64,000 nt of DNA, from the NCBI GenBank assembly GCA_016906335.1, contig JADEYG010000012.1, positions 1 through 64,000 on the forward strand. The letters run 5' to 3'. This document shows positions 1 through 64,000 of this stretch, piece after piece. Source of the DNA: Novakomyces olei. Taxonomy: Eukaryota. The position numbers were made by a program, and so were the translations under genes. Each line of letters begins with the position of its first letter. Position 1 is the first letter of the stretch. The notes beneath the pieces are model-generated. The model worked only from the letters and a program-made list of their open reading frames with translations, was not told the DNA's origin and searched no databases.

Positions 1-125
1 AACAAAAAAAACCAACAAACCAACAAACCAACAAACCAACAAACCAACAAACCAACAAACCAACAAACCAACAAACCAACAAACCAACAAACCAACAAAC
101 CAACAAACCAACAAACCACAACCAA
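1..125. repeat. (AAACCAAC)n octamer microsatellite at window start
   Basis: About 14 near-perfect AAACCAAC units seen directly. Confidence 0.9.
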
Positions 126-2460
126 TAATCTTCAAATCCTCCAATCTTCCAGTCTTCCAATCTTCCAGTCTTCCAAACAAGCATCCAAAAAGACATTCAA
201 TCAAGCAATCAATAAAACAATTAAACAATCCAAAAACAGCAGCTATCAATTAAGAAACCAATGAATCAATCAGATTTTTTTAATCCAAGTTTTTTGTTTT
301 TTATTTTTCTCAATTTTTAGTTCATTACAAAATTTTAATTCTTTTTTTTTTCTTTTTTTTTTCTTATTTTTTTTCTTGGTATTTTTTGAGGCTCCTCATT
401 TTGTTTTTAGCTGATGAGTAGACGAAAATTCACTGTGAAATTAGTAAAAATATCATAAAAACCTCGAGGAGACTTACACAATATTCTATCTTCCAATCCT
501 CCAATCTTCCAATCTTCCAATCCTCCAATCTTCCAATCTTCCAATCTTCCAATCTTCCAATCCTCCAATCCTCCAATCTTCCAATCCTCCAATCCTCCAA
601 TCCTCCAATCCTCCAATCCTCCAATCCTCCAATCTTCAAATCCTCCAATCTTCCAATCTTCCAATCTTCCAATCTTCCAATCTTCCAAACAAGCATCCAA
701 AAAGACATTCAATCAAGCAATCAATAAAACAATTAAACAATCCAAAAACAGCAGCTATCAATTTAGAAACCAATGAATCAATCAGATTTTTTTAATCCAA
801 GTTTTTTGTTTTTTATTTTTCTCAATTTTTAGTTCATTACAAAATTTTAATTCTTTTTTTTTTCTTATTTTTTTTTCTTTTTTTTTTTTTCTTGGTATTT
901 TTTGAGGCTCCTCATTTTGTTTTTAGTTGATGAGTAGACGAAAATTCACTGTGAAATTAGTAAAAATATCATAAAAACCTCGAGGAGACTTACACAATAT
1001 TCTATCTTCCAATCCTCCAATCTTCCAATCTTCCAAACAAGCATCCAAAAAGACATTCAATCAAGCAATCAATAAAACAATTAAACAATCCAAAAACAGC
1101 AGCTATCAATTAAGAAACCAATGAATCAATCAGATTTTTTTAATCCAAGTTTTTTGTTTTTTATTTTTCTCAATTTTTAGTTCATTACAAAATTTTAATT
1201 CTTTTTTTTTTCTTTTTTTTTTCTTATTTTTTTTCTTGGTATTTTTTGAGGCTCCTCATTTTGTTTTTAGCTGATGAGTAGACGAAAATTCACTGTGAAA
1301 TTAGTAAAAATATCATAAAAACCTCGAGGAGACTTACACAATATTCTATCTTCCAATCCTCCAATCCTCCAATCTTCCAATCCTCCAATCTTCCAATCCT
1401 CCAATCCTCCAATCCTCCAATCCTCCAATCCTCCAATCTTCAAATCCTCCAATCTTCCAGTCTTCCAATCTTCCAAACAAGCATCCAAAAAGACATTCAA
1501 TCAAGCAATCAATAAAACAATTAAACAATCCAAAAACAGCAGCTATCAATTAAGAAACCAATGAATCAATCAGATTTTTTTAATCCAAGTTTTTTGTTTT
1601 TTATTTTTTTCAATTTTTAGTTCATTACAAAATTTTAATTCTTTTTTTTTCTTATTTTTTTTTCTTTTTTTTTTTTCTTGGTATTTTTTGAGGCTCCTCA
1701 TTTTGTTTTTAGTTGATGAGTAGACGAGAATTCACTGTGAAATTAGTAAAAATATCATAAAAACCTCGAGGAGACTTACACAATATTCTATCTTCCAATC
1801 CTCCAATCCTCCAATCCTCCAATCCTCCAATCCTCCAATCTTCAAATCCTCCAATCTTCCAGTCTTCCAATCTTCCAGTCTTCCAAACAAGCATCCAAAA
1901 AGACATTCAATCAAGCAATCAATAAAACAATTAAACAATCCAAAAACAGCAGCTATCAATTAAGAAACCAATGAATCAATCAGATTTTTTTAATCCAAGT
2001 TTTTTGTTTTTTATTTTTTTCAATTTTTAGTTCATTACAAAATTTTAATTCTTTTTTTTTTCTTATTTTTTTTTCTTTTTTTTTTTTTTCTTGGTATTTT
2101 TTGAGGCTCCTCATTTTGTTTTTAGTTGATGAGTAGACGAGAATTCACTGTGAAATTAGTAAAAATATCATAAAAACCTCGAAGAGACTTACACAATATC
2201 CTATCTTCCAATCCTCCAATCCTCCAATCCTCCAATCTTCCAATCCTCCAATCTTCCAATCCTCCAATCCTCCAATCTTCCAATCCTCCAATCCTCCAAT
2301 CCTCCAATCCTCCAATCTTCCAAGCAAGCATCCAAAAAGACATTCAATCAAGCAATCAATAAAACAATCCAAAAAAAGCATCCATCGATCAAGAAATCAA
2401 TCAAGAAATCTAGCAAACAATCAAAATTTTTTAATCCAAGTTTCTCGTTTATTATTATTA
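126..2460. repeat. Compound tandem satellite: ~310-320 bp constant AT-rich block alternating with variable (AATC[C/T]TCC)n arrays
   Basis: The block starting ACAAGCATCCAAAAAGACATTC recurs at about 177, 688, 1036, 1477, 1887 and (diverged) 2324. Spacing varies with octamer copy number. Confidence 0.95.
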
Positions 2461-2470
2461 TTATTTTTTT

Positions 2471-4051
2471 TTACATTCCAAAGTTTATATCTTTTTTTTT
2501 CCCTTTTATGTCAATTTTAAACACTCGGTCGGGTGTTTCCATCAGGTTTCCGTGAACCATCTCTTTTTTCCATCCTGTAACCCCTTCATTTGCGCACTCT
2601 TCGCTTCGATATTTCAGAGCTGAAAATCGTTGCAGTACCCTTGATGCATATACTTTCAGCTCTTCCGTAGAACCTGGCTCTTCTTTCCTAATTTCTTCCC
2701 AGTCATTTGGGCATAAAATACTCCGAACTAGAGGGTCTGTATTATTTTGTATCGTTGAGGAAAGCAATTCTGGCTTTTCCTGGGCAACCGACTGCGGCTG
2801 TCTTCTCAGCTCTGCCAGTCTTTCTGGTTCTAGTATTCTAATGTTGCTGCGAGCATAATTGGCCTTGAGCTTTTGTCTAATGAGAGCATCCTCTTCAGCC
2901 TGCTTTTCATCCCGCTTTTCATCCGCGATCCTTCCCTCTAAAATGCTCTTTCTTGCAGCTTCGAGTCGAGCATAGACACGTTTACACTCTGGACTCACAG
3001 GGGCACACCTCTTCTGGTCTTCCCCCGCCATTGCTTGAGTTTTTCGTTCTTCCTCCAGTCTTTCTGGTTCTAGTATTCTAATGTTGCTGCGAGCATAATT
3101 GGCCTTGAGCTTTTGTCTAATGAGAGCATCCTCTTCAGCCTGCTTTTCATCCCGCTTTTCATCCGCGATCCTTCCCTCTAAAATGCTCTTTCTTGCAGCT
3201 TCGAGTCGAGCATAGACACGTTTACACTCTGGACTCACAGGGGCACACCTCTTCTGGTCTTCCCCCGCCATTGCTTGAGTTTTTCGTTCTTCCTCCAGTC
3301 TTTCTGGTTCTCGTATTCTAGGGTTGCTGCGAGCATAAATGGCCTCGAGCTTTTGTTTAATGAGAGCATCCTGTTCAGCCTGCTTTTCATCCCGCTTTTT
3401 ATCCGCGATCCTTCCCTCCAAAATGCTCTTTCTTGCAGCTTCGAGTCGAGCATAGACACGTGTACACTCTAGACTCACAGGGGCACACCTCTTCTGGTCT
3501 TCCTCTGCCATTGCTTGAGTTTTTCGTTCGTCCTCCAGTCTTTCCCGGGCTTGCCTTGCCTTGTGCTCTTGCTCCGCCTTAAGCTTTTGCTGCTGCAAGG
3601 CATTCCGCTCGGCAACTTTGGCCTTAATCTCGTTTGTAATTCGTTCCGTCTCGCGCTTTTGTCTCGTTTCCTAATATTGTTAACGCTTGAAGACAATCAG
3701 TTTTCTTACAATTTCGGCTAACCGATCTGCCTCTTCCTGGGCAGCCCGTCTTCTTCGGTAGGCGTGCAGCTCCTTTCCACATTCTTGAGCTTCGAGCATA
3801 ATCTGTTCTAATGCTCTAATAGTTGTTTTCTGGTAGTCCGAAACTGCTTTCATCCACCGCGAGAGTTCGTCCCGATCGAACTCTACAGTTTCCCTTTCGA
3901 CTGTAGCCTCGTTGGCTTTACGATAGCATTTCGCGTTCTCTGTTTTATTAGACTTAAGAACACCGATAAATCCCTTACCGTGACGCTCTACCAAAATAAG
4001 TACAATCAGGAAAAAATTAAGAACCAGCATCGAGCAAGCGAAGTATGACAT
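2471..4051 (-). CDS. Orphan coiled-coil protein (~513 aa) with N-terminal hydrophobic anchor and three 80-aa tandem repeats; 2 exons (4051-3710, 3670-2471)
   Basis: A 39-nt intron (GTAAGA...TTAAC...TTAG, 3709-3671) joins the 123-aa and 375-aa ORFs in frame (LAEI|ETRQKRE...ALQQQKLK). 240-bp repeats lie at ~2817-3536. Confidence 0.7.
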
Positions 4052-4100
4052 CTTGTCTGATGAATGGCAAAAGGACGTAAATCTCTTTCAAAATATCAAT

Positions 4101-4358
4101 TGTTGTTTTTCTGAAGGCGCTGTTGTTTTTCTGAAGGCGTTGTTGTTTTTCTGAGGGCGTTGTTGTTTTTCTGAGGGCGTTGTTGTTTTTCTGAGGGCGT
4201 TGTTGTTTTTCTGAGGGCGTTGTTGTTTTTCTGAGGGCGTTGTTGTTTTTCTGAGGGCGTTGTTGTTTTTCTGAGGGCGTTGTTGTTTTTCTGAGGGCGT
4301 TGTTGTTTTTCTGAGGGCGTTGTTGTTTTTCTGAGGGCGTTGTTGTTTTCCTGAGGGC
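4101..4358. repeat. 20-bp minisatellite (TGTTGTTTTTCTGAGGGCGT) x ~13
   Basis: Directly visible, starting 50 bp upstream of the orphan gene ATG. Confidence 0.95.
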
Positions 4359-5761
4359 GCGCTCTGGCCTTTACGCGCCTCAAGAGGTTTTTATTTATTG
4401 CACACGAATACGCGGTAACGTCACGTTCTGCTATATGATTGGTCATTTTTACTTTTGCTGCACTTTTAATTACTTGGCAAGAGCATTAAGATGATTTAAA
4501 TTATCGCAAAAAAGGAATACGCGATCACGTGACATTACTTAATATTTCGCCCAACTGAAGTCTTCTCGCCGAAAATATTAATTAATAAAAATTAAATATG
4601 AAAACAAATTATTGTTTTATGTAGATCCCCGTAGATCCCCGATGTACAGTAAATATTTCTGTGATCAATCAATTGCTGGACTTTTTTTGTGAGTTCTGAG
4701 CATAGGAATTAATTTTAGTAAAAGATTATATGTCTAAGCATCAAGCATTAGTATCAAATAGAAGTTTCGGTACGGCATAGTTGATTTATAAAATCTATTT
4801 GAATTTCAGAATTAAGACACTTCAAATTAAGTGCGGCAGGATCAATGATGATTCCTCAATGATGATTTATATAATGCTCTTGTCCAGCGACTGAGCTACA
4901 GGAAAGTTCCAAGTAACAATATTAGCATAAGTACCAATGGCAACATGGTTTACTTCGCGAATGTGAATTAACGCAGCGCTTCAGTATACTTAAAAAGACA
5001 GATATCATACTTCTAAGCTGCAGATACGTAGCCATGTATGATGGCTACGTAATACATTGTCGTAAACATAGGTTGAAATTTATTCTTATGGTAGAATTGA
5101 ATAAAATAGAAACTCACGATTGCTTTAGCTGAATCTCCCGAAGGGTATGAGGGTTCGCTTGGGCTATATATATAACTATGTATCTTTGAGTGAGGTCCTG
5201 TAAAGCTGAAGTCAAACAACTGCCACTCATGGTAGGTTTATGGTAGGTTTATGGTAGGTTTTGTCTTAATCGGTGAGTGAGTCGGCAGGTGTATTATAAT
5301 ATAGGGGATAATAGATTCATATTTCAACTATTTCAACATACATAAAACCCTGGTCGGAATTAAAGAGATCTGGATATTAGAGTATTTATTGTACACATTT
5401 GAGGTCTAATGTTTTATACTCATGTCAGGTAAAAAAAAGCGAATATAAATATGATATCGGACTGTTCTGTAAAAAGTTCGTCAATGAAGAATAATGGAAG
5501 CTGTTATGTTATTATTAATTGGTTGCAATTTGACAAAATTCAAATACCAATGCTCACAATTCAATGTTCATGCTTCAGAATTAGCATCGCACATATACTT
5601 GATTTACGAATAAACTCTGATAAGGTAGGTTAATAAACGAAAATAGAGTGTACGTATATCGCCCCATAAAATGGGTCACTGTTTCTCGAGTAGATATATC
5701 TATTTTCCTGTACGTATTTTGTAAATAGAGAAAAAGAAAAGTGGATCGAAACTCAAAAGCC

Positions 5762-7234
5762 ATGATGGAGATCACAAGGCAAGATGTATCGGGAATGTTT
5801 GGGTACGAATACAACAATGCCATTTTGACTGCTCAGCTGTCTGATATTTATTGCATCGTGCCAAACTCTAACATCTTAGGGCGATTTCTATTGCCTGCTG
5901 GATAGTGGGTACGGAATAAGTGCTCGTCTTTTCACGGTTCTAATCAGCAGTTTTGATGCCTCAAGTTTATGAAAACTGGAAAAACAAAAAGTAAGTGTTT
6001 GGGTGTTCTTGGGTTGTTGTTGCTCTTGACAAACAAAAGAAATGAAATTTCTTAATCATACCGAATTACTCACGTTCTCCTATTTGTGACCTTTTTATCA
6101 TTTTTTATCAAATGGATTGGAATTCTGACGTGTCCAGTGCGGACGGTATTTCTTTGGCATTTCTTCTTGTATGGCTTGTGGGCGACCTTCTTAATTTTGC
6201 TGGAAGTTTCTTTGGGGGGTTGATCGGCTCTGTAGTTATCACCGCCCTGTACTTTATGTTTTCCGACTCTGTTATTGTTAGTCAGGTTGTATACTATCAG
6301 TATTTTGCCGAACCTCACCCTTTACACCACCACCACCACCACCACCACTATCATGCTCAGCATAGCGAAGCTACAGAGTCAGAGTCCCTTCTTCATCGCC
6401 AGCAAAGTGCTACTTCTACTAATGCCTCGAACCGACGAATTGCTCGACGCCGGAGAGCGATCACAATGAATACTCTCTCTGTCGTTCTGGTTGTCGTATT
6501 TGGTACCTTGGGTTTTTTAATCTCTAAAATACAACGAGATACTGGTCCACAACTGTTTGCGGTTGAACCAAAAATATCGGAAAGTGCAACAGTCCTCGGT
6601 TACCTTAGTGCCGCATTGTATCGTAAGCAGCTAAATTTGAGGAGAGATTGGCCAAACTAAACAGACAGTATTTGCTCGGGTTCCTCAAATTTACAAGAAC
6701 TATAAGAACAAGTCAACAGAAGGTAATTTTGTTTCGATTTAAAACCTACTCTTGAAAAGCTTGCGCATTTGCGTTCTCGATTGAATGCTTCATCAGTATT
6801 CCATTAGTATTGCATTTCTGAATAATGATGTTCCTATGCTATTCTTGCTTGAATTTTAATACCTTTTTGATTATTTTCCGATTTTTATTTGGGTTTATGA
6901 AACTCACTTTTCGGCTGTCAGTTAGTATCCATTTGAAAAAGCCAATTTTATTTCATTTTCACTCATCAAACTAACAATCAGGCCTTGCTATTCTATTCTT
7001 TGTCTTCTCAGTTCTTGGAAACGTGGCGTACGCTCTCAGCATTTTATTTTACAGCACGGAGCACAGCTATGTTATACGCAACGTGCCTTGGCTTATTGGA
7101 AGTCTAGGAACACTTGCCCTGGACTTTACGGTATATTTATATGTCGTAGATTCACTTGCTGAGATTCTATCTAGATTTTTGCGCAGTTCGCGATTTATAT
7201 GGAGCCAGATGATGATTCTGATGCCGAGGAATAG
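5762..7234 (+). CDS. PQ-loop vacuolar cationic amino-acid transporter (Ypq1/PQLC2-like), multi-exon
   Basis: Spliced exons give AISIACWIV-VLMPQVYENW...SADGISLAFLLVWLVGD and LFARVPQIYKNYKNKSTEGL, i.e. two PQ loops. Introns are GT-AG. Confidence 0.85.
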
Positions 7235-7838
7235 ACTTTTTTTATCCTTAGATCCCAGCATTAGATCCTAAACGAATGGCTCGTGCTGTAAACTTTGGTG
7301 TTTAAACAGTCCTCTTCTAAGTTTGTTGCGATAAGGGACTAGCTGCTTTATTATGGACTTGACGGAATGATTTTGTTGTAATATTATTGATAATACTATC
7401 TACATACATCGCAAATAAATAATTAAATAGACTAATTAGATCTCTTAAACTTTGATTGTAATAGAAATTAAATCACTGAATGCTTCGTGGTTATTTTATT
7501 GCTCTGGAAATTTGCGTTTAATTGTTAATGCGATAATTTTAAGGAAGCCATTTACAATTGCCCAGATGTACACGTGATTCACCAGTTTTCTGCGTTAATT
7601 TAGGACATAATATCAATCGAAACGAATTACATCATTTACGCTCAACATACGGTGGGCAAATAGAAACATGAAACATTAAAATTAACAGTATATCGCAATC
7701 TATAGTGTCAGCGTGGTCAATCGCTTATACTATAGGTCCAAATTTTATATCTCACAAATACATAAATTTTAGACCTGAATTATATCATTATTCTGTACAG
7801 TACTCGAAAATATTTCAAATTTAAAGGCAGCAGAAACC

Positions 7839-9375
<1,537 letters not shown>

Positions 9376-9772
9376 GTTTCAAGTGTACTTCCTTGTAGTG
9401 TTATTAATCCTAGTTGTCGCCTACACAAATTCCTATATACTTTAAAAACAGTTTTACTCCTGCTCTTAACATATACACTGTTATTTTTTAAAAAAATATT
9501 TTTCTTTTTGTCAGAAGCGCTCTCCAAGTTTTGTTTAGATGTACGCGTTATCCAATCCCTTTTGGTCAGGTAAACTTAGTTTCAGACATCAGGGCTTCTA
9601 GTGACAAATTTCATGGGAGACTAAGGATTAAAGTACACAAGTCAGACAATGAAACATTCACTTTTCAATTAGACAATATACTGGCTAGCACTCACTCGAT
9701 TGATACAATAACCCCTTGTTCTAACCTGTAAAAGGGTCTGAGATTGAACGAATGCAGATTGTACCCAAGTCA

Positions 9773-10902
9773 CTAAAAGAAAAAATATGCCAGAAAGAAA
9801 GCAGCCAAGCACAGGGCAGCCACAATCTGCACGGGAATGCCTTCTGAAGCCGGTGGCTTGACCGAAGTAGCCTCAGCGGAAGATGAGCCCGAAGCCACGC
9901 GGCGTGTGCTATCGGCTACAGCAGCATCATTTTTACGCTGCCGTAGCTGTGCCTGTTGCAATTCTTGCTGCAGTCTCCGAATCTCTGCTTGTGCAGAGGA
10001 AATATCAGTAGGGCCAGCAGCAGAAGACGGGCCTGACGTCTTGTCCTGGGAAGTTGGTATGCTTTTCTCGGGAACCGGTCCCGGCGTTTCTCCGCCATCT
10101 TTTGGGGCGTTCTCAAATTGCTCCGATACCTAATATTAGGAACCCATACTAAAATATATAGTTGAGAAATGAAAAGTTTTATGGAAGAGTTACATCAGGC
10201 TGAGTAGTATCCCCGGCATTAGAAGCAGCACCAAAAGTAGCAGGGTCTATATGATGTCCGCCAGTTTCTGAAGGAGGGAAAATGACGCATCGAATTTTCT
10301 TTTCCCGTATCTCGTCTTTAAATTGCTTTTCCGCACGTGCCCACTGGTGATTAGAGAAGGAGCGTAAAGAAAATACAACAAAACAAAGATATAAGGAGAA
10401 TGATGAGAGTTTAAGACACTCAAAACCAACCAGAATAATGGATATTCAAAAAAAGAGAAAGCGGCCATGAGAATAATGTGTCCAAATACATAAAACCGAT
10501 AGCAAGACATACCAGATCCTGAATCGCTTCGGACTCTCGATCCGCCGTAATGGGTAGAGACTGCACAAGAAATTTGTCTTTGCAACGGAAGTCTGCGGGT
10601 GGATCTTCTTTCATTGCTTGCAGCAGAACTGGCAAACGTTAGCACATAGAAATAGATCGCGAAATAGAGAAAGTATGGCGAAAGAGCACGCCTGACGTCG
10701 TCCAAGACTTACTTTGAATCTCGACAGTCTGACCAGGCTCAATACGACCAGAGTTTGGCCGAACGCAATACTGGCGCGGTGCAGTCGTCTTTAGCTTGAA
10801 GGCAACAGGCTGTTGATTCGGATTACGGACGGACAATGATTCTTCCACCATGGTCGTGAGAGGTCTATGGAAACCGATCTGCGACGGACACTCGACCGAC
10901 AT
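9773..10902 (-). CDS. SCS2: VAP family ER membrane protein (MSP domain, C-terminal TM), multi-exon
   Basis: VAFKLKTTAPRQYCVRPNSGRI, DFRCKDKFLVQS and C-terminal GIPVQIVAALCLAAFFLAYFFF. Confidence 0.93.
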
Positions 10903-11904
10903 AATGGCAAGTTGCGTTTTTAAATGGCACGAAATCACAACCTTGATGAGCCCGCGTCTGAGAATAAAGAAGTGTCGTCACGGGACACGTACTACGCAGA
11001 TTGATTCCGACGGCTGTGCTAATAAGTCTATAATAATATGGACTAAAATATAACAACATAAACTATACACAGAATGTGCCGCCATTCATTCGTTATACGG
11101 AGGATGTTTTTATAAATTTTATCGTCGCTAAATAAGAGTAAGATTACTATGCGTGAAAAACGCCAAATGGTTTCTAGTTCGCCTAAATACATTTGGTTCA
11201 GTTCACAGATAAAAGCTCGCTTTACTTCCGGCGTTCTCTCCTTACATTTTGATTTAAAATTTTATTTCTGAACTACTACTGCCTTGATTATTTTCACTTA
11301 TTCGGGGTACTGCGTTGTGTCGATCCAATTATGTATGCAACTCGTTTGCCATACGTTCTTTATGAGTGTAAGAATTATGCTTATCTTTTGCGGATTAGAT
11401 GAAAACCATGGAAGTATTAGATTGAATATCTCTCCATAGTCCCCCTGTATATATATCGTCATTGGTTTATACGCACTATGCGTGACATATATTATAGCAT
11501 TCAAACGGAGCCAAAGGTGTGCACGGCAAGCTGTCAAACTGTAATCTAGCCGCACCAAAATTGAGCAAAGCCATTATTTGTCTTTTGTACGAATACAAGG
11601 AACAGCTGGAACGACTCGATATTGTGTATCTACGGTTCGCACGTTCAATTCCTTGCAAGATCTACGCGATTGGGCTTATCAACTGTTACAGAATCTGACA
11701 ACGGTGACTAATGTAAGCGTGCATGCCAATTTGTTTTCTAATCAAAGGAGTACCAAGATCCGTTTATCGAGCGACGTTTGTGGTCCCCTGGACCGATCGA
11801 GTTTGCCCACATTTTCTCTATTTTTACACCAATTGTACCCTAGGATATAAAGTGAATTGCCGCGCAAGAAAGCTATTATTTTGTTTTAAAGCTTAAAATA
11901 AGAA

Positions 11905-12928
11905 ATGGCACAAGAGCACGATAAAGCTGTGGATGGAAACCTTCGCGAAGCGACAGCAGCGGAATGGCACGCTGTAAAAGATGGGCAATCGGAGCCATCG
12001 ATTCCTGAAGAGGAGGTAAGCAAGGAAAGATAATAAGTGTAAATGTTTTACGAGAAACGAAACTGAAGAGCATCACTCTGCGAAATGAGGCCAAAATACA
12101 GCAGGTGCAGAACTCCTCATTCTGGAAACAGATGTTTAAGGCTGAAATTTGATCATATCAAATAAACATATGTCAAGACGAATAGAGAATTAAAAAAATA
12201 TCTTGGGTGAAGTCAAATTCTAATTTTACAGACGCGGCCTTTAACTGAAGAGGAGAAAGCACAAAAGTTATCTTTACTTAGAGAGCGACTGGCTGCAAAA
12301 CGAGCTCAAGAAGCCCGTGACGATGCGCAGCGACAGCGTGAAAACGAAGTTATTCGACGAAAAGCAGACGCAGATTCGGCTCGTGCTATTGAAGATCAAA
12401 AACGTCAAGCGATACTTCGAGAAGCAGAAAAGCAGAAAAGGCAGCGCCGTGAAGACCAGTTAGCCCGACAACGAGTAAAGGATCAAATAGAGGAGGACAA
12501 GGCTGCCCGTCGGGCCCAGCAGGAGAATGATAAGAGATTGCGGGAGCAGTCAATGGGCAATGAACAAGCTCAAATCCAAGACAATAAGAAACCAGTGACT
12601 GAGCAGCAAAGCACCTCTCAAGATCAGCCACAAGAAAGAAAGCAGCAACCGACAGAAACACGTTTGCAGCTGCGGGTCACGGGGAAGGCTCCAGTGGTGG
12701 TAAAGGTCCCCGTAACTTTTACGCTTCTGCAGGTGGCAGATCAAGTGCAGGGATCTACTGGTATTGCATCTCAAAGTGCTCGTTTTACGACTACGTTTCC
12801 GCGCAAAACTTTTGCTGGTGCAGATTTGGAAAAGAATCTTGTAGATTTAGGTACTGACATGCTTTCAAATAAAAAGGCTAACAAATATCTTAGGATTAGT
12901 ACCTTCTGCCGCGCTTATAATGGAATAA
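11905..12928 (+). CDS. UBX-domain protein (UBXN1/SAKS1-like); further 5' exons possible from ~11400
   Basis: PLTEEEKAQKLSLLRERLAAKR coiled coil, then ETRLQLR...FTTTFPRK...L-DL|GLVPSAALIM UBX fold. The 5' end is not resolved. Confidence 0.75.
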
Positions 12929-13430
12929 TTGGCCCGAAAGGGTCGTCTAGTCAAATTACAAGATGGCTCGTAAATCATTTACAATACTGAATAATTAAGG
13001 TACACGTGGTATATGCTTTGATGTTAAATACGGCAGGACGAAAAGGATTGATAAAAATTGAGCCTGATGTATTCCAGCCGAATAAACGTACAGGCACCAT
13101 TTGCGCACCGTAAATTCGCGTGGGAATTCAGCTCCACAAGAATAATACTTGAATTAATTGTAGCCCTTTGTAATTCACATAAAAGCCATCTAGTACTATG
13201 GCTCCAATATAAGGACGGGCCCCATCCCTTAGTAGTGGCCTACGTATGAATATAATTATACTCTAATTGTACTCGTGATTACATAAATTTATCATCGTTG
13301 CAGTGCACATGATAATCCAGCATCGTCATACGTATGATTTTCATGGTACGTTAAAAAATTCAAGATTAACCCTCCTTGCTCAGCAATTACAATGCTCTAG
13401 AAGCCTGCAACTGCCAACAATTGTTGCAAT

Positions 13431-14714
13431 ATGAGCCCAGCGAGAAAGGAAAAGACACTTGCTTTACCTGCAGAGCAAGTAAAGTCGTCGGGAAATACAA
13501 ACAATGCTGCCAATGAACTCGTACAGGAACAAGAGGCCGTCCGTAAGAAAGAGGAGGCAGAGCCAGAGGCCAATGTGGCTAAAGACGTGACTCGGGCAGC
13601 ACTGAAAGGTGGCACAAGTACCAGCACAACTCAGCCCAGTTCAATTCCCCATCAATCATTAAGAAAGCGGAGAGGCTCGGACTCCGATGCGGATGCGGGT
13701 GCAAAGTCCGGGACGGAGGAAGGAGAGCCTGTTCGTAAACGCCGAGAGACGGTGCAACCAAGCGAGGCGGCTTTAAGCACGGCTCATTCTCACGGGTATC
13801 ATATCAACCCACCTCCGAGTGATAGGCCGGTTAGGGTTTATGCGGATGGTGTTTTTGACCTTTTCCATCTTGGTCATATGCGCCAATTGGAGCAGGCCAA
13901 AAAGGCCTTCCCTGATACTTATTTATTGGTAGGACTACCTTCGGACACGGAAACACATCGTCGGAAAGGTTTAACCGTGCTTACAGATTATGAGCGAGCA
14001 GAAACTCTGAGGCACTGCCGTTGGGTGGATGAAGTTGTGGAGGACGCTCCTTGGTTTATTACTCCTGAATTCGTAGCCATGCATCATATTGACTACGTGG
14101 CCCATGATGACTTGCCTTATGCTGCTGGAGACGTGCAAGATATTTATGCGCCTTTAAAAGCCAAAGGTCAATTTCTCCCCACTCAGCGTACAGCTGGAGT
14201 GTCTACTAGTGATATAATTACGCGTATTGTGCGCAATTATGATTTATATGTATTGCGCAATCTTGCTCGTGGCGTCGATAGACGCGAGCTTAATGTTAGT
14301 CTGTTGAAAAAAAACGAGCTGGAACTTCGTCAACATATTAAAGAGTTTCGGGATATGCTGCGCACACAATGGATGGCGAGTACTCGTGACTTGCGTGAAG
14401 ATGTACGGTCTTTTCTAGCTTCCACAAGAGAAAATTTTGGCGGCAGCCATACTGGGTCTGAGGTATCGCCTACTGCATCCGGCAGCAATAATGGAAATAA
14501 TAACGGTGGTGGAAGTGGAGGATTTCTGGCTGGTATGTCCAAGTGGATGGCTCGTAGGGCTGGAAGCAGTTTAAGGCTGAATTCTCCGAGAGCCGTTATG
14601 AGTAGGAAGTCGAGCTATTTGAGCTCAGACAGTGCAAGCAGTGATGAGGAGTACAACAAAAGTCATAAAGAAAGCATGAGCAATTCACCTAGCAAAGAAG
14701 AGGTGGATAAATAA
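13431..14714 (+). CDS. PCT1: Choline-phosphate cytidylyltransferase
   Basis: RPVRVYADGVFDLFHLGHMRQLEQAKK (HxGH), IDYVAHDD, RTAGVSTSDIITRI. Confidence 0.96.
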   Translation: MSPARKEKTLALPAEQVKSSGNTNNAANELVQEQEAVRKKEEAEPEANVAKDVTRAALKGGTSTSTTQPSSIPHQSLRKRRGSDSDADAGAKSGTEEGEPVRKRRETVQPSEAALSTAHSHGYHINPPPSDRPVRVYADGVFDLFHLGHMRQLEQAKKAFPDTYLLVGLPSDTETHRRKGLTVLTDYERAETLRHCRWVDEVVEDAPWFITPEFVAMHHIDYVAHDDLPYAAGDVQDIYAPLKAKGQFLPTQRTAGVSTSDIITRIVRNYDLYVLRNLARGVDRRELNVSLLKKNELELRQHIKEFRDMLRTQWMASTRDLREDVRSFLASTRENFGGSHTGSEVSPTASGSNNGNNNGGGSGGFLAGMSKWMARRAGSSLRLNSPRAVMSRKSSYLSSDSASSDEEYNKSHKESMSNSPSKEEVDK

Positions 14715-17700
14715 TTCTTACACCAGTGCATATAGCAAACAAATAAGAAGGAGGGTGCGTGGAGGTTGTGTTGGTGTATGTTAATATAGGTCAAAGCTTG
14801 ATGGCCAACCTTTAAGGGTTCAGAGGATTGTTTCTCAGTGTGCTAATATATGGCTTGGTGGCAGGATACAAAACGTTCAAATTTTATCTTTTTGAAAAGC
14901 GCACGATGCTCCTTTCCGTTAATGTGTTGTACCATTTGTTTTACATCTTGTCCTCGTTCCAGCAATATTATTTAAATAACAAGTCGAGCCCGTGCCTATA
15001 ATATTCTTATTAATTAGTTTCTAGGGTAAAGTCGGCTACAAAGATTACGAAATAAAATATTCAGTTGCACAAGCGTAGCTAGCAGAACCAATCCGATTTT
15101 TTACGGTATTTGTTTCATTATTTCATTTTCATTAAGATAAAACTGTAGACGTGTCTAAGCGAGTGTGTAGAAGTAGTTCAACGTTAAAATTTCTCTTTTG
15201 AACGTACCATTCATTAATGAGAAATCCCTCGCTTTGCTTGTTCTCGCTATCTTTCCTGTTAGCCTCATCCCCTGATTCCCGGATTCCTGTTGTTTATTAG
15301 CTAATGATGTTTGTATTTTAATTTGTTGCCAACTAGCCCTAACATAGTTCGTAGAAAATATAATATATTTATTTAATTTAAAAACTTTATATAAATATTG
15401 TTAGATTTTGTTAATAGTTAGTTAATGTCTGCTCAATCGCAGATATATAGTTTAGCTAGGGTTTTCTATATCATTGAATAAATAAATGGATAAAGTGAGT
15501 CGATCAGGTTAGTGTATGAGTCCTAAATTCAATATTAGGGACCATATTCCAGCAAATATAATAATATAAAGAATAATTAATAAATATAGGTGTAAGTATA
15601 AAAATAAATGTATGTCCTCTGTCTGTAATATGAAATGATATTTGATATTAGGCAATCAAGTACATCAGTTGGCCATACGATTGTTGTGCCGTGAACTAGC
15701 CAATTTAATGAATTCAAATTTCTCACCAATTTTGTTTCAAATCTTTCTAGTTCGCTATACTAAAATGTCTTTATGGTTTATCATGGTTACAAATGCTAAG
15801 AGCATTTTGAAACAATCTTATATTTCGTTTTCAATCACTTTTACGAATTATTTTTATTGGAATGGCGGAATATTATCAGCTCGCATAAAAATGTGAATAT
15901 TTGAATTAGCCCTTAGTGTACTAGCTACATAATATCTACTGTCTATTGAAGCATGCTTAGCTACGTTGATTTCGTTTTGTCGCTCTATCGGCTACCTCCA
16001 AGGCATTGTTTACAATAAGGCCTTCTTCAGTCAAGAATATTGGTAGAAAAGTGGAGGTAGGACAACTTCAGCACATGATAATAAATAAATCGGGTTACAC
16101 CAAAATGAATTATTCTGTACAGAGTTACAATTGTAAAGTTGTCCATTTATTTAACAATTTCGAGTTGACGATCTGTGAGGAAATTTGTTTCCTTATCCCT
16201 CTCATTTGTTGAGGTATTTATAGGTGTGTGTGAATCAGGAATAAAGAGCATTATTTATGCTTATTTACGACAAGAAACTCTAATGCCACTAGTCTAAAAG
16301 GGAACTTTAATACTGAGCGGCAGCTCGCTATTACATCTCGCCAGGCGGAAAATCTAATTCTGGCAAAAGAAGCGAATGCTATTATTATTGGTCGTCAACA
16401 GAAAGACAGCAAAGGAGGTAAAAAAAACCCCGAGAATCATGTGCGCATAAAGCAAAGTTTAATACAGTAGATCCCCGCTTAAACCCTCCTTTGCGCCAAG
16501 CGATGCATCAACCAACGGTTGCATACGTATTCAGCGGCAGATGAATAATGACCGCCCAACTATGAGACGGCAGCGATTTCTGTGAAACTTTTCGAGACAT
16601 CCGTAACATATGGATGGCGTGTACATGCATAATGTATAAATAACGAATACATATACGTTTAATGTTGATGTCTGAAATACTTTGGTAGCAAACACTAAAT
16701 AGGAGTTCTCGCACAACTATGAAGTTTTAAACTCGAATTCTATGCCCCTCCTAACGACTTTCAGGGCCCTTCTCAGCCTACAATGTAAAGCGCTGATCGA
16801 AACGGCCTCCTCATATTTGCTCGCACTACGAGTCAATCCCTCGGCCTTTGCTATCCAGGAGGAGGTTTATTTAGTATTTCATAGAATCGCTGCTCAACAT
16901 TACTTGATATATATTACTTTATGAAATTGCTTTAAACCTTGATAACATTATCGTTTTGAATTGCCGAGCGTTGCTATTAATATACTTGGGGCAGCGGTAA
17001 ACCTCGATTCGCGCAACGCACGAGTGTGAAAGGGGAAAAAGATGCACGCGTCAACGCGCCAAGCCACACCAGTTTGCGCCTAGACAAGTCTGTCAGCATC
17101 CTGTTGCTAGGCACGAATTTCTGGGTAATTCTCACACTATATTCGGCTCCATGCTTATGTAAAGTTACAAATTTGTCGAGCATAGACCAACTGCTATGCT
17201 TTGTCATCTGCCCGAGCTAAGAGCACAGTTGCATATATAATCAGTACCAACCCTAATTATTTCAATGATGCGATCAAGTCGTATGTAACCAATCAATCAT
17301 GAATGTGAATAAATTAGTCTTGTAAATAATATGTCAATATGGCAAAGCTGGGGGCCGGAGGCCCTTCTACTAGACCCGAATATAAACAACAAAGTGCTTT
17401 TAGGCACGCAACATGTACGCCCATTGGGTAGACATCATGTCGGTATACAGCGATCATGCCTGATTGAACAACCGTTTGAAATCTTACGGGCAGACGCTTA
17501 CTTTGAGCACACATATGAGCAACGTTTATATACTTATTTTTGTACTTGTATAATTTGTGCACCATAATCCGTTGCCAGGCACTAATGTCTCCATGCACAC
17601 CAAAAATAGAAACGTGACTACCGCCGTGCCACGTTCCGTAAAAACTATATACTCTTCCGTTCGATTGTATTCCTGAATAATTCCGCCTTAAAAGCCTCTT

Positions 17701-17794
17701 CCACCCACTCTTTTCCCCCCTCTCTCTCACCTCAACTTTGTGGCCAGTCTGCCTTCCTTCCTTCCTTTCAGTTCGTTCATTCAGACTTGATAAA

Positions 17795-19063
17795 ATGTTC
17801 TCGCGTGTTGCGCTGCTCGCAGTGGCTGCAGCATTGCCCCTTGCTTCCGCTCAGAATGGCTGCTCGAACAGTAACGGGTTCACAATCAACTCTCAGTCTG
17901 ACTTGGACCAATTGTCCTCCTGCAGTGCGGTTAATGGAGCAGTGCGTGTTATGGGCACTTCAGCAGACACACTGTCTCTGAACAACATTCAGAGCATTGA
18001 TGGTGACTTGGAGGTATCGTCAAATTTCTTTTTGACGTCTCTTGCTCTCCCGTCGCTTGTTAATGTCACGGGACAGTTCTATATCTTCAACAATACCCGG
18101 CTCAATAACTTTGCTGCCCCATCTCTGTCGTCTGTCGGCGATTTGACGCTTAGTGTGCTCCCTAATTTGCAACAATTGCAGTTCAATGCTCACTTGAACT
18201 CATCGCGTACAATCACCGTAACGGACACTCAACTGTCCTCCATTGATGGTATTAACGGCCTTTACACTGTGCAGTCTGTCTCAATCACCAATAACAACTA
18301 CATTCAGAATGTCTCTATGCCGTCTTTACAGGCAGTAGATGGTGCTGTCAATATCAACTTCAACGCTGCCGGTGTTGATGTGCATTTCCCACGGCTGCAG
18401 TCCGCCGGAAATATCTCTTTCCAGGACATTGGCTCTCTCGATGTTTCTTCTCTGCGCAATATCTCTGGATCTTTTGGTATCAGCCAAAACACTCTCAGCC
18501 GTATCTCGGCTCCACGCGTGCAGACGATCACGAACTCTCTGTCCATTGTAAACAACTCGGACTTGTCTGGCGTCTCTTTTCCCGCTCTTGAAACTATCGG
18601 CGGTGGGTTCGTTATCGCAAATAACTCTGAGCTCGAGTTTATTAACGGCTTCTCGTCGCTTGACGAAGTGGGTGGCGCTGTTGACTTTACGGGAGAATTC
18701 TCCTCTGTCTCTCTGCCCCATCTCCGTGACGTTCGCGGTGGTCTCAATATGCAGACTACTGCACGCAACTTTACTTGCCCATTAAGAGCCAACAGTGGTG
18801 TTGTAAAGGGCCATGGCTTCGTTTGCGAGTCCACTGCCCGTCCAATTCGTGGTGTAAACGGCACCAATACCTCTGATAGCAACTCTGGACACCACAGCAG
18901 CACTTCTTCTTCTTCTGGCGGATCCTCTGGAACCGGCACTGCTACTGGTAGCTCAGCTTCTTCCACTCAGTCTTCAGCCGCTATGGCCCTTTCTGTTCTC
19001 CAGTCGGGCTCAGTATTTGCCGGCCTGGGCGCTGTTGCCGCATCTTTCCTCGCATTTTTGTAA
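17795..19063 (+). CDS. ECM33: GPI-anchored cell-wall protein, Ecm33/Sps2 family
   Basis: Signal peptide, receptor-L-like repeats, VGGAVDFTGEF...LRDVRGGLNMQT, Ser/Thr-rich tail and hydrophobic GPI signal. Confidence 0.9.
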   Translation: MFSRVALLAVAAALPLASAQNGCSNSNGFTINSQSDLDQLSSCSAVNGAVRVMGTSADTLSLNNIQSIDGDLEVSSNFFLTSLALPSLVNVTGQFYIFNNTRLNNFAAPSLSSVGDLTLSVLPNLQQLQFNAHLNSSRTITVTDTQLSSIDGINGLYTVQSVSITNNNYIQNVSMPSLQAVDGAVNINFNAAGVDVHFPRLQSAGNISFQDIGSLDVSSLRNISGSFGISQNTLSRISAPRVQTITNSLSIVNNSDLSGVSFPALETIGGGFVIANNSELEFINGFSSLDEVGGAVDFTGEFSSVSLPHLRDVRGGLNMQTTARNFTCPLRANSGVVKGHGFVCESTARPIRGVNGTNTSDSNSGHHSSTSSSSGGSSGTGTATGSSASSTQSSAAMALSVLQSGSVFAGLGAVAASFLAFL

Positions 19064-20358
19064 AATGCAGTTTTTTAGCGTAAGAGTATCGGTGACTGAA
19101 CGAGGATGAAGGTTCTGGCGGGGTTGGTTTTTATTTATAATTTACAGTTTTATCTTGTAATATTTCGTTTTACGCATATGGTTTTGTTCCTATCCTTATC
19201 TCAAACATATCATATTTATCTTTGCGTGGGACATGAACGCATGAATTACGATGAATGAGATCTTCTATTATCGATGATTTGCGCGTTGCTCCACACATTT
19301 ATAATTTACGATAGGCTTTTCCGCATTTTCTATTTTATTTTATTTTTTATTCAAATATCCATTTGCCGTACGAAGATTTCGCTGGGCTTTTTCTCACGGT
19401 TTTGTTTTAATTTATAATCAACCTTTGCTATTGCTTTTGAAAGGTGCTGCGCCACATTTCGCGTTTAAAGCTTTCATAACAACAGAGGTTTGTCGCACTT
19501 TGACTATGAATGTTATGGAATTGCGGTTGAAAAGAAGACAAAGAATAAAAAAAAATTCAGCTTGTGTTTGAAATTACTCATGTGGGTCGATGCGATCAAT
19601 TGCGGTCAATATAATTGTTTTCTACGCATACAAAAATGGCGCCAAAAGAGTATCATTTAATCGTTTTCTTTTTGCTGCAGAGCAGTGAGATGTTTGTATA
19701 ATTCTGGATATATGTTCGGGATTCGAGGTGATGATCAGGGTCTAGAGTTTATGGATGTCGTGCAAATTGTTAGGCTGTTGTTGGACAAATTTGGCACGTC
19801 ATTAGATATCTGGAAGGGGCATGGCGAAGCCGGGACAATTGCATTTTGCCTGTTGTCACGATATAATCGTGTTGAGCTATACGCGAGTAATAATAGTATA
19901 GGTTTTAATCTAATAGTATTAATAATAGTATCATTATGAATCGTTTTTTAATAGTTTAGATGTTTTGCAGCACTTACTCTGTAGGGCAAGTATCAGAAAA
20001 ATGACCATCAGAAACAAAAACACCAATCGGTCTCGCTAGAACTTTGGGCTTTGTACCATTGGTACATTAATCTACCTCGGGACTATTTGCACGCGTAAAC
20101 AGCATTATATGTAATTAGTACAAAGTATATTAAAGAGCTAAAAGGGGAGGTACCTCGCAAGCCGACAGAATCCTGAATTGAATATATATAGTAAATATGT
20201 CGGCAGTATCGTTGGCAGCAACGCGCGATAATAGGGGCAATAAAATAAGGGTTTTTTTTATAACATCCTTGTGCGACATTAGTATATTTGCATTATGGAT
20301 AGAATGACGTTACGAGATTAAGTCCAGGTCTCCAGGGCTACGGCAGACACACTGGCAA

Positions 20359-21610
20359 CATGGTCCATCATACGCGCTCTGGAGTAGTTGGGTTGAATCA
20401 GCATCGGCCATTGACACAGATCCTTCCAATGTAAGACTAGTTAGGAGAAGTACTGACGTCAAAAGAGTTCGACGGAGTAGTGGTAATGGATCGGCTCCAG
20501 TGAAACGTGCTCGCAAGTCAAAGAGCAATGCCAAAGGCAAAAGTGCTGATGGATCCACTGAAGTTTTCACTAGCACAATCATTAAGCCTGCTGAAACTGA
20601 CGCTGATGCTGATGAAAGCGCTCATTCGTATGTATAAGCATTTCCTGACGATGCTTTCCTTGATTTCCTTACGTGTTGTCCTCTCTCTTTTGAGTTGTTT
20701 ATGGGACGGCATCCAATCGTTTTTACCGCCCTTTTTATGAGTCCTCGATTGTGCTTTTTTATTTTTTCACATCCTGTTGTATTCTTATATCCAATGTTCC
20801 AGGTGAACTAATATTTCTAGCGAAAGTGTGAAGGAGGTTGTCCTCGCCCATGCAATCGAGCACTTGACTTCTGTGGATAAAAGATTTGCATTTCTTCACA
20901 AACGGTTCCCTTGCAAAGTATTTGACAGAGACGTACATTTATCGGATACAGAATTAGATTATGAGGCCTTTCGATCTTTGTGTCTTTCGATATTGAGCCA
21001 GCAAGTTTCTGGTGCGGCCGCTCGATCAATTTCTGCCAAGTTTATTGCTTTATTTTCCGGCTCAGACAGCGAATCAAAGGCCCGTGATTTGCCCGCAAAG
21101 AATTTCGCTAAAAGTGAACCTGCCGTTGGAACAGTTTCGGCTCCAGCTACGGAATCCTTAGCTCCAGTTTTCCCTACGCCAGAGCAAGTAGCGGCGTCCG
21201 ATGTGGAAACTCTGAGAACCGCTGGCTTAAGTGGCCGCAAGGCTGAGTATATAAAGGGCTTGGCAGATGCCTTCTTAAACGGCCAAATTACACCAGGACT
21301 ACTTTCTGGAGCCCAGGATAATACTGTGAGGGAGCATCTCGTTACCTTGCGTGGCATTGGCCCATGGACAGCGGATATGTTTTTGCTTTTTACGCTTCGA
21401 CGCGGTGATATTCTCCCTGTCGGTGATTTGGGAGTACAGAGAGGAATGGCTATTTTTGATGGCCGAAATGCTAAGTCGGAAAAGGGCCGATATCTCTCGG
21501 AGGCTGATATGGAGGCCATTGCAAAGCCCTGGAGACCTTATCGGTCAGTTGCATCTTGGTACATGTGGCGAGTCGAACAGGGCATGAGTTTTGAAGAGGA
21601 TGAAGAATGA
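20359..21610 (+). CDS. MAG1: DNA-3-methyladenine glycosylase (AlkA/HhH-GPD family); start codon uncertain, intron ~20627-20820
   Basis: SILSQQVSGAAA, GLSGRKAEYI, LRGIGPWTADM, LPVGDLGVQRG, WRPYRSVASWYMW. Confidence 0.9.
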
Positions 21611-21999
21611 TCATGGAGCAAAAATGCCTTATAAATGGTGTAAAAATAGATATCAAAACGCTTCTCTGTACATGCTGTTACAAATAAATACGCTTGGGGT
21701 AGCGAATGAAAAGACAGATATAGGCTAATAAACGCCTTTTGAGGTTGGGTCATTGTACATACATAGTGAGATTTAGTGTGTGTAGATGATATTTTTTGCT
21801 ATCGAGACGTTTACAAACGGGCCAATTCAGCGTAAAATCAAACCAGTATACACACGGCAAACCAATGTGAAAAGGAACCCTGTCTATAGCAAATAACATA
21901 TTTCAATACTCATATTCAATGATTTTTCCATACTTTTGACGCTAAATTTACTCCATTAAACTTGCGTGCCGCCGGAAGATTTTAAAAGAGTATGAAGGC

Positions 22000-22430
22000 T
22001 TAGTGGTGCTGCGGCTTAACAGCAAGAGTATCAAACGCCTCACGCTCCTCTTCAATCGCCTGAAGCTCATCCACAATCGGCGTAAGGTAGCGCACATCAT
22101 CCTCCGGCTTAGTCCATTGCTCGCGCGGCAGAAGGTGATGGCTCAAAGAGCATTGGTGAGCCACTTTGATCCGATAAACACGGTCGTATGATTCACGGGC
22201 GGAAAGCCGGGTCAAAGCTTTCTGCATTATGGGGTTTTCTTCCACTAGCAGATCATCGTACCTACGGATTAAGGTCAGCAATTGAGGGAGCCATAGATCA
22301 AGCAAACATACTTGAGACCAATTTTACGGTAACCGGCGAGATTAACATATGTGTTTCCGAGTCGGCGGATCACTGAGGCAGTACGCGGCCAGTGCTTGAG
22401 CAAATACGGAGCAAAGCTGTAAGAAGACAT
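22000..22430 (-). CDS. QCR7: Cytochrome bc1 complex subunit 7 (one intron)
   Basis: YVNLAGYRKIGLK|YDDLLVEENPIMQKALTRL...YDRVYRI...LLPREQWTKPEDDVRYL. Confidence 0.95.
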
Positions 22431-23210
22431 CGCAAATGCCTCAATGCCCGTTTAATCGTAAAGCTGTACAGCGGTGTATTTTTCTCTTTTTATTCCTCTC
22501 CTTCCGGTTGGCCATCGACCAGAAAAAACCCTGTACTGCCACAGTATGACTTGCATTACATAAAAAGCAACCAGTCAAATTGAACAATATTTAAAAGTAT
22601 TAAATTATTATTTAATCAGCCATGCATTCCCTGTACAGTAGTAGAAGTGTGACATTTTCTGCATTTTATTGATAAATTATATGTCATACGGAGGGAGAAC
22701 GGCACTATCCCAGGAACGGCTTTTGTGAGGGAACGCTGAAAAGTTGCCAAGGCTTCAGGCAGTCACGTGCGCGTTCACAGCTAGAAGCTGTGTACGGCAT
22801 CCTGTGGCGCGCGTAACTGCCGCGGCCGCGTTCGCCCTCCTTACTACGCAATTGCCGCGCCGACAGGCGGTTTTTACGGGACTGATTATAGCTCAAACTC
22901 CTTACTCAAACGGTCGACCGCTTTAGTGTTTTAACGAGACGCGTTCTTGCTCGAGCTGGTTCAGGGCGTACATTTATTTTGCATCTGCATTTGGCATCCA
23001 GATTATCGGCCGCGGAATTCAGCGGAAAGCGTTCCGCTAGTGTACAGATTTATAAGCGCTCTGGACTCCGCCAATTGTTGGGACGAGACAGTCTTCTTTA
23101 GCCAGCCTTTACAGGACGCACTCTGACTTCAAATATTGTTCATAAATTAAGGGAACTGTTTCCTGAGTCGGTGGGGACTTGTTTCCCCTAACGTTTCCCT
23201 TCTATTCAGC

Positions 23211-24420
23211 ATGTCTATGCACAGTCATGTTGTGGCATCCGTTTCAGATCAGGTTGTATATTCTCTGTCTGACTCTGTTATAAATGCCGCTTCTGGTGCT
23301 TTTGCCGGTCTTGTGTCCAGCTTTTTTGTTGCACCTCTCGACGTGGTCAAAACAAGGCTACAGGCGCAACGCCGCAACAAGCCGTCTATGATATCCGTCT
23401 CCAATCCGCCGGCCTCCGGCATAACATCCTCGTCCGTGATACCCCCTGCCCACAGTTCCCACCTATACAGGGGCCTGGTCGGTAAGTTACCTAGATGCAG
23501 TGCCATATCACTGTTCTTTATCAATTTTATTATTTAGTCTGTAAACTATACATTCTTATTTTATTTTATTTTATTTTACATACGCGTCATTTGATTTTTT
23601 TTTTTTTTTGATTTCCTTTTTTGCTTTTGACTAATCTCAAGGTTCTCTTAGACGTATATGGAACGAAGAGGGCGTGCGAGGGCTGTACCGTGGACTAGGC
23701 CCTATGGCGATCGGATACCTGCCAACTTGGGCTATTTATTTTACAATATACGAACGGTGCAAAAGTATTGGGAGCCGCACACCTAGTTTCCAGGGTCATG
23801 CGTGGGCAGTTCACACACTTTCCGCAATGGCCGCTGGATTAACATCAACCTGCGTTACTAATCCAATTTGGGTAGTGAAAACGCGTATGATGACACAATA
23901 TGCTCACAAAACGTACAATTATCGAAGCACGCCGGAAGCGTTCCGCACTATTTATGCACATGAAGGTTTACGCGCCTTTTATCGTGGTCTGGGCCCAAGC
24001 ATGTTTGGCATATTGCATGTTGCTATTCAGTTTCCGCTGTATGAGAGACTGAAACCAATCATGAGTCCCAGTAATGATGCAGAGAGGATAAAATGGCCAG
24101 GAATTTTGGCTGCCTCTTCTATATCCAAAATGATTGCGTCCTCTCTAACGTACCCGCATGAAGTTGTGCGTACTCGGTTACAGAACAATCCGGTTTATAG
24201 AGCTTCACATTTGCGCACTCCCCGCCAGAGCTTGTGGCAGGTTTGCCGCAGCATCTATCATGAAGAGGGCTGGGGAGCGTTTTACGCTGGTATGGGCACG
24301 AATTTAATTAGAACAGTGCCCGCCAGCGCTATAACTTTGCTTACGTTTGAAGTGGTAAGCAAGCGATTGTTCACAATAAAGTTGCGGGAAAGCGGTCGGC
24401 GCGCCAGCGGTGGGCAATGA
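23211..24420 (+). CDS. Mitochondrial carrier, NAD+ transporter-like (Ndt1/Yia6 type), one intron
   Basis: Three PxD/ExxKxR signatures (PLDVVKTRLQ, NPIWVVKTRM, YPHEVVRTRLQ) and GYLPTWAIYF. Confidence 0.88.
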
Positions 24421-24866
24421 AGTGTATTTTTACTGGCGAAATATATCATATACACTATTTTATTGTTTTAGAATGCAATAGAGTTTTTGCAAAAGTTGCA
24501 TTTGCAAGAGTTGCAGTTGGATTTAGGCCAAAGTATTGTATATAGGCTTTTTTTTTTTGAAAAAAAAAAGTTTTAAATGCACCACTGACCTGAGTGTCTT
24601 AGATGAAATGATGTGAATGGATAGTCTGAGCATGCTTATGTTTCATATGCGCTTAATATAGCCTATGAAGCTTTAGACTGGTTTTCGTGGATTCATTAAA
24701 ACTATTCCCTAAATGACTTTTGGCGTTCTTGAGATTAGAGCATGATTGAATAAGTATGGGCTTTGATAATCCGTTGGTGGTATTTTAAAACGGCATTTAT
24801 AAATATACTCTATATGCTTTTGACCATACATCTAGGACGTAAATAATCCTATGCTAGGCATGAACA

Positions 24867-25214
24867 TTATTCATTATCAGACCGAACTTTTGTCAACTTG
24901 ATGTCTGCTGGTGTTTGAACATGTTGAAGCCGCCTTTCCTCCGCTGCTGCCTTTGCCTCTTTAACAGTGGTACGAGTATAGACTGTGAAAAGCTGGTAAG
25001 AAAAGCAAATATTTACAAGAATTGTCTTCTGCGACTTACTATAGCCCATAATTGATGCTGCTGTAGCGGCAAAAGCCATGATCGATACTGCTCAATTAGC
25101 CAATCTCTCTCAGAGCGGCCTATTACCTCGTTGCCACATGGGACGCGTTGAGCGCAGGGAACTCGTGGCTCCCGAGCCCGGAAGGTTACTGGGACCAGGC
25201 TTTGTCTTGACCAT
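24867..25214 (-). CDS. Small (~83 aa) single-TM hypothetical protein, 3 exons (25214-25127, 25087-25040, 24982-24867)
   Basis: Two GT-AG introns give an open frame MVKTKPGP...WQRVSIMAFAATAASIMGYIYTRTTVKEAKAAAEERR. Confidence 0.6.
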
Positions 25215-25670
25215 AATGACTGCCCCGATTCGAAAAGATCCTGCCTTGACTATATAATTCAACCGTGTGATGTCATGTAGGTCGTGACATAGTGCTCATA
25301 CTAAGGGCCCTAATATGCGGACGGGTACCGTCCATTTTAGTGACCTACAAGTAAACAGTTCCAAGAGAGCGGTGCTCCGGTGAATTAACCCTAACCCTAC
25401 TCCTAAACCACGAGAAAAGATGTCCCCAGCGCTGATCAAAATACAAACTTGAGGATCTTTAAAGGTTCCATAATTCCAAATCTTTGGCGCCCATGCCGGT
25501 GCTCAAAGGCCGGCCAATATGATTTTATTATCATGGACATCTTCAATGGTATTTCCTACTTGAATCAACGGGTACTCATCGTACCCATCGTCCCCCTAAT
25601 GCGCTAATATTATATCAGGAATATTTAAATATATGAATGAACCGTGGCAATACTTAACATCTGCGTGTGT

Positions 25671-26798
25671 TCAGTCTCTTTTTATGAACGGAGCTATGAC
25701 GGCCGTTTCGTACTTGTACGCACGAAAAAGCGCATTACTTTCACCCTTGAATGTATCGGAGACTCGCTGATCGGAAGGGTAATTGCTTCTATAAGGATTC
25801 ACGTATTCCCATACGACCTGTCCGTTTGTTGTAACTTCAAATATACGACCAAATGCGCTTTCGCATACAAGTGTGTTCCCATTTGGCAGACGCTGTGCGC
25901 TGCCCATAAAGGGCGTAAAAAAGGCTTCTGGCTGTTTGTCCCGGTATGACCATACAACTTGTTGAGATTCACGATCGACTTCAATTACTCTCGAGAACTG
26001 AACGCTTTCGCCTTCACGAAACGCACCATTGTCAAAAATGAGGATGTTGCCGTTCTCCAATTCCTGTGCATTGTGTTGCTGGGCAACAACACTAGAATCC
26101 AGGTGCCATAAAATGTTTCCTGTGCTTCGTTCGATAATGATCACAGCGGAAACACTACGGAGGCTGGCCAGAATATTTCCGTCGCGCAACGGCCAGACAC
26201 TGTTTATCAAAGGCCAATGCTCGCGTCGATAGTGTGCTTGCAAGGGAAATCTGTCACGAGGCAATTTTTCTGCTGCCCTCCACTCCCAATTTACGCGTCC
26301 CTGCTCGTCTACCTCTTTAATTACGTCAGCATAAACGACGTCATTATAAGCTTCCGTTCCAGAGACACCGCCACGTACAGTTGCAGCAGATTCTCCCGTG
26401 AGAGGCTCTAGCGTCGTATAAAGCAAGCTACCATCGCCGTAATGGTGGCAATCGTGATGTCCAAGAGGATCAGAGTGTTGATGTGTAACGCGGCCAGTCG
26501 CGTCCACTTGCAAGTACAATCCACCGCGATATTTCTCCCAAAAGCCGAATAATGCTGGCGATTCATTGTCCGGCAGGACCCCATTGAACGCAAGATTGCC
26601 ATTCGGTAAAATGCGTGCGTGCCTGCCCACTCGGTTGCCAAAATCCCACTCGTGTACCTTTTTACCCTTATTGTTGATAAGGTAAACTTTGCTGCCAGCC
26701 AAGGGGGCCACTAGTGTAGCTCCAGGCAATACTTTATCATCGTCACTATCAACAAGTCCGGTGATTCGGCCACGGAAAACTGTATTTTGCTCGATCAT
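25671..26798 (-). CDS. Arylsulfotransferase (ASST)-like beta-propeller protein, intronless
   Basis: GHHD, HWPLINSV, GNILASLR, QQHNAQELENGNILIFDNG, FSRVIEVD, GSAQRLPNGNTLVCE, VWEYVNP. Confidence 0.85.
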   Translation of the reverse strand: MIEQNTVFRGRITGLVDSDDDKVLPGATLVAPLAGSKVYLINNKGKKVHEWDFGNRVGRHARILPNGNLAFNGVLPDNESPALFGFWEKYRGGLYLQVDATGRVTHQHSDPLGHHDCHHYGDGSLLYTTLEPLTGESAATVRGGVSGTEAYNDVVYADVIKEVDEQGRVNWEWRAAEKLPRDRFPLQAHYRREHWPLINSVWPLRDGNILASLRSVSAVIIIERSTGNILWHLDSSVVAQQHNAQELENGNILIFDNGAFREGESVQFSRVIEVDRESQQVVWSYRDKQPEAFFTPFMGSAQRLPNGNTLVCESAFGRIFEVTTNGQVVWEYVNPYRSNYPSDQRVSDTFKGESNALFRAYKYETAVIAPFIKRD

Positions 26799-27252
26799 TA
26801 GATGCTTTGCCGTAGTAATATTGCTTTTCAGTTTCAGTGCTTTATCGCATCTTTACCCTACTCGTTGCCGATTTTTATATGGAGGTTAATCTACAATACT
26901 ATATGGGGTCTTCCCCGATAATACTTATCAACCAATGAGAAACGCCCAGACATCGGTAAGTGCGCGGCGGTTTTTATGCCAACAGCCAATGATAATCAAG
27001 GATATGGCGGGTACTGCGCGGAGCGCGGCAGCGTGGGAGCGATGATAATGCAATTTTGACACAATTGCCGCCAGTCGCGTGCGATGATGATACGACGAGC
27101 ACAGTGTAGCGCGGCGATGGCGTTTTCAGTACAGTGCTCTCGAATGGCGCATATAAAAAGAGTCGCAGGTTCCAGCGATTGCTAGAGCGAGTGTGGGCTG
27201 CGACGGGATATTGAATTTGAAAAGCGCGTAAAGCAGCGGAAACGAAGCGACG

Positions 27253-28862
27253 ATGGTGGATAGCGCAAAGTCTGAAGTGCACCAGACAACTGAACCTGTG
27301 GTGGCGGATTCGTGGTCGCAGATGAAGATAACGCTTAAACTGGACTTCCTTGTGCTGCCGCTTGTGGTTATGCTAATGTTTTTCATGCAACTTGACCGCG
27401 CAAATCTGGGTAATACTCTGACCGCCGGGCTTGCACATGACATTGGAATATCGCAAGCAGTGGTTGATACGGGGACATCTCTCATGTGGCTGGGAATTGT
27501 AATCTCTGAAATTCCTGCCAATATTCTGTTGCAACGTATTGGTCCTTTTAACTGGATCCCCCTTCAAGCGGTTGTTTGGGGCATGATTGCTACTTTCCAA
27601 TGCTTTATTACGAATACCGCGGGATTCATCGTAACACGGCTTTTGCTGGGTCTAGCAGAAGGAGGATTTCTTCCTTGCACAATATACTAGTATCGCTTCC
27701 TAAATATTTATTTCCCTTCATTTCCAATGCGCCCTTCTTTTGTTGTATTTTATGGCTCTAACGTTAAGCCTATCTTGCTTCTACACAAAAAAACAGATGG
27801 GCAGTAGAACTGCTATATTCTTTTGCGGCTTACAGCTCGCTGGTGCAGCAAGCTCTCTTATTGCCTATGGAGTATTCCGTATCGACTCTTCATGGGCTGT
27901 TTGGCGCTTTCTGTTTGCCATCGACGGCGGGGCTACCGTCATTGCGGGAGGTTTGTGTTTTTTCCTTCTGCCTCGTGGACCTCAAGATACGCGTTTGCGC
28001 CTGCCCGGTTCACCACATGTTCTCAGCACCGAAGAGGAAATGCTTCTTTTGCAACGACTCTCGGACAATGATCCGGAAAAGAGCCCTAATGAAATTTATA
28101 TGCGTCTAACGGGAACGAATATAATTTCAACCGTCAAATATTGGCGCATATGGCCTCATCTGCTGATGGCTTTAATTGGAAATCAATACTTTTCACCCAT
28201 GCTTACTTTCATACCAAGTATTGTCAGGTCATTGGGCTTTTCAAGACTAGATTCAAATTTGCTTTCCGCACTTTATCCTATTACAACACTTGTCTTCAAT
28301 GTTATAATATCATTTTTAAGCGATGCTGTACGGGATAGATCCTGTTTTATTCTCTTTTCTGCTACTTGGCTGTTTTGTGGAATGGTGACTCTTTGTGCTA
28401 TGCCACTTTCCTCAGACAGATGGACCATGTATGCTCTCATCGTATTCACAATGACTGGGTCGACTTCATGGCACACGCTCAATGTTGCTTGGCTTGGGTC
28501 CAACGCGAGAAATAGTGCGGAACGCAGTATTTCATATGCCCTGTAAGTTGAAATGCTCTAACTTCATGATATACTAAGCAATCTTTTTTTTCATTCTTAG
28601 TCTCTTTATGGCTGCGAATCTGGCCTCTATCCCAGGCAGCTTCATTTTTCAAGCTTCCGATAAGCCGCGCTATCGTCGAGGATTCACAGCGATCATTGTA
28701 ATGGTCTTTGCTATGATTTGTATCATCATTTTTCAACGGTTGGCGTACGCTTTAGCCAATAAACGTTCGAATCGAAAACAGGAATACGTCTCAAACAATT
28801 CGCCAGAATCTCGTTTGCACTCTAAAAACGAAGAACGACATATGTTCTTGTACCAGTTGTGA
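27253..28862 (+). CDS. MFS transporter, allantoate permease/ACS (Dal5-like) family, two introns
   Basis: KLDFLVLP...QLDRANLGN, EIPANILLQRIGP, RLLLGLAEGGF, WRFLFAIDG, DKPRYRRG. Confidence 0.9.
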
Positions 28863-29064
28863 TGTGCTCAAATGATTTGCCAATTATCAATGTATCATAG
28901 CCAGAGCTTTACATTACATTCAATGCTGTGTATAAACCTCATTTATAGGCAATTCGAATAAGCTGCAGTTTGAGTAATGTAAACTTTATCCACTATTTGA
29001 ATTTAACTTTGATCTGTACAGTTTAATATGTCTTCAGATTGACTATCGCCATACATACATTTTT

Positions 29065-30825
29065 TCAAGGCAATATCCAGTTGTCATTCAGTTCCGGGAA
29101 CAAAGTCAGGAATTCTGCAACTTCAAGAGGCGGCTGTGGTAAGCGTTGAGGCGGAATACCTTCAGAGTGCTCATGATTTTCATGTATTGGCCGAAAAAAA
29201 TGAGACGAGGTAGAGTGGTCACCGACTTCTGAAACTGTGCTTTGCGCTATAGCACGACTATACATTCGGCCAACAATTGCAGAAAATCTACTAGCAATAT
29301 GCTGAGGGGATGCTGCACTGAAAGCAAGCAATCTATTTGCAATATCGGCAACCATATGTATCTCTGGAGCACGTGATTTGCAGAGAAGCAATGCTGCAAA
29401 AGTGATATTATAGTATACCATGTCTGTCATCTGCCGACCTGCATCTGGCGGTATACTGCGGGCTAAAGCCATGATACGGGATGCCAGAGGAAGCACTGCG
29501 GCGGGCACTTCATCAGCACCTTGCATAATGAGCAATATTCGCGCAAAATTGTATCCGATTTCCATAAAATATGCTCGTTCTTGGTCTAGCGCGGACATTA
29601 GACTAAGAAATCATTTCAAATTTGCTCATACCAAAAAGAATTTTCCACTCTTCGTGCCATTGGTCCATCTGCTCCATATAGAATTTACCGTTCAGCGTAT
29701 GAAGACCAGAGTACAGGATAAAGTAGAGCTCCAGCTCCGCAATCATTCGTTCGTCGCGCAAATTTGACCCAGGAAATGCCAAGACATGCCGCGCTGTTTT
29801 GATTTGGTTGGCATTGATAATACACGGTCGCTGCATTCCTACGCAATAACTATGCGTCAATAATATTCCATTAGGAAGATATAAAAATTAAATGATTTGT
29901 ATATTCAGTCAAATCAAAAGCTGCAGATAACCTACTGAAGGTGAACAAGAAACATATGTGTTTGTGCTCGTGCCATTTGAATATCGTCGGCCGAAGTCGT
30001 CATGCAAAGCTGGCATCCATATCCACTAAGAAGCCAGCTGTCCTTGTCTTTAAATCCAAGACCAGCAGTAGAAGCCATTGCAAGAAGAAGCAAGCCTTCA
30101 AGAGTGTATATACGTGGCGGTGATATTTGTAGTAATGGTCCCACAAGCCGTTTCGCTTCAGCAGAAAGCCGCAGAGCTAGGTCCGCCGACTCAACAGTGT
30201 GTCTAGCAGCAAGACAAAGCATACAGACAAAAAGAAATTTGGATTCGCAAATTAAATGCTCAGACAGATCATTGTCACTGACGAATTCGAGGGAGGGCGT
30301 CCATCGACGAGAGTATTCTTTAAGAAATATTTTCAATAACCTTTTGCGCACTGAATAATGAACTAATCTTTCGATGTCTGAATCTTCCTGTGCTGTAATC
30401 CGTCGCCTCTCCGGATCGAGATTCTGAATTAGAGCCATGTGAGCGGGAATATTTTGGACACCCTGACTCGGGACATGCGGGGAGTTATGCTGAGTGGTAT
30501 TCGATACAGATTCATATCGCTGAGCACTGGCATTGCGAGGAAACGACGTATGGTGCTGATGATTGTTTTGGGAGGGCCGACCGCCAAGCTGTCCTTGTAA
30601 AGATCCGATCTTAGTCTCCAAGGCCGCTATTCGTGCCTCATAATCATTTAATGGCGGCTCAGGAGCGTACAGTACACTTGATGAGGGAGCGTATTCGCAA
30701 GGAATTGCGCGAGAAAAGCATCGCAAGCATTGTCCACTTGGAGCGCCTGGCGCCGGTGTGCAGCGCTGCTTAGCACTTCGACAAGCAGTGCAGGCTTTCC
30801 ATGATCGTTCACGCGATGGAGGCAT
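29065..30825 (-). CDS. Zn(II)2Cys6 transcription factor, two introns
   Basis: ACTACRSAKQRC...CLRCFSRAIPCEY binuclear cluster followed by three consecutive ORF segments. Confidence 0.9.
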
Positions 30826-31587
30826 CAGTAGAAATTAGCCGGCTCTCCCGTGCGCCGCGTTATGTGCTACATAAAACATGATACTGTACAAAGACATGAT
30901 CTTGTCTTATGAAAGAGCGCTTTAAATCGCTTGAAAACGGCTACTGGAGCAGAGACCTTTCATCAGATGCGATGCAATTATAAATTACGAATCATCAAAT
31001 TTGTTTGTCCCCTCTTGTTCAAATCATTTCATTTAACTTTTTTACAGAAGCGGGGTTTCGTAATTCTCATTTGCATACTAGTACGCCGTGCTAGTTTCTA
31101 ACCCTTACTTTTTCTTTAACACATTTTTAGAGGTATTCTTATTCATAACACATTCTTAAATTTTTCAAATTTTACTAAGTACATGTTTTGTCCAGAAACA
31201 GTCCGGTCTCATGGCAATCACGATGATGTCAATTTCTTACCGATCATCCGATCTCATTACGCTAGTCATATCATGAACAGCTAGCAACACCTTTCGGGGA
31301 ATTCGTCAGACTCGCTCATTAACAATCAATCACCCTCTACTCATTTGATAGCCAGGAAGCATAAAAATGGCAGAGTAAATCTCCGATAGCATCAATGCAT
31401 GTGACATGACCTGCGTTATAACGTGACGTTGGCGTGATGTCATCACCAGTTCGACAAGCTATATAGCAATTCAGGCTTTTCGACTAAATACAATACTTTC
31501 ATTGCTAATCTGTACGACTTATCTTACGTTCCTTGCCAAAAGGTTTACCACGTTTGTATTGACCTGTATCGTGAAGATCAGACTGCA

Positions 31588-32047
31588 ATGCCTCAACAAT
31601 ATAGTGGCCAAGACTTAAGAGAAATCGCTAATCGGGCTGAGCAAGACCTTTCTACAGAAAAGGCGAAACACGGTGCTCAGGATGGTGGTTTTGGCGGGAA
31701 GACCGTTCATGGAGGAAGTGTGAGCAGTATGTGCTTTTCAATTAAAGAGTCATTCAGATGTGCTGATATGAAATATAGCTCTCGAATCTGGTATTGACCA
31801 GTCAGTCACCAAAAAGTTTCCGGGGAGCACAGCAGAATACGGCGGTAAAGCATCTGGTGTCGGGCGTGAAATTCCTCCTGAAGAGGGTGGCGGTATTCAG
31901 AAAGGCACTGGTCGTGTCACTAAGACTCACGATTTTGAGCTAGGGAAGGCTGGGGAAGGACCTGAGCATATAGCTGCAAGACACATCTCCGAACATGGTG
32001 GTGATGATGATATTCGAAGTAACATCAGACAAAACAGCAGCAATTAA
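31588..32047 (+). CDS. Small Gly-rich hydrophilic hypothetical protein (one intron ~31727-31777)
   Basis: MPQQYSGQDLREIANRAEQDL...|LESGIDQSVTKKFPGS...REIPPEEGG, with a GTATGT...TAG intron. Confidence 0.75.
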
Positions 32048-32575
32048 TTATAGCGATTTGCAACTTCAGAATCAGAATTTATGGTCAATTACCGAGTCAA
32101 TTAAAATATAATCCCATAGGGAGTTGCACATTTGCCAGATTTGTCATTTTTGTTTCCCTTAACACATGAAGTCAACGAATTTGATAGTACACAATTCTGG
32201 AAGGTTTCATATACTGAAATTCTTAGTCCAAAATAGTAATGTGGAAAATTCAAAAATTCAAAAATTCGTGCCTTTGTTGATTGAATGATGTGTAACTAAT
32301 TACCAACTCATTGTTATAATCTCGTACAATTACTACAACAGATTTAGAGATACTATTATGTAGAGCATTTGTTGGCCCCTACCGTTTTAGAACATAATGA
32401 ATTCTGCTCTTTCGAATTTTTTTCTATTGCCCTTCACCTGCCATATTAGTAGATAAGGACCAAGAACCAACTAAATTAGATTTCGTTTACCAAATGACTC
32501 TACAGTCCTTTGAAAAGTTAGTTACGAGATCTTTATGAACGAGATCCAACAAATCTAGACGTTTTGGACGTCCTA

Positions 32576-32870
32576 TGTCATGAAATGGCATAATGCAGCA
32601 GTTGGCGTTGTCGATTTGTCTGCTGATAGTTCGTTAATTTTAGTTTCGTGTTTCTTTTATAATGTAAGAGCCCCTATTAGAGGCTTGAGCACTAAGTTTG
32701 TAGTTTTGTTAGTTTAGCATTTTAGTGTGCATGACTCTAAGAGTCATCTGCACTATAGTGTTTCAGCTTACTTATACTCAACTAGAAGGAGTATCATGGT
32801 CAGCACCTGACATGGTGCAAGTGTAGTGCAACTTGCACAGAACTTGCACCGAGTAAATTAGTTTAGCCTT
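32576..32870 (+). mobile_element. Truncated LTR, family I (complete solo copy at 47770-48275)
   Basis: The TGTCATGAAATG.CATA.TGCAGCAGTTGGCG start and ~215 bp are shared with 47770. Confidence 0.75.
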
Positions 32871-33154
32871 TTTGTTGAGGCTGAACCTCTTTGTTAGGCC
32901 ATAGTGTAGATAGTAAAATTAAAATTAAAAATGACATAATTAAATTAAATTAATTCACTCCAAATACGGAATCTAACCGATTTGGAGGAATATTTAATTA
33001 CTAATCATTAAATCAAGCCACTGATCGGGTATCTGTATCCTATCAATGATAAGGTGATTACTAATTGATCGGTTACTTCTGATCCTATCTGATTACTAAT
33101 TGATAGGAAAGTCTTAATCCTATCTCTTGGCAAATTACGAAGATAAGAGCTGAG

Positions 33155-33558
33155 TGTAATGAACCGCGAAGTTCCATTCGCGAAGTTCCAATTTGGAACT
33201 TTTAACGGTTCTTCTCATAGTTGTTCGTAGGATCTTTTCATAGTTCCGTGCGGAAGCTGTATCTTCCGCACGAAGTGGAACTAGGCCCGACTGGGCAATT
33301 CAGCCACCGCGTGGCTGGACTTCGCCAGCCACGCAACAGTCACGCCAAAGTTCTATAAATAGTTCCGCACCCGGGAAGAGATTTCTCTTCACGGGTTAAC
33401 TCTCTCTTTAATACAAGAATAGAATTCAATCTACGAGTTCTACGAACTCTCCTCCTTTTGCTGCGGCTACCTCCGCTGTTTTAGCAACAGTACCTGTAGA
33501 GGCAGGATAGGCTCCACCGAAGGTTCTTCGAACTTCGGCGACCTTTCAGTTTCTCACA
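33155..33558 (+). mobile_element. Solo LTR family D (404 bp)
   Basis: TGTAAT...TCACA with TSD CTGAG (33150-33154 / 33559-33563). Confidence 0.9.
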
Positions 33559-34615
33559 CTGAGCCTTGAAGTCTATAAAAGGACAAGGTTTTCCATAGTT
33601 TAAGTGTCATATCAATATGACATAATTCCGTTTTCATCGGAGATAATTGTCATGATCCTCGCCTTGGCGAGTTCCTGACAACCGCGTTGGGAAGCGAGGG
33701 GCGACGCCTGTAGTCGGACTTGGGATGTCCGCGCGTCGCAAGCTTCGCCAACGCGGCCCAAGACCAGTCGGCGCGTAACGCGATGGTCTTGGGACGTAGA
33801 AGTTGTCTTAGTGCGCATGTAGGTACGCGCACTAAGCCAGCTTGGCCCACGGGAGCGAGGGGCTCCATGCACAATGTGCACGGACTTCGCTTCCCGTTCT
33901 CATTCTCGCACGCTAGCGAGTGCGACTCTTCGCACTCCGCTAGCGCGAGAACATTCATAGTTATTTCCATAGTCTAGTTTAGGTTGAGAGCTTCCCGCTC
34001 TAACTTGCGCGACCTTCGCACAAGTTAGTTTGGGAAGAGTAGTTTAGAATGCGAAGGAGCATCCGCTCCTCCGCAACTTAGTTTAGTTTATAGTTGCCCG
34101 TGAAGGCCTCTCGCCCTTCACGGGTTGATTATCTCAAAGTGGGAGTAATATATTATATTACTCCTGGTAAGCCTTACAATAATCGCTTTCTGTTCCCTTG
34201 GTTTCTGTAATTCCTTTACTTCTATTTAGACTATACACGACCGGCCTCCAGCGGTTGTAGTTGTAAGGACCGTCTTACACTATAATCAACCCGTCCCGGT
34301 CGTTGAAGTTTGAAGTTTTTTGGAATTGTTTGTGTTTTATTTCCTTCGGATTCGAGAGAGTTTCGGACGTCGAGTCAAAGACGCGGTTCGGTACTTATTT
34401 TTACGGATTTTTACGGAAGTTAAAACGGTTAAAGCGTCGAGTGAAGGACGTGGATTGGAGTTTGAGAATTTTGAGTTATCGAGTGTTCCGGTGAAACACA
34501 GTTATTTTGAGTTATTGAGTATCGGCTTGGATAGTCGACGATTGAGTGAACAATTTACGAAGAACGGTTCTGGAAGAACGATTACGATTACGAGTTTTGC
34601 GGTACGAGGGACAAG

Positions 34616-35548
34616 ATGTCGCAAGAGGAGCTTAACACCTTTTTGCAATCCCTGCAAACTCAGATTGCCGAGTTGAAGGCAGAGAACGAGAAAGGGCGAT
34701 CGCACATTGCGCATCTGACCCAGGAGATCGGTTCGCGAGCTAAGAGAGCTCCGACGAGTGACGGACCAGCGGTGATGAAGCCCGACGCGTTTCGTGGGGA
34801 CCGCAGAATGGTCGAGAATTTTTTGGCGCAGCTTCGCCTTTACATCATGTTGAAACCGCACGAGTTTCGCGACGAGCGTTCGAAGGTTCTGTTCGCAGCT
34901 TCGTATTTGCGGGACGCCGCATTTGCGTGGTTCGAACCACACCTTCGCAACAACGACTTCGCTTCGGTAGTACCTACTTTTGAAGCCTTTTGCGAAGCGT
35001 TGGCCGCGAATTTCGGCAAGGTCGACAGGGTGAGTCAGGCGCAAAGAGAGTTAGCCGCCTTGAGACAACGTGGATCAGCAGCATCTTATGCGAGCATTTT
35101 TCAAAGAATTGCTTCGTACTTGGATTTCAATGACAGTGCGCTGACGTTCATGTATTATCAGGGGCTGAAGGATCGCATCAAGGATGAGCTTTCCAGGATG
35201 GACAGACCCCGCACTTTGAATGAAATGATTGAGATTTCAGTTCGCGTGGATGGAAGAATATCCGACAGGCACATCGAGAGTGCAAGCCGCGGTTCCGTGA
35301 AATATTCCAACAACCGCCCGGCTGCAAACGCGAGTACAAGTTTTACTCCTATGGATGTGGACGCGATTAGTTTGGAAAAGGAGGATAACAACCATCGCAA
35401 AAGCAACATCAAATGCTTTAACTGTGGACGCGTGGGTCATCGAGCAAGAGAATGCAAGCAGAAGAAGAAGACGTACAATCAGCAACACGTCGCTGCATTC
35501 ACGCACGAATTTTCCGATTTGGGAAAAGCGAACGCCCAGGTCCAATGA
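34616..35548 (+). CDS. gag: Element A Gag with CCHC zinc knuckle
   Basis: KVLFAASYLRDAAFAWF, LRQRGSAASY, PMDVD, CFNCGRVGHRAREC. Confidence 0.95.
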   Translation: MSQEELNTFLQSLQTQIAELKAENEKGRSHIAHLTQEIGSRAKRAPTSDGPAVMKPDAFRGDRRMVENFLAQLRLYIMLKPHEFRDERSKVLFAASYLRDAAFAWFEPHLRNNDFASVVPTFEAFCEALAANFGKVDRVSQAQRELAALRQRGSAASYASIFQRIASYLDFNDSALTFMYYQGLKDRIKDELSRMDRPRTLNEMIEISVRVDGRISDRHIESASRGSVKYSNNRPAANASTSFTPMDVDAISLEKEDNNHRKSNIKCFNCGRVGHRARECKQKKKTYNQQHVAAFTHEFSDLGKANAQVQ

Positions 35549-38500
35549 AAAGGCCTGATCTGGGCAAACAACAATTTAGGCCACCAGAAGTTATGACAGT
35601 TTTTACGGAACCGGACAAAGCAAAGCATCTGACTGTCGTCGTGAAAGTCAAGACAGAGGATGGAGAGTTGAACGCGAGAGCCCTGATTGACTCAGGAGCT
35701 ACCTCTAATTTTATCAGCGAGAAGCTCGCATCGCATGCTTTTATTAAGCTTACGGAGAAGAGCGAGACCGAGACCATCAGAGTCATTGATGGAAGGACAA
35801 TCAAGTCAGGAGGTATTCGCTTTCACACCAGCGAGATGGATATATCAATTGGCGAACATCGAGAAAGGATGACCTTCAATGTCATACCTCTTCGTGGATA
35901 CGATGCTATCTTGGGCAAGCCATGGTTGGACAAGCATGAGCCTACGATCGGATGGAGTCGCGCAAACGTCGAGTTCAAGTCGAACTACTGTTTGGCGAAC
36001 TGTTTGAAGTGCAGTACATTATCCGAATCCATGCAAGTCAGCGCAACCGAATTTGCAAGATTGGCTCGTAATGGAGAATCAGGTATTTTATGTGTGTACG
36101 CAACGGACGAGCAAGATATCGAGCCTCGCGTTACATTGCCTGGGTTCTACGAGGGATATCGCGACCTATTTGAGAAGAAGAACGCGGACGTTTTGCCGAA
36201 ACATCAACCTTGGGATCATGCGATACCCTTGGCCGAAAATGCAAAGCCGCCTTTTGGTCCGATCTACCCGCTCGCCGAACGCGAATTGCAAACTCTGAGA
36301 GATTATATCAAGGAAAACCTCGCTAAAGGTTTTATACGACCGTCGTCGTCGCCCGCGGGGGCGCCGATCTTATTTGTCAAAAAGAAAGATGGATCGCTTA
36401 GATTATGCGTTGACTATCGCGGTCTGAACGCAATCACTGTCAAAAACAGATATGCATTACCGCTTATATCCGAACTTCTAGATCGCATTCGCCAAGCAAC
36501 TATTTTTACGCGACTGGATCTTCGCGGTGCATATAATTTGGTTAGGATACGAAAAGGCGACGAATGGAAAACGGCCTTTCGTACGAGGTACGGCCACTAC
36601 GAGTATCAAGTCATGCCGTTTGGGCTTACGAATGCCCCGGCTTCGTTTCAAGCACTCGCCAACGACACTTTGCGAGATTGCCTGGATCGATACGTTGTCG
36701 TTTACTTGGACGATATACTGATTTACTCAAATACAGAGGAAGAACACGTGGAGCACGTGCGCGGAGTATTGGAGAGACTTCGCAAGGCAAATTTATTTGT
36801 CAAATTGGAGAAATGCGAATTCCATACCGACACAACGGAGTTTCTAGGCTTCGTAATTTCAACGAAAGGTGTGTCGATGGAAAATACGAAGGTCAAATCG
36901 ATTGAAACATGGCCCGAGCCAAAGAATGTTAAGGAGGTTATGTCGTTCCTGGGACTGGCGAACTATTACCGAAGATTCATCGCCAACTACAGCAAGATTA
37001 CGGTACCTCTTACCCGGCTCTTGAAGAAGGATACAAAGTTCGTGTTTAGCGATGAATGCAAGGAGTCATTCAATGCGTTGAAGGATGCATTCTTAGGCGC
37101 ACCTATTCTTGTGCACTTTGATCCACAAAAGCCGAGCTTCTTGGAAACGGACGCCTCAGAGTTTGCGATAGGCGGGATCCTTTCGCAAAAAGACGAGAAC
37201 GGCGATATGAGACCAATCGCATTTTACTCGCGCAAGATGACAAGCGCAGAGACGAACTACGACATTCACGACAAGGAGCTATTAGCTATTGTTGTATGTC
37301 TTCGGGAATGGAGGGTATACTTGGAGAGTCCCCTTCACAAAACTACGATATACACGGATCATCGCAATCTTGTGTACTTTTGGACCGCGCGTGTCCTGAA
37401 TAGACGGCAAATGCGCTGGTCGCAGTTACTTGCGTCTTACGATTTTGTGATCGTGTATCGTGCGGGAAAGTTTAACCACAAGGCTGACTCCTTATCGCGA
37501 AGAAGCGATTACGTTAGCAGCGAAGAGGAGGAAAAGCCAGAACGAACAATGGTGCTTTTGGACAAATCGCAATTTGTGTTTGCGATTGAGGACAACAAAA
37601 CGCTGGCACAGGATATTAAGAAATGCTACGAGAAGGACAGCATTTTGCAAAAATATTATTGAGGAGTTAAAGAGCAAGCCTCGTGCTGCTCATTTGGAGA
37701 ACTATACAATAGACAAGGAAGGTCTGTTAATGTTCTCGGGTTTGATTTACATACCCAGAGACAACGATTTGCGATTATCAATCATGCAAGAATGTCATGA
37801 TTCGCAGACTTCAGGTCACCCCGGACAGGCTAAGACGCTAGAGCTTGTGACACGAAATTACTACTGGCCTAGGATGCGGAAGGACGTATTTAACTATGTG
37901 GACTCATGCGACACTTGCGCACGAAGTAAACCATCGCGTCATGCTCCTTATGGTCTACTACATTCGTTGCGAGTGCCTACAAAGCCTTGGGAAAGCATTG
38001 CTATGGACTTCATTGTGAAGCTCCCCGTGTCAAGAGATGTCATTACAGGCAAGGACTACGACTCAATTTGGGTTATAGTATGTCGCTTTACGAAGATAGG
38101 CATCTTTGTACCAATACGCGAGACCATGGCGCGAAAGAACTAGCATTGCTATACGCTCACAGAGTATTTGCTAACTTTGGACTGCCAGAAGAAATTATCT
38201 CAGATCGTGGATCAGTTTTCGTATCACATTTTACGAAGCATTTACTCGCACATTGTGATATCAAGCAAAGGTTATCAACTGCGTACCATCCCCAGAGCGA
38301 TGGACAAACGGAAAGGCTTAATCAGAGCCTCGAGCAATATTTGAGAATTTACAGCAATTACCAACAAACGAATTGGGTAAACTTGCTACCTTTTGCACAG
38401 TTCGCATATAACAATACTGAGCAATCATCAATAAAAGCGACCCCTAGTTACGCTTTATATGGGTATCACCCCAAATGCCGTTTTACGATAGCAACAGCAC

Positions 38501-39068
38501 GGCAGTGTCCATCGGCGGACAATCGGATTGATTTCTTGCGAACGCTACATCGCCTTTTACAGATCGAAATCAAGCACGCCATTAGCGATCAAGCACGGTT
38601 TGCTAATACGCACCGTGTCGACAAGAATTTTGAAGTCGGTCAGAAAGTATGGCTAGTGAGAAAGAACATCAGTACCACTAGGCCAAGCGACAAGTTGGAT
38701 TACAGGAAGATTGGACCCTTTGCAATCTTGGAACGTATCGGTTTACGTGCATACAAGTGGATTTACCGAACACGATGAGAATACACCCAGTATTCCATGC
38801 TTCTTTATTGGAATCGTACAAGTCTACGTCTACGATTGTGCGACAGCAGACAGCACCACCACCACCAATAATAATTGAGAATACACCAGAGTGGGAGGTA
38901 GAGGAAGTGTTGGACTCAAGGAAGCGAAGAAACAAATTGGAATACTTCGTACACTGGAAGGGATACGATAGTGCTAATCGCACTTGGGAGCCGGCAGGCA
39001 ATTTGACAAATTGCGACGATTTAGTGAAAGAATTTCACAGATTACACCCGGCTAAGCCGAAGCTATGA
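35521..39068 (+). CDS. pol: Element A Pol (protease-RT-RNaseH-integrase-chromodomain) via -1 frameshift; three further apparent 1-nt frameshifts
   Basis: LIDSGA, YLDDILI, ETDAS, GHPG...CDTC, ISDRG, DGQTER and chromodomain WEVEEVLDSR...YFVHWKGY...TWEP. Confidence 0.93.
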
Positions 39069-40605
39069 TGTTTACGTTAAACGCGATACAGGTTACGTCA
39101 TTCAACTCACGTAATCTTACGCAATCGCGAGACTCAACTCTTGATTTTTGTCTACGACTGCGATATAATACACAATTCGCACTAGTTATTTATCGCTATT
39201 TGGAAAAAACTTTTTTGAAAATCATGCAAAAAAAAAATTATTAAAATCGAAAACGATGAAGCTAACACCGCTTTAATCATTTACGGCGTTGACAAATTGA
39301 ACGCGACTATTGTTTATTCTATCGCACGACATACACACGTTATACGGAGGAGATACGACAACACTGACCAGGGAGACGACTTGGTTTGCAATTGGAAGAC
39401 AGTATGGTCTACATGTGTTCGTGCTCGCATTTTAATTTTCTTTCCTTACGCAGGGCAATGCGAACATTTATTGATTGATTTGATTTACCCATGCTATTTT
39501 ATTGAGACAAGACTGTGGAAGAGTTGCAATGTTCCTTATTATGTTGAAAGCTGGGAAATCTGTTGTTTTTATTTTCGCCTTACTATTGTTTTGGGATATT
39601 TTATGTTTTGCGGGCGCGGGGACCTCGCCCAAGGGAGGGGGGATACTGTCATGATCCTCGCCTTGGCGAGTTCCTGACAACCGCGTTGGGAAGCGAGGGG
39701 CGACGCCTGTAGTCGGACTTGGGATGTCCGCGCGTCGCAAGCTTCGCCAACGCGGCCCAAGACCAGTCGGCGCGTAACGCGATGGTCTTGGGACGTAGAA
39801 GTTGTCTTAGTGCGCATGTAGGTACGCGCACTAAGCCAGCTTGGCCCACGGGAGCGAGGGGCTCCATGCACAATGTGCACGGACTTCGCTTCCCGTTCTC
39901 ATTCTCGCACGCTAGCGAGTGCGACTCTTCGCACTCCGCTAGCGCGAGAACATTCATAGTTATTTCCATAGTCTAGTTTAGGTTGAGAGCTTCCCGCTCT
40001 AACTTGCGCGACCTTCGCACAAGTTAGTTTGGGAAGAGTAGTTTAGAATGCGAAGGAGCATCCGCTCCTCCGCAACTTAGTTTAGTTTATAGTTGCCCGT
40101 GAAGGCCTCTCGCCCTTCACGGGTTGATTATCTCAAAGTGGGAGTAATATATTATATTACTCCTGGTAAGCCTTACAATAATCGCTTTCTGTTCCCTTGG
40201 TTTCTGTAATTCCTTTACTTCTATTTAGACTATACACGACCGGCCTCCAGCGGTTGTAGTTGTAAGGACCGTCTTACAATAATCCGTTCGATTGCGGATT
40301 ATTTCCAATTCCGGAATTTTAGTTAGCCACTTTGTGGCTTAGACAGTCTTTTCCGTAGTTGTTTCTATTTTTAGTTATAGTTAGTTAGTTCCAGCAAGGA
40401 TAAAAGGAGGCCCGTTCGCACTTTTATCCGACGCTGATTATCGACCGTGTCGACCGTGTTGACCGTGTAAACCGTTTTAAGTACTATTACCTTCCATTTG
40501 GCTTCCCACCACAGTTGCCGTGAAAGCAACACAGCCGTACCCAAACCAAACAAAGAAAAACACAACAGTATAATCAGCCCACGTTGTGGTGCCGAGCCGT
40601 TCGTC

Positions 40606-41616
40606 ATGGAAGGTGTCGACATGAATCGTCTGAACCAATTTGTTGAGGAAACAACAGCGAAGTTACAGCTACTGGAGCATGAGAACATGATGCTGAAGGT
40701 CAAATTGGAAAACGATCAGGAGAGTCGACATGCGACGTTCAACCGGGAGCCCAAGTTAGCCCCGCCACCTTTGTTTTTTGGCGAGAGAGCTAAGGCTCGT
40801 GAATTTATCACCCAAGTGAAAATGATAACCGACGCACTACCCTCGAGATACGGATCGGACCGCCAGAAGGTCACGTTTGCAGCAACCTATTTGCGAGGAA
40901 CCGCGTTCAGGTGGATTGAGCCTCACATCCTAGGGGAAAACGAAGGAATACTCAACGATTTTGAGACGTTTTGTGATTCATTCCTACAGATGTTTGGTGA
41001 TCGAGATATTAGAAAGCAGGCGCAGAAGCAAATTCGCAATCTGAAGCAGTCTGGAGCTGTTGCTCAGTACGCAGCCGAGTTTGACAGACTCAGAGCGAAC
41101 TTTAGCTGGAACGAAGAAGCGTTGATTTCGCAGTACTACGAGGGCCTTAGCGACAGGCTTAAGGACGAATTGGCAAGAACGACAGAGCCTAGTACCTTGC
41201 GAGAGATGATCGAGATGACGATCAGTATTGATAATCGTCTATTTGAGAGACGTAAAGAGAGACAGAGAACAAGTTACGAACCGAGAACGTATTATGAGCC
41301 GAGATTTACGGGCAGAAGTAACCAGACGACTGCACCGATGGAAATTGATTTGGCGGTTGCCGGTGCCAGAGGAGCAGGCAGACCCGCAAGAGAGTACAAG
41401 ACGAATGACAGAGAGCACAAGACGAATTACAGAGACGCGAGAGACGCGAGAGAAAGAGAGAGAAGTCACGACAACAGAAACGTACAGTGTTATAATTGCC
41501 AGAAGAAAGGGCATATTGCAAAAGAGTGCAAAGAAAAGAGAATTCCGTTTGTAAGCCGTCAAGCTGCAATGACGACGAACGAGTTGAGCGACGACTCGGG
41601 AAAAGATTTCGCCTAG
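40606..41616 (+). CDS. gag: Element B Gag with CCHC zinc knuckle
   Basis: KVTFAATYLRGTAFRW, LKQSGAVAQY, PMEID, CYNCQKKGHIAKEC. Confidence 0.95.
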   Translation: MEGVDMNRLNQFVEETTAKLQLLEHENMMLKVKLENDQESRHATFNREPKLAPPPLFFGERAKAREFITQVKMITDALPSRYGSDRQKVTFAATYLRGTAFRWIEPHILGENEGILNDFETFCDSFLQMFGDRDIRKQAQKQIRNLKQSGAVAQYAAEFDRLRANFSWNEEALISQYYEGLSDRLKDELARTTEPSTLREMIEMTISIDNRLFERRKERQRTSYEPRTYYEPRFTGRSNQTTAPMEIDLAVAGARGAGRPAREYKTNDREHKTNYRDARDARERERSHDNRNVQCYNCQKKGHIAKECKEKRIPFVSRQAAMTTNELSDDSGKDFA

Positions 41617-44600
41617 AGAAAGAAGTGGTTTCTCTAGGACAAGCTGAATTAAAAGCCACTGAAAGACGACGAGATACTGGAGTGAGACATTTGGAGACGG
41701 ACGTCCAAATAAATGGGCTTAGACGAAAAGCTTTAGTGGATTCAGGAGCGAACCTAAATTTCATACACCCGCGATTAATATTGAATTTGAATCTAAAGAC
41801 AGAAAGACTTCAGAGACCAATTGTGATACAGGTTGTCGATGGCCGAAGCCTGGCATCAGGACCCGTGGCGAGAACTACGAAGATTATGGACATGAAGATA
41901 GGAAATTGTGTTACACCTACGAGATTTTATGTGGCAGATATTGGCCAGAGAGACATCATTTTGGGTATTCAATGGTTGCAAGAGAACAATCCCATTATTG
42001 ATTGGAAGAATCGTACATTATCATTTGAAGTACAGAATACAGAGCAAGATTATGCAGACGCAACTTGCACGCAGACGAGCGGATTAAAGGCAAGTTTTGC
42101 GGATGAAACACAAGTGCCGCAAGAGAGCGGATTTTTTCCCGAAAAACCGGAAAGCGATAACGTTGGAAAAATCCCCCAAATTCCTACAGAATATGAAGAC
42201 TATCGTGATGTATTCGATGAGAGACGAGCAGACGTATTGCCACCGCATCGAAGCTATGATCATGAAATAATATTGGAAAAGGGATCGAAGGTACCTTTTG
42301 GACCTATCTACAACATATCTGCAGACGAGCAGAGAGAGTTGCTCAAGTATATTGAGGAAAACTTGTATAAGAAATTCATCAGAAAATCGAAGTCACCAGC
42401 AGGAGCACCCATATTGTTTGTGAAAAAGAAGGACGGGAGCTTACGACTCTGCGTGGACTACAGAGCACTAAATGCGATTACAGTCAAGAATCGATATCCT
42501 ATTCCGAGAATTGATGGACTCATCGATAAGTTAAGTGGAAGTCGTATATTTACTAAGATCGATTTGAAAGGCGCTTACAATCTGATACGTATTCGAAATG
42601 GCGACGAGTGGAAAACCGCATTTCGTACAAGATACGGACATTTTGAATACAGAGTGATGCCTTTTGGACTCACTAATGCGCCAGCAACTTTCCAAAACCT
42701 TATGAATGACGTATTCCGAGATATCCTGGATAGATATGTCTTAGTCTATCTGGATGACATCCTCATTTACTCGAGAAATAAAGAGGAACATATACAGCAT
42801 GCCAGAGAAGTGTTTAAGCGATTACGAGCAAGACAGCTGTTCGCAAAGGCAAGCAAATGTGAATTTCACAAGACAAAAGTGGAATTTCTAGGATTTATTA
42901 TATCGACAGAAGGAGTTTCGATGAGCTCGGACAAGACCAAGCCTATTAATGACTGGCCCACACCAAAGAACGTCAAGGACGTACAGTCGTTTCTTGGACT
43001 ATGCAATTATTACAGAAGATTCATTCCTGGATTTTCAAAGATTGTGACACCAATAACAAGTCTATTAAAGAAGGATAATACATTTAGCTGGGAGCAGACC
43101 AAGAGAAGGCTTTTGAACAATTGAAAGACAGCTTTCGAAGAGACGTTACGTTAAAGCATTACGATCCAGAACTCGAGTGCATTGTCGAAACAGATGCCTC
43201 AGATTTCGCTATAGGAGCCGTACTGTTACAAGAACAAGGAGGCGAAAAGAGACCGATTGCTTTTATAAGCAGAAAGCTTGAACCAGCCGAGATCAATTAT
43301 GATATACACGATAAAGAGTTACTTGCGATTGTCTATGCATTCGGAATATGGAGACACTATTTGCAAGGACATCCAAAGCCAATTATTGTATATACTGATC
43401 ATCGGAACTTGCAGACGTTTACTACGACAAAGAAACTATCGAGGAGACAAGCACGTTGGTCGGAACTATTAGGAGAATATGAATTTAAGATTCGATACAG
43501 AAAAGGATCAGGAAACGCAGCAGCAGACGCGTTGAGCAGAAGAGTTGATTTTAATAATGTTGACTTAAAGGAATACCAAATTGATAAGCCGTTGATCGAT
43601 CCAGCAAGATTTGATCTAAGTATGACAACAGTCGAACATATAGATACGGACGAGAAGCTGGAAATATTGCGAGCATGCCATGATCACCCATTAGCAGGAC
43701 ATTTTGGACAACATCGAACGTTAGAACTAGTACAGCGTTTTAAGAAGTGGAAAAATATGTCGCAGGATGTTAGGGATTACGTAGCATCATGTGCGACGTG
43801 CTGGAGAAGCAAGAAATCGAGGAAGAAACCTGCAGGATTATTAAACCCGCTACAAGTACCGTCAAGACCATGGGAATCTGTTTCAATGGATTTTATCGTT
43901 AAACTTCCCGAATCCGAAGGTTTTGATTCAATACTAGTGGTTGTTGACAGATTTTCTAAAATGTGTCATTTAATCCCTTGCAAAGAATCATCCACAGCAA
44001 CGGATGTAGCGAGACTATACATTGACAAGGTATTTAAACACCACGGACTACCAAATGAAATCGTATCAGACAGAGATCCAAAGTTTTTGAGCAAATTTTG
44101 GCAAGGCATGTACCAGAACCTTGGAGTTAAGCTATTGCATTCGACGAGTCACCACCCACAAACAGATGGACAGACTGAGAGAACCAATCAAACACTCGAG
44201 CAATACTTAAGAGCCTATGTCAATTACAACCAAAACAATTGGAGCAAGCTATTGTCTTTTGCGGAATTCGCAATGAACAATGCAACAAACAGCAGTACAA
44301 GACTATCACCGTTTTACATTTGCAACGGTTATCATCCAAAGGGAATACAGATCACAACTTCCCAGAGTGACAATCCAGCAGCAAATCAAACTACACGAGA
44401 CTGGAACGAATTATTTGAACGAGTCAAAAGCAACATTCAATCTGCAAATAAAGTATCAAAGCTACATTATGACAAAAAGAAAACAGCAGCAAATACATTT
44501 GTGCCTGGAGACAACGTGTGGATCCAGAGAAGACACATACACAGCGAGCGACCATCGGATAAACTAGATCATACAAGACTGGGACCTTTCAAAATTATTG

Positions 44601-44923
44601 AGGCTATAGGAAATAGCGCTTACAGGATTGAGCTTCCCCAACATATCAAAATACACAACGTATTTAATGAAACTTTACTGGAAAAATGTTTACCAGACCG
44701 ATTTCAGAGAGACCCAACAGATGTACACGTTCCCGATGTTCTAGTGGACACGACTGAATACGAAGTCGATTACATTTGCAATCATACAGGCAGAGGCCGA
44801 AACCGCAAATATTTAGTGCATTGGAAAGGTTATGGAGTACAAGACCGTACATGGGAACCTTTTGGAAACCTGACAAATGCAACAGAGGCAGTTAAAGCAT
44901 ACTGGAATAACCAAAAACATTGA
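41598..44923 (+). CDS. pol: Element B Pol (protease-RT-RNaseH-integrase-chromodomain) via -1 frameshift; one apparent 1-nt frameshift at ~43092
   Basis: LVDSGA, YLDDILI, ETDASD, HDH...GHFG...CATC, SDRD, DGQTER, YEVDYI...YLVHWKGY...TWEP. Confidence 0.94.
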
Positions 44924-45174
44924 ATCCGCAATATCAACACATAATCCGCTAAGATACGGATCAGATATATCTATATTATTGCTTTTATTGTTATTCTATG
45001 CTACGACTATTACTTAATAAAATAATTAAGTATATACTATTATTATCATTATTATTTTTATGGAACGTCAAAGAATTATTACTTGTCGAAGTCAAGTATA
45101 ACGAAGTCTATATATATGTGGGCTACCCCCACCAAATCCGCAACTTAGACATCAAATCCGCAAATTTACGGACA

Positions 45175-46230
45175 ATGAACAATAACGTTCTTGAAGAGGG
45201 GAGGCAGCGCAAGCGATACGCGCTGGACAGCGGTAAGTTCCAATGTGTTGTGTGCACTCGACAGTACACCCGAAAGCACGACCGCGACCGTCACATGGAG
45301 ATGCACGACCCTGATCTGGTTGGCTGGGCCGAAGAGTGGTTTAAGGAGGAAGACCGACCGAACAAACAGTTGGCGAGAGACATTTTTACTCTGCTCGCAT
45401 CGGTTGATTTCGAAAAGCTCAAGCCCCATAGCGAAAGGTTTGTTTTCGATTGCAAGCCAACATGGGCACATGTCTTCGAGGACCTTTTGGAGGATGAGAC
45501 AGCTTTGTTTATGGACATACGGGTTCGCGTGCATGATGACGAAATACGAATCGCCCAGGTCCTCGCATCATTCGTCCAGCCGGGGACTACGAGATACGCA
45601 GCCTACAATTTGAGGCCGATCAGCGAATACGGTTTATCGTCAGTGGGCCTTCGCGCGCAAGGATTGTTGAAGGAAAGTTATTTGAATGAACTTGGATGGA
45701 ACGGGACTGCCACACCGTCGGGCACAATCACGGACGTTCACGTGGATCCGGTTCTGTGCGAAACCGTCATTGTGGGAATTCTTGGGAGAAAGCTGGTCTT
45801 TACGTGGGCCAATTCAGAGGCCAATTTACAGAAGTTGGAGCCCTATCATCGCAGGCCAGGAGACTTTATATTACCTGAAGCTCTTCGCAGCCTCGAAGGG
45901 TTAAAGATTGGAGTACTAGAGCCGGGAGTTATTTTTCGATTAAGGTCTGGGACACCACATGCGGTGATGTCTTTTGAGAAAGCAGTCTTGATGGGTTACT
46001 ATATTGCTAGCGAAGACCAGGCTTTATACCGAGTGGCAAAGTGGGAATCGTCGTGGGCTAGTACACAGTTCCCAACTATTCGAGACGAGGTAAAGGAAGA
46101 TCACGAACGTTGCTTGATGGCATATCGTGATTGGGCAGGAGAAGACAGCAGGAGACAAGGCTGGTACAAAAAGGCACAGGCGGCAGTGTCTACGTTTTTG
46201 GAAGAGGAGGATAGTGTCATATCAATATGA
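45175..46230 (+). CDS. Element B ORF3: C2H2 zinc finger + JmjC-like Fe(II)/2-oxoglutarate oxygenase (351 aa from ATG 45175; frame open from 44998)
   Basis: FQCVVCTRQYTRKHDRDRHMEMH (C-x2-C-x12-H-x3-H) and ITDVHVD...GRK...LEPG..F.LRSGTPHAV. A TATATATA lies at 45109-45116. Confidence 0.8.
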   Translation: MNNNVLEEGRQRKRYALDSGKFQCVVCTRQYTRKHDRDRHMEMHDPDLVGWAEEWFKEEDRPNKQLARDIFTLLASVDFEKLKPHSERFVFDCKPTWAHVFEDLLEDETALFMDIRVRVHDDEIRIAQVLASFVQPGTTRYAAYNLRPISEYGLSSVGLRAQGLLKESYLNELGWNGTATPSGTITDVHVDPVLCETVIVGILGRKLVFTWANSEANLQKLEPYHRRPGDFILPEALRSLEGLKIGVLEPGVIFRLRSGTPHAVMSFEKAVLMGYYIASEDQALYRVAKWESSWASTQFPTIRDEVKEDHERCLMAYRDWAGEDSRRQGWYKKAQAAVSTFLEEEDSVISI

Positions 46231-47011
46231 CATAATTCCGTTTTCATCGGAGATAATCCGTTCGATTGCGGATTATTTCCAATTCCGGAATTTTAGTTAG
46301 CCACTTTGTGGCTTAGACAGTCTTTTCCGTAGTTGTTTCTATTTTTAGTTATAGTTAGTTAGTTCCAGCAAGGATAAAAGGAGGCCCGTTCGCACTTTTA
46401 TCCGACGCTGATTATCGACCGTGTCGACCGTGTTGACCGTGTAAACCGTTTTAAGTACTATTACCTTCCATTTGGCTTCCCACCACAGTTGCCGTGAAAG
46501 CAACACAGCCGTACCCAAACCAAACAAAGAAAAACACAACATTAAGGGTAGATTTAATTAATCTAAAAGTTATAACAGTGAGTAATTTCCACAATTATAA
46601 CACTCTTAGTTCCTGTTCGAGATAAATTTTGAGTTATTTTATAATTAGTGAGAAGTTGGTACGTAGTCCGTTAAGGATATAAAGGGGCTTCTTTCCTTGA
46701 TAACTTTACGGTTAATCAACTTTGTTGGAAGAGATAGGTTCCATTTGGAGTTCCCTGCTGTAGCCAGCCGCGTACGACTGGCAGAAGCTTATAGTAATAA
46801 AAGCGGCTATTACTACGAGCAGCTAAGAGTTCTACATACCCAAGCAAGCGTGCTGGGTCGCAACATAAAAGGAGGCTTGGTGTCAAGGTCCCCGCCTCGC
46901 GCGCACCACGACAGCGAACGACGCCTGAAGCCCTGTAGCGCCAAGGGCGATGACTTCAGGCTAAATAGCTTGCGCGAGGCAATGTCGGACATTACTCGCG
47001 CGATGCCCGTA

Positions 47012-47302
47012 TGTTAAGGGGTGACTAAATAAGAAATTATCTTAAGCCGGCCAAGATCACACGTTGGCCTTGACAGGGACTAACAAAGGATACGCAGATA
47101 GAGGAACTAATCTCAAGACACTTATATTAAGCGGACCCTTGGTTGTTGTAAGGCCCCGAACCCAGTAGAAGAATACCTCTTCTTATACTTGGGCTCGGCT
47201 CGTTACTAGCCAAAGATTCCACTTTACGAAACTATTAAAGTAACTAACTTATTGCAGAAGTGCTAGAGTCTGCAATTCAAGCGCTACTTTAAGCACCTTC
47301 CT
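47012..47302. mobile_element. Partial LTR family E (inverted relative to 58724-59017)
   Basis: Diverged reverse-complement match, e.g. GGCCAAGATCACACGTTGGCCTTGACAGG. Confidence 0.8.
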
Positions 47303-47769
47303 TGTCATAGGCATGACATCGATTAGCGTTTTCCAACGCTAATAGAGTTCAGTTGCGGTATTTCCGTTAACTTGAGCTCACGGTTCGTAGAAAGTTCTAT
47401 AGTGTTATATAGTACTTGTTAGTTTAGTTAGTAGTCAAGTCTATAAATAGGCCCTTCAACGCCGCCTATTGAGACTTGACGGTTATTGAAGTTACTGAAG
47501 TTTTACAGTTACGAGTTTAATTGAGTTATGTCTATTTGCTTTCTCCCACTCTGACTCCCTGCCACGGCCATCTTGTTACTGGCTAAACCTATCCAGACTT
47601 ACACAGCACAGAACTGTGACCCATAACAAGTCGTAACACAAAATTAAAGTTAAAGAAAACAAATTAACGAATGTAAAAGCGCTATCTTCAGCGCTAGCTA
47701 GCGCCTCATATAGCGCACCGTAACACAAGCGATAGCTACCATCGATACTCAGCGTCAGGAGCAGCTGAG

Positions 47770-48275
47770 TGTCATGAAATGACATAGTGCAGCAGTTGGC
47801 GTTGTCGACGCTGCCTGCTGATAGTTCGTTGTTCGAACTTTCGTTTTTCTTTTATAGTGTAAGAGTCTTTATTAGAGGCTTGAGCACTAAGTTCGTAGAT
47901 TTTTGTTAGTTTAGTATTTTAGTGTGCATGACTCCTTTAGAGTCCTATGCACTATATTGTTTCAGCTGACTTATACTCAACTATAAGGAGGCTTAATTAG
48001 TTTAGGATCACGCAATAGTGGCGTGATCGGAAGGACTATATATAGAGGGCTCAACTCCTCTTAGTCCTTTGTGCGATATAATATTTACAATTCAGTTTAA
48101 TCTACGGAATAACACTATTTCATTAATGTGAGTTTGGGACCACTAAGTTTTCCTGGCGACCCCCTGCTGGAAGGTCAGCGTGCTTACTGACCGCAGAGGC
48201 ACTGAACCGGACACAGAGGTTGTGTCAAGCCCGGAAAGGAGGATTTCCAACGTCAACCGTCCCCCTTTCTTAACA
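47770..48275 (+). mobile_element. Solo LTR family I (506 bp)
   Basis: TGTCA...TAACA with TSD CTGAG (47765-47769 / 48276-48280). Confidence 0.88.
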
Positions 48276-48280
48276 CTGAG

Positions 48281-49140
48281 CAGCTATATTTTTAGGGAAT
48301 TCACTTGCACACTGGAAATCAACAAAGAAAAGCGTTATAGCAAATTCATTTTGCAAAGCAGAATGTATAAGTGCTCACACTGCAACAAAAATTGGACTGA
48401 CCATACACGGTTCAATAAATAAAATATTGTATAGGCGAATGTCAAGCTTGGGCGTCACAGAAAGAGAACAGGAAGGCTGGCTACAGAAAAGAGGAGGAAA
48501 GGCTGGAATAGCTGGAATAGCCAAAATGACTGGAGTGGCTGGATGGAGTGGCTAGAACTGAGTACAAGAGGCTTGCGCTACCAAAGTGTAACTCGGTGGC
48601 TGGAACTAAAGAAACTATATAGTACAGCGTTAGTAGACTTAGAAAAGTTACTAAATGGAGATACAATAATTTTCTCTGCAACAAGCCAACTATAAGTTTC
48701 TACATATTGGACACCAACAAGTAGATTGAAGTATATTGTGATAGTCAGAGCACAATTTTACAAGCTCATGAAAGAAGCCCGATGAGGAAACTAATGCATC
48801 TTGACTTGAAATGCTTGCGATTACGCAAACTCACAAAAACTGAGCAGATTATTATGAAGTACATCAAAACGGCAGAACAAGTTGCGGACATTTTGACAAA
48901 AACTCTTGGAAAAAATAGTCTTGCCTATTTGCGGGACAAATTAAATTCAAAGGTAAAAAGGTGAAGAAAAAAAACGAATTAGGTTGAGAGGGAGTGCTGT
49001 AGTGTGTTTTATGATTGGCTGCCAACCTACTAAAATTTCAGACATTCTCAAGCCACCCTGATGAATACTTCTAAGCCACAGTGAGTCAAACGTCTATGAA
49101 TAGAGTAGTCGAACAACATATTGATTAACAATATAAACTT
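48281..49140 (+). pseudogene. Degenerate Ty1/copia family G RNase H fragment + PPT + 3' LTR, interrupted by solo LTR F
   Basis: MRKLMHLDLK...EQVADILTK, then GAGAGGGAG PPT and a diverged LTR G. Confidence 0.8.
48430..48704 (+). mobile_element. Solo LTR, copia family F
   Basis: TATAGG...CTACA with TSD TATTG (48425-48429 / 48705-48709). Confidence 0.88.
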
Positions 49141-50897
49141 GTAATATTATTATATTATACATTATTAATTTTATATAAACATATATATATATATTGACAT
49201 ATATCTATTAAAAATAAAAGATATGAATAATTTACTTTAATGTAACTTATAATTATTCTATATTGTGTTAGGTGAAAAACATTATAAATGTTAACTTACA
49301 GCGGGTACAAAATGGTAATTATCTATTTTTTTTCTTGGTAATATTATTTAAGATCTATAATATTTACACCATCGAAAAGCTATTGGTTTTTTTAATATAA
49401 TATTATAAAATATTATAGTATTTTGATAATTATTATTATAATTATTAGTTATCATATATATATATATATAATTATAGTACTTAATAGATACGACTTAGAT
49501 AGATAAAAAAAAAATTGTCTAAAAATTGATAAGATAGATATGTTTTCTAAATGTATATTAAGATTCCGGTGCAAATAATAAAAACATTTATTTACTTTGC
49601 ACCATAAATATAGTTAAAATTTAAAGTATTATATACATATATTTTATTTATTATAATATATGTAATTATATAATCATTATTGTTGAGAAGTTGACTCTAT
49701 ATAACCTATATTTAACTCTATTATTTGAAATAATCACTGTCTTTACATGAATAATTCTCTTTTTAATTTACTTCCTGAAATCTCCTCTAATTTCTACATT
49801 CTGTCTTTAACAGATCTATTATTGAATGATATAAATATATCCCTGACAGCGCCTCTGAGCCTTGGGGGACCTTTAGCATTCTTTTCTACAGTCATATAGT
49901 TAATATCAACCGTTCGAACTTCAACATAACTTCTAATAATTCAACAATTATATTATAGTTAATTATACATTTCTATTAAATGATAATGATATATATACCT
50001 CATATTTAGCATATATATACCTTATGTTTAGTATATATATACTATTATATATTATTAATAAAGTATAATAATATAAGTATTACATAGAAAATAATAAAAT
50101 AAATATAAAGCTATATTAAGATTAAGATTAATAAAAAGTAAATATATATTTATAAATCTAAAGTGAAAAGATAAATTTGTTTGCTTCAGCAATGTAAAAC
50201 AAACGGCCTTTTTGATTTCCTGGAGAACCCAAATAAACACAATATTTTTCATTTGTCTAATTTATGCAATCCCTGCATAAATTTGACTTGAGCCAGGCTA
50301 ACAATAAGCAATTTCATCTTTACTCGTATAACATTGATTCCCAAAATCTTCGATGGGCGCGTTTCTCATTGTTCTCACAGGACTCTGATTTCTCAAATAA
50401 ATTTTATATTTCGCCGCTTCTTCCCAAAGTAAACGCACTACAACATCCAAATCAAACAGTAGTTCGTAGAAGGTTTTTTTTTCTAAACTGTGTTTTGAGA
50501 AATAAGCAATATTCAGAAATTTTATTAAGAGCTTCGCTCTTATTTTCTATCAAAATTACCAAAGTTTACCGTTAAATATCTTCGGCGCATCGCCAGTCGT
50601 TCTAGAAAATATTTTTTTTTCGCTAAAGTCTTGTAGAATCAATGGATTGAAAAGATAAATTTTAACAACGTTCGGTAAAATTAGTTTGTTACCCAGATCA
50701 TGATTATGTTGTAATTTTGATTTTTCAATGCCTTCAATTTGAGAAATAGATTTTATTATTGTTCGAATTTTCGTATTAAGACTTTTGAGTTTTTGAAGAA
50801 GAATTTAATAAACAAATATGATTTAAAGTACCTATATTTTTAATTCACTATGTAGATTTTTATGACATTGTGGAAGCATCTAGTCGCAAGATAGATT

Positions 50898-53697
50898 TGT
50901 AGAAACTTTTGGTTGGCTTGTAGAGAATAATATTGTATCTCCTTTTAGCTACTTTTCTAAGTCTACTAACGCTGTACTATATAGTTTCTTTGGTTCCAGC
51001 CACCGAGTTACACTTTGGTAGCGCAAGCCTCTTGTACTCAGTTCTAGCCACTCCATCCAGCCACTTCAGCCATTTTGGCTATTCCAGCTATTCCAGCCTT
51101 TCCTCCTCTTTTCTATACCCAGCCTTCCTGTTCTTTTTCTGTGACGTCCAAGCTTGACATATTCCTGTACTCCCTCTCAAGCTTGTTGTCGTCACTTTCA
51201 CGTGTTTCGCCTTTAAGTATCTTTTGTTGTAGGTAGTCAAATATTTTTTTGCATAAGGGCTTTGTAAGTATATCCGCCACTTGTTCTTTTGTGGAAATAT
51301 AGTCCATAATAATTCTGCCCTTCTCAGTAAGGTCCCGTAAAAACATGAAGCGCACATCCAGGTGTTTTAAGCGTCTCATAGGGCTCGCTTTGTGTGATAC
51401 GTAAATTGCGCTGTTATTGTCCGAGCACACTCTTAGGGGGTGGTCCAGGTTAAGTATTTTTTTGACCAGATTTTTTATTCCCAGTCCCGTTACAATTGCA
51501 GAGCACGCACTGACATATTCTGCTTCGCATGTTGATAATGCAATAATTTTTTGTTTTGAGGAACTCCAGTGAATTAGCGATGTTCCTAAAAACATTGCCA
51601 TTCCTGATGTGGAGTGTCTGTCAGATGCTTCGATAGCGTAGTCGGCGTCACAATAAATCGTGAGGGTGAAAGGGACGGTGTGTTGTAACGTGTTTTCTGA
51701 TTGGCTGCCAACCTACTCAATTTTCTTATCACACTCTTGGCACATTCCTAAGCTACTCTTGGCACATTCCCAAACTATTCTTGTCACATTCCCAAGCTAC
51801 TCTTGGCGCATTCTCAAAATACTCTCATAAGTACATCTAAGCCACAGTGGGGGAAACGTATATAAATAAATAGTCGAACAACAAATTAATTAACAATATT
51901 AACAATCATAAATTGCTCACAACTACACGGTGTTGCTTTGGTATTCAATTCCAAGTTCCTTCGTGTCTCTTAAGTAAGTTGTAATTTGTTTAATTAGTTC
52001 CAGACATTCTGTAGTTGGATTTTCTTGGAATCTTGCAGCGTGGGATACGGCAAATGCTATGTCTGGTCTTGTGCGTCTGCTTATCCATAGTAGCATTCCA
52101 ACGCATTTTCTGTATTCCGTCTGCTCAATCGGTTTTCCATTTAACACAACGTAATTTTTAATTGGTGTCTTTTTTCTTGGTGTATCTTGGCAGTCAATTT
52201 TTTTTACTGCCTTTGAACTGGCAGCTTTTTGGGTAATTTTCATGTTGCCGATTTTTCTGTCATAACTGAATCCCATACCAAGGAATTGGTGGATTTGTCC
52301 AAGGTCTTTAATTTTAAAAGCCTGCCCGAGTTTTGTTTTCGTGTTATCGATTTCGTACATTTCTTCACCAATAATAATTATATCGTCAACATAAATTAAC
52401 AAAAACGAATTTCGTTTTGCATTGTGTAAAATGCAGTTTTCTGTTGTGGATTCCAAAAATCCTAAAGCTGATAATGTTGTAAATAATTTTTTATACCAGC
52501 ATCTCGGGGCCTGCTTTAGTCCATAAAGTGACCGTAGTAGTATGCAAACTCTTCCGGTTCCATCATCAAAGCCTTCGGGCTGTCTCATAAAGACACATTC
52601 TTCCAGGTCTCCATTTAGAAACGCCGTTGTTACGTCCATTTGATGGATATGCCATTTCTTTGAAACGGCATAGGCAAGAAGTGTGCGTAGTGATTCAAGG
52701 GCCATAGTTGGTGCGTAAGTTGCCTGATAATCAATACCCTCGCGTTGCGAAAATCCCTTTGCAATCAGCCTTGCTCTATATCGTTCAACTTCTCCTTGAT
52801 TATTGGCTTTCGCTTTAAAAACCCATCGGTTTCCAATTATATTAGCTCCCTCTGGAGCATGTACCAGTTTTCACGCATTGTTTTCCTTCATTGCATTTAA
52901 TTCAGTCTCCATAGCCTCTTCCCATTCCCGAGCGTGCAAACTGTTGCGCGCCTGCTTTGTATTGTTTGGCTCTATAATTTCATTTATTGCCACATGCGCT
53001 CTATCATAAATTCCTGGAGCATGACGAATTCTGGTTGAGCGTCTGATTCCGTCGTTTGAAATGGTTGTTTCAAATTCTTGTGTATCATTCTGCTGCTGTG
53101 TTTCGTGATTGTCCTGATTTTCGTCCTCTAGTATATCGTCATTAACATTAATTGAGTCAGTCGTGTCTTGAAAAAATTGCTCCGAGTCTTCTGACGCGCC
53201 ATCTGATGAGGTAAAAATTCTTCGTCATTTTCTTCAGAATTGGAAGGATATTCGGGTGTTTGTTCAGTTTGTAAATTTTTTGAGACAAATATATTTCCTC
53301 CTCCCATAGTTAAAGGCATTTCTCTTCTCTCTAAATTCTTTTCTTGTTTGTTTGCGTCATAAAATTCAGATTCATTAAATATCACATCACGCGAAATAAC
53401 CACTTTTCTCGTCAAAGGGTTCCATAGTCGATAAGCCTTGGCATTTGTTTGGTAGCCAACAAATACATGTGGTTCACTCCGAGTGTCGAGTTTTTTAATT
53501 CCTCCTTGTTTTTTCAAGACGAAGGCTTTGCATCCAAATACCCTTAAATGGTCTAGTATCGGAGCCTTGTCAAATACCATTTCGTAGGGCGTGTAGTCGT
53601 TAATTCTCGTCGGGCTACGATTTTTAATGTATACACAAGCGTTTACTGCTTCGTCCCACAAGTATTCGGGGACGTTTCTTTCACTCATTGTAGCCCT
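50898..53697 (-). mobile_element. Copia family F 3' half (integrase C-term, RT, RNase H, PPT, 3' LTR 51169-50898), with stops/frameshifts
   Basis: YLWDEAVNACVYIKNR, HLRVFGC, KKLDTRS, HQMDVTTAFLNG, LYGLKQAPR, IYVDD, ALSTCEAEY, QVADILTK. Confidence 0.92.
51681..51927 (+). mobile_element. Solo LTR family G inserted in copia F pol
   Basis: TGTTG...CTACA with TSD CGGTG (51676-51680 / 51928-51932). Confidence 0.92.
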
Positions 53698-55777
53698 TAT
53701 AGGAATATGTCAAGCTTGGACGTCACAGAAAAAGAACAGGAAGGCTGGCTACAGAAAAGAGGAGGAATGGCTGGAGTGGCTGGAGTGGCTGGAGTGGCTG
53801 GAACTGAGTACAAAGAGGCTTGCGCTACCAAAGTGTAACTCGGTGGCTGGAACCAAAGAAATTATATAGTACAGCGTCAGTAGACTTAGAAAAGTAGCTA
53901 AAAGGAGATACAACACTATTCTCTACAACAAGCCAAATTAAATTTCTACAGATTAAGAGTCTGAGTTCAGTCAATATGAGCAAACTCGGGATATCACTCA
54001 AGCTCCACGGGCAGGCAGACCTGCCGTACCTCGCAATTCCGCGATTGGGGAATTTAATCGAGTTTCCCCAATGGAAACAGAAATTGTCGGAGGTGTTGAC
54101 CACGTACGGGCTTCAGCACGTCATGCCCGATTACAAGGGAGAAAAAGCTGCGACCGAGGATGTGGCTTACCAGTCAACGATGGCCATACTTCTGCTTACA
54201 CTAAAGGAAGCTATCTCTGTGCCAGTACTTGACGACCTGTGCCAAAAGGCGCCAAATCCGGAAATTCTGTTGGCAAATGTCAGCAACGCATTTCAGGAAC
54301 GAAAATACCGCCTTTTAGTCCAAGTCAGTAGCGAGCTGTATGGACTAAAAGCACAGAGCTTGGGGGAGGTGGCAGGACTCCACACAAAATTTAATAGTCT
54401 GGTCACCAGCTTGGGAGAGCTGCGAAACGACCTTTGTCAAGAGGAAGTTCTCCAAATTTATCTCAACATGATACGAAATTGCAACTCTTTGAATTCGGAA
54501 ATTCGTGTTTGGGAACGAGCAAAAAATGTCCTTCTGAAGGATATACAAGAAATTGTCGTTGAAGCTACGCAAAGCCACGGCGAAAGCGCCGAAACTGCGC
54601 TGACAACGTTCCGCGCCTCTACTTGTCATTACTGCAAAAAGAGAGGCCATACAGAGGAACGCTGCAGACTTAAAAATAATACTTGTTTTGTCTGTGGAGC
54701 AAAGGGCCATTTTAAAAATAATTGTCCTAAAGCAACAAACCAGATGAATAGTAATAAACTCGGTGAACAATTTTATCAGGATGCCTTTATTAATGCCATT
54801 ACACCAAACACCATTAATAAAAATTGGATTCTCGATTGTGGTGCGTCGCAACACATGACTTATAATAAAACCGGCTTAACCAATTTTAAAAAATACAATA
54901 GCCATGAAAATCATTTTGTCATAGCTGCCGGAAAAGAAAAGTTGAGAGTACTGGGCAGTGGGGATATTTCACTTACGACGTCCCAAAACAAACAACTTAT
55001 TTTGAAAAATGTGCTGTGGGTTCCCCAACTGGGGTACAATTTAATTTCACTTGGCGCATTAGACACAGAATTAATTTCTGTCACATTTGATAATGGAAAA
55101 GCTACACTGTTTAAGACACAGAATAAAGAAGTGCTTGAAACATTTGAGAAAGAAAATAACCTTTATCCCCTTCGGACAAAACAAATTGGTTATATTGCAG
55201 AAAACAAAGCTCTTGCGATAAGTGTTCCTGAGAAACAAAAATTATGGCACGACCGCTTAATGCACTTGAACGAAAATTATATGATAAAACTCGCTAAAGG
55301 CCTTGGAGCAGGAAAAATACAACAAGACCTTGACAAGACAAATATAAAAGTTAAATGCGAAAGTTGTATCAAAGGAAAAATGGCACGCCAACCATTTCCA
55401 GAAGGACGCCTAAGAGCAGAAACAAAGTTTGAATTACTGCACAGTGATGTATGTGGACCATTTCCAGTTTCAGCTTCAGGGAAATGTTACTTTGTTACGT
55501 TGATTGATGATTTAACCGGATATACATTTTTATTCACAATCGCCAATAAATTTGACGTTAACAATTGCATACAAAATTTGGTTAATTTGATTAAAACTCA
55601 GTTTGGAATATCTGTCAAAAGAATTCGAAGCGACAACGGGGGAGAATTTGTTAATCAAGCTCTTAAATCCTACATGCAAGAAAAGGGAATTATTCACGAA
55701 CTGACTGCGCCCTACACTTCACAACAAAATGGTGTTGCAGAAAGGGCAAACAGAACAATACTCAACAGAGTCAGGGC
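53698..55777 (+). mobile_element. Copia family F 5' half: LTR 53698-53950, PBS, gag-protease-integrase N-part ORF from 53976
   Basis: Two zinc knuckles (CHYCKKRGHTEERC, CFVCGAKGHFKNNC), WILDCGASQHM, WHDRLMH, CESC, HSDVCGP, RSDNGGEF, QQNGVAER. Confidence 0.94.
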
Positions 55778-56129
55778 TGTAGAAATTTAATTTGGCTTGT
55801 TGTAGAGAATAGTGTTGTATCTCCTTTTAGCTACTTTTCTAAGTCTACTGACGCTGTACTATATAATTTCTTTGGTTCCAGCCACCGAGTTACACTTTGG
55901 TAGCGCAAGCCTCTTTGTACTCAGTTCCAGCCACTCCAGCCACTCCAGCCACTCCAGCCACTCCAGCCACTCCAGCCACTCCAGCCACTCCAGCCACTCC
56001 AGCCACTCCAGCCACTCCAGCCACTCCAGCCACTCCAGCCACTCCAGCCACTCCAGCCATTCCTCCTCTTTTCTGTAGCCAGCCTTCCTGTTCTTTTTCT
56101 GTGACGTCCAAGCTTGACATATTCCTATA
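55778..56129 (-). mobile_element. Copia F LTR with expanded 9-bp repeat
   Basis: Reverse complement of 53698-53950, with 15 instead of 4 (TGGCTGGAG) units. Confidence 0.92.
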
Positions 56130-56796
56130 AGGAGCAGCTGTATTTTTAGGGGATTCACTTGTACACTGGAAATCAACGAAGCAAAGCGTTATAGCAGATT
56201 CAACTTGCGAAGCAGAATATATCAGTGCCCAAACTGCAACAAAAATTGGGTTGACCATAAACAATTCAATAAACGAAATATTGGACACCAACAAGCAGAT
56301 TGAAGTATATTGTGATAATCAGAGCACAATTTTACAGGCTCACGAAAGAAGCCCGATGAGGAAACTAATGCATCTTGACTTGAAATATTTGCGATTACGC
56401 GAACTCACAAAAAGCGGGCAGATTATTGTGAAGTACATTAAAACGGCAGAACAAGTTGCGGACATTTTGACAAAACCTCTTGGAAAAAATGTTTTTGCCT
56501 ATTTGCGTGATAAATTAGTTTCAAAGGGAATAAGGTGAAGAAGAAGAAAAACGAGTTAGGTTGAGAGGGAGTGTTGTAACGTGTTTTCTGATTGGCTGCC
56601 AACCTACTCAATTTTCTTATCGCACTCTTGGCACATTCCCAAACTACTCTTGGCACATTCCCAAACTATTCTTGGCACATTCTCAAACTACTCTGATAAA
56701 TACATCTAAGCCACAGTGGGGGAAACGTCTATAAATAAATAGTCGAACAACAAATTAATTAACAATATTAACAATCATAAATTGCTCACAACTACA
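56130..56796 (+). mobile_element. Copia family G RNase H fragment, PPT and 3' LTR (56572-56796)
   Basis: VHWKSTKQSVIADSTCEAEY...YCDNQS...QVADILTKPL, then GAGAGGGAG. Confidence 0.88.
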
Positions 56797-57239
56797 GTAT
56801 GGCCATTGTTGACTGGTAAGCCACATCCTCGGTCGCAGCTTTTTCTCCCTTGTAATCGGGCATGACGTGCTGAAGCCCGTACGTGGTCAACACCTCCAAC
56901 AATTTCTGTTTCCATTGGGGAAACTCGATTAAATTCCCCAATCGCGGAATTGCGTGGTACGGCAGGTCTCCCTGTCCGTAGAGCTTGAGTGATATCCCGA
57001 GTTTGCTCATATTTACTGAACTCAGACTCTTAATCTGTAGAAATTTAATTTGGCTTGTTGTAGAGAATAATATTGTATCTCCTTTTAGCTACTTTTCAAA
57101 GTCTACTGACGCTGTACTATATAGTTTCTTTGGTTCCAGCCACTCCAGCCACTTTGACTATTCCAGCCTTTCCTCCTCTTTTCTGTAGCCAGCCTTCCTG
57201 TTCTTTTTCTGTGACGTCCAAGCTTGACATATTCCTATA
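56797..57239 (-). mobile_element. Copia F 5' fragment (LTR 57239-57036, PBS, gag start)
   Basis: MSKLGISLKL... is near-identical to the N-terminus of the 53976 ORF. Confidence 0.88.
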
Positions 57240-57649
57240 TAAAGCACCTTGATGTACGATATATGCTTCTGCGAAATCTTACCGAAAACGGCACAGTGAT
57301 TGTCGATTAAATATCTACAAAAGAGCAACTTGCGGATATTTTAACAAAGCCTTTATGTAAAAAGATTTTTACACACTTACAACAAAAGCTGGTGAAAGGA
57401 GATTCAAGAATCGAACGACTACAAACTTGAGAGATAGTATAGAAAAGTATATCAAGCTTGTGCAGCGGCTAATTACTAATTATAGAAATATAATTTACCG
57501 TGAGAAGTGGGATAAATTTTACCGTGAGAAATGCGATGGCAAACCGGCAGACTATAAATAGACTTAGCTAGAATCACTATAATAAACGAAAATTGAATAC
57601 AACATTTATTCCATTTAACACGTTCGAAACAAACTTACAAGATTCAACA
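57240..57649 (+). mobile_element. Copia family H RNase H end + 3' LTR (57438-57649)
   Basis: Diverged match to 60377-60754. Confidence 0.8.
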
Positions 57650-58277
57650 TTGTCAACGCCATTTTTGACCCAAAATTATCTCCATTATCTTCTTGCATCG
57701 CTTCAAGAACAATTTCTTGTACTTCTTCCAGATTTATATTTTTTGAACGCTCCCAGACACGTATTTTACTTTTAAGCACCTCACATCCCTTGATCATATT
57801 GAGATATATTTGGTAAATTTCTTCTGCATGAAGGTCTTTGCGCAATTCACGTAAGCTCAAGATAAGACTGTTAAATTTCAAGTTTAATATCGCTATTTGT
57901 CCTAATTTTTGCGCTTGCAGTCCATAAATTCCCCAGTAATTTGAACAATTAAGCGATATCTTCTCTCCAAGAAGACGCCATCAATGGCGGAAAGAAGTGA
58001 TCTTGGTGTCAGTGCACTTTTGGCAAATATCGTTAAGAACTGGTACCGAAATTACTTCTTTAAGAGTACGAAGAAGCATAGCCGATGTGGACTTGTAGCT
58101 AACATCATCGATTATATCTCTTTCATTCGTGACGTTTGGCATCACGTGTGCCAGTCCGTAAGTTTCAAGGATTCCGCTCAATTTCGATTTCCACTGCGGA
58201 TACTCGACCAGGTTATTCAATCTTGGTATAGCAAAAAACGGCAAATCTCCGTTTCCATGAGGTTTGAAAACCACTCC

Positions 58278-59017
58278 TGTCAGGGGTTGCTTAGAAGGGT
58301 GCTGGGAGCACTTCGGTAAGCAACTTCGTAGTTTAGTTTAGTTTAGTTTAGTTGTATTTGTTATAACTGTGGAAATTACTCACTGTTATAACTTTTAGAT
58401 TAATTAAATCTACCCTTAAACTATGGAAAACCTTGTCCTTTTATAGACGTCAAGGCTCAGCTCTTATCTTCGTAATTTGCCAAGAGATAGGATTAAGACT
58501 TTCCTATCAATTAGTAATCAGATAGGATCAGAAGTAACCGATCAATTAGTAATCACCTTATCATTGATAGGATACAGATACCCGATCAGTGGCTTGATTT
58601 AATGATTAGTAATTAAATATTCCTCCAAATCGGTTAGATTCCGTATTTGGAGTGAATTAATTTAATTTAATTATGTCATTTTTAATTTTAATTTTACTAT
58701 CTACACTATGGCCTAACAGTATTGTAGGAAGTTGCTTAGAATAGCGCTTGGAGCGCAGACTCTAGCTCTTCTACAATAAGTTAGTTACTTTAGTAGTTTC
58801 GTAGAGTGGGATATTCGGCAAGTAACGAGCCGTGCCCAAGTATAAGAAGAGGAGTTCTTCTACTGGGTTTGGGGCGTTACAACAACCAAGGTTCCGCTTA
58901 ATATAAGTGTCTTGAGATTAGTTCCTCTATCTGCCTATCCTTTGCTACTTCCTGTCAAGGCCAACGTGTGATCTTGGCCGACTTAAGATTACTTCTTATT
59001 AAGTCAACCCCCTAACA
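58278..59017. mobile_element. Solo LTR family E containing solo LTR C (58359-58718)
   Basis: E TSD ACTCC (58273-58277 / 59018-59022) and C TSD GTATT (58354-58358 / 58719-58723). Confidence 0.9.
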
Positions 59018-59107
59018 ACTCCCGTGCTGCTCATTTTGTTCAGACTCTTAATCTGTTGAATCTTGTAAGTTTGTTTCGAACGTTTTAAATGGAATAAATG
59101 TTGTATT

Positions 59108-60754
59108 TATAGGAAAGTATATCAAGCTTGTGCAGCAGCTGATTACTTAGAAAAAAATGAAGTTTAAATCGAAGGGTCTTTAAAGCTAAAGCAAATGTTG
59201 ATGGGGAAGTTGGACGTTACCGAGCACGATTGGTTGCAAAGGGATTTGGTCAGCGTGAGGGAGTAGATTATCAAGCGACATACGCCCCGACCATGTCCTT
59301 AGAATCATTTCGCACTTTACTGGCTTATGGAGCAATGCAAAAATGGAATATTCATCAGATGGATGTTACAACTGCATTCTTAAACGGCGAATTAGAAGAA
59401 TGCGTTTATATGAAACAACCAGAAGGATTCGACGACGGAACAGGAAAAGTATGCAAATTGAAAAGATCGCTCTACGGTTTAAAACAGGCCCCTAGATGTT
59501 GGTACAAAAAGCTTTTTACAGTGTTAATGGAAATCGGATTTATGGAATCGAAGGTCGAAGACTGTATACTATACAGCTCCCAAGGTAATTTAGTTTTGCT
59601 TATTTATGTTGATGACATTATTATTATGGGCGAGAATTTAAATGAAATGAAACGAACAAAGGAAAAATTACAAAGAACATTTAAGGTCAAAGACTTGGGT
59701 GAGATTCATCAATTTCTTGGAATGGAATTTCATTATGATCAGAAAATTGGAAATTTGAAAATAAGTCAGAAGGCAGCAATTACAAAAATAATTAAAGAAT
59801 TCGATTGCTACGACTTGCCTAAAAAACGAATTCCCATAAGGAATTACGTGGAATTGAATGGGAAACATATAAACAATGAAAAGTACCGCAAATGGGTTGG
59901 CATGCTACTTTGGATAAGCAGATGCACTCGGCCAAATATATCCTTCGCTGTATCCCACGCAGCAAGATATCAAGAAAAGCCTACAGATGAATGTCTCGAA
60001 CTGGTTCAATGTATCACGGCTTATTTAAGGGATACAAAAGACAAGGGACTGGAATATCAAAGCAATTCGGTTGAACCAGTCATGAAAGTTTATTGCGATG
60101 CCGACTACGCAAGTGATAGAGACGAAAGGAAATCCACTTCGGGAATGGCATTGTTTCTGGGTAATTCATTAATTCATTGGATGTCAACAAAACAAAAAGT
60201 TGTTGCGTTATCGACATGCGAGGCTGAATATATAAGTGCTTGTACGGCGATTGTGCATACATTAGGTCTCTACAACCTGGCCAAGGAGCTTTTAAAAATT
60301 GAGTCTCCAATTCGTGTTTGCTCCGACAACAAAAGCGCAATTTGTATTGCGCATAAAACAAGCCCAATGAGACGACTAAAGCACCTTGATGTACGATATA
60401 TGTTTTTGCGCAATTTAACGGAAAACGGCACAGTAATTGTTGATTATATATCTACAAAAGAACAGCTTGCGGATATTTTAACAAAGCCTTTGTGTAAAAA
60501 GATTTTTATACATTTGCGACAAAAACTGGTGAAAGGGGACTCTAGAATTGAATCATTACAAGCTTGAGAGGGAGTATAGGAAAGTATATCAAGCTTGTGC
60601 AGCAGCTGATTACTTAGAAAAAAAATGAAGTTTACCCTGGTAATTGTGACTGTCATTGAGAAGACTATAAATAGATCTAGATAGAACTATGTTGGCTAAC
60701 GAAATTGAATACAACACGTTTCAAATTAACACGTTCGAAATAATAGATTCAACA
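59108..60754 (+). mobile_element. Internally deleted copia H element: 5' LTR stub, open RT-RNase H ORF (59230-60567), PPT, 3' LTR (60575-60754)
   Basis: TSD GTATT (59103-59107 / 60755-60759). Motifs QMDVTTAFLNG, IYVDD, YCDADYA, STCEAEY. Confidence 0.9.
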
Positions 60755-61689
60755 GTATTCAATTTTCGTTGATTATAGTGATTCTAGCTGAGTCTATTTA
60801 TAGTCTGCCGGCTTGCCATCGCATTTCTCACGGTAAAATTTATTTCTACAATTAGTAATTAGCCGCTGCACAAGCTTGATTTACTTTCCTTTAAACGCAA
60901 ACTCAATAAAACAGTTATTTAAACAAACACGCTCTACAAAAGTCTAAAAGTTCTATACTCTCGACCTAAGTCGTTTTTTTTAATGACCGGTGTTTCCCGT
61001 GGATATCAAGAAATGTTGTTACAATCAGAAAGTTTTTTGAGCTAAACAATACTATCTGAAGATTGATTTGAGAATTCAAATAAATCATGATTTATGTTGT
61101 TTTGTATATATTGATCATCATAATTATTTTAGATTCACTATAAGACTCGTCTACAAATGAAACGACATCTCGCGAAACAGTTCGGTTTCCGATTTTTAGT
61201 TGGATGAGAATTTAAGCTATTTGAATTTCTCAGTAGCCAAATAAATAAAATTCTTTTTTTTGTTCAAAATTTGAGTTTATTTTCCTTTTGCTTATTTTAG
61301 CAATAACCGGACATTCAAAAATGCTCATATTACCCAGGTTTGGTGTTATGCCATATAAAGATTTGCATGGTGTTGAAAGACAAAACTTTGAACGTAATCT
61401 GTATTTTACTTAACAACTTGTCAAAATAGCATCTTCCAAATTTTTATAGGAACATTTGGATTTAGTAAGAACGCACGAGCTTGAGAAAATAGCGTTTTGT
61501 TGAGTCCTTTGGCAACCCAACTCTGTTTTGGCGTATATATGATATGATTAAAATCTGATAAATTATTTCTAGTCTTATGATAGACTGAAACATTTCTAAT
61601 TATCACATTTAAAGTACTTGTTTTTATAGTTGTTGTTCATGTCATGATGAAACTGTAAATGTTTATTTGATGGGCAGTTTAGAATTGTT

Positions 61690-62231
61690 TATACTATTAA
61701 TAAATTTGTTAATCGACTACTCTATTTATAGACGTTACGCCCTCTGTGGCTTAGATATATTCATCAGAGTGGCATGGTAATGTCTCAAGGATGGCCTGAG
61801 AATGTCTCAAGAATAGAAAAAAAATCAAGTAGGTTAGCAGCCTATCACAAGTTACACTACAACACTCCCTCTCAGCCTAACTCGTTTTTTTTTCTTCACC
61901 TTGTTACCTTTGATTTTTATTTTCACACAAATAGGCAAAACATTTTTTCCAAGAGGTTTTTTCAAAATATCCGCAACTTGCTCGGCTGTTTAAACGTATT
62001 ATTCCATAATAATCTGCCCAGTCTTTTTAAGTTGGCGTAATCGCAAATATTTCAAGTCAAGATGCATTAATTTCCTCATCGGGCTTCCTTCATTGTGATC
62101 TGACTATCACAATATACTTCAATCTACTTGTTGGTGTCCAATATTTCGTTTATTGAACCGTGTATGGTCAATACAATTTTTGTTGTAGTGTGAGCACTTA
62201 TGTATTCTGCTTCGCAAGTTGAATCTGCTAT
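61690..62231 (-). pseudogene. Degenerate copia G RNase H + 3' LTR
   Basis: Reverse-complement similarity to 56190-56760. Confidence 0.75.
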
Positions 62232-62683
62232 TGTAAATACTTTCAATTGACTTGTTTTAGAAAAAAAAAATGATGTTTCTCTTTTAGCTACTGTTCTAAG
62301 TCTACCAACGCTTTACCTGTTGTAATGTGTTTTCTGATTCGCGGCCAACCTACTCAATTTTCTTTTTTGCACTCTTGACACGTTCGCAAGCCCCTCTGAT
62401 GAATACATCTAAGCCACAGTGGGAAAAAGTCTATAAATAGAGTGGCCGACCAACAATTTAATTAACAATATTAACAATCATAAATTGCTCACAGCTACAG
62501 TACCATATAATTTCATTAATTCGAGCCACTAAGTTACATTCTGATAGCGCTAGTTTCTTGTATTCAGTTCCTGTCATTCCAGTTATTCCAGCTGTTCCAG
62601 CTATTCCAGCGTTTCCTCCTCTTTTATTGGTAGCCAGCCATCTTGTTCTCTTTTTGTGGCGTCCAAGCTTGAAACATTTTTAT
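62232..62683 (-). mobile_element. Diverged LTR F containing solo LTR G (62318-62499)
   Basis: LTR G flanks TTACC / GTACC give a 4/5 TSD match, with LTR F motifs on both sides. Confidence 0.7.
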
Positions 62684-64000
62684 AGCAAGCACCTCGATTA
62701 TGGAATATAAATTGCGCTCGACGTAGACAAAGCTTGGATTAAGGACCTCAAACACAATTCCGTTTACTATAGAAATTGTTTGATAATTGCTGTTTATCTC
62801 AATGACTGAATGATTATTGAAAATTATTAGCAAGTCTGACGAAGTCGAATCATTTCGGCCTTGGCGTTATTCGATCAGATTTTTAGGGAAATAAAACACT
62901 ATTTAAAAATGGATATTACATGTGACTAAAATTTTGGAATATTACAGTTGTCTTAATCAAATTACACATTCAATTGTTCAAAAACATACTTCATCAAATC
63001 TCAGATTGATGATTTAGCCAATTGTTAAATCTAAATGCTTCATATCATCCCACGGACAATAGCGATAATCATTCGAGACGTATGATACAATTATTGGAAA
63101 TTTAATATAAATACGTGGGGGGTTTACCATTCTTCACTTGAGTCGGATAGTTAATATAACCGTTCGAATTTCAAAATAACACTCAACAATATGCAATTAT
63201 AGCGCTTGCCTGGTATTATTAAATTTCCTTGCTTTCAAAGTATTTTCATGTGAACCAACGTTTACATCAAGTATTATTCATTCAATAAGATTTCATGTAC
63301 GGATTTAGAATCAGAAACCAATCTATTAGAAATCGTTTAATACTTCAAACGTTTTAATCAAGTCTTTCTATTTGGTGATCTAAAAAGGCTTAATCTTAAA
63401 TTTTCAAAGTAGAAAATGCTAGCAAAATTTTATTACAATTATCGTTTTAATCAGCGTTTTGGTTTGAATTTCCTCTGCCCCAATACTGATGATTGTGTAA
63501 GTAGGACTGAACATTGCAAAACTAGGAATTGTTTACAAAAAGTCAAATATGCTGAGTTTATCAAGTATTGCGAGTGGTCCCTGATAAATGCTCATTGCTG
63601 ATTGTGCCATAATAGCCTCTATTTTGGAGTAACATGAGTACGCAGTCTGAGCTTGACAAGTGGATAAGAATCCTCAAAAAATAATATGGGTTTCGACTCG
63701 TTTTTTTTGTTTCGAATTTGAATCGCTAAACAATGATTTGTGTATTTCTCTTTTTTTTTCCCAATAAGTTAAAAGTTAGAATTTGTGATTTGTAGCGAAA
63801 CTTTCAGAACAACTGGACATTGTCCCCGTTTATAATTTATTGTACTAAATTACGTATAACAGCATGTTTTCTTTTTTTTTAATTGGCAGCTATCAAGGCA
63901 ATTTTTAACATTTAAACGAACATCTTTCAAAAGCGAGCTTTTCGTAATGCGAGTTTGTCAATTAACGCAATTTTACTCGAGCTCTACTAAAGTCATGCGT

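What the first reader, a model, noticed from the sequence alone, without database searches (positions are those of the whole stretch)
45175..46230. Chromovirus carries its own C2H2-finger + JmjC oxygenase gene: candidate retrotransposon-encoded anti-silencing system
Seen: inside TSD-bounded element B, between the pol stop (44923) and the 3' LTR (46215), is an uninterrupted, intronless, sense-strand 351-aa ORF. It has a canonical C2H2 finger (45238-45306) and a JmjC-like core: T-D-V-H-V-D (His codon 45739), Lys 17 residues later (GRK, 45790) and a distal His 73 residues later (GTPHAV, 45958). Established: JmjC enzymes use H-x-D/E...H for Fe(II). The KDM2/KDM7 (JHDM1/PHF8) group has a TDFHVD...GxK...PTxxNL...HAV pattern with Thr and Lys binding 2-oxoglutarate, and the spacing here fits it. 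The related S. pombe JmjC protein Epe1 antagonises heterochromatin. Typical fungal Ty3/gypsy elements encode only gag and pol. Inference: an element with a chromodomain integrase, sitting in a repeat pile, brings a DNA-targeted demethylase/hydroxylase to escape silencing. I do not know of a described LTR element with this cargo, but I cannot search the literature here.
Basis: partly seen in the sequence, partly recalled or inferred. Interest (0 to 1): 0.95.

Follow-up and report, generated by a model that had tools for sequence, protein, structure and literature searches.

The report
Fungal retrotransposon carrying a JmjC oxygenase gene
A young, complete fungal LTR retrotransposon carries a third gene after gag and pol that encodes a zinc finger joined to a histone-demethylase-like enzyme, which could let the element fight its own silencing, although no function has been tested.

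Summary
Window 45175-46230 (+) is an intact 351-aa ORF between the pol stop (44921-23) and the 3' LTR (46215-46541) of a Ty3/gypsy chromovirus. The element has 327/327 identical LTRs and a TTAAG target duplication. The ORF has a C-x2-C-x12-H-x3-H finger (aa 22-44).

Pfam does not recognise the rest. A profile of 47 distant fungal relatives matches KDM7, KDM2A and PHF8 (E 2e-12 to 3e-10). An AlphaFold model (pLDDT 87) superposes on PHF2, KDM7, PHF8 and KDM2A at Z 16-18 over about 270 residues. H189, D191, H262, T186 and K206 are all present.

In a second sequencing run, under another organism label, contigs cover the ORF at the same depth as gag and pol. One contig bridges pol into the ORF without a difference. 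The listed ORF variants are 3 synonymous and 1 nonsense.

Relatives elsewhere lie in ordinary gene neighbourhoods, so the gene was probably captured from the host.

A site, ATCCG-N8-CGGA, occurs only in the element's LTRs and upstream of the ORF.

Expression, enzyme activity and anti-silencing are untested. I found no paper describing JmjC cargo in an LTR element. I rate it a new variant of transposon-encoded epigenetic modifiers.

The parts
33600..33604 (.). 5' target-site duplication TTAAG of element B
   Evidence: The same 5 nt follow the 3' LTR at 46542-46546.
33605..33647 (+). 5' LTR of element B, first 43 nt (TGTCATAT...)
   Evidence: A 45-nt exact match to 46213-46257. Joined to 40284-40567 it equals the 3' LTR, 327/327.
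33648..40278 (+). Nested chromovirus (element A) inserted into B's 5' LTR; it has no extra ORF
   Evidence: TG...CA ends, LTRs 632/632 identical, ATAAT duplication at 33643-47 and 40279-83. It has gag, PR, RT and RNase H and a chromodomain-type integrase end. Only 579 nt lie between its pol end (39068) and its 3' LTR (39647).
40279..40567 (+). 5' LTR of element B, remainder (the first 5 nt are the ATAAT duplicated by element A)
40606..41616 (+). gag (Ty3 capsid, CCHC knuckle)
   Evidence: Pfam Ty3_capsid 2e-14, Retrotrans_gag 2e-14, zf-CCHC 1e-6.
41496..43124 (+). pol part 1: aspartyl protease and reverse transcriptase, in the -1 frame relative to gag
   Evidence: Pfam RVT_1 1.7e-40, gag-asp_proteas 1.9e-10; frames.
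43088..44923 (+). pol part 2: RNase H, integrase (H2C2, rve, SH3) and chromodomain. The frame differs from part 1 by one base at the G run 43090-43092.
   Evidence: Pfam RT_RNaseH 6e-38, Integrase_H2C2 3e-19, rve 1e-10, SH3_Tf2-1 3e-17, Chromo 9e-11. Runs X1 and X3 both have one more G behind 43089.
44924..45174 (+). AT-rich spacer (about 31% GC) between pol and the ORF; candidate internal promoter
   Evidence: GC profile. TATATATA at 45111-45118, about 57 nt before the ATG. Two ATCCG-N8-CGGA sites and three AATCCGCAA 9-mers.
44944..44961 (.). ATCCG-N8-CGGAT site 1 in the spacer
   Evidence: 7 strand matches at 4 sites in 64 kb, all in element B; 0.19 expected; 0 of 100 shuffles reach 7.
45156..45172 (+). 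ATCCG-N8-CGGA site 2 in the spacer, ending 3 nt before the ATG
40282..40299 (.). ATCCG-N8-CGGAT site in the 5' LTR (U3)
46256..46273 (.). ATCCG-N8-CGGAT site in the 3' LTR (U3)
45175..46230 (+). Cargo gene: 351-aa zinc-finger plus JmjC protein (P0001)
   Evidence: Intact ORF. Model pLDDT 87, pTM 0.84. PDB profile and fold matches to KDM7, KDM2A, PHF8 and PHF2.
45238..45306 (+). C2H2-type zinc finger, aa 22-44, preceded by the basic stretch RQRKR (aa 10-14)
   Evidence: Pattern read. Pfam zf-C2H2 and zf-C2H2_4 below cut-off. PDB finger hits at E 0.05-0.08. The model has strands at 22-23 and 30-31 and a helix at 34-42, with block pLDDT 79-83.
45358..46224 (+). JmjC catalytic domain with flanking helices, aa 62-350
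   Evidence: VIA-align aligned range 62..348-351 on PHF2, ceKDM7A, PHF8, KDM7A and KDM2A, Z 15.6-17.8.
45730..45747 (+). T186-D-V-H189-V-D191: the Thr aligned with the 2OG binder, and the HxD metal ligands
   Evidence: H189 in 48/48, D191 in 46/48, T186 in 34/48 of the family alignment. Aligned to the TDFHVD of ceKDM7A and KDM2A.
45790..45792 (+). K206, aligned with the G-x-K lysine of KDM2/7
   Evidence: K in 43/48; aligned to GEK and GGK.
45958..45960 (+). H262, distal metal ligand (GTPHAV)
   Evidence: H in 43/48 and Y in 5/48; aligned to the IHAV of ceKDM7A and KDM2A.
46200..46214 (+). Polypurine tract, overlapped by the last codons of the ORF
   Evidence: Sequence GGAAGAGGAGGATAG directly before the LTR's TG. 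Its role as a PPT is inferred from position and composition.
46215..46541 (+). 3' LTR of element B (327 nt); it contains the ORF's stop codon at 46228-46230
   Evidence: A loose end in run X3 begins exactly at 46215.
46542..46546 (.). 3' target-site duplication TTAAG

Best explanation
Element B is a very young Ty3/gypsy chromovirus with a third gene downstream of pol. The gene encodes a nuclear-type protein with a basic stretch, one C2H2 finger and a JmjC Fe(II)/2-oxoglutarate oxygenase domain of the KDM2/KDM7/PHF8 structural type.

Shown:
- The gene lies inside the LTR and TSD bounds.
- Its end is fused to the element's polypurine tract and LTR.
- The fold and the full metal and 2OG residue set are present.
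- In a second data set the gene has the same depth as gag and pol, and the listed variants are synonymous or nonsense only.

Inferred:
- The gene was captured from a fungal family of intronless finger-JmjC genes.
- It is now kept by selection acting on the element.
- It is transcribed as its own message from the AT-rich spacer, which has a TATA-like run and the same ATCCG-N8-CGGA sites as the LTR's U3, and it ends at the LTR's poly(A) signal.
- Its product removes a repressive lysine methyl mark, most plausibly H3K9 methylation, from chromatin at or around copies of the element.

The chromodomain integrase steers insertion into heterochromatin, where insertions do little harm. The oxygenase would then keep the copies transcribable there.

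My odds:
- A real JmjC gene carried by the element: about 0.9.
- Retained because it benefits the element: about 0.5.
- The benefit comes from catalytic erasure of a silencing mark: about 0.3.

The confidence given below is for the whole chain as the single most likely account.
For: Anatomy:
- LTRs are 327/327 identical, with a TTAAG duplication.
- gag, PR, RT, RNase H, IN and chromodomain are all present.
- The ORF runs from 252 nt after the pol stop into the LTR.

Fold and residues:
- The A2 profile hits ceKDM7A at 2.3e-12, KDM2A at 1.9e-11, PHF8 at 2.7e-10, KDM7 at 1.9e-8 and PHF2 at 7e-5.
- The model has pLDDT 87.0 and pTM 0.84.
- The top 30 Foldseek rows are all KDM7, PHF2, PHF8 or KDM2A, at E about 1e-10.
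- VIA-align gives Z 17.8 for PHF2 (269 aa, rmsd 4.0), 16.8 for ceKDM7A and PHF8, and 16.3 for KDM2A.
- In the family alignment H189 is in 48/48, D191 in 46/48, K206 in 43/48 and H262 in 43/48. P0001 has all of them.
- The ESM Atlas first hit is a 'JmjC domain-containing protein' cluster, score 0.96 with 198/256 features. The next clusters are JmjC plus zf-C2H2.

Cargo across copies, run X3 (another organism label and another study):
- All 30 of 30 bins are covered.
- Invariant contigs have depth 7267-7829 in gag and pol, 7320 for the contig bridging 44630-45334 (0 differences), and 6463 for 46039-46243.
- The 11 listed coding variants are 9 synonymous, 2 nonsense and 0 missense. In the ORF they are 3 synonymous and 1 nonsense.

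Own regulatory region:
- ATCCG-N8-CGGA occurs at 4 sites, all in element B: one in each LTR and two in the spacer (0.19 expected).
- AATCCGCAA occurs 6 times against 0.83 expected, and 5 of the 6 are in element B.

Precedents for transposons carrying epigenetic enzymes:
- PMC9289625 (abstract and passages).
- PMC12730594 (passages).
- PMC5735166 (abstract in a search listing).
Against: - There is no evidence of expression. No RNA holder was listed, and the two RNA runs laid gave 0 reads, which the tool calls no test.
- No activity, substrate or chromatin effect has been tested.
- With LTRs 100% identical the element is so young that an intact ORF would be expected even without selection.
- The across-copy evidence comes from one further run of unknown relation to the window's organism. 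It rests on 4 ORF variants, and the tool warns that summed contig depth is not a copy number.
- No relative closer than about 30% identity exists among 1.84 billion representatives. I therefore could not find sister elements with the gene or measure dN/dS.
- Relatives in 12 of 13 metagenome loci have no gag or pol next to them.
- P0001 has Pro before the distal His, where 47 of 48 family members have I, L, F or M. It also has WANS where the family has WPPT. The effect of either on catalysis is unknown.
- Its nearest structural neighbours include PHF2. The S. pombe relative Epe1 is reported to act at least partly without catalysis (PMC7192584, abstract in listing).
- A single C2H2 finger rarely gives sequence-specific binding on its own (general knowledge).
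Confidence: 0.4

Rival explanations
1. Neutral passenger. During one reverse-transcription cycle the element picked up a host finger-JmjC gene, for example by template switching to a co-packaged mRNA. That lineage then amplified a few times very recently. The gene is intact only because there has been no time to decay, and it does nothing for the element.
For: - LTRs are 327/327 identical, so the insertion is very recent.
- Relatives are ordinary genes beside TPR, glycosyltransferase and mannosyltransferase genes. 12 of 13 loci have no gag or pol.
- Only 3 runs from 2 studies hold the ORF.
- One variant in about a seventh of the depth already carries a stop at codon 246.
Against: - The ORF variants are 3 synonymous and 0 missense, and element-wide they are 9 synonymous and 0 missense. 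The numbers are small.
- The ORF has the same depth as gag and pol in X3.
- The 3' end of the ORF is built from the element's own polypurine tract and LTR. Its upstream spacer shares a rare site with the LTR's U3. Both look like integration into the element's organisation rather than a raw transduction.
- P0001 sits on a long isolated branch (1.59 changes per column), so no recent donor is in view (quick tree, placement unresolved).
Confidence: 0.3
2. The cargo is useful but does not erase histone marks. The protein may serve the element without catalysis, as an activator or tether that binds the ATCCG-N8-CGGA sites or heterochromatin proteins and recruits the transcription machinery, as reported for Epe1. 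Or it may hydroxylate or demethylate a non-histone substrate such as a host silencing factor, Gag or integrase.
For: - The finger and basic stretch lie at the N-terminus.
- The element-specific repeated sites are in U3 and before the ORF.
- 5 of 48 family members have Tyr at the distal His position, so the family tolerates loss of the canonical triad.
- JMJD5-type hydroxylases score almost as high, Z 15.4 against 17.8.
- Epe1 has non-enzymatic functions (PMC7192584, PMC6317313; abstracts in listing).
Against: P0001 itself keeps every metal and 2OG residue. This would not be needed for a purely structural role. No binding data of any kind exist.
Confidence: 0.2
3. Not cargo at all. The ORF is a host gene trapped between two elements, or the arrangement is an assembly chimera.
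For: The assembly has at least one probable homopolymer error in this element: GGG against GGGG in two runs. The window is a pile of nested repeats.
Against: - One pair of identical LTRs with one matching TTAAG duplication encloses gag, pol and the ORF.
- The polypurine tract and LTR start lie inside the end of the ORF.
- An independent contig in X3 bridges the pol end into the ORF with 0 differences, and another bridges the ORF end into the LTR.
Confidence: 0.02

Closest known systems
KDM2/KDM7 (JHDM1, PHF8, PHF2, ceKDM7A) subfamily of JmjC histone lysine demethylases
   Same: - Best profile matches (E 2e-12 to 7e-5) and best structural matches (Z 15.6-17.8 over about 260-280 residues, including the helices after the barrel).
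- The motif series T-D-x-H-x-D ... G-x-K ... N-L ... H-A-V is shared.
   Different: - About 9-17% sequence identity. P0001 has no Pfam JmjC hit.
- Pfam found no PHD, CXXC, F-box or LRR modules. A single N-terminal C2H2 finger stands in their place.
- At 351 aa it is much smaller.
- The substrate is unknown.
- The margin over JMJD5 and KDM6 folds is only 2-3 Z units.
- It is not an orthologue.
Orphan fungal family of intronless (finger +) JmjC genes, e.g. Tilletia walkeri/horrida/indica and Crepidotus variabilis 'JmjC domain-containing' or 'C2H2-type domain-containing' hypothetical proteins, plus soil-metagenome proteins
   Same: - True homologues: 70 hits at E<=1e-3, best 4.7e-18.
- Same core motifs.
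- 6 of 48 aligned members show an N-terminal Cys/His finger pattern.
- The genes are uninterrupted frames in 8 of 13 loci; the other 5 are cut short or fragmentary.
   Different: - Only 19-26% identity over the alignment, with P0001 on a long isolated branch.
- Where context could be read, these relatives are not next to gag or pol: 12 of 13 loci. Their neighbours are ordinary genes.
- The Tilletia members lie on short contigs of 2.5-16 kb, which I could not read.
Orchid (Phalaenopsis) Ty3/Gypsy elements with an extra ORF encoding an AlkB-type 2OG dioxygenase (PMC9289625; abstract and passages read)
   Same: An LTR retrotransposon of the Ty3/gypsy superfamily carries an additional ORF for an Fe(II)/2OG oxygenase. 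The authors propose that it counters host surveillance of the element.
   Different: The host is a plant, not a fungus, and the elements are giants of 25 kb. The enzyme is AlkB, an m6A RNA demethylase shown active in vitro, not JmjC, and it acts on RNA rather than chromatin.
Fungal DNA transposons (Kyakuja and others, Helitrons) encoding TET/JBP dioxygenases (PMC12730594; passages read)
   Same: Fungal mobile elements carry a 2OG dioxygenase thought to oppose epigenetic silencing of their own family.
   Different: Those are DNA transposons, and the enzyme acts on 5-methylcytosine. [quoted passage not shown] Here the carrier is an LTR retrotransposon and the enzyme is of the histone-demethylase type.
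VANC anti-silencing proteins of Arabidopsis VANDAL (MuDR) transposons (PMC5735166, PMC10398659; abstracts seen in listing)
   Same: A transposon-encoded protein binds short repeated motifs in the non-coding parts of its own family and relieves silencing. The repeated ATCCG-N8-CGGA sites plus a finger suggest a comparable logic.
   Different: There is no sequence or fold relation. VANC is not an enzyme of this type. Binding of the finger to the sites is untested here.
S. pombe Epe1 (JmjC anti-silencing factor; PMC6576747, PMC7192584, abstracts seen in listing)
   Same: A fungal JmjC protein that opposes H3K9me heterochromatin. It is the functional model for what the cargo might do.
   Different: Epe1 is a host gene and is recruited through Swi6/HP1. 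Epe1's catalytic activity is itself disputed.

Membership tests
JmjC-domain Fe(II)/2-oxoglutarate oxygenases (superfamily) | Double-stranded beta-helix (cupin/JmjC) fold | tested here: met
   Model pLDDT 87, pTM 0.84. At least 500 PDB matches at E<=1e-3, and the top rows are all JmjC enzymes. Z 14-18 to JmjC structures.
JmjC-domain Fe(II)/2-oxoglutarate oxygenases (superfamily) | H-x-D/E ... H metal-binding triad | tested here: met
   H189, D191 and H262 are present. The columns are conserved 48/48, 46/48 and 43/48 in the family and align to the HVD...HAV of ceKDM7A and KDM2A.
JmjC-domain Fe(II)/2-oxoglutarate oxygenases (superfamily) | Match to a curated JmjC sequence model (Pfam JmjC, JmjC_2, Cupin_8) | tested here: not met
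   P0001 has no such hit even at E<=1. Only 2 of 48 family members hit JmjC_2 and 1 hits Cupin_2 at E<=0.01. Membership rests on profile-to-PDB and fold evidence.
JmjC-domain Fe(II)/2-oxoglutarate oxygenases (superfamily) | Fe(II)- and 2OG-dependent oxidation of a substrate | not testable with these tools
   Needs an enzyme assay.
KDM2/KDM7 (JHDM1/PHF8/PHF2) subfamily | Closest sequence-profile and structural neighbour among JmjC groups | tested here: met
   Of the 18 PDB sequences the profile matched at E<=1, the 14 significant ones (E 2.3e-12 to 1e-4) are all KDM7, KDM2A, PHF8 or PHF2. The other 4 are JMJD6 at E about 0.9. Ranks 1-23 in VIA-align are the same group, Z 15.6-17.8, against 15.4 for JMJD5. 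The margin is modest.
KDM2/KDM7 (JHDM1/PHF8/PHF2) subfamily | Thr and Lys that bind 2-oxoglutarate (T-D-x-H-x-D and G-x-K). The role of these residues is recalled, not from a call. | tested here: met
   T186 and K206 are present and aligned to the YTDFHVD and GEK/GGK of ceKDM7A and KDM2A.
KDM2/KDM7 (JHDM1/PHF8/PHF2) subfamily | Reader and accessory modules (PHD finger; CXXC, F-box, LRR in KDM2). This list is recalled. | tested here: not met
   Pfam finds none in P0001, only a weak C2H2 finger. I therefore do not file it as a member or orthologue.
KDM2/KDM7 (JHDM1/PHF8/PHF2) subfamily | Demethylation of H3K36me2, H3K9me2, H3K27me2 or H4K20me1 | not testable with these tools
Chromovirus (Ty3/gypsy LTR retrotransposon with chromodomain integrase) | gag, protease, RT, RNase H and integrase in Ty3 order, plus a C-terminal chromodomain | tested here: met
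   (Ty3_capsid, zf-CCHC, gag-asp_proteas, RVT_1, RT_RNaseH, Integrase_H2C2, rve, SH3_Tf2-1, Chromo).
Chromovirus (Ty3/gypsy LTR retrotransposon with chromodomain integrase) | Identical or near-identical LTRs with TG...CA ends, a target-site duplication and a polypurine tract before the 3' LTR | tested here: met
   LTRs 327/327 identical, TGTCA...ACAACA ends, TTAAG duplication, purine tract at 46200-46214.
Chromovirus (Ty3/gypsy LTR retrotransposon with chromodomain integrase) | Primer-binding site after the 5' LTR | not tested
   I read the sequence after 40567 but did not compare it with tRNAs or test it for self-priming.
C2H2 zinc finger | C-x2-4-C-x12-H-x3-5-H with a beta-beta-alpha fold | tested here: met
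   C24-x2-C27-x12-H40-x3-H44. The model has two short strands and a helix at aa 22-42. Multi-finger proteins hit aa 17-73.
C2H2 zinc finger | Score above Pfam's curated cut-off | tested here: not met
   14.7 bits against a cut-off of 27 (zf-C2H2_4), and 13.6 against 25.2 (zf-C2H2). A single finger seldom reaches the cut-off.
Transposon-encoded anti-silencing factors (functional class: VANC, TET/JBP cargo, AlkB cargo) | Encoded within the element and carried by its copies | tested here: met
Transposon-encoded anti-silencing factors (functional class: VANC, TET/JBP cargo, AlkB cargo) | Relieves silencing of its own family | not testable with these tools
   Needs genetics and chromatin profiling.

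The most novel reading that the evidence does not exclude
The element is a self-contained 'land in heterochromatin, then reopen it' system. The chromodomain integrase sends new copies into H3K9-methylated chromatin. The cargo protein uses its basic stretch and finger to recognise the ATCCG-N8-CGGA sites that occur only in the element's own U3 and internal promoter, and its JmjC domain erases H3K9 methylation there. This would be a sequence-addressed histone demethylase encoded by a retrotransposon, the first histone-mark eraser known as retrotransposon cargo. It would be a histone-level counterpart of VANC and of the TET/JBP cargo of fungal DNA transposons.
Probability: 0.15. Interest if true: 0.9.

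Novelty: new variant of a known kind. Interest (0 to 1): 0.66.

Why it matters
Transposons that carry their own tools against epigenetic silencing are known in a few forms. These include VANC in plant MuDR elements, TET/JBP in fungal DNA transposons, SET domains in oomycete DNA transposons and AlkB in orchid Ty3/Gypsy elements.

A histone-demethylase-type JmjC enzyme in an LTR retrotransposon would add the histone-methylation layer to that arms race. It would do so in fungi, where H3K9 and H3K27 methylation are main transposon controls.

The pairing with a chromodomain integrase gives a testable model of how an element can prefer heterochromatin and still stay active.

The protein is small (351 aa), intronless and has a complete catalytic set, so the question can be tested directly by standard biochemistry and reporter assays.

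The work also defines a fungal JmjC family that Pfam does not cover: only 2 of 48 members hit any JmjC model.

Tried and rejected
- Whole genome: none is held for this window, so I could not count copies with and without the ORF, look for a host paralogue or compute dN/dS.
- Word-indexed protein searches found nothing useful. P0001 at near lengths gave none at E<=1e-3. Profile A2 at longer lengths (917-2615 aa, looking for pol fusions) gave none; the tool calls this weak evidence. Profile A2 at near lengths gave 2 proteins.
- The single-sequence fold was useless (pLDDT 36). I replaced it with the alignment-based model.
A 4-sequence subgroup worked, but it samples a branch distant from P0001. 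The contexts of the nearest relatives (P0003, P0004, P0005) were not seen.
- Viral-contig scans with P0001 and with A4 gave no relatives.
- Expression: no RNA holder was listed. RNA runs X5 and X6 of the same species label gave 0 reads on 40200-46252, which the tool marks as no test. Expression stays open.
- Other runs of organism A show a share of 0.00. I did not lay them, so I draw no conclusion about presence or absence polymorphism.
- Base composition as a sign of foreign origin: the ORF has GC 0.50 and GC3 0.54 against pol at 0.41 and 0.36-0.40. But gag has 0.48 and 0.53, and host genes have 0.48-0.50 and 0.41-0.52. I rejected the argument as indecisive.
- 'Intronless, hence retro-copied': rejected. 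Relatives are also single uninterrupted frames in 8 of 13 loci, and the other 5 are cut short or fragmentary.
- The X3 joint 40567->44798 (one contig, side 29, ends GT..GC) was considered as a splice or a deletion derivative. I set it aside. It is not a GT..AG intron, it falls under the tool's own reliability mark, and it begins exactly at an LTR end, so a nested insertion is more likely.
- Tree placement: only the quick tree finished. P0001 is a long branch with unresolved position, so I claim no donor lineage.
- Literature: nine searches found no description of a JmjC gene inside an LTR retrotransposon. I also found none in passages of PMC3248453, PMC9289625, PMC10799480, PMC12730594 and PMC11105155. 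Subscription journals, Repbase Reports and supplementary files (for example Figure S1 of PMC3248453 on 'complex transposons' with additional domains) were not visible and could hold a precedent.


Full report
**1. What is there**

Window 45175-46230 (+) is an uninterrupted ATG-to-TGA frame of 351 codons. It lies 252 nt after the TGA that ends pol (44921-44923).

Its last codons are formed by a purine tract (GGAAGAGGAGGATAG, 46200-46214) and by the first 16 nt of the 3' LTR, which begins TGTCA at 46215.

The N-terminus carries a basic run (RQRKR, aa 10-14) and a finger, F-x-C24-x2-C27-x3-Y-x8-H40-x3-H44.

**2. The element**

The ORF belongs to a complete Ty3/gypsy chromovirus.
- gag has Ty3_capsid, Retrotrans_gag and zf-CCHC.
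- pol is in the -1 frame and has an aspartyl protease, RVT_1, RT_RNaseH, Integrase_H2C2, rve, the Tf2-type SH3 domain and a chromodomain.
- The 3' LTR is 46215-46541.
- The 5' LTR is split into 33605-33647 and 40284-40567 by a second chromovirus nested at 33648-40278. That element has its own 632/632 identical LTRs and an ATAAT duplication.
- Put together, the 5' LTR equals the 3' LTR at 327 of 327 positions. TTAAG flanks both ends.

The whole unit, gag-pol-ORF, therefore arrived in one very recent insertion.

In this copy pol is in two frames that overlap at 43088-43124. Both runs that cover the place read one more G in the G run at 43090-43092. The break is either private to this copy or an assembly error.

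The nested element has only 579 nt between its pol end and its LTR, and no extra gene.

**3. What the ORF encodes**

Pfam sees only the finger, below cut-off, and no JmjC or cupin model. The word-indexed search of 5.8 billion proteins found nothing.

HMMER against 1.84 billion representatives found 70 proteins at E<=1e-3, 9 at E<=1e-10 and none at E<=1e-30. The best true relative scored 4.7e-18 at 30% identity. Some hits (P0002, P0015, P0054, P0070) are multi-finger proteins that match only aa 17-73.

I aligned P0001 with 47 of the 70 hits. I left out the multi-finger proteins, an HA-domain protein and short fragments. In this alignment:
- H189 is invariant (48/48).
- D191 is in 46/48.
- K206 is in 43/48.
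- H262 is in 43/48, with Tyr in the other 5.
- T186 is in 34/48, with Ser in 9.

Only 2 of the 48 hit Pfam JmjC_2, so the family is effectively uncatalogued.

The profile of this alignment matches solved structures:
- ceKDM7A at 2.3e-12
- KDM2A at 1.9e-11
- PHF8 at 2.7e-10
- KDM7 at 1.9e-8
- PHF2 at 7e-5

The family's TD-H-D, G-K, PPT--NL and IHAV motifs lie on the same motifs of those enzymes.

With the alignment, AlphaFold2 gives pLDDT 87.0 and pTM 0.84. Foldseek's top rows are all KDM7, PHF2, PHF8 or KDM2A at E about 1e-10.

VIA-align gives the following:
- PHF2: Z 17.8, 269 residues, rmsd 4.0
- ceKDM7A and PHF8: Z 16.8
- KDM7A: Z 16.7
- KDM2A: Z 16.3
- JMJD5: Z 15.4 over 196 residues
- KDM6/UTY: Z about 14.5

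The ESM Atlas points the same way. Its first cluster is 'JmjC domain-containing protein' (0.96, 198 of 256 features), followed by JmjC plus zf-C2H2 clusters.

The lead over other JmjC folds is modest. The accessory domains of that subfamily are absent, so this is a structural relative and not an orthologue.

Two oddities of P0001:
- Pro261 stands before the distal His, unique among the 48.
- WANS replaces the family's WPPT.

**4. Where the gene comes from**

Named relatives are hypothetical 'JmjC domain-containing' or 'C2H2-type domain-containing' proteins of Crepidotus variabilis and of Tilletia walkeri, T. horrida and T. indica. The rest are metagenome proteins. Six of the 48 show an N-terminal Cys/His finger pattern.

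I fetched 13 metagenome loci of one subgroup.
- The match lies in a single uninterrupted frame of 335-513 aa in 8 of them. The other 5 are cut by contig ends or fragmentary.
- tblastn with this element's gag and pol found only scrambled RT fragments in 1 locus (L004) and nothing in 12.
- Of 10 neighbouring frames scanned, 2 are TPR proteins, 1 is a GT90 glycosyltransferase, 1 is a mannosyltransferase and 6 have no family. None is a transposon protein.

This looks like a fast-evolving fungal gene family, one member of which was taken up by the chromovirus.

P0001 sits on a long isolated branch (1.59 changes per column; quick tree only), so no donor can be named. The Tilletia members lie on short contigs of 2.5-16 kb. 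That might mean repeats, but I could not read them.

**5. Is it carried by the family?**

Three runs from two studies hold the ORF: X1 and X2, which are possibly the source, and X3, which has another organism label and comes from another study.

Laid on 40200-46252, X3 covers 30 of 30 bins with 492 contig pieces. Of these, 361 are at 99% or more, 106 at 95-99% and 25 at 90-95%.

Invariant contigs in X3 have these word depths:
- 7267-7829 in gag and pol
- 7320 for the piece that bridges the pol end, the spacer and the ORF start (44630-45334, no difference)
- 6463 for the ORF end into the LTR

Variant-bearing contigs have about 1000-2300. Loose ends show other flanks at the LTR boundaries, including one exactly at 46215.

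I read this as several near-identical copies, all or nearly all with the ORF. The tool warns that summed depth is not a copy number.

The 11 variants listed in coding sequence are 9 synonymous and 2 nonsense, with none missense. In the ORF they are 3 synonymous (V247, V252, A270) and one stop at codon 246, at about a seventh of the depth. This is what purifying selection on replicating copies would give, but four sites are few.

**6. How it might be expressed**

The 251-nt spacer is 31% GC. It has TATATATA about 57 nt before the ATG.

The site ATCCG-N8-CGGA occurs at 4 places in the 64-kb window, and all are in this element. One is about 40 nt into each LTR, and two are in the spacer, the second ending 3 nt before the ATG. 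Only 0.19 were expected, and 0 of 100 shuffles reached the count.

The 9-mer AATCCGCAA occurs 6 times against 0.83 expected, and 5 of the 6 are in the element.

Everted CCG...CGG pairs are the usual layout of sites for fungal Zn2Cys6 factors. This is recalled, not tested. The shared site suggests that the spacer is an internal promoter regulated together with the LTR. More boldly, it could be the address read by the cargo protein itself.

Expression could not be tested. No RNA holder was listed, and the two RNA runs gave no reads, which is no test.

**7. Most likely mechanism and rivals**

The gene is real and is carried by the element (about 0.9).

My preferred account (0.4 for the whole chain) is that it is retained because it helps the element. 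It would be made from its own message and would remove a repressive methyl mark at the element's copies. This suits an element whose chromodomain integrase sends it into heterochromatin.

The main rival (0.3) is a neutral, very recent passenger. With identical LTRs, intactness alone proves nothing.

A second rival (0.2) is a useful but non-canonical role: a tether or activator without catalysis, as reported for Epe1 (PMC7192584, PMC6317313; abstracts only), or hydroxylation of a non-histone target.

A trapped host gene or an assembly chimera is nearly excluded by the single TSD, by the PPT and LTR overlap, and by the independent bridging contigs.

**8. Comparison with what is known**

Transposon-encoded countermeasures against silencing are established:
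- VANC of VANDAL elements (PMC5735166, abstract)
- TET/JBP dioxygenases in fungal DNA transposons and SET genes in oomycete transposons (PMC12730594, passages; that paper notes that no retrotransposon with TET/JBP was found)
- an active AlkB 2OG-dioxygenase ORF in orchid Ty3/Gypsy elements (PMC9289625, abstract and passages)

Nine full-text searches and the passages read turned up no JmjC gene in an LTR retrotransposon. Subscription journals, Repbase Reports and supplementary files were not visible.

I therefore rate it a new variant of a known kind. It would interest transposon and chromatin biologists. Its functional claim is untested, but it can be tested directly.

Noticed in passing
window 33648-40278: A second chromovirus (element A) is nested 43 nt into element B's 5' LTR. 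Its LTRs are 632/632 identical and it has an ATAAT duplication, so it inserted even more recently. It landed 3 nt upstream of B's ATCCG-N8-CGGA site. Its integrase region is spread over four overlapping frames (37451-39068), which means several frameshifts or assembly indels.
   Followed up: partly
window 43090-43092: The window has GGG where runs X1 and X3 both read GGGG. The two pol frames on either side differ by exactly that one base. This is probably a homopolymer error of the assembly or a private mutation of this copy.
   Followed up: partly
window 40282-40299, 44944-44961, 45156-45172, 46256-46273: The site ATCCG-N8-CGGA is confined to element B: once in each LTR and twice before the cargo ORF. 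The related 9-mer AATCCGCAA is enriched about 7-fold. The layout resembles fungal Zn2Cys6 factor sites (recalled).
   Followed up: partly
window 43577 and 45910 (variants in runs): Minority copies carry stop codons. A C>T at 43577 (CAA to TAA, in pol) is seen in the X1 contig and at about a third of the depth in X3. A G>T at 45910 (GGA to TGA, cargo codon 246) is seen at about a seventh of the depth in X3. Of the 11 listed coding variants, 4 are C>T changes, 3 of which are synonymous. I did not test them for a repeat-induced point-mutation signature.
   Followed up: no
window 51923-60567: Ty1/copia-type pieces lie here: RVT_2 on the minus strand at 51926-52870; gag-pre-integrase, rve and Pol_BBD on the plus strand at 53898-55787; and RVT_2 on the plus strand at 59161-60564. 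GC is about 0.39-0.40. The right half of the window is a pile of LTR elements.
   Followed up: no
window 2471-30834: The left half holds ordinary fungal genes: M24 metallopeptidase, a cytidylyltransferase, an Ecm33-like GPI wall protein, an HhH-GPD glycosylase and an arylsulfotransferase. The repeat pile starts right after a gene-dense stretch.
   Followed up: no
proteins P0009, P0012, P0016, P0024 and cluster mates: Several paralogues of the finger-JmjC family in Tilletia walkeri, T. horrida and T. indica all lie on short contigs (2.5-16 kb) with high locus-tag numbers. This would fit a repeat or mobile-element association, but I could not read the contigs.
   Followed up: no
alignment A2, column of H262: Five of 48 family members have Tyr in place of the distal metal-binding His. 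PHF2 is recalled to have the same substitution. Part of the family may be catalytically altered.
   Followed up: no
run X3, joint 40567->44798: One contig joins an LTR end directly to the chromodomain-coding end of pol. Most likely one copy is nested in another, or it is a deletion derivative that keeps the cargo ORF. The support is weak (side 29).
   Followed up: no
L004:615-1462: Scrambled RT-like fragments lie 2.6 kb upstream of a finger-JmjC relative in one soil-metagenome contig. This is the only one of the 13 loci with any retroelement trace.
   Followed up: partly
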